Shown in pieces: positions 1-64,000 of a DNA stretch of 64,000 nucleotides. Source of the DNA: Blasia pusilla. Taxonomy: Eukaryota. The stretch lies in the NCBI GenBank assembly GCA_050084515.1, contig CM114271.1, positions 47,678,001-47,742,000 of the forward strand. Reading direction: 5' to 3'. The notes under the pieces were generated by a model. It ran no database searches. It saw only the letters and a program-made list of their open reading frames with translations, and was not told the origin of the DNA. The translations under genes were made by a program, and so were the position numbers. The stretch's first letter is position 1. The number at the start of each line of letters is the position of its first letter.

Positions 1-1429
1 GAGAACTTCATCTCCGTGCACACATTTCAATATCTTCTTGATCAAGACTGAAATGTAAAGTGTCTAAAGCACACTTCACTTCCTCCATGAAACTAAGGCA
101 CGGTACTTAAACTCAGGGAAATTAAACATGGTCCACCACATCATCGCCATTGTTCAAGTTGATTGGAGAATGCAAGTGATGTCCATCCCTTCTAGACACC
201 TAAAAAAAAACATGTAGCGTTTCAATGACCGGGTCATACACACAATCAGAAAAGATAAACATTTTCAAGTTGAAGGGTTATCATGCTGTAGTATACTTGT
301 GAGTGGAAGTCTAACTCAAAGTTCTTCTTCATTTGGCCAAGTACATCTTTCTCCTGATTTTCATGGCTTCTTTAGTTTTGCCATGTTTAGGAAAAACTAC
401 AGGCTCACCCTGGTCCTCGACTTGGTCAGGACTAGAGGAGATACGGGACGAACGCCGAGATGGACATAGACCTCTTGAAACCGGGTTCATGGTTTGATAG
501 GCTGGCTTTTCAGAAGCAGGTGAGCTCTTGCCCATGAATGCAGCAAACATATTTTATAGTTTCAAGATTACAGTGCCGATTCTCCCCGTCTCCCTTGCAC
601 AATGGAACCTATGTAAGAACATTACCAACCATACAAGTAAGCAAAGAATGGTTACGTGGGCATTCAAAGACAGGTTGCACATGTCCATCATGCAAAGAAA
701 AGGTGCAATGTTTTAGAAGAGGATGAGAGCATCCGCATAGTAGTGATATTCGACTATGTTGCATAAATACTTCTGAGCACATAAATGGAAGAGCCGAATG
801 CCTGTAAAATTTTTGACTTTGAATAACGATATTCCATCGAACTAACGGCTGCCACCAACTTAACCCATTACCCCTACAAAAGTAGACATAGGGTTGTCTA
901 CACGTGGATCAACATCTAAAATCTACATACAACTGAGCCCTATGACTCATAGGGCCCAATTTACACAGATACAAACACGATAATATTCAAGCTACAAACA
1001 AGTGAATAAGCATTAGGTGGTATCCGGAATTGACCACGGAAATCTACAATCTCTACTATTTTAGGGTGTTCTAGTAGGTTTTCAAGATGTTGAAGATTGT
1101 CCATTACTTGCACATATAAGAGCATGAACAACGTCATTAATTACTAGCCAACACTACGCTAGATCATAGCATGTATGTGAAGTAAAAAAGGAAAGTAGGA
1201 TGTATGCAACGAGCTTACCACGAGCTAAATTGAGAATGGCGAAGGAGTTGATAACTTCAGTCAAATCTAAAGGCTCGTCTTTCTCCACAAGTACGTTATC
1301 ATCTACAACAGTCTAGTCGATAAGGTAGATGCTCTTAGGAGTGAACCCAATCACCCAAGGGTTTGAGTTTTTTTCGTCGATATTATCTGTTGTGTTTAAT
1401 CTTCTCTTTAGTTGAATCATGCATACAAA

Positions 1430-1825
1430 TTTTGATACCATGTTGCCTTGTGATGCCTTCATAAGATTCTTGATGTGTGGAATCCTCTAGGCTTTCATCT
1501 TCCCTCTCTCATTACCAACTACCAGAAACTCTATTTTTCCTTGCTTGTGGAAATAGGAATCAAACCAAACATGATTCCCCACCATGCGTGCTTTTGGTGA
1601 GAAGGCCACGTTGTATCCGGAATTTCTTGATGCAAGTTCTAAGCAATAGTAGGTATCTACATGAAACCCCAGGATTATCCAATCATCCAAATAATTTTGG
1701 GATTTCTCGTGGGATTGCTTGCATATAATGTTAGCTAAACAGAATTGGGCACATGAGTCCGTGTGAATCATGGGGCTCACCCATGTTTCGACCGACTCTT
1801 GAAATCCAGAAAGAAACGTGTAACA
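1430..1825 (-). mobile_element. Putative ~385-bp LTR (1441-1825) followed by a tRNA-Met-like PBS (1430-1440)
   Basis: The minus strand reads TGTTACAC...AAGGCAACA (TG..CA, TGTT/AACA ends) immediately followed by TGGTATCAAAA, close to the canonical TGGTATCAGAGC. No recognisable gag downstream and no second copy in the window. Confidence 0.4.
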
Positions 1826-1827
1826 TC

Positions 1828-2054
1828 TGTGAGAAAACAGAAAGTGACGAAATCACTGAAATCTTTACAAAACTTAGAGATACAAAGTGGCCTAGTCCGT
1901 CCGTGCGCTCACAGAAGAGCTTCGATAGAACCTGAATTGGGAGATAACTCGACATACGAGAATGCACTACCGCTGCGGCTCCTGACTATTTGACTACTCG
2001 GGAAAACTAGGGTTTTTACCTATTTTTCTTCATTTCTATTAATAGAAAAATTTT
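1828..2054 (-). mobile_element. Truncated copy of Copia LTR family A
   Basis: Near-identical to one end of the LTRs at 14438, 24918, 35770 and 39696 (TGTGAGAAAACAGAAAGTGACGAAATC...); similarity stops at the LTR's variable region. Confidence 0.9.
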
Positions 2055-2865
2055 CAAGGGGAAGGAAAGGTTGCAAGAACTTACCTTTTGCCAAGGACTG
2101 TCAACAGAGGCGAACTGTTGCTTGATGCGGCCAGGTGCACCGATTCAAAATAGAGTTGACCGGCTCTGGGTTTCTGTCACTATCACTCATTGCACTGAAC
2201 GACCGCTCTCTACAGACACAGTCGCCATGGATAAAAGCGCTCGGTTCCTATAATTCGTTGTTTCTTGGCAACTTCGTACACTACACGATCGGGAGCGACC
2301 TTGGTCACCTCACTAGAGCACGCACCAGAGAGAGGAAAGAAAGAAAGGAAAAAATGACGACGACGGGAAGCACCTTGAGGAAGAATCGAGGCTATGATTC
2401 AAAAATTATCTGCAATGCAGCAGCAGACGTACTTAGATCCAAGGCGACAAGTAGCAAATTTGCTGTAGTGAAATTGTAAGTAACAAACAAGACCCTACAC
2501 TTTTGACATTCCAACAAAGAATTGGGGAGCGACCAAGAGAATGAGCGACAGAATCAAAGACGAGCCGAAATGAGACTCCGTCGTTTCTTAGCGCACGAAG
2601 CGTGAAATCCCTGCCCGCATGATAACTCGATCGATCAAAGGAGACCCCACATCCAGATCAAACACAGTGAAAATCGGAACATGGACATCATCGAGCAGTG
2701 AGCGCAACGACACGAAGAACAGGAGAATGAAAATGAGCACGAGAAAAAGAGGAAACGAGCCGGATAATTATCGACAAAAACAAGCAGACCCCTTAAGCTC
2801 GCTTCCCAAAGCCCAAAATCGGGTTTAGGCCACATGATAAGTCGTTCCCCTTTAACCTCGCTTCC

Positions 2866-4059
2866 TGTAATGTATAAGTGTTTCTATTTTACAGTCGATT
2901 TAGTAAGTTCGATCCCCAAGAGGATCATTGTTTGATGAAAAGAGAGTTCGGAATTACAATTCTGTTATAATAGTTTTATGTAACTGTGTGTGATTTATAT
3001 TCAATGTCTTATCAATATCTTCTGATCTTTCTTAGTACCAAAGGACCTGTTCTCGATGCTCTCTAGTGGAATTGACAGCATGTTTAGGTAGATTTTCCTC
3101 TTGACATCAAGAAATCTCACAGAGATCTTAACACAAAAGCTGGCTTCTCCTACTTTCGGAACTTAATCCGTCTCGGCATGTTACTCTTTGTCAAACAGAT
3201 TTCTTACAAATCAGGTTGATTATTTCACTGATGAGGAAGGTTTGCATGATTCACTCTTCACTCTCCAGACCCAAAAAGAATACTCAGACATAAGCATCGC
3301 ACATCAGAATGAATGAATGATTGATTTACTACTCCATCAAGAACGAGAAAGCTTCAAAGTGTATACAAGCTCGAGAGGGTACTACTCTCTTGCTCGGACC
3401 ATTCCTACAACATAAGGACTTCGTAAGAGAATGATGATTATGGCTTCTGCCTTGCTTCTTAAATATTCGCTGGAATGGAAGTGATCCAAAGATTCGAAAC
3501 GTTCTTGATGAAGCTAGTGTCTCTTCACTATTTCTAACTACCTAGATCTATGGTTCTCTTAGCTTTTCCTACGATTCTTGTGAATCCGCAGTACAAAAGT
3601 GTCCTAACTACCAATTTGATACAAAGGGTCGCGCCCTTTCCTAGTCTAACTATTTTAATATGTGTCTCTTGAAATCACAGTCCTTCTTAGCTTCGCTTTG
3701 TTGGACTTCAGTAGGACGAAGTACTCCATGCTTCGTTCTTATCTCCTGTGCTTCGCGCTTCGTTAAAGAGCGAAGTACTTCTTTCTTCTTTTCTTCGTGA
3801 TGCTTCGTTATGTAGCAAAGCACTTCAAAAACAAAGCTTCGTACATCTTCGTTGAGCTTCTTGAGACTTCGTTATTGCGTTTTCCTCTCCTCTAAGGCAA
3901 ATCCTTGATCTTCCATCTCTCTGCCTTGTCCCAGGAGCTTCGTGATTCACTTATTCTTCCTCATAATAATAAATAATCATAATCAAAATCATAATATACA
4001 AGAGTCTTCGTTGAATAAAAAGATATATTCTTCAAGATTACAAAATTGCGGGTATCACA
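2866..4059. mobile_element. Solo LTR, family B (~1.2 kb)
   Basis: TGTAA...TCACA ends with perfect 5-bp TSD CTTCC (2861-2865 and 4060-4064); reverse complement of 10311-11538. Confidence 0.92.
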
Positions 4060-6492
4060 CTTCCCGAAAGCTAGATCCGAACCCAAACCTGAAATCCGCG
4101 AAGTCAAAAATTTGTTGAAATCCCTAAATGCTACTATCAAAGAATGAACTAGAGAACGAATCGAATGGCAGGAGCGGAAACGAGGGAACAAAAGAAAGAA
4201 TGAATCGAATGCAAAGCGGCGGAAACGAGTGAATAGGAGAACGAACGAATCGATTGTGATGAAACGAATAGAAATGGAAGAACATGAGAACGAAATAAGA
4301 GACAGCGAAGAGCAGAACCGAGACCCTCTCGCATTTGCACGCCAACCCTAAGAAGAGCGCATCGCGATAGACCGAATTTCACCTCTGCCCATCATCCGTC
4401 AGTAATCTACCCTCCACCCCCGTCCGTCGTGTGTCTACCATCCGCCCGTCGTCCATCCGTTGTCATTGTCCATCCGGAGTCAAACTGCCATCCGTTTGGC
4501 GTCCATCCGTCCTCGACAACCGCGTCCATCCTTCATCCGCCACCCGATATCCAGATACTGCGGAGCCTAAATCCCAGCCAAGGCGCTTGGCTCGAAGCCC
4601 TAGTCTAAGCCCTAGGCTACACGGTCTTAAAAGCTAGACCGCGGCAATCTAAGGCCTTCGCATACGCACGGCAATCGAGCCTACTTGACCGCGGAAGACG
4701 TTGTGATTAACAAGAGGATACTAATCATGAAGACGAATGAGGGGTCTTACCATGCTCCACACAAATCAGTTTTTTTTCTTTGTCAATAGTGGGAAACATT
4801 TTGATTAATTAATTATAAGTAATTGAATTTATATTATCGGTGATCTTAGGTGTATAATCTACATTATAATGGGCAACCTGATATATACAACAAGACAAAA
4901 TAATGGGAGAAGAAGAAAAAAAATACGAACATGTTTCATTTTTTTTTCCTTTTGAGTCACGTAAGATAGGTAGATACTTGATAGTTTTATTAGTTTATGT
5001 TATAATAGGTGCTCCTAAGTATATAATAAGGAAAAATAATAGGAGAATTAGAAAAAATAAAAATAATTTTTTTCCCTTAATTCATGTTAGATGGGAAAGT
5101 AAAATGAATTTTAACAGAGAAGGAGTAGATATTATTTAGATTTTATGGAAGGATGGAATTATTTAGGGGAGTGGAATGTCATTTAAATTTTAATTGAGGA
5201 GTGGAATTACTTACACGAGCGCAATGTTATTACTCTTCTAATATTAAAAAAAATAGAAATTATGTTTAAAATTTGAAAATTTTTTATTTTTTATAAAAAA
5301 TCATATTAATTCACATTTCATATTTTGGGAAAGGAAAATAAATTTGAATGGAACAAGGAAATGATTTCATTAGTGAAGATTAACTTATAAATTAGTGAGT
5401 GGATGTTATTTTGGTGGGAAGAGTGGAAGGGGAAGAATAGGTCTTTTTATGGAGGAGTGAAATTATTCAAGAGAGTTGGGTATTATTTAAATGTGAATTT
5501 TTATTACTCTTTCAAGATTTAAAAAATTGAAAATTATACTTAAATTTTTAAATGAATTTTTTCCTAAATTATTAGAAATCATTCTCGTGCACAAACACTG
5601 GAATGCTATCTAGTCTCTAATAAGACAAGAGAAATAAAAACACCGTTTATAGAAGGTGCCGTGAAGGAGACTTTTCCTCATAATATTGAACTCCAGTTTC
5701 ATATTTTTATTAATGCTCTTTTTTATTTATTCACCGTATGGGAAGATCACTTTGTGTGTTTATAAATGCTATTTATTGTTTTAGGGAGTTCTCTTTTCCA
5801 TTCTTCCCAAAGCAGGGTAATTCTAGTGAAGTAAAATATTTATACATGCATTGATTTAGTAAGTCGCAATAGTAACAAGTTACTATTATGTCTTTTAAAT
5901 GCCTTAAAATTTTGGTTTTTCCATTTTCGGCCTATACGATGGTTTAAATTACCTCCTAAAATGATAATTAACTTTTAAAGTTATTAAGTTATTCTCATTT
6001 AAATCAATTTCAAGTAATCCCATTGGCTCAAAAGACGAACGATCCTACTCGATAAACCTCACCTTAGGAATTATGAGGGTAACCTGAGAGCATCAGATGG
6101 ATTGAGAGGTTGGCTTTGGGGTTTTGCTATCTCCTTTAATGGAATAATATACCTCTCTCTCAAATCCATCTCTTTGTTGTATATAGTTGACAATAAGATC
6201 ATATCATTATCTTTTCAAAGAAAAAAACTCTTCATCAAACATGTGATCTTTATCAAAGTCCTCATTTTTTTGGAGACCACTTCTTGTAGTTGTTTCTAAT
6301 CCACTCTTCCTCCTTCCTCACCTTGTTATATATTTAAATCTTCTCTTCCAAATCGTGGTTCCACAAGTAAGCTAGAGATTCACTTGTTTCCTCCTCACTT
6401 AGAAAATCCTTCATGAAATAACGGATGGTCTCCTCTTCAATCCTATTTAAACTCGCCTCTAGCTACTAGTTTTTTTCTTTACTAATTCTATC

Positions 6493-7348
6493 CACTAGTA
6501 GAAAATAGGCCATTTTGAACCCATATGTTTGTGACTCGTGTTATCAAGAGTCATTTGAACTACTTGTAGTTACTCCTAAACAAATTTAGTAACCCCTAAA
6601 TTACTTACAAGATAATGGAGTCACATTTAGTTACTACCATAAACTTAGAGATTGGGGGTAACCTTAGGATCAAGATGGAGAGCCTCATCACTACTAAAAG
6701 GAATATTATGTTTTTAGCATTTGGAAATTGATAACTTAGTCTGAAAAAAGTAGTTTTACAACTGTCGTGGCAAACATTGCCAACATGTCACAAGGTAGTT
6801 GTAAACCACAACTAGGATGGACTACAAAAAATATGGCATTTTTTCCTTAACAAAAAAATTTATGTCTTGGTGTATAATTTTATATTAATTTGAAAGAATG
6901 GTATGTCTTATGTAAGTTTGGAGACATGCCTATGATCTCAAAGAAAGGTTGTGGGTTTAATTCATTAGAACAAATCTTGGTTTTTATGACTGACTCATAT
7001 GACTTATGTTAGTCATACATGTCCACAGATGACTGACAATGGATGATGACTCATGGAGTCATAAAAGCCTAGTCATGTACCATGCCATGACTAGAGTCAT
7101 TTTGGGATAACTCTAGTCATTATTAACAATGACTGACATGTCATCAAGCAACGTATGACAGAATGTAGTCATATATCTGATTGCTATGTCAGCATATGAT
7201 ATGGAAATGACTTGAAGAAAACAAATGATGTGTTGTAACATGGCAATGATAAATTGTGACTTAGTCATATTCATCATTTGGATTGGTCAAAATGACTTAC
7301 TTATGATCTATGACTGAGTCATATCCATCACTTAGATGGTCAAAATGA
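6493..7348. repeat. CACTA left terminus and subterminal repeats
   Basis: CACTA TIR followed by many direct and inverted ATGACT/AGTCAT motifs, densest at 6985-7345. Confidence 0.8.
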
Positions 7349-9398
7349 TGTCACGTCTTTTAGGATAGATCGGTGAGATCTAGTAGAGCGCCTTTGTAAG
7401 TAGTGGAGGACAGGCTCAATAGGTCAAGGGTGACCATTTGAGGCCCCGGGAAGCCTAAGAGAGCAAGTCTCCCCTTCGTTTTGGCTCATTTGGAGCCATA
7501 TTGAGAAACTTACTATTTTAAGAAAGTACCATTTTGAGTATATGATTGACTTTCTATTTTTGGTAAATTGGCCCTTGACCTCCTACATTAGGTCAAGAGC
7601 CAAGGAGGTGACTTGGGAGCATAGGTTACCATGGAGAGAGCTTGGGAGAGGGGAGGGATATACCTCAAGGAGAGAGAGCTTGAGAGCTCATTCTTTCTTT
7701 GTTGAACTTCTTGGCATAAGGCGGCGGAACTATGGTCCCTTGCCTTGTGAGTGTAACCCAAGTAGTGGGTTTGCTTTGACATGAGAGAAAGTGCACACCT
7801 TTGAGAGCTATGGTGTGAAATGGTGTAGAGAGAGATTGGATCTTACTTTACAAAGAGAGAATGAGAGAGCTTCATGGGGGAGCTCGTTGATCACTCGCTG
7901 TTTTTGGAGGTTGGGGACCGTGTTCCCTGTTTAGCGGCTCATGGGAGTGCTCACTGGAGCAAGGGCTGCTTTGATTGTTCTTTGCATTTGCCAATTTTTT
8001 GTGTGGAAGAGTGGCGTGCAGAAGCGCTGCCCAATTTCTAGTAGGGATTGATTATGGGGGTGGGTGGCCACATGCCGGCGCTCTCGGGAGCATTATGTAG
8101 CTTGCTGATTTGTATTTTTACAGGTTTTATATTTTCGTTGGGAGAAATCAGCGTTGCCAAATTTTGTGTAGGAGAAAGAGACATTGGGCTTTACGAAAAT
8201 CCCCATCTGTTTTTATTGGAATGTCTGATTCTAAATATTTTTTTACGCTGTTGTAGATCGTGAAGCTGTGCAACAAATAGTGCGCAATTTGGAGTTGCGA
8301 GCAAAAAATTATGGTCAATCTTGCAAAACTGCCATTACTAGGAAAATTTTAGGGTTAAATTGTTCAAACCCTAAACTAGCCGCCACGCCAGCGGTGGCCG
8401 TCGCCGTCATAGTCACCGTCAACGATCCGCCATCGACGGTCAACCATCATCGTCAACGGTCAACGGTCATGGTCACCGGTCGGCCATCACGATCAACGGT
8501 CAATCGTCACCGTTCCACCGTCCGTTGTCTACCCTTTGGTTGCCATTGCGGCCATTACGGAGTTGAGGGTCTTCCACGACGTTCCTTGATTCTCTGACTT
8601 GCGTTGCCACCACGTATTTTGTTTTGGCCGCCACCGTCATCGCAATTTCGTCATCAACTAGTGATCGCTGGTCACCCCGGGTTATGGTGTTTGAGTTTTC
8701 GTTTCATGTTGCTATCTTGTGATTGGTAGCCGCTCGACGACGATCAAGAATTGTGTCGTGATGCCGTAGCCGCAACGCGTTGCCAATTGCTGCGCCGTGC
8801 TGCTCGTGGCCACACCGCACCGTCTCGATCACGGAGCCGCTCCTTCACTAAGGAGCAGAGCATGTGAATTTTTGGTTGAGGAGGGTATGTCGTCGAATGC
8901 CGCCCTTGGCGGCATACCCTCCTCATTCCCCATTCCCGAGTGCCGTGCCGTCTGTAGCCGCTCCTTGCCGCCACTGCCATACTGGACCGCTCGACCTGTC
9001 ACCGCACATCGAGGAGGTTTGAGCAGCGTCAGTACAAGAGGAGTAGGACTTGCTGATTGGAGGAGTTGTCTTCACAACCGAGTTGGGTCGAGATTTTCTG
9101 TTGCCGAGGAGCGACATCGACATAATTGTCAAGTTACAGATTGTGCTCTCTAGTGGTTTGTGTTGATGCTAGGAGCATCGATGATGTATGGGTTTAGGGG
9201 ACATAGACCTGTGTGGGATGTCTAGAGTTGAGGGTAGGTTATCGATGAGATGATAGCGTGGTCGATTTTCCGCACCACGCCGCGTGTTGCCGCACGTTAC
9301 ACGTCTCGGGGAGGGAGAGTGTAGATCGAGTGCTGCATGTTTGGGATGAGTGATTGAGGGATTACTCGCGAGGTTGAGAGTGATCGGGTGAGAGGGGC

Positions 9399-12300
9399 AT
9401 GAGGGTCATCACGGCGTCCATTCGGGACTTTGAGAGGCGAGGTGGTGAACCTGAGAGTAGCTCTAGAGGTTTTACGCAGAGTCGCGCGAGGTTCCAAGGA
9501 TCTCCACGTGAGGGACCACCTCGACCTCCTTATGTGTCATCATCAGACGAGGGGGAGGATGTAGAGGAGTTTGTGAGTACATCGTCATACATTGTGAGTG
9601 GTTCTACCAGTTGGGCGTACAAGATGGACGACCGGGGTAGAGGTCCGGGTAGGTTTTCAGATGCAGTAGGCACGATTTCATAGCAGAGTTTCGAAGTTGG
9701 TACGACTCCCAACGGGCCAAGAACTCTAGAGAGTTGAACCCATTTATAGCATGGAGCGGTATGTTCCAGCATTTAGAGGGGGCGCCCATGGACGATTACC
9801 ATGAGTTTTCCCACATATATGACCCAAGAGATTGAGGCATGGTGACTCTACTATGATCCACACTATATGTCATGGACGGAGCCGTTCCCAGATGAGGAGG
9901 AGGAGCCAGGAGAGGCTACTTCCTCTTCCCCTAGTGACGTTTTAGGAGGGGTCACTCGCATTGGAGAAGTTGAACCATCTAGTCGAGTTCATCCCAGGTT
10001 CAACCTCATGGTTGAGTTTTTCGCTGAGTTGAGACCGCAACTTTTCTGTCCGTAACCAAGGGTTACGGACAGAGAAGTTGCGGAGCATCCACGACTTCCA
10101 GAGGTGCCCGGGTGAGAGTTTGCGTGAGGCTTACACTTGTTTGCGTCGGTTGATCAACGTCACTCAGGGGGTGACAAAGGCTCGGGCTATCCAGTCATGG
10201 TACGCGATGCTGGACCGGACACTGCGGACACGAGTATGGGACAAGGTGCTTCTTATGAACACCTCCCCTATGTTGAGAGATGTTTTTAGGACCTCCGAGA
10301 ACATTGAGCGTGTGATACCCACAATTTTGTACTTTTGAAGAAATATATCTTTTTATTCAACAAAGACTCTTATACATTATGATTTTGATTATTATTTATT
10401 ATTATGAGGAGGAATGAGTAAGATTAAAGTGAATCAAGAAGCTCCAAGGACAAGGCAGAGAGATAGAAAATCAAGGATTTGCCTAAGAGGAGAGGAGAAT
10501 AAAATAACGAAGTCTCAAGACTCGGCAAGAAGCTTCGGAACGTCAACGAAGCTCAATGAAGCTCTGTCTACGAAGTGCTTTGCTCTATAACAAACCATAA
10601 TAAAGCAGGAAGAAGAAGAGAAAGAAGTACTTCGCTCTTGTACGAAGCGCGAAGCACCTTCAACAAGAACGAAGAATGGAGTGCTTCATCCTCAAGAAGT
10701 CCAGCGAAGCGAAGGTAAGAATGATTGTGATTTCAAGCGACACACCGTTAGAACAGTTAGACTAGGAAAGGGCGCGACCCTTTGTATCAGATAGATAGTT
10801 AGGACAGTTTTGTTTTTCGGATTCATAGGGATCGTACGAAAAGCTAAGAGAACCATAGATCTAGGTAGTTACAAATGCTGAAAAGACACCAGCTTCATCA
10901 AGAACGCTTCGAATCTTTGGATCACTCCTACTCCAGCGAGTATTTAAGAAGCAAGACAGAAGCCACAATCATCATTCTCTTACGAAGTCCTCATGCTGTA
11001 GGAATGGTCCGAGCAAGGGAGTAGTACCCTCTTGAGCTTGTATACACTTTGAAGCTTTTTCATTCTTGATGGAGTAGTAAAGCAATCATTCATTCATTCT
11101 GATGTGCGATGCTTATGTCTGAGTATTCTTTTTGGGTCTGCAGAGTGAAGAGTGAATCAGACGAACCTTTCTCATCAATGAAATAATCAACATGAATTGT
11201 AGGAAATATGTTTGACAGAGAGTAGCCTGCCGAGACGGATTGAGTTCCGAAAGTAGGAGAAGCCAGCTTTCATGTTGAGGTCTATGTGAGATTTCTTGAT
11301 ATCAAGAGGACATCTACCTGAGCATGCTGTCAATTCCACTAGAGAGAATTGAGAAAAGACCCCTTGGTACTAAGAAAGATCCGAAGATATTGATAAGACA
11401 TTGAATATAACTCATACATATTTAAATACAACTATTACAACATAATTGTAATTTCGAACTCTCTATTCATCAAACAATGATCCTCTTGGGGATCGAACTT
11501 AGTAAACGATTATAAAATAGAAACTCTTATACATTACAGAGCGCAACATGGCGGAGGAGAGTGTAGCCACCATGGGTTTTGGGCGAGAGCAGTGACGATT
11601 GGCCGCACCACTTGTGCAGCAACATGGACTCCGAGATATGTCAACTGTGGCACCATGAGCTCAGGGAGGATACCAAGAGGCCGTGCCACAGAGACCTACA
11701 CCTTCATATGCGGCTCAACAACAACCACCTACTATTACTTGTTGATCATGTGGTGGAGCCCATCATTGGCGCGATTGCACTTGTCAGGGTCATGGACGTG
11801 TGCCTCAGCATGGAGGAGGAGATGGTGCTACACCAGGAGGTTATCAGTGTGACTCTTGTCAGAGGTATGGTCATACATGCGCCTGGTGTTTTAGTTTACA
11901 TCTTGAGTTACGTCCGGACCGAGGGCCAGAGAGGGCACTAGAGCGAGTAGTTGATCTAGGTGGGCTAGAGATCGTGCACTAGGTGATCCCGTTGGGGGAC
12001 GAGGAGCTGGAGTTGCTCGAGAGGGTGGTGGAGCTGCCCATGGAGGAGGTAGAGTACCACCACCTAGACGCGCCGAGGGAGATGCCGGACATGAGGCCGA
12101 GATGGCTGCTGAGATACAACATCTACAAGAGCAGATTGCCGCTATGGCATTGACATCATATGGAGCAGCCAGAGATATGGAGGATCCTGGTTGGATGTGC
12201 GAAGTTGCCCAGATGGAGGCCGCCACAATTGTGAGACGTGGAGCAGCTGGAGAGTTGGATCCACAATGAGGGGAAGCCAGAAAACAGACTAGACTTCCTT

Positions 12301-12590
12301 ATTGGTGTGCAGGGAAGGCGATGGGAGAAGCGAGTGCGACAACTCCTATTGTTGATGCTCAAGAGGGGCATGTGTCGAGCACGTTGTTGCGGGCGGCCAC
12401 TATTGTGTACCACACTCCTTTATTTTTTGCTTTTGATGTTATGACGTTGGGGGGTACGCCCACTCAGGGTTTTTGGCTAGCCGCTTCACTATGTGAGCAC
12501 GGAGTTGGAGTTCTTGCATCACATTCAGAGGTGATTGTAGAGGAGGTGATGGACCTGCCCTTGGAACGGATGCTCGGGCCGTCCACGTGA
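9399..12590 (+). pseudogene. gag: Degraded retrotransposon gag, split by a solo LTR
   Basis: 10078-10310 'FQRCPGESLREAYTCLRRL' resembles retrotransposon Gag; 'YQCDSCQRYGHTCAWC' is a Cx2Cx4Hx4C knuckle (ORF 11800-11982); multiple stops and frameshifts. Confidence 0.75.
10311..11538. mobile_element. Solo LTR, family B, inserted into gag
   Basis: TGTGA...TTACA ends with perfect TSD GAGCG (10306-10310 and 11539-11543). Confidence 0.93.
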
Positions 12591-12617
12591 GATTCATGGC
12601 AGGCTACGGCTGCTAGG

Positions 12618-13070
12618 ATGGCGGAGATGCCCGCTAGACCCGCGATAGAGCGTGCCATGGCTTCTCCTAGTGTTGTGTTGCTAGAAAACCGAGGAGAGGT
12701 CTTCCAGTTGGTGAGTCCCGGAGGTAGAGCTTTTAGTCCCCAGCGCGTCTTGTTGGATTCAGGAGCGCAACCCTTGATGTTGGGGAAAGCGTCATTCAGA
12801 GGATTGGGCTTGACAAGAGCCGATGTGGAGCGTTGTCCATTCCAGATACATACATCCTTGGGTGGAGCAAGTACCATACAGTATATCACCTTACAAGAGG
12901 TCGTGGTGAGGATTCGCCCGACACATCCTACAGATGAGTCCGTGGTGCGAGCCAAGGCGATAGTGACTGATGTAGAGTCCTACGACGTCTTGGTTGGTGT
13001 AGCAGTGTTATACCCGATGAGGTTTTCCCTGGATTACTGGGAGGAGTCAGTGTCCTACAGACCAGGATAG
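12618..13070 (+). pseudogene. Retroviral-type aspartic protease domain of pol
   Basis: Catalytic motif VLLDSGAQ and C-terminal YDVLVG motif; ORF ends at an internal TAG but the same frame continues into ORF 13122. Confidence 0.85.
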
Positions 13071-13469
13071 CACTGAGGTGATGGGCACCTTAGCTCATTA
13101 CTCGTTCGATTCACAGGTGCAGTGATCGAGCGACGGGCAGGAGAGGTGGCGACCTTAGCAACATTTAGTAGTATCATCACTTGGCCTAGTGATTTGATTG
13201 AGGGACATGTCCATGCAGAGGATACTCCAATTCTTGAAATTTCTATGGAGAGGAGTGTTATGGTAGCCGCATCATTCCATGGAGGAGAGGTGCCGTTGTG
13301 GGGCTCGAATGAGGAGCTTCAACGAATGGCAGATGAGCACGTGCAGACCGCGTGGAGCGAGGCGTTTGCACCGGAGCGTGACGGGTCTGAGGAACCTGAG
13401 ATAGCAAGGAGTGCTATGATGACACCCTTGGATATCACACCCATTGTGTGGAGTATCCCGGAGAAGGGT

Positions 13470-13948
13470 ATTCAAGTATTTGATCTCTATGGAGGGATTA
13501 GCACGGGGTTAGCTGCTGTTTTGCAGGCAGGAGTGCGAGTGCAACAGTATCTATATATGGAGAGTGATGATGTTGCGAGGCGTGTCTCACTACAACATGT
13601 GCCGCAGTTACGCCTACGTTTCCCGAATTATTTTTTGCGTCCGCAGTACAAGGATACCAAAGTTCCCTACCGAGGGATATTTCGTTGTTGGGGGCGTAGG
13701 ACTTAGAGCGGGTAGGGACCATTGATTTGTTCATTTTTGGTTGGCCATGTCAGGGCCAATTGAGTGCTAGACAAGGCAGCGGGTTGGCTAACACTCGGTC
13801 CAGGTTGTTTTGGGAGATGTTGAGGGTCTTACGGCAGTTGCAGGAGCACCAGTCTCGTTCTCCAGCCTAAATTCTGGAGAATGTGCCGATCTTAGGAGAC
13901 TCCAAGTCACGGGAAGTGATGAGTGCTCATCAGGTGCGTGCCTGGATT
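13470..13948 (+). pseudogene. C5-cytosine DNA methyltransferase domain inside retrotransposon pol (truncated)
   Basis: Motif I 'IQVFDLYGGISTG' (13470); motif II 'YLYMESDDVAR'; frameshift near 13622; motif III 'LPRDIS'; motif IV 'IDLFIFGWPCQG' (PCQ at 13745-13753); motif V-like 'GLANTRSRLFWEMLRVL'; motif VI 'ILENV' (ENV at 13877-13885). Two in-frame stops. Confidence 0.9.
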
Positions 13949-14907
13949 GCTTTCTCCTTCTGAAAATTTCTCTGACGTAAGCTCATTCTCCAGATTCTGA
14001 ATCCGAGTCTCATTCCTCGTTTCATACTGATTCTTCAGAATGTTCCATGCCTCAGCAGTAGTGGTTGTATGTTGAATGAGAGTCATGATAGAATCAGTTA
14101 CATTCGTGATAATCGCATATAGAGCATCAACGTTTATGTGTTTCCATGCCAGCAATACAACAGGATCGATATCACCAGATGAAGATGAACATGCAAAACT
14201 CAAAGTAGCTTATGGATTCGAATAAATCCCTGTGGCCGTCTCCCAGATCTCAAATGATTTGAGGACAGTTCTGGTTTTGAACTTCCACAATATATAGTTA
14301 GACCCATCCAACTTCCCTTCACCCAACAGAGGAGCGCAAGCACAAAGTGACGAAGAAGTCGCCATCTCTCAAGATTTTGTGCAAACACACTAGATCGCCA
14401 AATACAAAATACTGGAAAACCTATGGCTCTAATACCATGTGAGAAAATAGAAAGTGATGAAATCACTAAAATCTTTACAAAACTTAGAGATACAAAGTGG
14501 CCTAATCCATTTGTGCGCTTACAGAAGAGCTTCGATGGAACCCGAACATGGAGATAACTCGACATATGAGAATTCGCTACCGCTATGGCTCCCGACTATT
14601 TCACTACTCGGGAAACAAGGGTTTTTACCTATTTTTCTTCAGTTCTATTAATAGAAAAAATTTTCCTCGGATCCTCGCGTCGTCTTGGCATACGAAGAGG
14701 TGTGCCCCCGGACCCCCGGGGGCACAGCTCTTCGTATGCCAATATAGGGTTAGATAATCCTAGTAACGCTACTCCTGAAACCACCTACGTCATATTACTA
14801 TGATTCTTTCGACGTCTAAGTCGGAACCATCAATCTAGACTTCTCCCCATACAAGGGAGCCGATTACATTAATGGTGCTCAGAGAAGTGGATGTTGAGAA
14901 TCCAACA
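13949..14907 (-). mobile_element. Copia family A fragment: 5' LTR (14438-14907), PBS (14426-14437) and gag N-terminus
   Basis: LTR TGTTGGATTC...TTCTCACA on the minus strand, then PBS TGGTATTAGAGC, then gag 'AEAWNILKNQYETRNETRIQNLENELTSEKF'; homologous to 35770-36570. Confidence 0.9.
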
Positions 14908-15879
14908 GGACATTGCCGAGCTGACTAGCCAAACACAACTGCTTCAAGAAAAGCAGGACTCTAAGAATTCTCTTTTTGTACAACTCAAGAATCCAACAAA
15001 CCACACATTTCTTCTAGTGCCAGAAATCTCCATAATTTAGAAAAATGACTTATAACATAGGATGCAATAACCACATGCTTTCACCTTGGTGAAGGTCCAA
15101 CCTTGGAGAGGTATAAATCTTGATAACTTCACAGATCCCACCTAATATAAATAATCCTCCATCATTTATAATACCGAAGTATAAATGTTTAGGATATCTA
15201 GAAATATTATCATGAATCTAATGCACCCTCAAAATTTAATAGAAAAGTAATTTTACCTTCCCCGTGAGTTTCTTATTGCTCCCAGATTTCACATCGCTAT
15301 CATGTTCGATGCTCGCAGCTAGAATTTTGTTGCCTTGTACTCTTCCTAAACGCCTTTTTTTTCAGTGATGAGTGCTCCACAAGGATGGAATCTCCACATT
15401 TTGAGAGTTAGTCTTGAACTAATGGTGTCAAAGACCAGAATTGCAATATTTAGTGTGCATGAAAATCATACCAATCAGGATGTAATTAAAAAAGGAAAGA
15501 CACAAACCGGTTGGGGTTGAACCTCCAATTTTTTCTGATGGGGAAGATACCTTCACTTCAGAAGTTTTCCTCACTATCAAACAAGCAAGAACATGCATTT
15601 AGTACAACCATATTCAAATATATATACTTCTGTACAATCAGCAAAGATTTTATAATCAACCTTCAACACTTACCACTCCGCATTGGTCGATCATGCCCAT
15701 TCGACTCTCTCGACATCTCTTGGTAAGAACCATCACCAATTTCTGCAACTTTCACCTTCTCTACCTCAACACCAACACGGCTTGCTATATACAAAACATG
15801 GAAATCTGATTAGCTATTCAAGAATACCTTGAATGATCCAAAATGAAACCATGCAAGTGATCATGTCTTACCCTCCTCT

Positions 15880-18800
15880 TCATCAGGACTGCGGTCTCTT
15901 GATGCAGATGGTCGCGTTATCTTCTTCTCTGAAAGCTTGTTGATCATTTCAACAAGCATGGAGAACGCCTCATTCTGTTGTTTTTGATGTTTTTCCAACT
16001 TCTACTCAATTAGAGTTTGGTTCTTGGCCATCTTCTCTTCCAATTGCAATTGGTTCTTCTCCAATTTGTCCTCAAGTTGGCCTTTAATGACATCCATATC
16101 TTCACTCCACTTTTTCTCTACCTTCAAGAGTTGAGTAGATATGCTTGATTTCACACTCCACTGAAATCATACATGCACACTTTGATCAGTCTCACATCCT
16201 TATTAGTTTTTTAACTCCCAAAACAACACAAGACAAATTTATCACTAAAGGGACAAGCCAAGATTATGTTATTCCCACATTGAGATGGAATGATTACTCA
16301 CTCATGAGGCTCCACTAAATGAGTATCACTCGCTGCTGGTGTTTCCATAGCGTGTTCTTTAGGACTCATTCCTACTCCGGCACCCCTCCCCTATTTTATT
16401 CAACTCTCAAGGTTAGTTAATTTTTTGGACATATTATACAGGTATGCTCAAACTTATTGATCACAACATGGAGAAATCAGATGAAATACATGAAACCGGT
16501 GAAATAACTTACTAAACTATCCTCAGAGGCACTAGCCCCCATGCCACTCTGAGTGATACCTACATTGCTTGGTACAGCGGATTCACCTCGGCCCTAACAT
16601 CAACTCCACAAAACAATTGACAGTTAGTAATCATGACATAAAGACAGACAGAAGAAAAGGATTTGGAAGACACAAGGTTGCTAAAGAGAACTTACAGAGA
16701 ATCCCTCTAAACATCCCCCACTGCTGTGATTTAAAGTGACAACCTTGGATCTTCCGTTCACCATCTTTTGAGCCTTCAACATATCCTCTTTTGAAAGCCA
16801 ATAATCTACCAAACGTGCCCAGACTTTTTCCTTTGCATCAGGGTGGCACAAGACTTCCGCATTTTTCCCATTGGCCACCCATTATGCTTTCATGCTGGAC
16901 TGTTTAGTTTTCAATAGTTGCGCACATTTCTTGTTCCCTAAACATGGCACACCAACATAGGTGTAGGCACTCTCAACATGATTACAAACTGTTGCCACAC
17001 TAATAGTGTCGTGCCTATTCATCTCGACACATGATAAGTCAAGATAACGCATGGTCCATACCTTTAGGTCATTCAACCAGGGTTCATAACTGGGCACTTT
17101 CGTCTTTAGAACCCCTCGTGGACAATAATTCGCGTGTGGGCAGTAAGTTTTGCTCCTTGCGTTGGGCCATATCGCGGGTCTATAAGTCTCTCTTGGTTCT
17201 ACTTCTCCTCGCACTTGCCCTATCACATGGACATATATTAGAAGAAAACCCAACATTTAAACTTGAGATGTTCCAACATATGAATGCATTTGACCAAAAT
17301 CTTTGATGATAGCTTTTTGAATATTCAAAGTTGGCAGTCATGCCAACCGTGGGAGATCACTATATATGGACCTACCCCCACCATAATTTGTGGGATTGGA
17401 AGGATTAGGGGCCATGAAAGACTAATTGTTACTTTACTGCAAATGTACACTTGTCCCAACAAATCCCGATGGCCCATCAAAAAATGTGGAGTCAGAACCT
17501 TCTCCAACAGTTGGATATGAGGGAGGAGGAGGGTATGAAACTCCATCCTATTACAATCAGGCAACAAGCAACAAGGGTTATTTATTGCCAGTTTTCTCCA
17601 ATATCAAGTGGAGAAAATTGAGCAAACAACTCCCAAAAAATACTTTGCATAATAAAGTATCTGCCATCCTCACTTTCTCTATAAGAACTCATATCATCTA
17701 TTTAAAAATTTCATATGCCTGGGGATCAATGAGAGCATACACTTGGTCGTGCCTATGGTGGACCATGTTGGTTGGTAGGCTAATATTGTTGACCTCCCAT
17801 CAATTGGTAAGGCTAATTAGTAGGAGCCCATTGGTGTTCTTCCATTGGGGGTTGTGACCAATTCATGCCACCAACCCATTGCTGTTGAACAGTCAAGCTC
17901 ATTGGAGGAGTTTGTTGACCCTATGGTGGTGGAGGTGGGGCGGAGGAAGGGGGTTGTGGCATACCGTAAGATCCACCTTGTAAACTATTCATCATTGATG
18001 GCTTACAATCAGACGGATATTACCCCACTCTCATCTCGCTATTCCAACGACTCCCACTTTCTGACCATGTGTAATTAGGACACATAGGATACTGCCAACC
18101 CATTTGCGGCCTCATACGTGAACATGGCTCTAGGGGTTTAGAATTTTCTTGAGAATCGAAGGATTCTCGTCCCCTAGAACCTGAAGGCTGTCAAAATGCA
18201 ATAAGTGTCAATGATTTCTACAACTCATGGACATTCTATTCATCACCATGATTAGAGGAATCCTATTTTCAATCATGAAAAAGGAAGTGGCAGATTTAAA
18301 GTAGTTACCGTCTCAACCTGTTTGGAATGGGTTGTTGGTCCAAAGTCTTGGTTCTCAAAAGAAGGATAAGGTGTGCCCTCATCATCATCAGATTGGAAAT
18401 CCATATGTTCAGGTGGCATATAATCAGGATCTCTCACAGTATAATCCTTTGTGCTTTCAATCATATTAGGTAAGCTCTCCTTTGATCTCAACCTTGAACT
18501 TCGTCGCACTTCAACACCCTCTGCCACTACTACTCTAGAAAGGAAGGCTTCCCTGGTTGCCTTTGAAGGTTTGAGCCTAGCTTTCCAAACAAGCATTTCA
18601 CCATTAATCATCTACAAGTAATCAAATATTTTTTTGTTTTCTATATACACGTCAAGTATAAGGAAGAAAAAAAATCATGATAGAAATTCAATTCAGAGAA
18701 TGCACATTATGCAAATAGGAGAACTCCTTACTCTGCAAGAAAATCACCAAGTAAGAATGCTTGTCTTTTTTTTTTTCCTCTTATCTTCCTTGCACGTTCC

Positions 18801-19790
18801 TGGTCAATTGGGAAATCAACATCAAGGTCCTTATCCACGAGGACAAGGATCTCAACTCTAGCAAAAGATGGAGTGTCTTCAAACTCATCATCACTGGTGG
18901 AATGTTTTTTATCACTTAAGTGGTCATTACTCTCATTTTCAACCTCTCTTGCTATGCATGGAGGTGATGACTCTCTTTGTGGAGACATATATGTTGCCTC
19001 TTTTTAAACATCCCTAGATCTTGCTGGCCCCTATATACTCAATTCATAAGCCACCACATAATTGCTGAGATCTACTCTCTCCATGGATGTACTCAATAGT
19101 TGAAAGTTTTCTACTCTATTCTTATGGACACTCGAGCTAGCACTATGATCTCCAAGCAATAAGGACTCACTTTGAGTGCTTTTTGAAAAAAAAATTGTAC
19201 TCTTTAGACTCTAGATTGAAATTTAGTTCATCACTTTTCACTATCACTGGAATGTCTACACTACTATGTACAGCAAGGAATGCAGATTGGATGCTCTCTC
19301 TACACTCTCCAACCTTACCACTATCCCACCAGATTCCCCCCTTGCGCAATCTTTGCTGTTGGTGCATCTCCACAATTTATTTCATCCTCAAAAATGTTTG
19401 CACTCCCATAACCAACAAGGAATGCAGATTGGATGCTCTTTGTATACTCTCCAACCTTGCCACTATCCATAGCAGATTCCCCCTTTTGCCCAATCTCCTC
19501 CTCTGTTCTTGGTGCATCTCCACATTTCCTTTCATCTTAAAAAATGATGCACACTTTGGAGTTAACTATCTCCTCATGACATACTTGATCCTCTTCTGTG
19601 CGCGGATAAGGTTCCCAATCAACATCATGCATGTCATCATATGAAGCCATACGAAGCACAAAAACTTCACTCTTGCTCCTTTGACGTTTCCACTTCACTA
19701 TCCATACTTGATGGTTCTTCCCATCAGGCAAGTCACCCCTTGCATCACGTAAGCCTTGAGACGCAATAAAGGCCTCAAATTTGCTTGATC
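15880..19790 (-). pseudogene. Degraded spliced CACTA second ORF (TnpA-like accessory protein)
   Basis: Series of minus-strand ORF fragments (19537-19731, 18728-18988, 18273-18611, 16882-17256, 16681-16878) directly downstream of the transposase in the same orientation, with acidic/Pro-rich stretches and a coiled-coil-like end near 16000. Identity inferred from position. Confidence 0.5.
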
Positions 19791-20042
19791 ACTAAACTCT
19801 TTTGCTATGGTACTATTGTGTTGGGTACCCCCTCCATTTGCAAATTTTCTATTGAGAAATGTGGTCAAGGAGCTCAATCAGGGAAGGAATGATGAATTAT
19901 TAACATGATGAAACATACATCTCAGGCAAGATCTCCAAAAGTCCTATCACAACCTCTGCCTCTATCTCTCACTACTTACAATAAGACGTGTAGGAAGTGT
20001 ATGATTAACCTGCATTGCCTTTAGTGCAGAAATGTTATATAT

Positions 20043-23000
20043 CTACATCCAATTCACATGTGTCATCTTCAGAAAACTCATCGGTGGATAGATGAACAAC
20101 CGACACATTGTTGACACTTTTCTATGTGTTGTCACTAATTCCTCAACAGTCAACTCTATAGCGCCAATTGTGTTCACCAATGGCATCCTATGAGGCAATG
20201 TTTTAGAATCTTGATCAAGGCCAATAGAATGTCCCTTGTCAAGATTACCCCCATCGTAGATATCATAAATTACTCTGGGAGATCTAGCTTCTTTCCTCAA
20301 TACTACCTTCCATCCGCTCCCCTTGTTAGCATCTCCAAATATTACTTGCTCCACTTGAGATGGGAAAACAAAAGGTTGGTGATTCAAAGGTTCACAAGAT
20401 CTAAGGTTGACAAGTAAGAAGCCTTCACGGTCTTGCTTCATGGATGGCGTAGGTGACTCCCAATCTGCCCTAACCCATCTTCCTCTCATTAAGATGACAC
20501 GCTGGTCTACAATCCCATAATAAAGTGCAATAATATTGACAATAGCTCCTACATATGAATAAGCACTATTGTGGGAGTCATTCTTCTCATCCACAAATAT
20601 TGCTCCAATTCCACTATCATAAGTAGAGTATGCACTAGATCCACCCTCTCCCTCTATCCTAAAGTGGTTGCCATGAGCCTTCATAGACTTGTAAGAGAGT
20701 ACTTTTGATTGAGAAGGAATTGATAAGGCTAATGCCTCTTCATCCACCTTCCCGTTATTCTCCCTAGCATCTTGGAGGATAGCTGGTTGGATCCACTCTT
20801 TAAAAGGAATTGATGCCCTCTTTGAATCATATCTCTTGGCAGAAAAAACATTATGGGACCAGTGGACTAGGTGATCCGTTAGCTTTTCTGAAATAGGCAG
20901 GGTTCAGTGATGCTAAAAACTCACTCTACAAATTGAGAACACATGTAATTAAATAATACATGTGCCATGTAACCATAGACTCGGTATTGTGTAAAACATA
21001 GTGGTGCGCCAAGATCATCAGATCTCTTGAAAGTCGTACTTGCACTCTTGCACCTTCTAGCTCCTTGCTTGCCACTCCTTCTTCACCCTCATCCTAAATT
21101 CGGGTCCTTACACCCTCAAATCTCCTCATATACTCAGTCACAAATCCCAGAGCCTCGTCTTTAATATACCCCTCAGCCATGTAACCCTCGGGCCGAGCTT
21201 TTGATCTCACATATTTCTTCAAAAAACCCATGTATCTCTCCATGGGATACGTCCATCGGCAAGCTAAAGACCCACATAAGTCCAATTCTTCAATTACATG
21301 GATCAAAAGATGTGTCATCACATCAAAAAAGGAAGGTGGGAAATGCATCTCCAAGAGACATAAGGTTATCCCTGTTTCCTTGTGTAGTTGATCGTAGTAT
21401 GTACGATCATACACTTACAACATAGTAACCTGAAAATTTTACTCAAGCGCGTGATCGTTGAACGAACAGGAGCTTTCATTAGGCCACGAAGGGAAAAAGG
21501 AAGGATGTGGTGAATGAGCACATGATAATCATGTGACTTCATGTTACCTAGATTCTTTTTAACCACATGCTTTCTTAGCTCACCACTATATCCTATGGGC
21601 ACTTTCAAGGATTGAATCCTAGATAAGAATGCGGCCACCTTTTGAGGTGATAAAACATAATCACATTGAGGTTTCACTAGGTCTTGAGGTCTACTTGGAT
21701 GGGATTGTAATCACAAGTGAGCTCTTATTCCGGGAGCTTCCATATCTCTTCTAACCTTCACAGTATCCTTCATCCCTATCAAGGTCTTCACCAGATTCTT
21801 TGCAATATTCTTCTCCACGTGCATAAGATCTAGGGTATGTCGTATCAAAAGATGCTACCATCAAGTAAAGGAAATATATGTTCATCATAAATAAAAAAAT
21901 ACTTGCTCCAAAATATATCACAAGCATGAGTAAAATAAAATCACATTGGTGTGGATACTCTCCAATATGGCAAATCATACAATAGAGACCTTCTCTTCAC
22001 CCCTGTCCTTTTGTAGGGATCACTTGGACCATCCTCTCGACCTCCACCCCCATCATATTTTTTTTTTCCTTTGCCCATCTAAGAATCTCGTCTGCTGTAA
22101 TCCTTGGAGCTGCATCCCTAGACTCATCCCTTCCATTGAAGTGGGAACCATAGGCTTGTCCTCTCCATACATGATCATGGGAAAGGTGTCTATGATGACA
22201 ACCAAAAATAGGCTTCCCACATTGTTTGGAGAAATCCGAATCTACATAAGGACCACATATTATACACGCAAGTTTCCCACCATGGCTTTGCCTTGAGATT
22301 GTGCCATATGCTGGATAATCATTTATTGTCCACAAGATCATAGCTCTGAACAGAAAGCTTGAGGATCCATGTGGTCTACGTACATGATGGAATTATACCC
22401 CATTCCACAACTCATGTAATTCATCCTCCAAGGGGGCCAAGTAAGTGTTAATGTTCTCTCTATTGACATTCTCCTTACCGGGCATAATAAGAGCCAACAT
22501 CATAAATAACTTTTTGGTTTCAAGCCAAGGTGGCAAATTGTAGTTCACCAATAAGACCGGCGAGGTCGACCAAGAGCTTGCCTTGTCAAGATATGGATTC
22601 ACCCCATCAAGGACTAAACCAAACCTACAATTTCTACTCTCCACAAAAAAATCAAAGTACAAATGATCTATGTGATACCATGCCTTGCTATCCTCTGCAT
22701 GTCTAACCATACCATCCTTGCTCTTTTTTTCAGAAGCCCAATTCAACAACTTTGACAAAGCCTGACATCTATACATACGCTGCATCCTAGGGATTATAGG
22801 GAAATGTCTCAAGACCATTTGGTACTAAGGACCTCCCAACTTGCTTGAACCTAGAATTTCCACTCTTGGGACACTCATCATTATCAGCCAAATCCCCACA
22901 AAAAAGGACACAACCTTTAAGACATGCATGGATAGAGTTGTAACTCATTCCAAACTTGTTGATAAGTTTTTTGGCAGCATAGTATGACGGTGGGACATGA

Positions 23001-23742
23001 TTATCCGATGGGAGTGCCATCTTACCTAAAAGTTTCAAAATCTCATCGATTGCAATATTGGGCACTCCATGGGTAGCACCAACGTTGAAGTTAAGCATAA
23101 TAAAACCAAGTAAGGAAGTCTTAGGTCTTGGGAAGAGCGGCTTGCATGCTGCAGCAAGTTCATCAAAATTTGAGGGAATGTTTTGATCCTCGCCTTCATT
23201 GGGATGGTTTACATCCTCTCGCCACCTTCATTGATCGAGCCATCTTTGTCATAGAGCTGATCATATTGTCTAAATATGTCATTGAGCATCTGAGGGACAT
23301 CAATGTTGTCATCCAAGTTTGCATTGTTAATGTAAGGTAATTCCTGCACCGGCTTGGATTGCATGATAAGCTCACTCTCCCTTCTGTCATGGTTATCCTA
23401 ACTCATGAACCATTCCTCATCCGAGGAGTTCCACTCTTCCCTAGTTTTAGGGATGAAACAAAAATGAGATCGTCCATTTTTTCTCAAGTGTTCTTCTACC
23501 TTGCCAAATCCCAAGGTAGTCCCACCCTTGCACTCACTACAAGGACATCTGGCCCTCTTCCTTCCTAATGTGCGGGACCTAGCACATTCCCTTTGCCACA
23601 ACTTGTAGTCATGAGCTTGGATTCTATGGGGATCGCTCAAATCCAATCGGACATGAACAAACATTGGTGGTATCATAGCCCCTACGTACGTCAAGTTAAT
23701 AAGAACATAAGTAAATACTTGCATGAGGAAAGTGTTGGACAA
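20043..23742 (-). pseudogene. CACTA transposase (TnpD/Tnp2-type; Transposase_21, DUF4218- and DUF4216-like regions)
   Basis: 'RCPCSEC', 'YNSIHACLKGCVLF', 'LRHFPIIPRMQRMY', 'GLVLDGVNPY', 'YNLPPW', 'LWTINDYPAYG', 'MKSHDYHV', 'FPPSFFDVMTHL', 'WTYPMERYMG', 'QPFVFPSQVEQV'; frameshifts and stops. Confidence 0.95.
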
Positions 23743-24715
23743 TAATTATTCTCTACAATGAACTTTTCCGTGAATATAGACAAAAGAGGTTCTGTCAAGT
23801 AGGCCACAACTACCTTGAAATTAAAATGCAAACTTAGTTGAGACTTGAAAGTACCTTCTTAAATCAAAATGGACACTTGTGTTCTCCAAGCAGCTAACCC
23901 TTGCCTCCTCCCAATAAAACCTATGTCAAACCCAAGAGATGCTTTTAGGAGCTACCATCAACCGTCAAGAGGAAGAAATACTATATAATGTGCTTGAGTT
24001 CAGACCCTTCTGAACTCACACCGTTTTACATTTAATGTTCCTAACGTTAGTATCATTTACCAAACATTTTAGATGTACCATGCCTGCAGCAAGCTCACAT
24101 TGTGAATTTTAGCAATGTCTTCTTTTTAGCCACTTCAATTATTAGAATGAACATGGTTAGCATCCCCATTCAGAGAATTTACTTGGTATTTTTCCAAACT
24201 TGATTCCTGAAGTTCTCATATATTCCCTCTATTTTCTCACCTGTCCTATAAATTCTTACTGTAAGTGAGAGAGTGGAAACTTGGCCTTATTTTCATTTGA
24301 TACTCTTTGTTGCAAAATAATGAGTTGTAATCTTACTTAAGGCTGATATTTATTGTTTTTTAGTGACCATAAATTCATTGAGTAGAAAATCACACTTAAG
24401 TGTTGATGCTTTTATCATCTCCCTTGATCACTCAACACATTGGAGCTTGATTTCGTAGTAATATCTCATGTAGTTTGAAAGGCAAATCTTCTAGTAATGC
24501 AAATACTTTTACTTGAGCATGGCAAGAATTATGAGTGCTACCTACATAATAATAGTATCCATACAATTTAGGTGAGACCTTCCATCCCAAAAAAATATTT
24601 ACAATTATTATCCAATTGTTGCCGTAGGTTCCTTCCTATCTGTCAAAATTGCCACACCTTCTCCGTAATTGCCAAAACAAAGTTTCCTTAAGCCCTAACG
24701 TACCATGCAACCTTC

Positions 24716-25718
24716 TCAAAGGCCACCAAACAAGGTCGCAAAAAAATGACTACAACAAGGATAAATACTACCACTAAGGTTCTCATGGCGGTGCCTAATG
24801 GCCCTGCAAATCCTCTTGCCAATAAGTCTTCCAATTCTCACAGAAGAGAACTCGAATCTAATACTATATGGTCTGCCAGAGTAAGCACTGGCTGCATGGA
24901 TGAGTGTCGATGCCTTTTGTGAGAAAACAGAAAGTGACGAAATCAATGAAATATTTACAAAACTTAGAGATACAAAGTGGCCTAGTCCGTCCGTACGCTC
25001 ACGAAAGAGCTTCGATGGAACCTGAACATGGAGATAACTCGACATACAAGAATGCGCTACCGCTGCGGCTCCCAACTATTTCACTACTTGGGAAACTAGG
25101 GTTTTTACCTAATTTTCTTTGTTTCTATTAATAGAATTTTTTTGGTGAGGGTTAGATAACCCTAGTAAGGCTACTCTAGAAACCACCTATGTCATATTAC
25201 TATGACTCCTCCGACGTCTAAGGGGGAACCATCAATCTAGGCTTCTCCTCATACAAGGGGGCCGATCATATTAATGGTGCTCAGAGAAGTGGATGTTGAG
25301 AATCCAACACCTTTCTCAAAGTAGGAGAAGAATCCTTGCCAACAACATAACCATTCATATCATGGCAAATGTGAAAGGTAAAAATTCTGGTGACCCGCAT
25401 AATCAACCAACAGATGATCGGATAGCGATCCTCATGTTGACACACAAAATCAAAGAAGGTGACATACAAATGGCGCGCTTCTGCATGAAAATGCCAATTC
25501 TCAACACGTTCATGCCAATACCAATACCAATAGTGGCGAGCATGAAGTCCACATATGATCACTTGAAGTTCACTCGGCAAACTTCTCATACGTTGAATCA
25601 GAGTAGGCATTCTTGGTCTACCTCGCAAGTGAGAATGGAGTTGAATAGGTAGATCATCATGATGCTCCTCTATATAAGGTGGTTGGCCTTGTTGTGAAGG
25701 CCTCCCTCCCTCGCGCAC
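24716..25718 (-). pseudogene. ~200-aa ORF of unknown function (possible F-box-like motif) interrupted by a solo LTR
   Basis: Removing 24918-25309 plus one TSD joins ORF 25281-25718 (...SSPTLRK) in frame to ASTLIHAASAYSGRPY... (stop at 24716). 'MRSLPSELQVII' resembles the F-box LPxE motif. Confidence 0.4.
24918..25309 (-). mobile_element. Solo LTR, Copia family A
   Basis: TG...CA ends with perfect TSD CCTTT (24913-24917 and 25310-25314). Confidence 0.95.
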
Positions 25719-26439
25719 ATGAGAACTTGGATTTATCCTTCAACAAAAAACCAATGGCTTATTGTAGAATACCTTTGCTGTCTGTGGGATGAAGTTGATG
25801 CCTGATGTATGCGTCTCAACTCTCACTTTGTGTTCCCGAACGTGAATGAAGAGACAATGCCATATTGGATTAGACTCTTACAATGGCCTAGTCAACATTC
25901 ACACTTTGAGGGAAATAACCTCCTCTACAACATGACAACCTTCTTCTCTTCTATCCCTCCCTCCATCCATTGCCCATTGACACAGTCCAACCTGACTCAA
26001 TGGTCATAAAGCTACGATATGATAGTTGATGTGTTTAATCATACACTTGGCCATGCCTACACTCACACTATATGAGAATCCCTCTCCTCTCATATGTTAC
26101 AATAGGCACTACTCCATAAGTCTCACATCCGACTAAATTGGAATGATACAGAGAAGATTAGCACAACCTTGTGCAAGGATAGGATGTAGATAATTAGAAA
26201 TAAGCGTAAACCACGGGTGTGCGCGACCTTTCCGATTTTACTCACAACTCTAAAGGCTCAATTCATCACACATTCCAAATACCTCTTCTCTTTCTCTTCT
26301 CTAACATCTTTAACAAGGATGCATCTAACCAACCAAGCTCATTAGACTTCAATATCTCTAATGCAATGGAACATACCCAAGATTCAAGCAAAGTATACCA
26401 TCTCAAAAATTGGAGGGTTTCATTGTAGGCTCTTTTCAA

Positions 26440-26900
26440 CAATCACAGCATCATCAACAACTACAATAGCAGAAGCATATGCTACAACACCAACAATTAA
26501 TACAACACCAACAACACTATAAAAGCATTAGTAACATCAACAGCGGCACAAGATTTTACAAGGCACTAGGAAACTCTCATTCAGTGACAAATAAAACTCC
26601 AAACATTCAAAATTCTTCACATAAAACAAGCCATTAACCCTGAGCCGATGCCTAATTTTTTGTGACTTAACTCTATGGGACAACACAAGCAACACCAATA
26701 ACAGCAGCAGGAGCAGATGCAACAGCAAGAAATGCTGTAGCAACAGCTACAAGAGCAATAACTTTTACTTCAACAACATAAACAACAGTTGCTGCAGCAA
26801 TAGACACAACAACAACAATTGAAGGCACAACAAGAACAATACCAAAAAGTAGCCCAACAACAACCTTCTAAATAGAAGTTGCAACATCAGCCGCAACCAC
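26440..26900 (+). repeat. CAA/CAG-rich low-complexity tract (degraded polyglutamine-coding sequence)
   Basis: Runs such as CAACAACAACAA and CAGCAGCAGGAGCAG; several TAA/TAG codons interrupt the Q-rich frame. Confidence 0.55.
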
Positions 26901-29900
26901 CTTAAGAGGAGAGCATGGGATTTACTAGGCATCATCTCTATGTGTTACGATCACTGATTTTGGCCTTCCAATTCAGGCACAAAATAGCCTATATGTACAA
27001 TATGGAGGTAGGGGAGCTACTAGGCAAGGGTCAGAGGCATCCATCGGCTAGTCTCCACAAGCTCAGCCTAGAATTATTGAGCACATGCCTCACAACACCT
27101 CCTCTCAGCTACAATTGCCAAACCAATATATCTCTCAATTACATGCACATGTAGCTCTCATTTAGAAACCTACCCAAGGTGGGTTTACCCCACAACACGT
27201 TTCTTCATTGTCACACATGATGCCTCCTGCAATGGTGCAGGATCACAAGTTATCAGGTGTGAGTGGATCGAGCATGCAGGAAAATCCCATGACTAGTGGC
27301 TACATGGAATTTGGAAAACTCTCTCGAATTGCTCACTTAAGCAGAGCTTCATCATCCATGGGAAGTACCCTGTCCGCTGGTGCAAGCTTTTCCTCTTTTC
27401 AACATCTTGTGTATCGATGATAGAAGTGTATATAGATAGGGCAGCCAATGGCTTAAGTAAGGATCGGATAACTCCTCCTATCATGGTTTCTAGAACTTCA
27501 CAAACTGCTTCAACTCTTCCAACTTATTGTCCCACTACTATGTCTTATTATCCATTGTTATATAATTAAAATATTTTATTATTTTCCATAACAAGGTAGC
27601 TCATTATTATATATAAATAAATTATTTCCTTTTTCCCCTTATAAAAATCATGAAGTTCTTGAGAATGGAAATTCACACTTAACAAATACTTATTTCATCC
27701 ATTCATTTGTAAGTATGCTGGATGAGATAGGAGTTGTCTAGTTCTTAGCACCCGACTCCAACCACACCTGAAATTTACATATAACGAAGTGAAACTCTTT
27801 GATGGAGTGGAACTAAGAATGCATTGATTGCTTGACAACTTTGGACATGAGTGTTGGACTCACAAGGAGTTCCTGAATATATACTGGTCAAAACCACATG
27901 ACCACCTCAAATAGTGGGCGGTGTCTTGTCCGGATTGAAAGGTCACTAGATTAGGCAGGACAGGGCAATGCAGAAACTTGCACGCCATGTCGATGTGAAG
28001 GGACACAGAGTTTGCCAAGCAAGCCTTAGATTGTAAGAAAAGTGCAGAGCCAACATCTCCATTTCAAAATTAAGAGTTTGTCATGACACCATTGAGTAGG
28101 GTAGGGCATGGGGTGCAAGTACAAGCCTACAGGATGCTTTGCCAAAAAAGATCAAATATTGAGTTTACTATTTAAATAGAGAATGATTGAAATAATATTG
28201 AGTGATCAACTAGTTGTTCCTTTCTAGAAGTTACTTTTTGAGAAGAGAACTCCAACTTGGCAAACACTTCAATATTTTCTAGATATGTAAAGTTAACATC
28301 TCAACTGTAAAGGTTTGGTACTGCCCACCTCTTTGACAAGATGGCAATTGTAGTTGCAAGAATGAATGATACTGATATGAGATTACCTACAAGGGCCTGG
28401 TGGCTATTGAGCCACTTTCAGAAAGGACTTAGCTAGACTGACGGGTGGATGGAAATGGGGTAGAGGATCAAGACGTGAAAAACGAAACATCAGTGCACTG
28501 CTCCCTCTTTCACCAATATTTCTGCAAGACCAGCAATAGGCTTGTAAGAGTTCAAGGAAAAGTAGCTAGACCTTTTCACAACTGACAACTTACAACCCTT
28601 GAGAGGATAAAGGGGAGGAATGAGTGGAGGACGAGTAGATAAATATAGTTAGACAAAAACAAACTGAATTTGTTGGATTCATCCAGTGCATGCCCAAAAA
28701 AAAAACCTTGGAATATATTCCATAAGACCTGCAGGAGCTGGAAAGCTATGTGCTAGCAATAGTACCCACTGAAGTTGGAATATTCAACATGAAATTTGGA
28801 GTTCTTCCCATAGGGAAATAGGGCTAACAGCTGGTGGATATTCTATAAAGACTCAACTGTAGAAGGATTCAACCCATGCATTCTCAATTCAGGACATATT
28901 AAATGGAAGCACCCATCCAAAATCAATTCTTCGGGATGCTAAGTTTCCATTAGAAGTATGCACCAAACAATAGTATAATCAGGGATGAACACTAGTAATT
29001 TTACCTCACGCTAATCTCGGGGATCTTACTTCCACAAATATGCCCATCACGTACGACAAAGTAAGGGGTTTTTTAATTGCATCCCTTGGAAGACTTATTA
29101 AGTTTTGTGGAAGAACAATAGGGTTTAATTTATTCCATGGTGCTCTTAAAAGAACAATAGAGTCTTTATACTAGTTGCCCTCCCATGGACAACGTTCACA
29201 TAAGATAGTGTTAATACTCAAAAAATATATATAATACATATGTATTTTTATTTTTTTACATAATTTTTTTAATTTTAAAATTTAATTTTATATAATAATT
29301 TTCCTCCCTAGGTAGGAAATTCTTTGATTCTTTACAGGGAAATTTAGAGGGAAAAAGAAAGTTTTTTTAAAAATGGTTTCCCTCCTTAACCATTTTCCCA
29401 CTATTTCTCCCAAGTAGACTTGAACCGGGTTTGGGTTTAGGGGAAAACCTTCCAAGAAAAGACGAACAACCGCCACTCGAAAGAGGAGCTTGCAAGCAAG
29501 TGCGGGCGGGTTGTAGGGAGGTTTGATGATTGAGCAAGCCTTGATCAATCCTCTGTCAAGTTCTTCCCGAATAGCGGACATGTTGAAAAGCTTTCTTTGA
29601 TCCGTGGTAACTAACACCTACTTGTGAAGCAGCTCAAGGCATTTTTTTTTTCAATTGGATCTACATCCTACGATATTTGAACCTCGGACGGACGGACTGT
29701 GCTTCTCTGCAATTGTTAGTGTATGTCTATTTTTTTGGCTTATTGTTGAATTTGGTTCACCATTGTTTGGAATTGGTTAGCTTATTGTTATCCACCCTCT
29801 TGTTTTCAAGCTGATTCAGATAAGCATGTGACCTCTCTCTCTCTCTCTTGAATGGGGGGATTCATATTTGGTCGTGAATGAAATAGAGATATTTGCAACC

Positions 29901-30239
29901 TAATGGGCCCAGCAAAAATCTTCCTCTCCTTGCCATCTCTCCGTTACAATCCTGTGCTTCTCCACGGAGCCACCATGCGCTTGCCTCTTATAATGCCACC
30001 ATGCGCCAACCTCGGACGAGCACTCAACTACAGTATTCAATTGCGCCCTTAGTTTTCCTACACAAAATGTGTGGTTGAAAGCTGAAACCAATGTCGTCTC
30101 TTGTGGACAATTGTGTATAGAGTGATCAGCGAATCGAATTTGCTGCTTCTTGCCAATCATATTTCAATCTTTGAGCTCTCCAGAAACACTTGAAAATTTG
30201 CAACTTTCTATGAGAGTTGTTGTCAAGCAAAACTAACTA

Positions 30240-30880
30240 TTGTGGCCATTCCCCATGGAATAATGCCTACTATAACTTATGAGGGCAAGATTATCTATAA
30301 ATCCACCCTTGTAAATTAGTTGTCTTGTAATCCTTCCATGTCAAAGGATATGCTAACTCGAATAGCCCAAAAGACAAATTATATTACTGGCAAGGGAAAG
30401 GAGCGTGATCCTAATTGCCCAACTTGTTTGGTTGATGTTGGTAGTCATATCGCAGTTTTGTTTGAATCTATAGCAGACGTTGGCCCTTCCACGAGATCAA
30501 AAAAGTCAAAGAAAAGGAAGGGAAAATAGGCACAACTTGCAATGGAGGCAAGAGTGGCAAAAAAGGAGTATTGGTTGGGGCATATTGTGTTTATGATTCA
30601 AAAGAATGATACACATTGGTCAAGACATCGTAGGGCCTTGGACTTGACGAAAATGCTTGTTTCTCCTCCTAGACAGAAGGGAAGCATTTTTTGTGTCATG
30701 TGTAATTAGTATAAGTCTTCCGGCCATGGATACAACAAAACCTTGTTCACTTATGATGCAATAGATGTGCAATGGATTGATATTGAAATGGTGATTTCTA
30801 ATGTGAACTTGACAATGAAATCAGGGATACAAGATAGAATATATATGTACTTGATTCAGTTGACTTACATGCTTTGACTA
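30240..30880 (+). pseudogene. Degraded coding remnant, probably TE-derived
   Basis: A protein-like frame persists through stops: PTITYEGKIIYKSTLVN*LSCNPSMSKDMLTRI...CLVDVGSHIAVLF...EYWLGHIVFM...FTYDAIDVQWIDIEMVISNVNL. Family not identified. Confidence 0.35.
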
Positions 30881-31629
30881 CATACATTCAGAGGGTGAGT
30901 TGATCTTGGTGAATTTTTTATGTTGTGGATTGTGCTTAGAGTGTACTTGATACTGTTGAATTGTGAGTAGATTAGTAGGAGGGAGTAGGCTGGGGGAATG
31001 ATAGATTGGCAGATTGAGATTCTTGCTCAATTAGGGGTTGAATCCCCCTCTATCATAGTGTAAAGACAACATGTTGCATGTTAACTTAACTTGGTACTTT
31101 TATTTTCTTCCAAGGTCTTATTTATTTGAAGTGATTTCTTTACTTAAGGAATTTTAAGGATACCAAAAATGAAAAATGACTCCTTTATAGTACATAAGGA
31201 TGAGAATAAAAAAAAAGTTCACTTATAAGTTAGGGGGTCTAGACCTTGAAACGTCATAGGTGATGTAGATCCTTTAGTATGATACTATAGCAAAAACCGC
31301 GACATTCCACCAAAATTAGTTCAATCGATGCTCCCCCATAGTTGTTCTTTGTGGTTTCTAGTCTTGATTCTGAACTGTTATTGACAAATTTTGCATTCCC
31401 ATCCCAGGTGTTCTCGATAATGCTATGATGAGCTTCTGGCTTGAAACTTGGAATCTCAACTCTTAAGCCAAGTCTGGTGAGCACTGACATCATACTCTTC
31501 CTTTTCCTAACTTTCGAGAGATAAATTTGAAACCACTTCTCCCAACTTTGAGAGCTTATTTTGAAACCACTTCCATTGGGCACCGACTTGAAAATTAATC
31601 GGTCATGCTTATGTGAAAAACTAAGAGCG

Positions 31630-35700
<4,071 letters not shown>

Positions 35701-35738
<38 letters not shown>
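35701..35738. repeat. (GA)n microsatellite
   Basis: Directly visible. Confidence 0.95.
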
Positions 35739-35745
<7 letters not shown>

Positions 35746-36572
35746 TATATTCCAGCTATAGAAGCTCCGTGTTGGATTCTCAACATCCACTTCTCTGAGC
35801 ATCATTAATCTAATGGGCCCCCTTGTATGAGGAGAAGCCTAGATTGATGGTTCCGACTTAGATGTCGAGGTAGTCATAGTAATTTGATGTAGGTGGTTTA
35901 TGGAGTAGCAAAAAATTTCTATTAATATCAATGAAGAAAAATATGTAAAAAACCCTAGTTTTCCGAGTAGTGAAATATTCAGGAGCCGCAACGGTAGCGC
36001 ATTCTCGTATGTCGAGTTATGTCCATGTTCAGGTTCCACCAAAGCTCTTCTATGAGCACACAGACGGACTGTGCTACTTTGTATCTCCAAGTTTTATAAA
36101 AGATTTCAATGATTTTGTCACTTTCTATTTTCTCACATGGTATCAGAGCAGTAGGTTTTCTAGTCTTTTATATTTGGCGATCTAGTGTGTTTGCACAAAA
36201 TCTTGAGAGATGGCTACTTCTTCATCAGTTTGTGCTCACCCTCCTCCGATAAGTGAAGGGAAGTTAGATGGGTCTAACTATACATTGTGGAAGTTAAAAA
36301 TGAGAATTGCCCTCGAATCATTTGAGATCTAGCAGACGACCACATAAGCCGATTCAAATCCACAAGCTACTTTGAGTTCTGCATGTTCATCTTCATCTAG
36401 TGATATCAATCCTGTTGTATTGTTGGCATGGAAATGCAGAAACGCTGATGCTCTATTTGCGATTGTCACGAATGTAACTGATTTTTTCATGGCTCTCATT
36501 CAACATACAACCATTTTTGCTAAGGCGTGGAATATTATGAAGAATCAGTATAAAATGAGGAATAAGACTCGG

Positions 36573-39103
36573 AATCCGGGTATCTCTAAACGTGGTGGTT
36601 GAGATATATACACCTCCTCTTTGAGACTCCTATTCAGAAAGGCAGACTTCACAACGTATTGGTATACAAGCCAATGTCTTATTCCTGCCACCGCTAGAAA
36701 AATTTGAATGGTTGTCATCCTTGTAGTAGGAGCAAAAGTCTTATAGTAATCAAAACCTTTGATTTGTAAAGATCCTTGTGCAACCAACCTGGCTTTGAAT
36801 TTATCCAATGTACCGTCTGACTTGTACTTTGTCTTGTACACCCACTTGGTGCGTATTATCTTCCTGTCCTTTGGCTTCTCAACCAAAGTCCAAGTTTCAT
36901 TTCTTTGAATAGCATCCATCTCCATCTACATGGCCTCTCTCCATTGAAGATGAGCAAGGGCCTCATCCAAGCATGATGGCTCTTCCACCTTCAAGACCTC
37001 TGTCATCAAGGCCATGTTGACGAGTTATGCGGAAGCTCTATTCTACTCCTCTAGTCTCTTGGATCTCCTTGGATGTGTAACAAGTTCATCAATTGTTGGT
37101 GGATCCTTACCATCTAAAAGTTACTTTATCCACTTAGGGTATGACAACCATAGTGGAAGAGCAGGTTGCTCTTTGTAATCATCACCAAATTCTTCTTCTT
37201 GATTATCTCGTATAAACATTGATGGTGTGTTGTGGTGGGTTATCTCTTCGTTTGATGATAATATAGACGGACCACTGATATCCACCACTTGACGAGGTTG
37301 TTCTTGGAACACCACATCACGACTCACAAGCATCTTTTTTGCCTCAAGACACCACAGGCGATAAGCTTTAGACTCATCACTGTATCCCATAAAGATGCAC
37401 TTCGTGCTCTTGGACTTCAGCTTGGTTCTGGATGCTTCAAGAACATGTTCAAAGCACTCACTATCAAATATCCTGAAATTTTGAAGTGATGGTATCTTAC
37501 CTAAGTAAGATTGATGAGAAGTCCTGACTTGCACTGACTTGGTAGCACTTCTATTTAGAATATAAACGGCAGTATTAACAACTTCAACCCAAAATCCTTC
37601 TGTCAAAACTTTTTCTTTCATCATACATCTTGCCATCTCCACCATTGTACAGTTTCGACACTCAACAACTCCATTTTGTTATGGTGTATATGCCATGGTT
37701 AATTGTCGCTTGACTCCATGCTCCTCCAAATATTTGTTGAATTCTGTTGATAAGAATTCTCCTCCTCGATCGGTACGAAGCTTTTATACCTTCTTTCCAA
37801 TCTCATTCTGAACCAGCTTGTGCCATACTTTAAATTTTCCAAAAGCACTTGCCTTATCACGAAGGAAATACACCCATTTCTTCCTACTATATTAACCTTC
37901 GACAACAAAAAGAAGTAGGAAGAACCACCTAATGCCTCTGTTCTCATTTTACCACATAGGTCAGCATGTATCACCTCTAGAGGAGCCTTTGCTCTATTGC
38001 TAGACTCTTGTGGAAATGGTTTTCGGTGTTGCCTGCCATCATACAAGCTTCATATGTATCCGACACTCCAAAAATTATTGGTAAATCAGCAACCATGCGA
38101 GATTTCTGCATTTGACTTAGTAAGGGAAAGCTTAGATGACCAAATCTTTCATGCCACAACTTACTGCTACTAAGATCTGTACCTACACTTTTCGTGAAAG
38201 CATACAACTCATAGATATTTCCACGTCGTATACCTTCGCCCACTTCTTTCCCATTGGCATCCTCAATGATTGCTCTAGTTTTCTTGAAACGAACTTCTAA
38301 GTCACGGTCATATAATGCTGCTACTGAAATCAAATTGCGCTTCAACTCTCGTACGTAAAGTACATCGTTAACTTCTTTTCATCTCCTTTTTGTGAGACTA
38401 AAGAAATTGTGCCTTTCCCTTCTACAAGGCACTTTGCATTAATCCCAACAGTAACAACGATGGGCTCTTGTAGAGGTTATAAGGAGCTATACCAATCCTT
38501 ATGATTGGTCATATGCCTAGATGCTCCACTATCGAGCATCCATGCATCTTCACTCTTTGACTTAGTGGAATATTCTCCATGTATGAAAAACTCTTCGATT
38601 GCTACCCAAGCATCTAACTCATGTTCTCATAGTTCTACAAAATTTCCAGACTCCTTCTTAGGTCTTAAACAACCGTTCTTCTCATCCTGACTCCTCTTTC
38701 TACAATCTTTGATAAGATGACATAGCTTACCACAATAAAGGATTTGAAGGCTTTCCTTGGAAATTTCTTCTTGATATTTGAACAGTAATCCTGATTTCTA
38801 TCTCTCTGTACGTTGGTAGTAAATGTTGCATCACTTCCCTCTCTTGCTTTGAAGTTCATTTCCTCTTCTACCAACATTGCACTAAATTGTTCAAAAGTAA
38901 TCAGTGTGGGTCTTACTTGAGTATTCAATTTAGTGACCAAACATTCATACCTTGGAGGCAAAATCCTTATGCACTGACGTGCCAAATCTTTGCTAGACTT
39001 TGAAATTCCTATGGACACCATCTGATCTTGAAGATTCTTGATCCTTGTCAAAAATTTCTCTACGCTTTCACCTTTTGAAAATTTCTCGGACGTAAGCTTA
39101 TTC
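36573..39103 (-). pseudogene. Inverted Copia segment: gag C-terminus, protease, GAG-pre-integrase, integrase and RT N-terminus
   Basis: 'WMLDSGASRHMT' region near 38510-38545; 'LWHERFGHLS'; 'LEVIHADLCG'; 'MVEMARCMM'; 'KWVYKTK...FKARLVAQG'; 'SAFLN..LKEEVYISQP'. All on the strand opposite to the LTRs and PBS. Confidence 0.93.
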
Positions 39104-39660
39104 ACTGTGGGAGTATTGAGTAGGTTCTCAACTAAGCCTCAAGAGAACCATTGGAAGGCAGGGATGCATATGTTGAAGTACATCAAAGGCACTATAGAGT
39201 ACGGTATCACCTATGGAGTAGGGACAGAAATTACAACCTTTTGTGACTCGGATTGGGCAGGAGATTCAGATTCTCGGAGATAAGTTTCGGGTTATTGCTT
39301 CTTGGTAGGATTAGGTGTGGTGTCATGGTTTAGCAAGAAGCAACCTAAAGGCGGCTTGTTATGCTTCTTGTGAAGCAATATGGTTGAGATGGATATTGGA
39401 GGACAAAGGAGAAGCACCAAAAAGTGCTATTGTAATGTGATGTGACAATTAGAGTTGCATTGCCATAGCACATAATCCTATGTTTCATGCTCGTACAAAG
39501 CACATAGAGATCCAATATCATTTTGTTCATGAGTTGATCGAGAGATAGGTTTTGAAGTTAGTCTATTATCAACAGAGGATAACTGTGCACATATCTTAAT
39601 GAAAGCTTTGAGCGGAGATCAGCTTCACCGACATCTGAAGGGTCTTGGCATCGGTCGAAG
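39101..39660 (+). pseudogene. Copia RT C-terminus and RNase H
   Basis: 'VGVLSRFSTKPQENHWKA', 'FCDSDWAGD', 'NPMFHARTKHIEIQYHF'. Confidence 0.92.
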
Positions 39661-40619
39661 ACAATAATCCACATAAGAGTGGATATTGAGGGGGATTTTG
39701 GATTCTCAACATCCACTTCTCTGAGCACCATTAATCTGATCGGCCCCCTTGTATAAGGAGAAGCCTAGATTGATGGTTCCGACTTTGACGTCGAAGGAAT
39801 CATAGTAATATGACGTGGGTGGTTTATCGAGTAGCCTAACTAGGATAATCTAACCCTATATTACAGCAAGATGCGGGGCATCCTGATGCAAAATTTTTCT
39901 ATTAATAGAAATGAAGAAAATTAGGTTAAGAACCCTAGTTTCTTGAGTAGTGAAATAGTCGGGAGCCATAGCGGTAGGGTATTCTCGTATGTCGAGTTCT
40001 CTCCATATTTAGGTTCCATCGAAGCTCTTCTGTGAGCGCACGTACATACTAGGTCACTTTGTATCTCCAAGTTTTGTAAAAGATTTCAATGATTTTGTCA
40101 CTTTATGTTTTCTCACAATCCGATGGTAAATTACTCGCCGGACTGCAACATCTCCTTGGACACGGCTTGCACCACTGCTCCACTTGATTTTCCACACTCG
40201 GGGAAGGCAAAAAGGGCCAACGGAGCTTGAGCACTTAATCTTCTTAGGCTTACCACATCCTTGGAAGGCGGAAATGGACCGCACAGCTCAAGTAGTCAAG
40301 CAATCAGGCGGCAATGGATTGTAAACTTCTGCTTCCTATCTTGCTTCCCTCTACCCTCTCTCTTCGTCTTGTTGCACCTTCGTCTCCGCCTTGCTCTCTT
40401 CACCTTCGTATTCTTGCTCACACGTCTCTTACGCCCTAGATCGCCTAACCCTCGTACTAGGTCCGGCCCGTCTCACTCATACTCCCTCGCTTATTTTCCC
40501 CCTAGTCGATAGCTAGACCCTTATGTGCTTGCGTGCCATGAGCACACCATGTCATATGCCACATAGGTTAATGAAATTTTGGAAGCCCCATTTTTTTCAT
40601 TTTTTTCCATTTAAGTTCC

Positions 40620-40934
40620 TTTGTACCTTATTTCTACTTAGTTTATGACTTCACATATTTAGTCATTTTTCATTCCTGACACAAGTGAGTCATATAAATT
40701 TTTAGTATGACTACACACAAGACCAATTAGTCACTAAGTCATTTCAAATATGACTATGCCATATCCTAAGATTTCTCTATGACTTAGTCATAATTTTATA
40801 TGACTACAACTTTACTATTATATGGGGTGATATGACTGCTATCTGACTAGCAGACATTCTAGTCATATGTTTGAGTCATGAAGAACCTCAGTCATTCTAG
40901 TACTAGTCATAAAAACCACTATTTTCTTCTAGTG
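40620..40934. repeat. Second CACTA-type terminus with subterminal repeats
   Basis: ATGACT/AGTCAT repeats ending in CTATTTTCTTCTAGTG (reverse complement CACTAGAAGAAAATAG), followed by ATT. Confidence 0.8.
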
Positions 40935-42279
40935 ATTGGAGACAGGTCAATGAGAAGTTAGTGAGTTTGGAACTTGGCAAGGAGGGGTGAGGAAGCTCAC
41001 ACAAAGCTTGGCTTGGTTTGGTTTAGGGTTGCGGGCTAGGGCCCGATGTTTTGTGTCGTGAGGTGTCAGTTTTTGTGGTGTCATTCTGTCTGGTGGAAAC
41101 GGGGGAAATTTTCATCCATCCAGAGAGGGAGAGGAGGAGTGGGATGTGCTCACGCGGACCCAACCGAGTGATAATTATGGCGGGAGGATAGGGTTGTAAA
41201 AAAACCAGCAGTAGCACTATTGAAATGTCACAACTCGATCAAGAAGGCAAGGAGCTACTCCATTATATCTTCGGGGTCACGGAAGTGGAAATGGTATTGC
41301 AGCGGAGGAGAGAGTAAGAGAGGAGAGGAAGAGAGGAGAGTCTCTCTTAAAAAAAAGGGCCAAATCCGCCTCCTCTCTTCAAAACTTTTTGACATATTTG
41401 AAATTTTTGTTTGCTTTCAAATTCAGGAAATCTTTAGAAGAGAGTATTTAGTGGTCCACATTTGGCCCTAAAAAAACCTCCTCTTTCTGGGGCGAGAAAA
41501 AAGGAGACATCATAAGACCACCCTAAACATTTTTCCATCACTCTCCATGTGAGCCTAAGTTTCTTAACATTCCTGTCTCGGTCAACAAAAAGCAAAGGTG
41601 CCCTTGGTATTTCTGTTGGAGGACCACCGGATGGGAACCTCTCTTTTGCAGGATTGTTTCTGCATCATGGCCTCCCAAAATTGCCCCATAACCAACTTTC
41701 TGTCGGTTATGAATGGTGTCTGCTCAAGACAAACTTTCTGAAATGTGAAAAAATCAGATCCTAAGGCTCAGAAACCGAGAAGCTGCACCCCTCCCAACCC
41801 GTAAGAAAGCTCACCATAAGAAAACGAAAGATTTTTAGAAGTGATTTTCTTCCACCCTGCACCCACGAGGATCTAACGGGTTGGGAATCCGAAATGGCAA
41901 TCCGACAGGTAGTAGGAATCTTGCACATCTTAGACAAAAAAATAAGCCTACAACTGGTTCGACGAATGAAGGGGAACGAGCCAAAAGTCAAGAAGCCCGC
42001 CACAATGCGTCAGAAGTTGGTCTCACCGAGATAGAGTCCGATCACTCAAGCAGTCAACCTGTCGGAATCCGAGAGGTTGCCTGGAAATGGTTAAAAATTT
42101 GCAGGAATACAAAAAGCAAAAAGTCGGAATCATACGGGTTGCAGAATTGTAATTCTGAGTAGCTAAAAGAACACAATCCACAAGTCCAAAAATATATTCG
42201 AAAACTTTTACAAACACCATTATGGGTTGAAAAAAATCTCGTCCTTTATTACCTCGAAGGAAACCTGAAATGTACATTT

Positions 42280-45200
42280 CACCTAGTCTATGATTTCTTC
42301 AGCCTCGTCATCTACAAATTTACTCCTAACTCTCTCGGTGATGAGTACCAAAGGAATGTCTGGGATTCAAGTGGCTCCTTTGGCCGATTGTAGACGGGGA
42401 TCGAAAATGTTGGCAAATTCGAGAGCCTTGGCCCCCTAGGTACATCATAACGGTCCCATGTAACCTGTCTCGAGTCCCACCGCCTTCCTCGGCAGTATAC
42501 CTTGTACGCTCGCAATGTGACACCCATCCAAGTATCAATATCGCTCCGCCCCGGTAATACCACTATGGCAACCGCCTTGACGGTAGAAGGAATCAACACG
42601 TCGAGAGAAGAAAAGAAGCCTCACGCCTTTACGAGTTGAGGGAAGGTGCCAAGGAAGAAGCCCGCCAGATGCCTCATCAAAAGGGTTGATCAGGCAACTG
42701 TCGGAATCAGACAGTTGCTTGGAGGTGGTAAAAGGGTCGATGGTCAAAAGCGAAAAGTTGCAAGGAGGAGAAATCCGACGGGTTGCGATGGTCATAAAGT
42801 GAAAATTGCAAGCGGGAGAAATCCACGGGTTGCAAAGTAGAAGACCGTGGAGTACATATACGATCACATTGAAAAGACAAAATGATCAGCAAACATTTAC
42901 AAGCACCACCATCGATCGAAAAAATCTTCGCTTTATATCATCCGAGAAAAGCTCTTGAATCAGACATTTGATCTATTCTATGAAATCTTTTGCCAAATTA
43001 TCAAAAACTCCCTACTCCAAACGCTGGAGTCAAGTGGTCGTTGAGTTCTTTGAACTAACTCGTCATCGTCCAAGAGCTCTTGCAAAATCACTTTCGGCCT
43101 TGCCCTCCGATTTTGGGAATCGTTGGAAGTGACGATGGAGTCACTACCAAGGGTGGCTCTGGAATCGGAGCTCTCGGCCGGTGGAGAGTTGTACGCCCAA
43201 CGAGCCTTTTGTATTCGCCTTTGCCTCTTTGCAAAGGTCAAGCGATTCTTGCCTTCCCTCGAGGCGAGAGAATGTTCCTGCCACTCTGCTGGCGCCTCGA
43301 TACTAAGCCCCTGAAAGGCCCACTAAGTCGAACACCAAGTCACGGCCTTGAGCAGAGCTCGATGAGCGTTTGCATCGTGGTGGCGACTTTTCCCTTCCTC
43401 CCGAAGGGGAAGTGCTTGTCTTGCATGTAAATCCTCGGGGGAATTGTACAAACTATCTAAGCCGCACCCATCGAGCATGGATCCACAGGATCTGGATCTT
43501 GAACACCTGGAAATTGTGCTCAGCCGAATGAAGCGAGAGCGAGGGGAGTGGTCCATCAGTAAATCAACACAAAACAATGTCGAAACTAAAGAAGTCGCCT
43601 TTGAGAAGATTTTCAATAAGCGACTTTGGATCAACTTTGTCGGAGTCCGGCGGGTTGTTTTGTCTCGGACCAACCCGTCGGAACCCGCGGGTTGATTTCG
43701 GCAAAAAAAGCAGTTTGAGGCAAGCAACCCGTCGGACTCGAGCGGGTTGCTTTGGGGCAAAATCTTCTAAACCTGCGATCACTTTCGAGCAACTCGTGAG
43801 TCCGGCGAGTTGCATTCTTAAAAACAACCTCACAAGGCGGCCTATCGAGCAACCCGTCGGACTCCGACGGTTTGCTTTGGGCCAAAAACTAGTTAAATCT
43901 ATGTTCCATCAAACAAGTAAATTCGAGTCCGAGGAGTGTCAATCTTAAAAAAACATCCGGAAAACCGTGCGGTCTAGCAACCGTCGAGTCCGGCGAAGTT
44001 GCTTCTCGCTAAACAAACCTAACCCATTCATCAATCGAGCAACTCGCCGAGTCCGACGAGTTGCAAAAGTATTAAAGATACTTACGTGTTCATGGCATGC
44101 ATTGCCATCTCCACCGTCGCCATGTGATGAGGGTATGGGTGAAGGACCACTGCCTTCACGCAAAAATGTGCCTCCAATGAGTTGGGGCGCTCCTCCATAA
44201 ACTTGGTCCACGCCATGAACCTGTGATTTCCATCCCACATGAAGAAATGCAGATTCCTCATCCGGCTGAATTCCGTGCCCTCAACTTGCCTTCGAAGTCC
44301 TGGTCTCGCATCCTCCGAATGTGTCGAGATTTTCCAAGTCCTCCTCGGTAACGAGCTTGGGTTCCATGCTCGTCGTAAAGGCTGAACATAGAAGGAGGAA
44401 AATGTCACGTGAGGATCTTTGTTGCCGCCGATTGTTTTAGCTTTTGCGATGTCCTCGTCTTGATCAGATTTCGGGACGTATTCCATTGTCCTTAATCGGC
44501 AGAGTGGAATCTCGGGCGTTGTGGCCCTCCATAAGTGCCATCCGCTTTACCACTGTCGTAACCAGGGACAAGAGGAATAAGCTACACCGAAATCCCAATG
44601 AATTGCAATTCACATAATTAAAAACCTAACCTCTCTTACCCGCTTTGAAAATGGAGTCGGTTTCTTGACCGGCTAACTTGTCCGAGATGGGAGGGCAAAT
44701 CGACCAGGAACTCGTCGATCCGATAGAGGTCGATGTCCTCCACGGGCTTGGAGTCGAGAATGACCGCTCTCGGCTTCTTCGGCCATGTCCACCATCTCCA
44801 CTGTTGGCGGTCCTCATGACCTCGTCGTCATCGATTTGAATCGGTGTTGTTTCCACTATGTTGATTGTGTCCCCGGACTTCGTGGGGACATTTCCGCATC
44901 TCAACACTTGCGGTTGGGCGGGCGGGCTATCGTCAATGGCTATCGCTTTTTCCGCCTCGCTTTAGCCAATTCCGCCCTCCTCGCGCCCAGACGCTTCTTT
45001 TTCTCTCTTTTCGTTCGGGCGATCCTTTTCTTCAAGGCTGCGGCGACTTGGCCTCTTCGTTCTGTTTATCTAGCGCCGCTTGAACACGTCTCGAGCACTT
45101 GGTTGTGCATCTCGCTTCCCTTTCCGCTCCTCGATTTCTGCTGCCGCCTAATTTCATTCGCGAGCTTAACGAGACGCAGAGTCCTAATGGACTTGGGAGT

Positions 45201-45450
45201 GAAGCTCCGGACTTGTTGGCTTGTGTTTTTTTCCTCGTCATTTTTGCCGAAATGCCTCCACCTATGTCCACGAATCCCTTGATGATCGCCTTGCTGATGC
45301 CGAGATGGGAGCTCGTCTTGCCTTGATGGTTAACTCGAATCGTCTCGATATCGCCGGTCGAACCGTCTTGCTCGTTCCCTCCCCTATCGACTCGCGATGT
45401 GTCGCCGCGTGAAATGCCCCCTTCAGTATGTGATCAATCGCTGCTGGCGG
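42280..45450 (-). pseudogene. Spliced cargo gene with ParB/Sulfiredoxin-like motif; frameshifted as given
   Basis: 'EIPLCRLRTMEYV...DEDIAK' then 'SSFYVQP' then 'FFMWDGNHRFMAW' (DGNHR at 44220-44234, fits GxxRxxA). GTAAG donor at 44085; candidate acceptors at 43507 and 42698; charged low-complexity N-terminus. Confidence 0.6.
43632..44064. repeat. Array of ~8 palindromic ~26-bp repeats, period ~60 bp, in a predicted intron
   Basis: Units at 43632, 43670, 43724, 43789, 43849, ~43915, 43977, 44039; for example GCAACCCGTCGGACTCCGACGGTTTGC. Confidence 0.85.
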
Positions 45451-45608
45451 GAGAGTGAGGAGTGAGAATGAAGATCACAAAATGAGAAACCGGAAATGAG
45501 CGATTTCTGCCCTATTTATACTTTTCTAGCCGTTGGCTGACCGTTGGTTGGGTCCGTCGTCCTTCGACGGCGACGTGCGGATGTTACGGAAGTCCGGCGT
45601 GAAAAATC

Positions 45609-46320
45609 GCAACCCGTCGAGTCCGACAGTTGCGCGGCTCTACCATCTTGTGTCCGTCGCCACGGCGCTGAAAGCAACCCGTCGAGAGACCGGCAGGTTG
45701 AGCGCTCTGTCGTCTTCGAAAAGAACGCGAGGTTCCCGCGCAACCCGCCGGAGACCGACATGTTGCGCGCCTCCGCCATCCTGGTACGTCAAGACGCGTC
45801 GCGGCAACCCGTCGGAGACCGACGGGTTGAGCGCACTCCATAAATCTTCGAAAACAACGCGAGGTACGCGCAACCCGTCGGAGCCCGACATGTTGCGCGC
45901 CTCCGCGTGTTTAGGATGGGAATCGGGCGTTTCTTGGGCAATCCGTCGGAGACCGTTGGTTGCACGCCCTCATCAAGGGTTAGGAACCAGGGCTTCCGTG
46001 CAAGTTTTGAGTCCGGCCGGCTGCACCACAAGGCGAGGCCCTTGCGCAACCCGTTGGGGCGGGTTGCACGCCCGCCTCTTTGGGCTAAAGGCCACGCACC
46101 CGCCAAACTCGTCGAGAAAGAGCGGTTTACGCCTCCGGCATCTTCGGGCAAGAAGGATCGGTATTTGAGAAACTTCGTTGAGAGCGACGGGTTGCTCGCT
46201 TTGACAATGTTTAGCGAAGCGTGCAACCCGTTCGATGCCGACCGGTTTGTTGAGCCGGTTAGCCGGGTAATTTCGAGTTACCAGGACTCGAGCGGGTTCC
46301 AAGTGTGATCGCAACCCTCA
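45609..46320. repeat. Array of ~11 palindromic repeats, period ~65 bp, between the divergent genes
   Basis: Units at 45609, 45674, 45740, 45804, 45870, 45938, 46000, 46046, ~46102, ~46169, 46223. Confidence 0.88.
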
Positions 46321-46522
46321 CGCTTCCCAAATCCGGTAACATATTGCAACATGAATTGAATGTATTCTGGTGGATCCATTGTGTCGACAATGTCACCCAC
46401 CGAATTCATCTTGTCAGTAAAAATCTGTCAGGAGTATCTGTTTCCTATTCACTATAAATTAAATATTCTCATTCTCATTCTCATTCTCATTCTCAGTCTC
46501 CTCTTGTAGGAATCTTCTTGGA

Positions 46523-49500
46523 ATGGATAATTATGTTAAGCTCACTTGTGGCAGTCATCTGGCGGCCCTTCCTCAATCGGAAATCATTCGACCCCAAGCT
46601 CGTGAGTCTTTCATAGCAGTGGATGAAAATTTTCTGTCTATTCGATTTCTTCTTCAAATTGGAACCATCTATGTATCCAAAGATGTTAGGGTGGACGGTA
46701 CGGAAGACATAATAGGTGAGATGGTCTAGCCTGTGACCTCAGACCATAAAGTATGGAATCTCCTACCTCTACCAAATGGTCAATACAGAGTTTACGGCCT
46801 GCCCCTTGAATTCGTCTGTTTCCCAAGTAGACGGTCTAGAATTTCCTAGTGCTCCGAGCTCTACGTTTGCAACTCCAAGCTCTGCAGATCCGGCTTCGAC
46901 TCCAACTTCGCACGCTCGTGACAATGTTGTTTTTCCAAAAGAGATTCCGGATGTTATCAACCTCAGTGGATCTGTCGAGCACCAATCGGGCCCTCTGTCC
47001 ACCTACTCGTTCCTCTTACGAGTATCAGGAAATAGTTTGCTTTCGTCTCGCCCTTGAAAATGTTCAAGCACATTCTTGTCGATTTGCCGCCCACGCACGA
47101 TGCTAATTGCATTTTTGAGTTGCCTCCACTTCGCTCTGCTCAAAAGAAGGATGGAGGGCGCTGAAGGGTATGGACGAAAGTCGATTGTCATCGATGGTGC
47201 AGGCTTCAACGGACCGGTGCTTCCATCCGAGATGGTCTTGGATTGTCTCCGCCGCCAATGCGTGGGAGCCTTGGAGTGTAGAAGTCCAGCATGCCCGTAT
47301 CTAGAGCGCAACGGGCGAGTCAATACGTCGCAATTCCCCCCCAAGAATGCAGAAACTCCATACGAGGTGGGTGCCACAATACCGCTGGGAGGCCATCGAT
47401 GTCCTCATTGTCAAGCACCGCCCATGCGTTGGAGCGTGTCTGCATACATATTTTCATTGTCCATGACATGGGCTCCACGCCGAGTATACAAGGTGGCGAT
47501 TCATGTTGGCTCCCATACTCATCCTGTGACTGATGCAATTCAAAGACACATCAAGGAGGATGTGGCGAAGAAAGTAGCCGAGGTCTTCAGAACTCTCCGG
47601 GTTCAAAGCCGGTGATCAAGCTCACAACGGCATCACAAATTTGTGAACAATTGCTTGGAATCCTGGGGAGGCGAGATCACGGCGGTTGAGGAGAAACAAC
47701 TGGGAAAATCTCGCATTTCTCGCTGATCCTGAATGCTTCCGGAATTTGCTGCGTCGGTCGAGTTCGGATGGAAAGACGGCGAAATGGATGCCATTGCGTA
47801 ATCAAGGCCAACTCCGATTTCCATTCATTCAGAGATGGCAGTTCATGGGCCAAGGAGGCGAGGATCAGGGCCTATGTCTTCAAAATGTCAACCACAGTCC
47901 GTCGAGTGGCCTCGATCTTATAGATCGAATGAGGGAAGGGGAAGATCTTTACGGAGCTGGTCGGCTTTGATATTTGCTCTGAGTCTTTGAACGGATGGTT
48001 GGCGATGGGTGCTCACGTTTATGACCATGTGGAGAAGGGACTCACAACTATATTTATGTGTGAAGTAAAGCGAGCGAAGATGTTGGCGGTTTGAAGATGT
48101 CTTTGGTTACTCTTATTGGAGGTGGTGAAGGAAAACAAAAGGCCACCTCAGGAAATTTATGGGTTCATGATGGACAATGCACAACTGGGTGGATTGCTAT
48201 CCGGGAAGTGTTCGGGGTGGAGAGGTTCAACGGAGAGGGAAAGGTCGGATGCTTTCCATTGGCTTGATCTGTGACCCGGTACACCAAATCTTGCATCAAG
48301 GAGAATAAGAGGACAGAGCATGTCACTCTACTCCAACGCTGCAAGGCAACAAAACTTGAAGCGAGGCCATGGGCGCCGGGAAGAACTTCATGGGTGGTGG
48401 AGGAAGCATGCGATTGAGGGAAGTACAAAGAGTCGTGCTCTTGGTTGAGTTGGTGGATCGTATGAGACAATGGGGAAACTTCATCGGCGGCGGTGAGTTC
48501 ACTATTTTGTCTTGTCAAGCTCACGCGAGAATTGTTTGTAAAGTTGTAGCTCAGGGTGAGAAGCGTGGGAATTATATGGATTTCAAACCCAAGAAACCAA
48601 GCAAGTCGTCGGATCGACGGGTTGCCGAGTGTGCAACCCGGAAACGGAAACCGGCCGGGTTGCATCCAGATGTTTGGTATCGTCCTGAGTGTGCAACCCG
48701 TCGAGACCCGACGGGTCACGGAGTCGTTCATGGGATGCCTCGGCCTTGCAACCCGTCAGGTTCCGACGGGTTGCAGTAGGTGGGTTTAAGGTTACAACAC
48801 GTCGGGACCCGACGGGTCGCAGAGTCGTTCATGGGATGCCTCGGGCCTGCAACCCGCCTGGTTCCGACAGGTTGCTTATTTCTTTGACTCCTGGGTTATT
48901 TTCGTTCCCTTCTAACATTGGTCGTTTGCGAGGATTGAACGTTCATGAAAATGCCCTCTCGCCCCAACACAAGTGGAGCAGAAAGTGTTCATTCCTCTTG
49001 AGTCGTCACAAACATGCCAACAATTTCATTTGTGGAGGCATGCCAACAAGACCAGGCAAGAGCAATGCTACGATCTGCGGCATCCCATATCTTCCTCACA
49101 AAAGGCATAACAAAAGAAAGGGGCCGTCGATCTCGAGCTCTATGTCGTATGTGAGATCTCGGTGATGAAAATTGTATGTCAAAGCCTTCAACCGGTGCGT
49201 AGCTGGAACTCCACTCGATCAAGACGCGTACATAGGTGGGGATATTCGTGGGCGGGTTTCAAGACGCCCCATACTGAGATGGTGGTAGAGCGGTCCAAAC
49301 GAGACTCGTGGAGACCAGATAAGTATCTTGACTTCAGGCAGGTGAAGAGGCAGCATCGAGGAACAAATCCGGTGATTGATTTGGATGAGGAAATTACACC
49401 GCCCAGGTATTCGGGGACCCCGGACCCGTCCCAAATCCGTGATGGAGTTACTTCTCCAAAATCGTGAATGTTTTATTTCAAAAGCCCTCCGTTCTTCGGA

Positions 49501-50411
49501 AGTTCGCAACATCCTGCCACAGGGTGGTTCAACAATATGGGATTCCGGTAATGGAGGTGGATTGCAACCTAAAAAGGTGGCATATATCTCGGAGCAACCC
49601 ATGACGTGGACCCACCTGCAAGGCAGGATCTGATGGCATTAGGAGAGCATGCGGCACTTTCCTAAATAAGAACTCTACAAGGACTGGACGACCATTGCCT
49701 GGGTTTTGGGGACTCAAAACCTTTGATCGTTTCACAAGGAACGGGGATCAATTGAAGTACTTCTTCTGCCCAAATGAATCTTGCGCTTTCCGGAAGTCTT
49801 ATCCGGCTGCCATTGGAGCTCTCGGGAATACCCCCACGATTTGACCCATCGCCGCAGGCACGAACTGCATTCAAGACGAAGTGGACAATCTTACAAGTGC
49901 CGGTTTTAGACTCGTAGACGGGGGAAGTTCGGAGCATGTTCGCATTATAGAGACCTTCGCATTTCGTATTCAACCCAAGATTGATGTCAACATGTACCCG
50001 GAGAAGGTGGATGATCTCAATCCATTATTTCTGTTTGAGTCTAGAAATGGGATGAAGAGAAATAGAATGTGTAGGCCAACGGTGGAGAGAGCAAAACGAA
50101 TTGCATCTGCTCGGGAGGCAAAAATGGAGATCATCGCTTCGAAAGATGTCGTGAGTGGCAATGGAATAGGAAGGATGTATTGGGTCAGGAACAACACTGT
50201 AAATTCAAGTGTCACAGGGGTGTATGTGGTGCACATCTCTTGCTTTCCCACATGTTCATATGATGACTTTGTCCAAAGAGAGACAAGTGGAAAAAGGTAT
50301 TTCCCTTGTAAGCACATGTACTATGTGTTCTTTGGTAGTTTTAAGAGAGTCGGAGGTAGGAGTAGGAATCCACCAACCACCCTGTCCCTCAAAGAAGTTC
50401 AAGTATTTTAA
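46523..50411 (+). pseudogene. MULE-type transposase with GCM/WRKY-like N-terminal zinc domain and C-terminal SWIM finger; frameshifted as given
   Basis: 'RQCVGALECRSPAC...RCPHC...IHVGSHTHP' (47240-47525); 'GFMMDNAQLGWIAIREVFG' (~48160-48220); 'CFHW' (~48250); 'PNTSGAESVH' (~48965-48990); SWIM-like 'PTCSYDDF...PCKHMYYV' (50245-50325). Confidence 0.75.
48601..48875. repeat. Six palindromic repeats in the predicted transposase intron
   Basis: Units at 48601, 48633, 48693, 48748 (GCAACCCGTCAGGTTCCGACGGGTTGC), 48794, 48849; includes a 101-bp-period duplication. Confidence 0.88.
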
Positions 50412-51238
50412 ACAAACCACTTTGAGGATGCAAAATGAGGTTTTAGATTGTACTTTTATTTTTTTCTCAACCTTCCTTTGTGAGCTTGAACTCTATTAAG
50501 CCCGGGGCAAATGATAGATTTTTCCAGACCTTGGATGGAAAAAGTGATTGTTCCACACTTATGATTCCACATATTTTTCAGTTTTGTAAATTTTGTGCAA
50601 TTTGCAACTCGTCGGACTCACAGGGGTTGCCAAAATATGGAAGAGGAAAAAAAAACTGTGGGATTGTTTAATAAATGAACAAAAAAGTGCAAAAAAATTC
50701 ACACAAAAAGTTTCCTCTCTTCAACCCAACGGAAACTCTCTTCAAAAAAAAGTATCTATTTCGGTTGAAGGTAGTTTCCTCTCTCCTCTCTCCTCTCTTC
50801 CTCTCTTCCTCTCCTCTTACCGCACCTCCAGAAGTCGCCAGAGTACCTTCCACCATGGTAAAGGGAGCCACCGCATTCTCTCCATAATCTTTGTTATGGA
50901 ACTCATTCTGGCGTCTGTAGGCTTTTTTTTTTTTGCTATGGAAGATCCTTAACCTGTGCTTTCCCCGCCTCATTTTGTTTGGCTACCAATAGAGTTGGCT
51001 TTTTAGATGAAATCGATGGCATTTTAGGGCTGTTTGTGTCCAATTGCACAATTTCTTCAATCCCATCCTTGAGTTTCTTGTGCGTGTAGGGGAGGAGACG
51101 TTGGAAGCGGCAAGAGACACGGTTCACTTCGGAGATCATTGTATTGAGAGCATAGTGCTTTCCACCTCAATAAATTGAACCACCGTAGTGTCTATGTAAC
51201 CTATTCCTCGTCGTGGAACTCAATCGGTTGCGCTTAGT

Positions 51239-51242
<4 letters not shown>

Positions 51243-51310
<68 letters not shown>
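51243..51310. repeat. (CT)n microsatellite
   Basis: Directly visible. Confidence 0.97.
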
Positions 51311-51312
<2 letters not shown>

Positions 51313-52343
51313 GCCTAAAGCAAATGTCCATCTACAAAGTTGTGTTTTTCGGCTTGTGCATGTGAGTATTGTTTGAATCTGATGACACATGGAACCCCAA
51401 AAGCTAAAACAAAGTCCAACTTTAATTCCAAGGTTTCTTGGACATTCAATAGGCTTCAAAGAATCAAGAGCAATTTGACCAATGCCTCTATGATCCCATT
51501 GCATTGAAGACGTCGTCTTGTTTGAAGAATTTAGGGTGTTCAATAAATTGGTCACTTGTTTTAATGTCAAAGCTTCTAGAAAAAAATGCATCAGCATAAT
51601 TGATGGGGATAGGGGGTTGGACAAGTGAACATGATCCATAATAAAGTCTGAACATCACGCTTCTGATGAGACGATTAGTAATATTGTGAAGGGTGTTTTC
51701 ATAAGTTGGTTGTATTATGAGGGTACTGAGCTAGCGACATTATGTATGAAGGACTTTGGAAGTTAGTGAAGAAACTTTCACCATACTAGAGCCTAGACGA
51801 ATCACCACTAAATGAAGAATTATTTTTTAATACTTCATGGAATTTCACACTCCTCGGCAAAGATTAGATAATGAACCCCCGAGAGGTTAATTGCCCAGTA
51901 CAACATGGATCTAAAAGCTTCTCCCCACAGCTTGACATCCATAATCCCATGTAGATGGTTTGCATCTGTATGTAAGGTCATATTTGAACCAAATTTACCA
52001 CCCCCTCTCACTCAGTCGAGATATAATGGAGCCTAGCTTCATGTCAAGTCCAATATTTCATGCATGGATCATCTTCTTTCATGCGTGGCGTCCAAAGAAA
52101 GGCTCAGGGACCTGTTGAATTTGACATCACAACAAGAAATATTTTACACATCTTTCCAAGAAGAAGATGATACAAGGCTCTTACAAAAATAGTGATTACA
52201 TCTCGATAATCATGAGAATACTCCAAAAATTCATAAATCTTATCTTAGGTCTCAAATTTGACACCTTCCACTTTCGTTGACAAAACAATTTCACCCACCA
52301 CCATATTTCATCCTTGTGTGAGTGGATACGAGTGTATGCAGAC

Positions 52344-52644
52344 CATGGTTGCACAAAAACGGACAAGTCCTTCCTTAGGACGGAAAGTCTGGACATGTAC
52401 ACTGACATGGGTTCCAAGAGTGAGGACCCACATTTTTAGTCCATGATGGAAGGCAAGGTAAGGGCGAGAGGAGCAATGAGGGAGGAGGGAGTGGAGGTGG
52501 AGGGAGGAAGAAATGGGGGAGTATGGAACACGAAGGCAAGTAAGGGGAATGAGAAAGAATGGAAAGGTGGGGCCCATACGGACACGTCCTTCCATGGGAT
52601 GGAAATAAGTCCACGGACATGGAATTTGCCCACATGCAACCTTG
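52344..52644. mobile_element. Non-autonomous hAT element (MITE), 301 bp
   Basis: TIRs CATGGTTGCA and TGCAACCTTG; perfect 8-bp TSD ATGCAGAC (52336-52343 and 52645-52652). Confidence 0.9.
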
Positions 52645-53682
52645 ATGCAGACGTCAAGGAAAGTAAACAAAAAGTGCAATTTGGCATATACACGATGGTC
52701 ATCCATCATCACATCTTTGAAATCCTTTGAATAAGAATACCATGTATGTGCGCCTAACTCGTTCGAACGAAACCACCTGGAAAGTCGCAATGTAGGTGTA
52801 GGAGCTATGTATGAATTATTTGATTACCTCGCAGCTGGCCCAAGGCAATGACAGCTTCACGCTGGTTAGAGCTACAATCTGAGGCCGACTGAAAAGCTTG
52901 CGTAGTTCTGGAGCTTGTGCAGGTAATGATACTACTTCTTTGCCAAAAGTGGTTTCCTCATGAGCTATTAAGATTTTAATTGATGTTCTCCATGGAATTG
53001 AGGCAAGGAAAATCTATGGCACTCAAAAACTTGCATCGTGCGCTTGAGAATACAAAACTTTGGAGCCCTAAACTACTATTATAAAGTCTTGGAGGCTCTA
53101 GACAGAAAAAAAATTGAGTGAAATCTCTTATTCGAGCCCAAATTCACACAATGGCAAACAATGGCCTCTTTTTCTTTCATTCTTGCAATGCCGTCGCTGT
53201 TGTTGTGAGCCTTGGGGATTTGGTGCAACTTTTTTGGCTCAAGATTTGACCTTCCACTTTCGAGCTTCGGATGTCGGATCTAGTTGGTATGTGGATCTCC
53301 AACCTTAAAATGAAACTAAGCGAGGAGTGCAGAAGTGATGAAGAATTAATGTTATGCCTTTGATTCGGTAGAGTTGATACTAAGCTCCCTAGCATGAAAT
53401 ATTAATCTAGCTTCAATCGTGTCGCGCTCGATGCTTGATATCGGTTTGAGAGTAGGCTGTGGTACGTGAGGGGAAAATTAACACTAGTCACTATAGAATT
53501 TTGCAAGTGGTTCTTTGTAGTTTCTTGTTCCCCTCTTATCTCTCTCTACCCCTCCCATTACACTCTCCAACGCCGTCCTGTTAGTGCGCGTCTATCATGG
53601 CAAGTTTACGACGTGCAAAACTTATGAGAACAATCTCTCTCTCTGTAACTCATTAGTCCCATGGTCCTCCTAGCGGGTAATA

Positions 53683-53863
<181 letters not shown>

Positions 53864-55309
53864 CTCTTGTTTGGACCGATCGTTGATTGTTCTTGTTTGC
53901 ACAAGTAGAGCTATAGATTGGAGAGAACACACGCTGGTTATTATGTGAGGGCTTCGTAATGTGCCAAGACAAATCCTCTTTTGGGTAAGAGAACAATCAT
54001 ATCTGACAATCGTTGGTGGGTGGTAGAGCTTTTAAGGATAGTCAGCAGATACAAAAATTTGGAAGCTACATTCTCACCGCGCGCGGCTCTCAAGTATGAA
54101 ATTCATGGGTTGTTTTTGTTGGAATTTATTAGATATCTTAATAGACATGTGCGTCTAAACTGCATTAACAAAAATCTCCCATACAAAAATAATCCCTCCT
54201 CAATAACAAAATCCCCCGTACTAATCCATGAAAGGATCTAGAGGGTAGAAATTGAGGGAGAGGTGGATGATTTGTATGGTGTCTTCTTTGTCTATTCGAA
54301 TACGATGTACACTTTTCGGGCATAAAAAATACACATAATTAGTTCAGATGGGCACTCTGTTCTCCATTTGAGAGAGGTCTGCAAGAAGAAATATGTATTG
54401 CCGTTTCCAAATTTTGCCGATGATCCACCTTAGATTTATGTTGGAGATGCCCTTGATAGTGTAGTGTTATGCCTTCTTAGAAGTAGGGGCACCTTCACTT
54501 TGTGTATAGTTGTTTTGAGTGTGGCTATCCTAGTCTTGTAAATTCTTAATTTTGAGCTATTCAGAGGGGGGTTTTCTAGATGCTAAGACATTCAAAAGTG
54601 GGTTTTTGTACTCACTAGTAGAGGAACCTTCCCTTTGACAACCAGTTTTGAGTGTGTCTATTTCCAAGTACTTGTAACTTTTGTACTCAAAAGTAGAAGA
54701 ACTTGATGTTTGTGTTTCAGTTTTGAGTGTGACAATTGAGATGTACTTGGATTTTCATGTCTCAATTTTGAGTTTATTAGAGGGGGAGTTCAGAAGTAGA
54801 TTTTGTGTTCTTCCATTGATGAGGGCAATTGAAATGAACTTGGGTCTGATTTTAATGTAAGTCTCCATTTTTCACAGAAAGTATCATTCACTATTTTGCA
54901 GGCATTCTTATGATGTAAGTAGATAGTCCATTTGAGGATGAATGGATACACTTTGTAGCTTAGGACTTATGGCCACACTTGAATCTAAGAAGTAGTGTGG
55001 GTTGGTACATGAGAAATGTGCTTGTATGTTTTCACACGATACTCATAGCATTAGGACTGTACTTAGAGCATAATGTCATCTCGATTGCATGGATGTAAGA
55101 GAAGAAGTGATAGGTGTAGGGAGGATAGGTAAGAAGGAGTGATTTATATGTAGGGGTTATTATGGAGACAAAATGGAGTTAAATGCCAATTTCAGGTACA
55201 TATTTATGTCAGCAATAAAGCAAGTCTATCATACATAATGACCCGCTATAATTGTTTGTGTTACTTTATTTGCATATTGTTTGTTAGTGAATAGGATTGT
55301 ACATGACAT

Positions 55310-55741
55310 GGACAAGTCATTTTAATGACTCACATACATTCTTTTGTGACGCATGAAGTCATTTTTTGTTACTCAGAGTAGTCATTCATAATCACTCTTA
55401 ATGACTCATCTAGTCATTCTTTATGATTCGTCTAGTAATTTTTTTGGGTCGTCCAGTTGCTCTTTATGACTACACGAGTCATTCTCTATGACTCATGTAG
55501 TCATTTTTTATAACTTCACCTAGTCATAAACAATGACTAGGTGAAGTCATATTTTGTGATTATGTTGAGTATAAAAAATGTGACTCACATATGACTACCC
55601 TTGGTTTTAGTAACAACTTATACGACTAGGAGTAATTTTTACTACCATAGTCTGGTTAAGTAATTACTTAGTCTTATAGGCCCGGTTTGAGTAACATCTA
55701 GTCATTTTTTAAAGTCATCCACAGTGGGTTTTGTACTAGTG
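55310..55741. repeat. CACTA right subterminal repeats and terminus
   Basis: ATGACT/AGTCAT motifs, hairpin ACTTCACCTAGTCAT-AAACA-ATGACTAGGTGAAGT (~55514-55548), end ...TTTTGTACTAGTG. Confidence 0.8.
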
Positions 55742-56690
55742 ATCTTCTCTTCTAGAGTTGCATCTCTAACTATTGGTTTTTTAGGATTGTCTCTTTCAAG
55801 TGTGTATCTTGTTTTAACCAAAGCCATATACCATTACCATTTTTACATTAGTCCAAGAAGAAACAACGATCTGGAAGGTTTTCCCAACCAAACCAAAATC
55901 GATTGCACAAGATTAGAAGTAATGCACATATATACTTAGTCAAATATAAGTCCAACCCAAGCAGTTGTGAAGGTGATACTTTTATTTTGAAAAAAATTGG
56001 AAGGATTAAGAGAAGATATAATGACGCATCTAGAGCTTCGATACTCAATAGCTTGGGGGGAAGAATCCAAAAATACTATGGTCAAGTCCCCTATTGTATG
56101 TAGAGTAGAGTTCATTAAAAAGAGAAACAAGAAAAATCAAGGGACCAACACAAAGAGCAACAACCTACGTTAAAATTACACAGTTGGTAATGCTAGAGAT
56201 ATACATCCTACTCATAAGCCTAGATTGAATGCACAATAATAGCACTAGAACCGAGAAGACTGTGCCTTACCTCATATGTCTTTGCATGAAAGTTGTACAA
56301 AATGAAGATGATCATCACTCTAGTTCCAAATTTCAATATAAAGGACGTCCTAAATCAGCTGCTTGGTGATGTGAAGGTAGTACAATACCTCAACATGATT
56401 GACACAACTCTTAGCAATCCCTCACATCAAATTAGACAACAACAACTCCCACATTGTTGGCTACTACTCTTGATTAGCTTGGTTGTAATACATGAGCAAA
56501 GTCAATAATAGGGTTGAAGACTTTGATAAGCTTTGAAGATTCTTCCAACGAGTCTTCCATTTTCTTTGAATAGGGTAATGATTATCATGATTATGAAAAT
56601 GATTCAGTCATAAATGATCTATAGGAGCGTATGGTGAAGGCCAAGATTAGGCTCCAAGAAACCAACTCTTGATTGTCATTTGCTCTAGAT

Positions 56691-57934
56691 CATGGTTGCA
56701 CAAAAAAGAACTTTTCCGTCCATAGAAGGGACTTTTCCAAACAACTCCAGACACATCCGCGGACATGCCATCCCGCACTACTCCCACACTCGATCTCGCA
56801 CCCGTTCTCGCACTATAGCCGCCATACCTACCGCAACCCCCGCTCGCATCAAGCCCACCCTAGCCCACGATCGGCCTACATATGGCCCGTTGTGATACCC
56901 ACAATTTTGTACTCTTGAAGAATATATCTTTTTATTCAACGAAGACTCTTGTACATTATGATTTTGATTATGATTATTTATTATTATGAGGAAGAATGAG
57001 TAAGATTAAAGTGAATCATGAAGCTCCTGGGACAAGGCAGAGAGATGGAAGATCAAGGATTTGCCTTAGAGAAAATGCAATAACGAAGTCTCAAGACTCA
57101 ACAAGAAGTTTCGGAAGCTCAACGAAGCTCAACGAAGCTCTGTCTACGAAGTGCTTCGCTCTATAACGAAGCATAACAAAGCAGGAAGAAAAGGAGAAAG
57201 AAGTACTTCGCTCTTGTACGAAGCGCCAAGCACGAAGCACCTGAAATAAGAACGAAGCATGAAGCGCTTCGTCCTCATGAAGTACAGCGAAGGGAAGCGA
57301 AGCTAAGAACTATTGTGATTTCAAGCGACGCTCGTTAGAACAGTTAGACTAGGAAGAGGCGCGACCCTTTGTATCAAATTGGTAGTTAGGATAGTTTTGT
57401 GCTGCGGATTCACAGGAATCGTAGGAAAAGCTAAGAGAGCCATAGATCTAGGTAGTTAGAAATAGTGAAGAGACACTAGCTTCATCAAGAACGCTTCAAA
57501 TCTTTGGATCACTCCTACTCTAAAGAGTATTTAAGAAACAAGATGGAAGCCATAATCATCATTCTCTTACGAAATCCTTATGCTGTAGGAATGGTCCGAG
57601 CAAGGGAGTAGTACCCTCTCGAGCTTGTATACACTTTGAAGCTTTTTCATTCTTGATGGAGTAGTAAAGCAATCATTCATTCATTCTGATGTGCGATGCT
57701 TATTATGTCGAGTATTCTTTTGGGGTCTGCAGAGTGAAGAGTGAATCAGACGAACCTTTCTCATCAGTGAAATAATCAACCTGAGTTGTAGGAAATCTGT
57801 TTGATAGAGAGTAGCCTGCCGAGACGGATTGAGTTCCGAAAGTAGGAACAATCCATGTTTGTGGACATGTCTGGACTTTTCCTTCCATGCCTGTCCGATC
57901 ATAGAACGGACTTGTTCATTTTTGTGCAACCATG
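56691..57934. mobile_element. hAT-family non-autonomous element related to the 52344 MITE, containing a truncated family B LTR
   Basis: TIRs CATGGTTGCACAAAAA and TTTTTGTGCAACCATG; flanks CTCTAGAT and ATCTACTT are only a 5/8 TSD match; right end resembles the reverse complement of 52344-52415. Confidence 0.75.
56891..57847. mobile_element. Truncated family B LTR
   Basis: Begins TGTGATACCCACAATTTTG like 10311; colinear until GAGTTCCGAAAGTAGGA, then lost. Confidence 0.92.
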
Positions 57935-59556
57935 ATCTACTTGAGTTGCATAACACATAAATCCCATGTTAGAGAAATCCTCCCCCGTATCTTAATAAGA
58001 TGTGGAGGTGCCATCCGAAGTAGATGCTCTAGCATCTGAATCTATCCTTGATTGTATCATGGTCATGGTAGCAATCCTGTGCTCTAACTAATCGATATGG
58101 GGAAGAAGCGTTGCCCTCGATGCAAGCGCTCCATTCCCTTTGGGAGGTGATGGACCTCTACCACCATGGCCAAATATTAAAATCGAAGTAAAACTGGCTC
58201 ACACGGCCAACTCCACTCTCGAATCTACACATAATATCAAACTACATCCACCCTCTGCCGTGAGGGCATCCAAACTCTAACACTCTACCTTCTACCAAGA
58301 GCTAAGGAGAGAAATGCTTCAAAGGCTCAACAAAACCTATTCTTCGCTAGTAGTTCTAAGTTGCATTTTTCACCCGTTAAACTCTTCTTCTCTTAGGGTG
58401 CTCATATAATATTCATGTAAGCCTTAGGTCAAGTATGGAATTCCAATAGTTTTGGCAATAGGTAGGTGGTTCTTCAATGTAGTAGATTAAACACATGCAA
58501 TTATAGATTCTAATTCTGGAATGATGTGACTTGCACAATCAGAATTTTGCATGAGTTTTGGATTTCTTGAATGATTGTCTACATAACACCAATACCTCAT
58601 AGTGCACAAAACTTATACCTACTGTTGCTTCAGAATTGCTTTTCCCTTGACAAATAGTGATATGGAAGCATATTTGTAACTTTGCGCATAGTCTTCCTTT
58701 GAAAGGCATTTAAGCTCAGCCATCTTGATATCTAATTATTTGAGATAGACTACCAACTTCCTCTCATCTAAGTACTTTCAGCCATCTGCTGTTAAGGACT
58801 TTCGGTCATCTTTTTCGCCCAAAAGTTTTGGGCGCAGAAAAATAGATGACCTTCTATGGTGGCCGGCACTATGCGCACATGGAATCAAACCCCTTTATAT
58901 TGTTTATTCTCGGTTCCATGGGTCATATCCCATGGAAACTAGAAGAAACAATATAGAGGGATTTTTTTACTAGGGTACATTTTGTTTCCATTATCCATTG
59001 GACGCAGAAATGGAGGTCGCGGCGACCTCTGCGCGTGTCCATGGATCGCGCTGCCCCAAGGCATGGGTTACCGGGCGCTTTCGGAGGACGGTACTATACG
59101 AGCCGAGGGAGTCCGCCATCGCTAAAGTAGATCAATCGACTTTCGGAGCCGCTTCTCCACGATGCGCTGAATCTCTCGTCCGCTCGTGTTCCTTGCGTCT
59201 GGGGAAGCCAATGCATTGGGGCAGGCGCCACCAGAGAAATTCTTATCAGATCCGCGCTAGTAACCTGTCCACGCTCTGGACCCCGAGGATTGATCGTGGA
59301 GAGCAGAAGTTCAGTTCATCTCTAGCCGTTTGCTCTGCACGCGATTAGAGTGGACGCAACGGGTGATTTCTTCGGGGGTGGAAGCACTCAGAAAAGCAGA
59401 CCTCGAGAGCGGTCTTTTTGGGTGGGTCGCTTTGGGAATTGATTGTGGCTCATGTGCACCGGTTGTTTGGAGCCTATATACATTGGATGCATAAATTGTC
59501 TATGAGATTTTAACATTCACGGGTGATGCGTATTGCGCATCGTGAAGCATATCACA

Positions 59557-62500
59557 ATGCGCACTGTGAGTTTGCTGTTTCGTCGCGGCTGGCAGCTGTC
59601 GTCGTCGATCCGACGGTTTGGGGCTCCTGCTCAGGGCATTATCAATGGGGGAGGATTACTGTCTCGAAGATTACATTCCTCTAAAGCCGGCGGAGAGTCC
59701 TCTAGATATCGCAGTTTCGTCACCAGAGCCTTACCGATTTGGGAGCGCAACGAATCTTACAGAGGGATTCTTCTTGCAGTCACTGCCAGGTTTTTCACTT
59801 TCTCTAATTCATCTCGCAAGTAGAGAATCGCTCGTCATATTGTTCATCTACGGCATTCAATGTTTTTCATTCTCTCATTTGTGCATAGTTTTCACGGTTG
59901 CTGAGGGGCTTCATTTAAGTAGTATTCGAGACATACGTGGTATCGCGCGGAATGCTCAGACTTTCTCGGCGGACTCACTTTTGAAGCTTTAATACTGAAT
60001 TTGAAGTATTCTTCATCATCTCTACTTAATTGATTCTGGGACATTGTCCAAAGCGGTCGATTTACTCTGTTTTATCAAACATTTTGACCTCCGTACGTTA
60101 AACGAACGGTCCTAAATGTCGGAAAACCTATCAGAGTTCAAGCTAGCTTTGCCAAGGGTTCGGCTTTCACAAACAACTTCGTTGTAAGACATTCATTCTA
60201 CCTCGATTATTGTGACTTGAATTCGTACTGATTGGCAGTCTTACAGACACCAATGAGACTCCTCAGCAAGTCCATGAGAATTGAAATTGCAGGTTTAACT
60301 GCACGACATGATGTACATCACGCTGCAGGGGGAAAGGGTGAGGTGATTGTGATATTGGAAAGGTTTTGCTCCAATAATTCAAATTTATTTTGATCCTTGC
60401 GAATCTTTCGTTTAGCGGTTCGTAGTGTGTAAAATGAAGCGCACTACGCACTTAGCAAAGTGTGACCTGGCCCGGAGAAAAACCCCCTCGGACTTTTACA
60501 TGGGATTTCATACAGATCGCATCTATTTACACTCTCTGTTCTTACAATTATTGAGAATTCGACTTAGGTTTAAAGGTTTCCTGATCTCAGAAATATCACT
60601 AAATCGGGCCTCACGAGATGATCACCATGAATACCTGTGTTAATAATGCGTGCCATATTAGCAAGCTGCAAGCGAGCCGTACCAAAGAACACGTTCTAAG
60701 GAACAAGCTTTAGCTCCAGATTGTTTGTCAGTTGCAATACTTCGGTTTTGCCACTGCTTGTTAATAGGCCTATGGTTTCAGTTGTTCGTGGATATGGTGC
60801 GGAAGAAACTTTCCTATCGCGGCTTGCAGACATGATAAGGAGAACGGCTGTGGTCAAATATCTAACAGTGTAAAGCGTCATTTGATTTGGCAGTGGATGC
60901 TTGGGTGGACTGCTTTTGATGGTTGCCGATGGAGGTGGCAATCCTTCGCACGCCCTTGCCGCCGCAGATACAACTCCCAAGAAGAAGCTAGTAGTGCTCG
61001 GGACAGGATGGGCTGGTATGAGCTTTTTGAAGGAGCTCAACGTAGACCTGTACGATGTACACATCATTTCACCCCGAAACTACTTCGTGTTTACCCCACT
61101 GCTACCGAGCGTTACAAATGGGACTGTGGAGGCGCGCAGCATAGCAGAGCCGGTTCGCCGAATGTTCAGAAATGTAATCCATCTTCATTACTGTAACATG
61201 AAGAGGTCTCACGTGATAATTATCCTGTTATTAGCCTTTTTCGTTTTCGTCCAATTAGACTAAATTTCCGCCATAATTTCCCCTTTGAGCGTCACAACTG
61301 TAGTTGATTTGTGACGTACCTCTTTTCATGATTATTCTACGCATTTCGTGGCAGCAAAGTTTCAGTGAAAGATCATTAGAATTTTTTTCGAGGTGTTTGC
61401 GGAAGGGAACGTATACACTTATTTACAGGTGATTCCTGTAATATTGTCTCGAACTGATCAAGCCTGTTAAAAAACATTGTGTGTTGAGACATGCCTAAAC
61501 ACAGAAACAAAAACAGGTGAAACTTTACGAATCGGAGTGCGTGGGAATTGATGCCGAAAACAAGAAAATTTTTTGTCGAGATACATCTGATGTCACTATA
61601 AAGGGAAAGGAGGACTTCGCTGTTGACTACGACTATTTGGTAATTGCAGTTGGGGCCGTCTCCAATACTTTTGGTACTTCCGGAGTCAATGATTACTGCC
61701 ACTTTCTCAAGGTGCGTTGATACATAGAAGATTGAAAAGTAATAGTAGAAACTCTTTGTTACTTTGAAGGTTCATGCTGATGGTTTTCCTCTCGAGAAAC
61801 CTTCAGAATTTCGATCCTTCGCTCCTTTTCAATCTTTCTAATTTAGAAACGAAAATTTTGCCTATTGGCTCCACTTACTTAAGATGGTTTTGGGTTCAGG
61901 AATTAGAGGATGCCGTGAAAATCCGGGAAAATGTCGTAGATTGCTTCGAGACGGCAAGCCTCCCTCACATTACAGACGAGGACAGAAAGCGCATGCTCAG
62001 TTTCGTAATCGTGGGAGGCGGTCCAACTGGGGTTGAATTCGCCGCAGAACTTTATGATCTTGTACACGAGGATTTATCAACACTGTACCCACAGCTCAAA
62101 CCTCACGTTAGTGTTACGCTGATCCAATCAGGAGACCACATTTTGAATTCGTAAGCGCTAACCTCAAACAAAAAGGAAATCGCTTTCTGTCCAATGAAGT
62201 CGATCTTTTTGTCGTTTTTTTTGGGAGTTCTATCAGAGTGTGTCGTATCAAATAGCATATTGCAGTGGTCTCCTTGGTTCGAAAATTCAGGGGGTGTGGA
62301 GTTTAGTGGTTTATGGTCCCGGCCAATGATTAAAATAATGGCGAATTGGTTTGTACAAGATTGGCATAGGAGAAGGACTTGAGAATAGTTTGGTGTGCCC
62401 AAACTGTGTGATCATATGCGAAGTAGAAAAGTTACCTACTCATCTTTAGGAGATTTTCCTTCGTCGAGTAGGAGAATAGGACTACGTGAAGTCTAGCCTT

Positions 62501-63848
62501 GCTCAAAAATCGTCTGGCCACTTGCAATTGAAGAATCCCCTTAAGATTGTCACTGGAAAGTCTCCAACACTGACTTCAGTTTTCTGCTCTCAGATTTGAC
62601 GAAAGAATCAGTGAGTATGCAGAGCAGAAATTCAGTCGAGATGGAGTGAAGGTAAAGGTGAATTGTCGTGTTATGAAGGTCAACGAGCAAGACGTGCTTG
62701 TAAAGGATAAGGCATCTGGGGAAGAAGTTCATGTCCCATTCGGAATGGCTGTCTGGTCAACTGGACTTGGAACTCGGCCTCTGGTTTCCAAATTTATGGA
62801 GAAGATTGGCCAGGCATGGTTGTCTTTCCTTTGATTAAAAACTCACCGTGATCTGTTCCAATTTGGTTTTTAATTACCTACTTGTGATGTGGAAGGAGGA
62901 CAAAGATTTCCACATTCCTGGACTTCTTCACATGCCACCCAATTGTAAATATTGATCAGGTTTACGGGAAAGCTCATCTGATCGACGAGATTGGATTTTG
63001 GGAGAATCATGTGCGCTTGTTCGTGACAAACCACCACACGAATTTTTTGTGAGATGTTAAATAACTCAGGTCGCTGTAGGAAATGTCGGCCGAACGTCAG
63101 CCCGAAGTTTGTTAATGAGGATGTATCTGCGTCCAGGAAACTCGCGCTCGAACTAGATCTCAGCTCTGCGAGACTTCCTTTAAATCGAAGAATTGTGGAC
63201 GAGTAGTTTACAGAGGAGAGACAAGCATTCAAGCTTGACGTTGTTGGGTATCGTAATTGGTGCAGGGCAACAGGAGAGTTCTTGCCACGGACGAATGGCT
63301 GCGTGTGAAAGGGTGCTCATACGTATGGGCAATTGGTGATTGTTCCACAATCGAGCAACGGAAAATTATGGTATGTTTGGTAGAAATACCGACTCCCAAA
63401 TAAGAAATAAGCAATGAGTCAAGTTTGCATTGGGATGAACCAACATGGTGATTCAGCTTAATCTTTGAAGTGGCAGCAGAGGGTAGTCAGGATGTTACGC
63501 GGTGCATGAGAGCTTCTCTGCTATCTGGAGTCCGTCTTCTTGTTTATGGTAAAACCTGTGTGAATGCAGGAAGATATAGGCCATCTGTTTGAGTTAGCTG
63601 ACATAGACAAGTCGGGAACGTTAAGCGTCGAAGAGTTCAAGAAGACGATGGAGCTGGTTCGCGAAAGGTATCCTCAGATCGACGTCTACATGAAGCGTCA
63701 CCAATTTAGACAGACGGTGGACCTAATGAAGCAGTCCGTGGAAGCTGGCGCTCATGGGGAGGCTGGAGTGCAGATGAGTCTCGATGAGTTTAAGAAGTCG
63801 CTTGGCCAAGTCGACTCCCAGATGAAATTATTTCCAGCTACTGCCCAG
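59557..63848 (+). CDS. NDB1: External mitochondrial type II NAD(P)H:ubiquinone oxidoreductase, NDB1-like, with EF-hand; 3' end beyond the window. Exons 59557-59789, 60894-61173, 61505-61711, 61900-62150, 62594-62813, 63266-63370, 63570-63848
   Basis: Arg/Ser-rich N-terminal presequence; 'KKKLVVLGTGWAG'; 'SPRNYFVFTPLLPSVTNGTVEARSI'; 'DYDYLVIAVGA'; 'VGGGPTGVEFAAEL'; 'LIQSGDHILN'; 'LATDEWLRV'; EF-hand 'DIDKSGTLSVEEF'; 'LFPATAQ'. Splice phases are mutually consistent. Confidence 0.93.
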
Positions 63849-64000
63849 GTGAGGAAACGTTTCTCATAAACATGGTAAGACCTTTTCTGAATATGGTCAC
63901 CGGTATCGCAATGGCTTCCGGGTGGTCTATCAGATGGCTTATATGTCTTCTTGTCGTGAAGTTACTAGAGGAAGTTCTCGAGTCAGTGTGTCTTTATCGG

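What the first reader, a model, noticed from the sequence alone, without database searches (positions are those of the whole stretch)
12618..13948. LTR retrotransposon carrying a cytosine-5 DNA methyltransferase within pol, in an apparent land-plant genome
Seen in sequence: gag with zinc knuckle, then aspartic protease (LLDSGA), then in the same reading frame a linker and C5-MTase motif I (FDLYGG); after one frameshift come motif III (PRDIS), catalytic motif IV (GWPCQG) and motif VI (ILENV), in canonical order and without introns. The six-frame ORF track misses the catalytic half. Established knowledge: DNMT-encoding retrotransposons were reported in Symbiodinium dinoflagellates and the charophyte Klebsormidium (de Mendoza et al. 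2018). Inference: this is a related or independent capture in an embryophyte-like genome, where the element may methylate its own cDNA or LTRs. This copy is dead and truncated.
Basis: partly seen in the sequence, partly recalled or inferred. Interest (0 to 1): 0.9.

Follow-up and report, generated by a model that had tools for sequence, protein, structure and literature searches.

The report
Dead liverwort retroelement carrying DNA methyltransferase
This is a broken, cut-off copy of a jumping-gene family that carries its own DNA-methylating enzyme, a kind known from algae but here found, abundant and transcribed, in a liverwort-like land plant.

Summary
On the + strand, 9644-13947 is one decayed retroelement copy: gag with two CCHC knuckles, aspartic protease (LLDSGA), a spacer, then the N-terminal half of a C5 DNA methyltransferase (motifs I, IV, VI; PF00145 27.7 bits). 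It is colinear with Marchantia polymorpha proteins. A solo LTR splits gag. The copy has 4 frameshifts and at least 6 stops, and ends at 13947 against a Copia fragment. No RT, RNase H or integrase remains in the window.

The adjacency is a family trait. Relatives in Marchantia, Calypogeia, Closterium, Coleochaete and Klebsormidium have the same protease-spacer-DNMT layout. Full relatives read gag-PR-DNMT-RT-RH-integrase. In metagenome loci, 53 of 57 have DNMT after the protease and the other 4 have traces. The enzyme is DNMT3-type.

In runs labelled with the host species, family DNA depth is about 100-200 times the flank. Strand-biased RNA reads cover gag through DNMT.

It belongs with the Gypsy-DNMT3 elements described in Klebsormidium. 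Presence in land plants was not found in print. What the enzyme does is inferred, not shown.

The parts
8000..9643 (+). Upstream non-coding leader of the same family. The true 5' end lies before 8000 and was not located.
   Evidence: DNA read depth is about 800-1500, as high as over the coding part. Reads run on before 8001. RNA molecules begin at 8144 (12 in X17, 8 in X19). No similarity to related loci at DNA level.
9644..10308 (+). gag, N-terminal part, with two frameshifts (about 9820-9828 and 10034-10057)
   Evidence: tblastn of P0005 residues 15-233 in three frames
10311..11538 (+). Nested solo LTR of another family, with TG..CA ends and the 5-base duplication GAGCG at 10306-10310 and 11539-11543
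   Evidence: Sequence read. Two more copies in the window, 2865-4060 inverted and 56891-57847. 1175 DNA reads and 30 RNA reads join 10305 to 11539, so other copies lack it.
11539..12590 (+). gag C-terminal part with two CCHC knuckles (about 11740-11900) and the stretch before the protease. Frameshift at about 11907; stops at 12267 and 12588.
   Evidence: tblastn of P0005 residues 233-595; translations
12591..13067 (+). Aspartic protease, LLDSGA at 12750-12767
   Evidence: The D, G and A of this motif are nearly invariant in 14 relatives.
13077..13440 (+). Spacer between protease and DNMT
   Evidence: Same frame as the protease. No Pfam family. Largely disordered in the model of relative P0004: residues 236-288 have pLDDT under 50, followed by one confident helix at 296-312. 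dN/dS 0.87 among related copies.
13441..13947 (+). DNMT3-type C5 DNA methyltransferase, N-terminal half: motif I 13479-13496, frameshift about 13619-13625, motif IV 13739-13756, motif VI 13871-13885. Stops at 13697 and 13868. Cut off after 13947.
   Evidence: PF00145 27.7 bits; tblastn 55-66% identity to 10 of 13 Marchantia proteins over 13619-13951; loose ends behind 13947
13948..14907 (-). Not part of the element: Copia fragment that abuts the truncation. It comprises a gag piece, a primer-binding site at 14426-14437 and an LTR at 14438-14907.
   Evidence: RNA strand bias is opposite to that of the DNMT element.

Best explanation
Window 9644-13947 (with a leader starting before 8000) is an old, inactivated, 3'-truncated copy of a retroelement family.

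**What an intact member encodes.** A single polyprotein reads gag, zinc knuckles, aspartic protease, a flexible spacer, a DNMT3-type cytosine-5 DNA methyltransferase, reverse transcriptase, RNase H and a DDE integrase.

**Where the family belongs.** It is in the same lineage as the Gypsy-DNMT3 elements described in the alga Klebsormidium nitens. It also occurs in Closterium, Coleochaete and liverworts. The window's host is most likely a liverwort.

**Shown.** The domain order, the DNMT3 type, conservation of the catalytic residues across the family, high copy number and sense-strand transcripts in runs carrying the host's species label.

**Inferred.**
- The protease releases the methyltransferase from the polyprotein beside the reverse transcriptase.
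- The enzyme then methylates newly made element cDNA, or element DNA at integration, so that new copies enter the genome already marked. I put that specific mechanism at about 0.35.
- After insertion this copy was methylated and decayed by C-to-T changes. It was split by a solo LTR and lost its 3' part in a rearrangement next to a Copia fragment.
For: **Colinearity with Marchantia proteins.** P0005 residues 15-1041 cover the stretch. 16 of 21 hits cover at least 88% of the protease-to-motif-I query.

**Full domain order.**
- P0124 reads zf-CCHC, protease, PF00145, RVT_1, RT_RNaseH, Integrase_H2C2 and rve.
- P0012 has DNMT followed by RT and RNase H.
- 19 of 25 metagenome loci with at least 5 kb after the protease have DNMT, RT, RH and INT. 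Pfam confirms this on L025 and L003.

**Adjacency is general.** 53 of 57 loci with at least 1.5 kb after the protease have DNMT within 2.5 kb. The other 4 have partial DNMT matches.

**DNMT3 type.**
- The best solved-structure sequence hits are DNMT3A, 3B and 3C (25 of 27 hits, best E 1.7e-8).
- All Foldseek hits listed, to rank 48, are DNMT3A, 3B or 3C (E about 1e-17, TM 0.78-0.83 for the catalytic-domain chains).

**Constraint.**
- The motif I F and G, motif II E, motif IV C-Q-G, motif VI E and V, and motif VIII R-x-R are invariant or nearly so in 14 members from liverworts, Closterium and unnamed sources.
- dN/dS for DNMT is 0.57, against 0.87 for the spacer and 0.37 for RT.

**Same lineage as Klebsormidium.** One search gives E 2e-19 with the alignment running from protease to DNMT. 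Closterium gives 31% identity over 621 residues.

**Abundance and transcription.**
- Summed DNA depth is about 1600-2700 over 11471-13873, against about 9-15 over 14942-16000.
- RNA reads show about 10:1 strand bias over gag to DNMT. Some skip the solo LTR and some run on past 13947.

**Decay signature.** Where most DNA reads differ from the window, the window has A or T for the reads' G or C at 298 of 509 places. The reverse holds at 53.
Against: - No enzymatic activity is known for any Gypsy-DNMT3. The Discussion of de Mendoza et al. 2018 offers cDNA methylation only as a hypothesis, and for DIRS-type elements.
- DNMT constraint is weaker than for RT, RH and INT (0.57 against 0.36-0.45). Pairs of copies are not independent, and most copies are dead: only 3 of 30 DNMT segments lack a stop.
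- PF00145 was missed in 3 of 8 Marchantia-group proteins scanned and in the Klebsormidium and Coleochaete proteins.
- No terminal repeat, primer-binding site, RT, RH or integrase of this element is in the window.
- The host's name is coded. Its liverwort identity rests on similarity of two transposon families, which can move between species.
- The laid runs share a species label with the best holder. They are not proven to be the assembled individual.
- The copy-number ratio assumes that the flank 14942-16000 is single-copy.
- The sense reading of the RNA assumes a library in which the first mate reads the strand opposite to the RNA.
- The element tree places liverworts nearer Coleochaete than Closterium, with weak support (89/86) and no root. 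Vertical descent is therefore not shown.
Confidence: 0.9

Rival explanations
1. The methyltransferase domain is retained but does not methylate element DNA. It might act on RNA, serve a structural role in the particle, or be an inactive passenger in liverworts.
For: - dN/dS of DNMT (0.57) is higher than for RT, RH and INT.
- In P0124 and Closterium P0106 the Pro before the catalytic Cys is Glu.
- de Mendoza et al. 2018 (Discussion, read) report that the tested SymbioLINE-Dnmt failed to methylate DNA in yeast, and raise RNA methylation as a possibility.
- Most copies seen are dead (1 open frame of at least 900 aa in 80 loci).
Against: - The catalytic Cys, ENV and RxR residues are conserved across 14 diverged members.
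- The fold and the best sequence matches are DNMT3 DNA methyltransferases, not DNMT2.
- The spacer next to it evolves nearly neutrally (0.87), so the DNMT is under selection of its own.
Confidence: 0.2
2. The protease-DNMT adjacency in this window is a chance juxtaposition: a host DNMT pseudogene or an unrelated fragment next to a gag-protease remnant.
For: The window is a mosaic of broken transposons with nested insertions and rearrangement joints.
Against: - Protease, spacer and motif I are in one frame.
- The same layout, with a homologous spacer, occurs in Marchantia, Calypogeia, Closterium, Coleochaete and Klebsormidium proteins.
- It also occurs in 53 of 57 metagenome loci, and the remaining 4 have partial DNMT matches.
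- DNA and RNA read depth is continuous across the junction.
Confidence: 0.01
3. The contig is algal or a contaminant, so the element is not in a land plant.
For: - The host's name is withheld and no host gene was recognised in the window.
- The family is abundant in charophyte algae.
Against: - The window copy lies in a 100/99 clade holding all 15 named liverwort rows and no named alga.
- An unrelated CACTA transposase in the window has its best named hits in Calypogeia fissa and Riccia sorocarpa (46-49%), then in angiosperms (36-37%).
- Family members lie on chromosome-scale records of Marchantia (27.0 Mb) and Calypogeia (46.8 Mb).
Confidence: 0.05
4. In liverworts the sequences are domesticated host genes derived from a retroelement, not a mobile family.
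For: Marchantia copies are annotated as ordinary hypothetical proteins, some with only gag-protease-DNMT in the model (P0005, 1278 aa).
Against: - At least 13 Marchantia paralogues with very short end branches (0.014-0.17) indicate recent amplification.
- Depth in the host-species run is of the order of a hundred times the flank.
- RT, RH and integrase follow the DNMT.
- Flanking split direct repeats are present.
Confidence: 0.03

Closest known systems
KnitGypsy-Dnmt3 of Klebsormidium nitens (de Mendoza et al. 2018, PMC5890265; passages and Discussion read)
   Same: - An intronless, non-rearranged DNMT3-type domain inside the pol polyprotein of an element with Gypsy domain composition.
- The repeat structure is DIRS-like rather than a plain LTR pair. 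The paper says so, and one search shows split direct repeats in 5 of 5 related loci.
- A K. nitens protein (GAQ93292.1) aligns colinearly from protease into DNMT.
   Different: - The host is a liverwort-like land plant, not a charophyte alga.
- Copy number appears high, whereas the paper says K. nitens has few copies.
- This copy is dead and lacks RT, RH and INT.
- Whether GAQ93292.1 is one of the paper's KnitGypsy-Dnmt3 copies was not checked.
SymbioDIRS-Dnmt3 and SymbioLINE-Dnmt of Symbiodinium (same paper)
   Same: A cytosine methyltransferase encoded inside a retrotransposon.
   Different: Those elements have unrelated backbones (DIRS with tyrosine recombinase; LINE). The family here has a DDE integrase. 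The paper describes the captures as independent.
Host DNMT3 and DRM de novo methyltransferases of plants and animals
   Same: The catalytic fold and motif order match DNMT3A/3B/3C.
   Different: - No PWWP, ADD or plant DUF companion domain was found by Pfam.
- The domain is intronless and is fused between a retroviral-type protease and RT.
- Motif order is not rearranged as in DRM. The only DRM-like chain hit (4onj) is weak, E 0.0026.
Ngaro/PAT-type elements with split direct repeats (DIRS order; recalled, not from a call)
   Same: The terminal arrangement is A1 ... B1-A2-B2. In the related loci it is about 340 bp ... 115-340-115 bp.
   Different: Those elements use a tyrosine recombinase. This family has Integrase_H2C2 plus rve.

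Membership tests
Gypsy-DNMT3 retroelements (KnitGypsy-Dnmt3 type) | DNMT domain lies inside the gag-pol polyprotein reading frame | tested here: met
   In the window, protease, spacer and motif I share a frame. Relatives have single open frames: P0005, P0012, P0124.
Gypsy-DNMT3 retroelements (KnitGypsy-Dnmt3 type) | DNMT is DNMT3-type with unrearranged motif order | tested here: met
   The window has the order I, IV, VI. Relatives match DNMT3A/B/C best by sequence and by fold. No tree including host DNMT3 was made.
Gypsy-DNMT3 retroelements (KnitGypsy-Dnmt3 type) | Gypsy domain order PR-RT-RH-INT with DDE integrase | tested here: inconclusive
   Met in relatives. In the window, RT, RH and INT are absent because the copy is truncated.
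Gypsy-DNMT3 retroelements (KnitGypsy-Dnmt3 type) | DIRS-like (split direct) terminal repeats | tested here: inconclusive
   Present in 5 of 5 related metagenome loci examined. Not testable in the window, whose 3' end is missing and whose 5' end was not located.
Gypsy-DNMT3 retroelements (KnitGypsy-Dnmt3 type) | Sequence homology to the Klebsormidium element across the protease-DNMT junction | tested here: met
   P0005 against K. nitens GAQ93292.1: one alignment from protease to just before motif IV, E 2e-19. The window query hit that protein in its protease part.
C-5 cytosine DNA methyltransferase (Pfam PF00145) | Score above the curated cut-off, with motif IV Pro-Cys and motif VI ENV | tested here: met
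   27.7 bits against cut-off 22 on 13700-13867. GWPCQG and ILENV were read. Only about the first third of the profile survives in the window.
Canonical LTR retrotransposon (Ty3/Gypsy) | Pair of long terminal repeats with a primer-binding site next to the 5' LTR | tested here: not met
   - No repeat of the element's ends occurs in the window.
- The recalled initiator-tRNA primer-site motif matches only next to Copia LTRs.
- Relatives show split direct repeats instead.
DIRS order | Tyrosine recombinase instead of DDE integrase | tested here: not met
   Relatives carry Integrase_H2C2 and rve.
Host DNMT3 gene or pseudogene | Multi-exon gene with companion domain, not linked to retroelement genes | tested here: not met
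   The match is colinear and intronless, and is fused to gag-protease. No companion domain was found in Pfam.

The most novel reading that the evidence does not exclude
An ancient streptophyte lineage of integrase-bearing retroelements with split direct repeats and their own DNMT3 did not die out at the move to land. It persists in liverworts, including the genetic model Marchantia polymorpha, in numbers of the order of a hundred copies. It is still transcribed and may still be mobile, and its enzyme is active, so that part of de novo DNA methylation in these plants could come from a transposon-encoded DNMT3.
Probability: 0.35. Interest if true: 0.75.

Novelty: new member of a known kind. Interest (0 to 1): 0.6.

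Why it matters
What a retrotransposon gains from carrying a cytosine methyltransferase has been open since 2018. Cytosine methylation is the mark hosts use to silence transposons. The only described plant-lineage case was in an alga.

The same family is found here in liverworts. Young-looking copies occur in Marchantia polymorpha, and the window's host species has sense-strand transcripts. This moves the question into plants with genetics, methylome maps and transformation.

It also bears on annotation. Extra 'DNMT' hits and 'hypothetical proteins' in liverwort genomes may be transposon genes.

Tried and rejected
- **Own genome.** Not held.
- **Earlier findings.** Nothing on this genome.
- **Pfam misses.** No hit on the 209-aa spacer plus motif I piece or on the 13792-13977 frame. 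No zf-CCHC hit on the window knuckle piece.
- **Rest of the element in the window.** tblastn of 21 relatives found nothing outside 9639-13960 at E 1e-3.
- **RNA genes.** Rfam at gathering threshold found 0 matches and tRNA search found 0 genes. No host marker was found.
- **CACTA open frame 20043-20900.** A search for longer relatives found none. The Transposase_21 read-through worked instead.
- **Metagenome scans.** The first, with P0012, gave 91 pattern matches but no confirmed relative. The second, with alignment A1, gave 80 loci.
- **DNA similarity upstream.** None between window 5500-9700 and the 80 loci, so the 5' end could not be set.
- **Primer-binding motif.** The motif, recalled from memory, matched 4 places against 5.0 expected by chance. 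Only the two next to Copia LTRs are meaningful.
- **ESM Atlas look-up of P0004.** Best score 0.79, below the level the tool calls informative.
- **Sequencing-run search.** No RNA holder was listed. The best holders carry 0.18-0.20 of the sampled words.
- **Literature.** Seven full-text searches and passages read in PMC12344493, PMC11982613, PMC6453930, PMC11244446, PMC8616336 and bioRxiv 10.64898/2026.05.21.726589 found no report of DNMT-encoding retroelements in liverworts. PMC5890265 has 0 mentions of Marchantia or liverwort in its main text. Supplements were not seen. The DNMT trees in the supplements of PMC12344493 and PMC5890265 could already contain such sequences.
- **Considered and rejected.** DIRS membership, because relatives have an integrase and no tyrosine recombinase. 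A host DNMT3 pseudogene. Chance juxtaposition.
Full report
**1. What is in the window**

On the + strand the six-frame view and translations show the following, in order.

- Two CCHC knuckles at about 11740-11900. By eye the first carries a stop.
- An open frame 12591-13067 with LLDSGA at 12750-12767.
- In the same frame, after stops at 13068 and 13074, a 120-residue spacer.
- C5-methyltransferase motif I, FDLYGG, at 13479-13496.
- After a frameshift at about 13619-13625: PRDIS (13670-13684), GWPCQG (13739-13756) and, after stops at 13697 and 13868, ILENV (13871-13885).

Pfam gives PF00145 at 27.7 bits on 13700-13867 (cut-off 22, E 2.4e-6). It gives only sub-threshold protease matches, and nothing for the spacer plus motif I piece.

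**2. The true extent of the copy**

tblastn of relatives shows one colinear copy. For Marchantia protein P0005 (1278 aa):

| P0005 residues | Window coordinates |
|---|---|
| 15-233 | 9644-10308 |
| 233-354 | 11539-11910 |
| 354-932 | 11907-13625 |
| 931-1041 | 13619-13951 |

- The gap 10311-11538 is a nested solo LTR of another family. It has TG..CA ends and the 5-base duplication GAGCG. Two more copies lie in the window.
- The copy has four frameshifts (about 9820-9828, 10034-10057, 11907, 13619-13625). It has stops at 12267, 12588, 13068, 13074, 13697 and 13868.
- It ends at 13947 against a minus-strand Copia fragment. That fragment comprises a gag piece, a primer-binding-site match at 14426-14437 and an LTR at 14438-14907.
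- Nothing resembling the rest of the DNMT, or RT, RNase H or integrase of this family, lies elsewhere in the window at E 1e-3.

**3. The adjacency is a family trait**

*Word-indexed search.* The query ran from the protease to motif I and looked for longer proteins. It gave 21 hits: 13 Marchantia polymorpha, 1 Calypogeia fissa and 7 unnamed. Sixteen cover at least 88% of the query at 40-51% identity.

*Exhaustive HMMER search.* It gave 370 hits at E up to 1e-3.

*Naming the hits.* I looked up 30 of them and 17 carried names:
- 4 Marchantia
- 2 Calypogeia
- 9 Closterium
- 1 Coleochaete scutata, a transcript covering query residues 2-345
- 1 Klebsormidium nitens

*Domain order.*
- P0124: zf-CCHC, protease, PF00145, RVT_1, RT_RNaseH, Integrase_H2C2, rve.
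- P0012 (Marchantia): DNMT, RVT_1, RNase H.
- PF00145 was detected in 5 of 8 proteins and in 5 of 7.

*Pairwise alignments.*
- P0005 against Closterium P0106: 31% identity over 621 residues from protease to the end of the DNMT.
- P0005 against the Klebsormidium protein: one alignment from protease to just before motif IV, E 2e-19.

*Metagenome loci.* A scan returned 80 loci.
- With strict domain probes, 53 of 57 loci with at least 1.5 kb after the protease have DNMT within 2.5 kb.
- 19 of 25 loci with at least 5 kb have DNMT, RT, RH and INT.
- The four exceptions (L069, L078-L080) still show partial DNMT matches with whole-protein queries.

I found no copy of this gag-protease family without a DNMT trace.

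**4. The enzyme**

- **Sequence.** P0005's DNMT matches DNMT3A, 3B and 3C best among solved structures: 25 of 27 hits, best E 1.7e-8. M.HaeIII (E 0.001) and a DRM-type chain (E 0.0026) lie far behind.
- **Fold.** An AlphaFold model of relative P0004 (22-row alignment, mean pLDDT 75.7) has confident protease (about 80-235) and DNMT (about 340-678) domains. Residues 236-288 of the spacer are disordered. All Foldseek hits listed, to rank 48, are DNMT3A/3B/3C. E is about 1e-17, and TM is 0.78-0.83 for the catalytic-domain chains.
- **Conserved residues.** Fourteen members from liverworts, Closterium and unnamed sources were aligned. The following are invariant or nearly so:
  - motif I F and G
  - motif II E
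  - motif IV C-Q-G
  - motif VI E and V
  - motif VIII R-x-R
- **Selection.** I computed Nei-Gojobori dN/dS among metagenome copies with my own script. Pairs are not independent, and values are inflated by the decay of dead copies.

| Domain | Median dN/dS |
|---|---|
| RH | 0.36 |
| RT | 0.37 |
| gag | 0.41 |
| INT | 0.45 |
| DNMT | 0.57 |
| PR | 0.64 |
| spacer | 0.87 |

The DNMT has been under purifying selection. That selection is weaker than on the replication enzymes, and the spacer is close to neutral.

**5. The host and the family in it**

- **Host identity.** The host's name is coded. An unrelated CACTA transposase remnant in the window (22000-22821, minus strand) has its best named hits in the liverworts Calypogeia fissa (46%) and Riccia sorocarpa (49%). 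Rice and celery follow at 36-37%.
- **Tree.** I built a tree from protease to motif VI with 38 rows and 456 columns.
  - The window copy falls in a 100/99-supported clade of 20 rows: 13 Marchantia, 2 Calypogeia, 4 unnamed and the window.
  - Its nearest row is the unnamed P0175, at 58% identity.
  - A Coleochaete pair is the nearest outside group, with weak support (89/86). Klebsormidium and Closterium lie further out.
  - The tree is unrooted, and several rows have long branches.
- **DNA reads.** I laid one DNA run and three RNA runs carrying the same species label on 8000-16000, at 80% likeness.
  - Summed DNA depth is about 1600-2700 over 11471-13873, about 800-1650 over 8000-10402, and about 9-15 over 14942-16000.
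  - That puts the family at roughly 100-200 copy-equivalents, if that flank is single-copy.
  - Of 81,220 DNA reads laid, 52,485 are under 90% alike and 130 are 99% or more alike. This copy is therefore an old outlier.
- **Private features of this copy.** 1175 DNA reads join 10305 to 11539, so the solo LTR is private to this copy. 641 DNA reads run on behind 13947. By eye their first letters read ..AVFLDAA.., matching the next residues of P0005 (SAVLLDAAR). Other copies therefore continue the DNMT.
- **RNA reads.**
  - Depth is 13-86 on one mate orientation against 0-10 on the other, across 11471-13873. The Copia LTR next door shows the opposite bias.
  - With the usual stranded protocol this means sense transcripts.
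  - RNA reads also skip the solo LTR (30 reads over three runs) and run on past 13947 (30 and 33 reads). They therefore come from other copies.
- **Decay signature.** Where most DNA reads differ from the window, the window has A or T for the reads' G or C at 298 of 509 places, and the reverse at 53. This is the pattern expected from deamination of methylated cytosines in a silenced copy. That reading is inference.

**6. Termini**

No terminal repeat of this element is in the window. Its 5' end lies before 8000 and was not located.

In 5 of 5 related loci examined, the coding region is preceded by one repeat of about 340 bp. It is followed by a 115-340-115 bp arrangement in which the 340-bp unit matches the upstream one and the two 115-bp units match each other.

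This is a split direct repeat. It agrees with the remark of de Mendoza et al. 2018 (Fig. 4 legend, read) that the Klebsormidium element has DIRS-like repeats but Gypsy domains. The relatives carry a DDE integrase, not a tyrosine recombinase. 'LTR retrotransposon' is thus a loose label for this family.

**7. Mechanism**

*Shown:* the domain order, the DNMT3 type, conserved catalytic residues, abundance and transcription.

*Inferred:*
- The protease frees the DNMT from the polyprotein next to RT.
- The DNMT methylates element cDNA, or the element at integration. I give this about 0.35.

The main rival is that it acts on RNA or is not a DNA enzyme in these hosts (about 0.2). No activity data exist for any Gypsy-DNMT3. 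The paper's yeast assay concerned Symbiodinium elements.

**8. Comparison and novelty**

The kind is known. Gypsy-DNMT3 in Klebsormidium was described in PMC5890265, and a 2026 preprint refers to 'streptophytes (Gypsy-DNMT3)'.

Membership is met for the DNMT-in-polyprotein, DNMT3-type and junction-homology features. It is inconclusive for the RT-RH-INT and terminal-repeat features, because the window copy is truncated.

What appears new is the host range. Seven full-text searches and the passages read found no report of such elements in liverworts or any land plant. [quoted passage not shown] Supplements were closed and may hold relevant trees.

I rate it a new member of a known kind, with interest 0.6. 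It is unremarkable as a single dead copy. It is notable because it points to an abundant, transcribed family in land plants, including a genetic model.

Noticed in passing
window 10311-11538; also 2865-4060 (inverted) and 56891-57847: A 1.2-kb LTR family with TG..CA ends. The copy inside gag is a solo LTR with the 5-base duplication GAGCG. The three copies in the window are 86-90% alike.
   Followed up: partly
window 1828-2054, 13999-14907, 24917-25310, 35770-36576, 39698-40117: Five LTR copies, two with an adjoining gag-leader stretch, of one Copia-like family. Initiator-tRNA-type primer sites lie at 14426-14437 (minus) and 36138-36149 (plus). Copia gag and integrase frames lie at 37121-39138 (minus). 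RNA reads cover the LTR at 14408-14941 in the Copia sense.
   Followed up: partly
window 20043-23227, minus strand: CACTA (En/Spm) transposase remnant with Transposase_21 and a weak DUF4216 match. Its nearest named relatives are in the liverworts Calypogeia and Riccia, and the next nearest are in angiosperms.
   Followed up: partly
L011, L018, L029, L009, L026 (metagenome loci): Relatives of the DNMT element end in split direct repeats (about 340 bp ... 115-340-115 bp) although they encode a DDE integrase. This termini-enzyme combination is usually associated with tyrosine-recombinase elements.
   Followed up: partly
window 8000-13947 against reads of run X14: Strong asymmetry of differences: the window has A or T where most family reads have G or C at 298 of 509 places, and the reverse at 53. 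In the RNA runs the reverse classes are two to three times commoner than in the DNA run. This was not explained.
   Followed up: no
window 15392-15510 and 14665-14767: RNA reads in three runs skip 117 and 101 bases here (up to 18 reads a run), while DNA reads do not or hardly do. These may be introns or splice-like joints in transcripts of the flanking low-copy region and the Copia LTR.
   Followed up: no
window 31254-32202, 51220-51300, 53606-54031: Long CT/GA dinucleotide microsatellites, up to about 400 bases. They give spurious long open frames of SL or RE repeats.
   Followed up: no
window 44082-50411: A GC-rich block (about 50% GC) with long open frames that have no Pfam match, and an 81-base direct repeat at 48694-48875 made of short GC-rich hairpin-like units. 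Possibly another decayed DNA transposon.
   Followed up: no
Tree, Marchantia rows: The 13 Marchantia polymorpha copies have very short end branches (0.014-0.17 changes per column). This suggests recent amplification in that model species.
   Followed up: no

Follow-up and report, generated by a model that had tools for sequence, protein, structure and literature searches.

We describe a DNA transposon in Blasia pusilla which carries arrays of a 27-bp palindrome. Tentatively, we read these palindromes as arrays of binding sites for a dimeric, sequence-specific DNA-binding protein encoded by the transposon family itself, and among the functions of such a protein one like that of VANC appears most likely. 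The window analysed is a 64,000-nucleotide stretch of contig CM114271.1 (GCA_050084515.1, positions 47,678,001 to 47,742,000), and all coordinates given here refer to it. The arrays seem to most resemble the VANC docking sites used by some Arabidopsis transposons against silencing.

The host element comprises 9,332 bp (41382-50713) and is a real DNA transposon, as evidenced by a 10-bp target site duplication (TSD), terminal inverted repeats (TIRs) and a transposase-like protein belonging to a multi-copy family. The left TSD CCTCTCTTCA (41372-41381) is followed by the left TIR AAACTTTTTG (41382-41391), and the right TIR CAAAAAGTTT (50704-50713) by the right TSD CCTCTCTTCA (50714-50723). This is the sole pair in the search space in which a perfect TIR of at least 8 bp adjoins a TSD of 8-11 bp. 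None of 500 block shuffles, run with two block sizes, reproduced such a geometry, and of 609 control region pairs 2 did. The TIR is perfect over 10 bp only and continues into a loosely alike T-rich stretch; local alignment of the terminal 400 bp revealed no long TIR (score 14.5 versus a null of 12.5 +/- 1.8). A GA-rich match is located outside 41382-50713. According to PMC6446971, MULEs have TSDs of 8-11 bp, a range that includes the 10-bp direct repeat CCTCTCTTCA, and usually long TIRs, non-TIR and short-TIR families being known as well.

A decayed transposase-like gene occupies 46523..50411 on the + strand, with its protein homology segments in order. A candidate TATA box, TATAAAT (46453..46459, + strand), recognised by reading the sequence, precedes the ATG at 46523 by 64 bp. 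The N-terminal region with a C-x4-C...HxH finger (47054-47585) is followed by core remnants at about 47900-48456 (homology segment 48352-48456), by an 'SGAESVH' segment (48963-49124) with a linker behind it, and by the C-terminal domain, which includes a SWIM finger (49479-50408). This finger reads C-x3-C-S-Y...C-K-H in the window, one Cys being replaced by Tyr. Relatives of the product are liverwort "SWIM-type" proteins of a multi-copy family. PF04434 (SWIM) is detected in 5 of the 32 relatives scanned (E<=1e-3), 6 of the 10 relatives looked up bear the UniRef name 'SWIM-type domain-containing protein', and VIA-align yields weak matches only, to ZSWIM8 (Z 3.6) and Shu2 (Z 2.8). A C-terminal SWIM finger and an N-terminal DNA-binding finger are both characteristic of MULEs, and both are represented among the gene and its relatives. 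The colinear 'SGAESVH' or [ST]N..AES.H segment presumably resembles the catalytic-E motif of MULE/IS256 transposases, which we take as a lead only. Assignment of the element to the MULEs, as made in the earlier note, is plausible in view of the 10-bp TSD, the short TIRs, both fingers and the [ST]..AES.H segment; the Pfam MULE domain (PF10551), however, was not found in ORFs, in six read-through frames or in the 32 relatives, the core being frameshifted here and lacking or truncated in the gene models of the relatives. The copy in the window is dead, given its in-frame stops (49602-49604, 49842-49844) and frameshifts, and merely carries the sites.

Divergent from this gene lies a putative, decayed - strand gene (about 42290-45480) without detectable relatives. 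Its candidate TATA box TATAAATA (45513..45520, - strand) was likewise assigned by reading the sequence. A 154-aa open frame (44082..44546, - strand) would be part of it, contains FMWDGNHRFMAW and ends at a GTAAGT donor-like site. Open frames of 130-170 aa occur on both strands in this region, and the gene status on the - strand is accordingly putative.

We catalogued 28 copies of GCAACCCGTCGG-N3-CCGACGGGTTGC, 6 of them degenerate and added by eye, in five arrays plus one single copy, all within 42054-50630. This agrees with the approximately 30 copies claimed earlier, all clusters of which were located. Allowing up to 3 mismatches, the full pattern matches 9 times, compared to 0.00 expected from 100 shuffles. 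Half-sites with up to 2 mismatches number 18 on the + strand and 19 on the - strand, and of this total of 37 only a stray at 59610 falls outside 42054-50604, where the other 36 are found. A composite score (two arms, loop of 0-7 nt) gives 23 matches, 22 of them at 42054-50630 and a weak one at 59591. By PWM scan (>=13 bits), 38 of the 40 half-sites in the window fall inside 41790-50630, as compared to a mean of 1.9 and a maximum of 6 in block shuffles. Further copies or arrays were not found elsewhere in the 64-kb window, which bears out the proposed confinement to the element at this scale. Related arrays were not found in other sequence collections, which are nearly devoid of plant DNA.

The half-sites form inverted pairs, separated by 3 nt in 13 of the 28 copies and by 1-7 nt in the remainder; each array has its own centre, which is under no further constraint. 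Information is distributed evenly along the 12 positions of the half-site (0.93-1.56 bits), the outer GCAAC being the best-kept part. GTCGG-N3-CCGAC makes up the inner part of every good copy, and each motif copy holds four CpGs. Start-to-start spacing within arrays is 32-68 bp, mostly 54-68 bp, so that the period of 60-66 bp noted before is roughly correct. Even information over 12 positions and inverted pairs with a short free centre are predicted by a dimer contacting two half-sites.

Array A (42054..42142) follows the putative - strand gene downstream, close to the left end, and consists of 2 palindromes (42054 and 42116) 62 bp apart. Degenerate half-sites or remnants lie beside it at 41794-41910. 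Array B (42694..42833) has 3 copies, two of which make up a tandem duplicate of 48 bp whose left arm is degenerate. Array C (43631..44064) comprises 7 copies spaced by 39-65 bp with one gap of 128 bp, and starts 18 bp downstream, on the - strand, of the GTAAGT site that ends the 154-aa frame. Array D (45609..46249) places 9 copies between the divergent TATA boxes, in a 130-bp two-unit higher-order repeat with a GC content of 0.60. The 6 copies of array E (48601..48875), with a 101-bp two-unit higher-order repeat, lie where two colinear homology segments of the + strand gene are separated by about 440 bp of additional DNA, an insert that we read from the sequence as a probable intron. A single palindrome (50604..50630) is found 83 bp inside the right end. 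The earlier note had the palindromes confined to non-coding DNA. For the + strand gene this stands, 0 of the 28 copies overlapping the four protein-homology segments (47054-47585, 48352-48456, 48963-49124, 49479-50408), whereas exons of the - strand gene are not definable; the avoidance is also statistically weak, since, as estimated from lengths, random placement of five clusters would leave the 1.7 kb of proven coding sequence untouched in about one third of cases.

This placement bears on the question whether the palindromes serve transposition itself, in steps such as synapsis or assembly of the transpososome, with the + strand product binding them through its N-terminal zinc finger. The C-x4-C...HxH finger is kept in the relatives P0007 and P0031, and WRKY-GCM1-type fingers are described in PMC1702500 as the DNA-binding domains in two classes of MULE transposases. 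The single palindrome close to the right end would suit such a role, as would array A at 0.4-0.8 kb from the left end. End-recognition sites, however, are expected at the ends and not in introns and a central promoter, while arrays C, D and E, with 22 of the 28 copies, lie 1.8-4.9 kb inside. The 400 bp at the left end contain no site, and the 10-bp TIR has no likeness to the half-site. We regard transposition sites as unlikely.

A role in transposition would recall the subterminal repeats of other plant transposons. En/Spm TnpA recognises a 12-bp motif, including inverted dimers, in subterminal repeats, and demethylation depends on TnpA; Ac transposase likewise binds subterminal repeats. Common to these systems and the present element would be an element-encoded protein and a motif of about 12 bp that recurs many times, in part as inverted pairs, in non-coding DNA of the element itself, TnpA moreover being linked to loss of methylation. 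Their repeats, however, do not extend beyond a few hundred bp from either end, whereas the palindromes described here occupy mostly introns and the central divergent promoter, and a distance of less than 400 bp from an end is seen for just 1 of the 28 copies.

Conservation of the palindromes was compared to that of the spacers. Palindrome identity is 0.69-0.80 both within and between arrays, while spacer identity between arrays (0.15-0.50) is at the level of random pairs (0.36), a comparison across arrays that is partly biased by the choice of copies. In motif-independent alignments of tandem duplicates, 169 of 185 palindrome columns are identical (91%) as compared to 159 of 205 spacer columns (78%; Fisher p=2.6e-4), in line with the better conservation of palindromes proposed before; the contrast is one between paralogous repeats inside one dead copy, to which gene conversion or copy choice could contribute.

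These data weigh on a neutral origin as well, in which a slippage- or hairpin-prone palindromic seed expanded in tolerant non-coding DNA and spread by ectopic conversion, without any function. DNA transposons often have tandem repeats in their non-coding parts, and tandem duplications of recent origin are present in arrays B, C, D and E, the periods being 48, 125, 130 and 101 bp. Absence of arm covariation (see below) is compatible with such minisatellites, as is the dead state of the copy, on which no present selection acts. Yet a single expansion cannot yield five arrays with unrelated spacers and one common 27-bp unit; spacers have diverged more than palindromes inside duplicates, and information is spread evenly over 12 bp per arm. 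A purely neutral origin thus keeps a small share of the probability. One 12-bp half-site, always in inverted pairs, mostly 3 bp apart and common to five arrays with unrelated spacers, looks like a protein site and not like a plain minisatellite, and to this extent the binding-site proposal of the earlier note holds, apart from the ParB-like partner suggested for it.

That partner would be the product of the - strand gene, with the palindromes acting as parS-like sites. As in ParB-parS, palindromic sites cluster in the vicinity of a gene whose product would be their cognate protein, the FMWDGNHRFMAW motif is present, and the ESM Atlas list for the 154-aa frame offers a weak lead, with PF02195 in 11% of the members of the rank-16 cluster and DUF3723 in 31% of those of rank 3. 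Nothing else backs the label 'ParB-like'. Pfam gave zero matches for the - strand frames, none for the 154-aa frame at E<=10; the best match of this frame in the PDB sequence search is an irrelevant one, to Old Yellow Enzyme at E 0.66; two word-based searches found no homologues; and the single-sequence AF2 fold is unusable (pLDDT 35). Unlike parS, which measures 16 bp, the sites are 27 bp long, number about 28 and reside in a eukaryotic transposon, and a ParB domain is not detectable.

Alternatively, the palindromes could act as hairpin RNAs derived from introns. The best copies fold as single strands at -10 to -14 kcal/mol, but many others fold weakly (-2.5 to -3.9 kcal/mol). Stems of 7-12 bp are too short for Dicer substrates, and the palindromes match no Rfam family at gathering score. 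Compensatory change is not evident: overall, arm changes comprise 8 symmetric cells versus 72 one-arm cells, and arms of the same copy match at 7.14 of 10 positions as compared to 6.99 for arms of different copies (permutation p=0.23). The copies with symmetric C>T changes at 43789 and 44039 do exist, as had been pointed out, but the selection for symmetry deduced from them is unsupported. Without covariation each arm holds to the consensus alone, and protein recognition of duplex DNA therefore fits better than a folded strand. Taken with the searches for ParB, parS-like sites or hairpin RNAs are very improbable.

The arrays, unconserved spacers included, are GC- and CpG-rich and resemble CpG islands. 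Array spacers have an observed/expected CpG of 1.25, compared to 0.90 for the remainder of the element and 0.60 beyond its borders; for TpG+CpA the corresponding values are 0.81, 1.07 and 1.15. When the remaining element sequence was sampled at random, a CpG value of 1.25 was reached in only 0.15% of draws. Low germline methylation at the arrays over a long term would produce this signature. High CpG could also be read as youth of the arrays, or as imposed by the 4-CpG motif and GC-rich duplication units.

CpG richness would also suit promoters or enhancers of the two divergent genes bound by host transcription factors, and array D fills the space between the divergent TATA boxes. Moreover, the inner part of every good copy contains two inverted CCGAC, which we take to be the DRE/CRT core bound by DREB-type AP2 factors. 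Conservation, however, extends to all 12 half-site positions, with the outer GCAAC best kept, far beyond a host core of 5-6 bp, and the exact long motif is restricted to one element in 64 kb. Host factor sites are consequently improbable.

For the favoured reading, a family-encoded dimer, the following course of events is conceivable. Each site would pair two half-sites of 12 bp (GCAACCCGTCGG) in inverted orientation, with about 3 bp between them, both contacted by one dimer. Candidate binders are the putative - strand gene product and the N-terminal part of the transposase with its zinc finger, neither of which matches a recognised DNA-binding family in Pfam. Tandem duplication would have multiplied the sites in every non-coding compartment, i.e. 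both subterminal regions, the divergent promoter region and the introns. Bound protein would then keep the regulatory DNA of the element free of DNA methylation, and motif-bearing copies would stay expressible. Our observations cover the sites with their symmetry, placement and better conservation, the CpG-island-like arrays and the host transposon; binding, binder and effect are what we infer here from one dead copy.

Such a function is known from Arabidopsis, where VANC of VANDAL21 (Hiun) or VANDAL6 binds its own motif and causes a local loss of CG methylation (Hosaka et al. 2017, PMC5735166; Sasaki et al. 2023, PMC10398659). VANDALs are Mutator-type DNA transposons that carry several genes and have weak or short TIRs, and the element described here is probably another of this type. 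As in VANDALs (PMC5735166), tandem repeats of a short, family-specific motif occupy introns, intergenic stretches and terminal non-coding DNA. Local removal of CG methylation by VANC has its counterpart here in the CpG-island signature of the arrays, an indirect proxy. In contrast to VANC motifs, which are asymmetric 8-9-mers (YAGTATTAY, AGTTGTCC; PMC5735166, PMC10398659), the motif is a 27-bp palindrome of two 12-bp half-sites, implying a dimer. Furthermore, the proteins of the element match no Pfam family, and the relatives of its transposase belong to a liverwort rather than to Brassicaceae. It is imaginable, though rather doubtful, that a Mutator-type family of non-seed plants independently evolved VANC-like self-protection, in which an undescribed - strand protein, possibly with a ParB/Srx-like fold, would bind the 27-bp palindromes as a dimer in all non-coding parts and keep them unmethylated in trans, even on dead copies.

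The palindrome arrays described in the earlier note are real. The consensus GCAACCCGTCGG-N3-CCGACGGGTTGC is matched nine times in the window with at most three mismatches, against 0.00 matches expected. Half-sites with up to two mismatches occur 37 times, 36 of them within 42054-50604. Scoring two arms jointly, with 0-7 nt allowed for the loop, gave 23 composite sites, 22 within 42054-50630, the remaining one being a weak stray at 59591. Composite sites and six degenerate copies together make up a catalogue of 28 copies, distributed over five arrays and a lone palindrome at 50604: A has 2 (42054-42142), B 3 (42694-42833), C 7 (43631-44064), D 9 (45609-46249) and E 6 (48601-48875). The weight matrix derived from 40 half-sites carries 0.93-1.56 bits at each of the 12 positions, and 38 of its 40 matches in the window at 13 bits or more fall in 41790-50630 (block shuffles average 1.9). 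Within arrays most palindromes are spaced 54-68 bp apart. Tandem Repeats Finder and self-BLAST also reveal two-unit higher-order repeats of 130 bp in array D, 101 bp in E and 125 bp in C, as well as a 48-bp duplicate in array B. Every catalogued copy lies inside a transposon-like element at 41382-50713, of which self-BLAST detects no second copy in the 64-kb window. The confinement to non-coding DNA claimed in the earlier note is statistically weak as far as avoidance of exons is concerned. Outside the element, strong half-site matches occur only at 59591-59621 and 35151 (15.0 and 14.9 bits); both probably arose by chance, and the former has a poor partner arm.

To find the limits of the element, 40200-41900 and 50420-51300 were searched for TSDs of 8-11 bp that directly adjoin perfect inverted termini of 8 bp or more. 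A single solution emerged, with TSD CCTCTCTTCA at 41372-41381 and 50714-50723 and the termini AAACTTTTTG (left) and CAAAAAGTTT (right). None of 500 block shuffles, at two block sizes, reproduced this geometry; among 609 pairs of control regions, 2 did. Since the solution is unique, we place the element at 41382-50713, a length of 9,332 bp. Its TSD of 10 bp lies inside the MULE range of 8-11 bp given in PMC6446971. The ends have no long TIRs, and that paper likewise mentions some MULE groups which lack them. The Pfam MULE domain was not found in the reading frames of the window. We therefore call the element MULE-like, on the basis of TSD length and protein architecture, its membership being unproven. 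Between 41198-41357 and 50756-50928 there is a long GA-rich inverted match (score 25.5, null maximum 22.5), which we do not accept as a TIR because it is of low complexity and lies outside the TSD-defined ends. The insertion site is itself GA/CT-rich low-complexity DNA; the flanks 41298-41381 and 50714-50830 resemble each other in inverted orientation, which gives the impression of a long TIR. Further right there are long (TC)n tracts, at 51243-51310 and 53683-53861.

The element encodes a decayed transposase-like gene on the + strand (46523-50411). Its 188-aa frame at 49845-50411 has 50 cluster representatives at E<=1e-3 (best 5e-25). Ten relatives were looked up: six are hypothetical proteins of Riccia sorocarpa, listed in UniRef as 'SWIM-type domain-containing protein', and four are unnamed. 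Among 32 scanned relatives, Pfam SWIM (PF04434) is present in five and a Pfam transposase domain in none. By tblastn the relatives produce a colinear series of matches on the window: 47054-47423 (relative P0007, E 2e-10), 47478-47585 (P0031, E 2e-6 against a 1.9-kb sub-database), 48352-48456 (P0031, weak, E 0.15), 48963-49124 (P0006, E 3e-4; P0031, E 0.02) and 49479-50408 (many relatives, down to E 8e-38). The third and fourth segments are separated by about 23 residues in P0031 and by 507 bp in the window. Because the resulting surplus of about 440 bp between colinear segments contains array E, we read this array as intronic. Several relatives begin exactly at [ST]N..AES.H, the segment that follows the position of array E; the window here reads SGAESVH. 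It resembles the catalytic-glutamate motif of MULE/IS256 transposases, which we take as a lead only. The predicted proteins P0006, P0014, P0018 and P0027, also relatives, have this segment as their first residues, where the window has the array E intron. This suggests that their genes carry an intron at the same place, perhaps with arrays in it.

The present copy is dead, as in-frame stops interrupt the gene at 49602-49604 and 49842-49844 and, further, in the 48.4 and 48.9 kb segments, its core has apparent frameshifts, and its SWIM finger has lost one cysteine to tyrosine. The C-terminal domain of the relative P0012 is modelled by AlphaFold at pLDDT 85. Foldseek of this model against PDB gave nothing at E<=1e-3, and wide VIA-align gave weak matches only, to the SWIM proteins ZSWIM8 (best, Z 3.6) and Shu2 (Z 2.8). 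For the N-terminal ORF 47058-47615, the homology search returned no homologue and ESM Atlas no usable match. Core read-through frames had chance matches only in NCBIfam. A SWIM-family pattern matched 34 times in prokaryote genomes, a collection with almost no plant DNA, with no relative among the matches. Three viral-contig loci of the SWIM family (23-31% identity, 0-2 half-sites each) were judged unrelated. The arrays could be sites which the transposase requires for transposition; this is unlikely, as most palindromes lie 1.8-4.9 kb from the element ends.

A putative second gene occupies about 42290-45480 on the - strand. The 42.3-45.4 kb region holds - strand frames of 102-154 aa, but + strand frames of 123-172 aa as well. 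TATAAATA at 45513-45520 (- strand) and a GTAAGT directly after the - strand frame 44082-44546 would fit a - strand gene with array C in an intron. The earlier note had called its product ParB-like, a label whose sole basis is FMWDGNHRFMAW, and this was not supported for the ORF 44082-44546. Pfam yielded nothing even at E<=10, PDB chance matches only (E>=0.66), and word-based homology searches at two length settings no homologue; the AF2 single-sequence model has a pLDDT of 35. ESM Atlas provides weak leads only, namely DUF3723, present in 31% of the members of a rank-3 cluster, and ParB_N, present in 11% of those of a rank-16 cluster. No paper connecting DUF3723 with ParB was found in the literature.

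Palindromes are 0.69-0.80 identical both within one array and between arrays, whereas spacers from different arrays resemble each other no more than random pairs do (0.15-0.50 versus 0.36), a comparison partly biased by the way copies were picked. To counter this bias, tandem duplicates were aligned independently of the motif. In these, from a single and itself dead copy of the element, 169 of 185 palindrome columns are identical versus 159 of 205 spacer columns (Fisher p=2.6e-4), which bears out the earlier claim that palindromes are better conserved than spacers. Indels fall mostly in the spacers. The arrays could also be neutral minisatellites, in which case they would still be useful as a negative control when transposons are scanned for motif arrays. 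We consider such an origin improbable, given that one unit is common to five arrays with unrelated spacers and that this unit is better conserved than they are. The 3-nt centre differs by array, being AAT in A and B, ACT or AGT in C, AGA in D and GAC or GTT in E.

Symmetric changes in both arms do exist in the copies at 43789 and 44039; the general arm covariation they were thought to signal does not, as arms of the same copy match at 7.14 of 10 positions and arms of different copies at 6.99 (p=0.23). The variants comprise 8 symmetric cells versus 72 one-arm changes. Since symmetric variants are few and arms do not covary, each arm appears to be kept to the consensus, but not the pairing between the two. 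A symmetric dimer that recognises duplex DNA is thus indicated, not a folded strand. Folded as single strands, the best copies reach -10 to -14 kcal/mol and decayed copies -2.5 to -3.9. Rfam has no match at gathering score (sR7 is sub-threshold, 29.2 bits against 37). Hairpin RNAs and ParB/parS sites, both put forward earlier, are together very improbable explanations of the arrays. CpG deamination was rejected as the main source of palindrome variants; CpG transitions account for 8 of 38 substitutions.

The arrays are CpG-island-like. The CpG observed/expected ratio (o/e) reaches 1.16 for the palindromes themselves and 1.25 for the array spacers (862 nt), which are not conserved. Elsewhere in the element it is 0.90, with homology-supported coding DNA at 0.72, and the window beyond the element has 0.60. 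A value of 1.25 is attained by only 0.15% of draws made at random from the remainder of the element. For TpG+CpA the ratio is 0.81 in array spacers, 1.07 elsewhere in the element and 1.15 beyond its ends. This richness would fit long-term low germline methylation, with a recent origin of the arrays as the alternative. CpG-island enhancers or host-factor sites might look similar; we rate them as quite unlikely, the 12-bp half-sites being far longer than the CCGAC core expected of a host factor. CpG o/e is also raised, at 1.14, in 44065-45608, which covers the 5' half of the gene proposed for the - strand (0.75-0.92 in the rest of the element body); the CpG-rich zone round the divergent promoter therefore extends beyond array D.

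The Mutator-like elements VANDAL21 and VANDAL6 of Arabidopsis, as described by Hosaka et al. (PMC5735166), resemble this multi-gene element in having a family-specific motif repeated in tandem in non-coding DNA, namely introns, the intergenic promoter region and terminal non-coding DNA. It is this common layout that led us to favour, tentatively and at somewhat less than an even chance, arrays that serve as dimer-binding sites for an element-encoded protein, whose binding would most likely relieve the element from silencing. Unlike in VANDAL, the site is long and palindromic, and no VANC-type protein is recognisable. VANDAL target regions are also prime RdDM targets and diverge fast, according to PMC10398659. 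Sequence-specific anti-silencing by transposon proteins is shown only for VANDAL of Arabidopsis and close relatives; our literature search found none elsewhere, no VANC-like arrays reported outside Brassicaceae, and nothing on palindromic arrays in transposons or VANC-like systems in bryophytes. Should the element work as VANDAL does, this way of evading silencing would be more ancient than supposed, or would have arisen anew more often. The 27-bp site together with the two candidate proteins would then offer a clean pair to test, usable for methylome-editing tools, and a way into the co-evolution of transposons and RNA-directed DNA methylation in early-diverging land plants.

Searched as strings in the literature, the motif appeared, among the matches listed, only in unrelated papers, for example as primers. 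Two collections with almost no plant DNA were scanned for the palindrome: viral contigs gave no match, and metagenomes gave six single palindromes in GC-rich contigs (0.56-0.62) that contain no arrays and resemble the element in neither protein nor DNA.

Transposons abound in the window, which is plant DNA. Consecutive open frames at 20046-23745 (- strand) match Transposase_21 (E 9e-32 and 2e-17), Transpos_assoc and DUF4216 and are remains of a CACTA-type transposon. A copia-type LTR retrotransposon at 35772-40117 (- strand; RVT_2, SH3_retrovirus, gag_pre-integrs, Retrotran_gag_2), with direct repeats at 35772-36137 and 39698-40117 that are 84-91% alike, stops about 1.2 kb short of the left end of the element with the palindromes. 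At 31577-31950 a dense array of 8-10-bp units, with at least 32 overlapping 105-nt registers, gives spurious beta-barrel Pfam matches in three frames. Open frames at 60768-62151 (+ strand) match Pyr_redox_2 and Pyr_redox (E 3e-5 to 3e-6) and probably represent exons of an ordinary host gene for a flavoprotein oxidoreductase.
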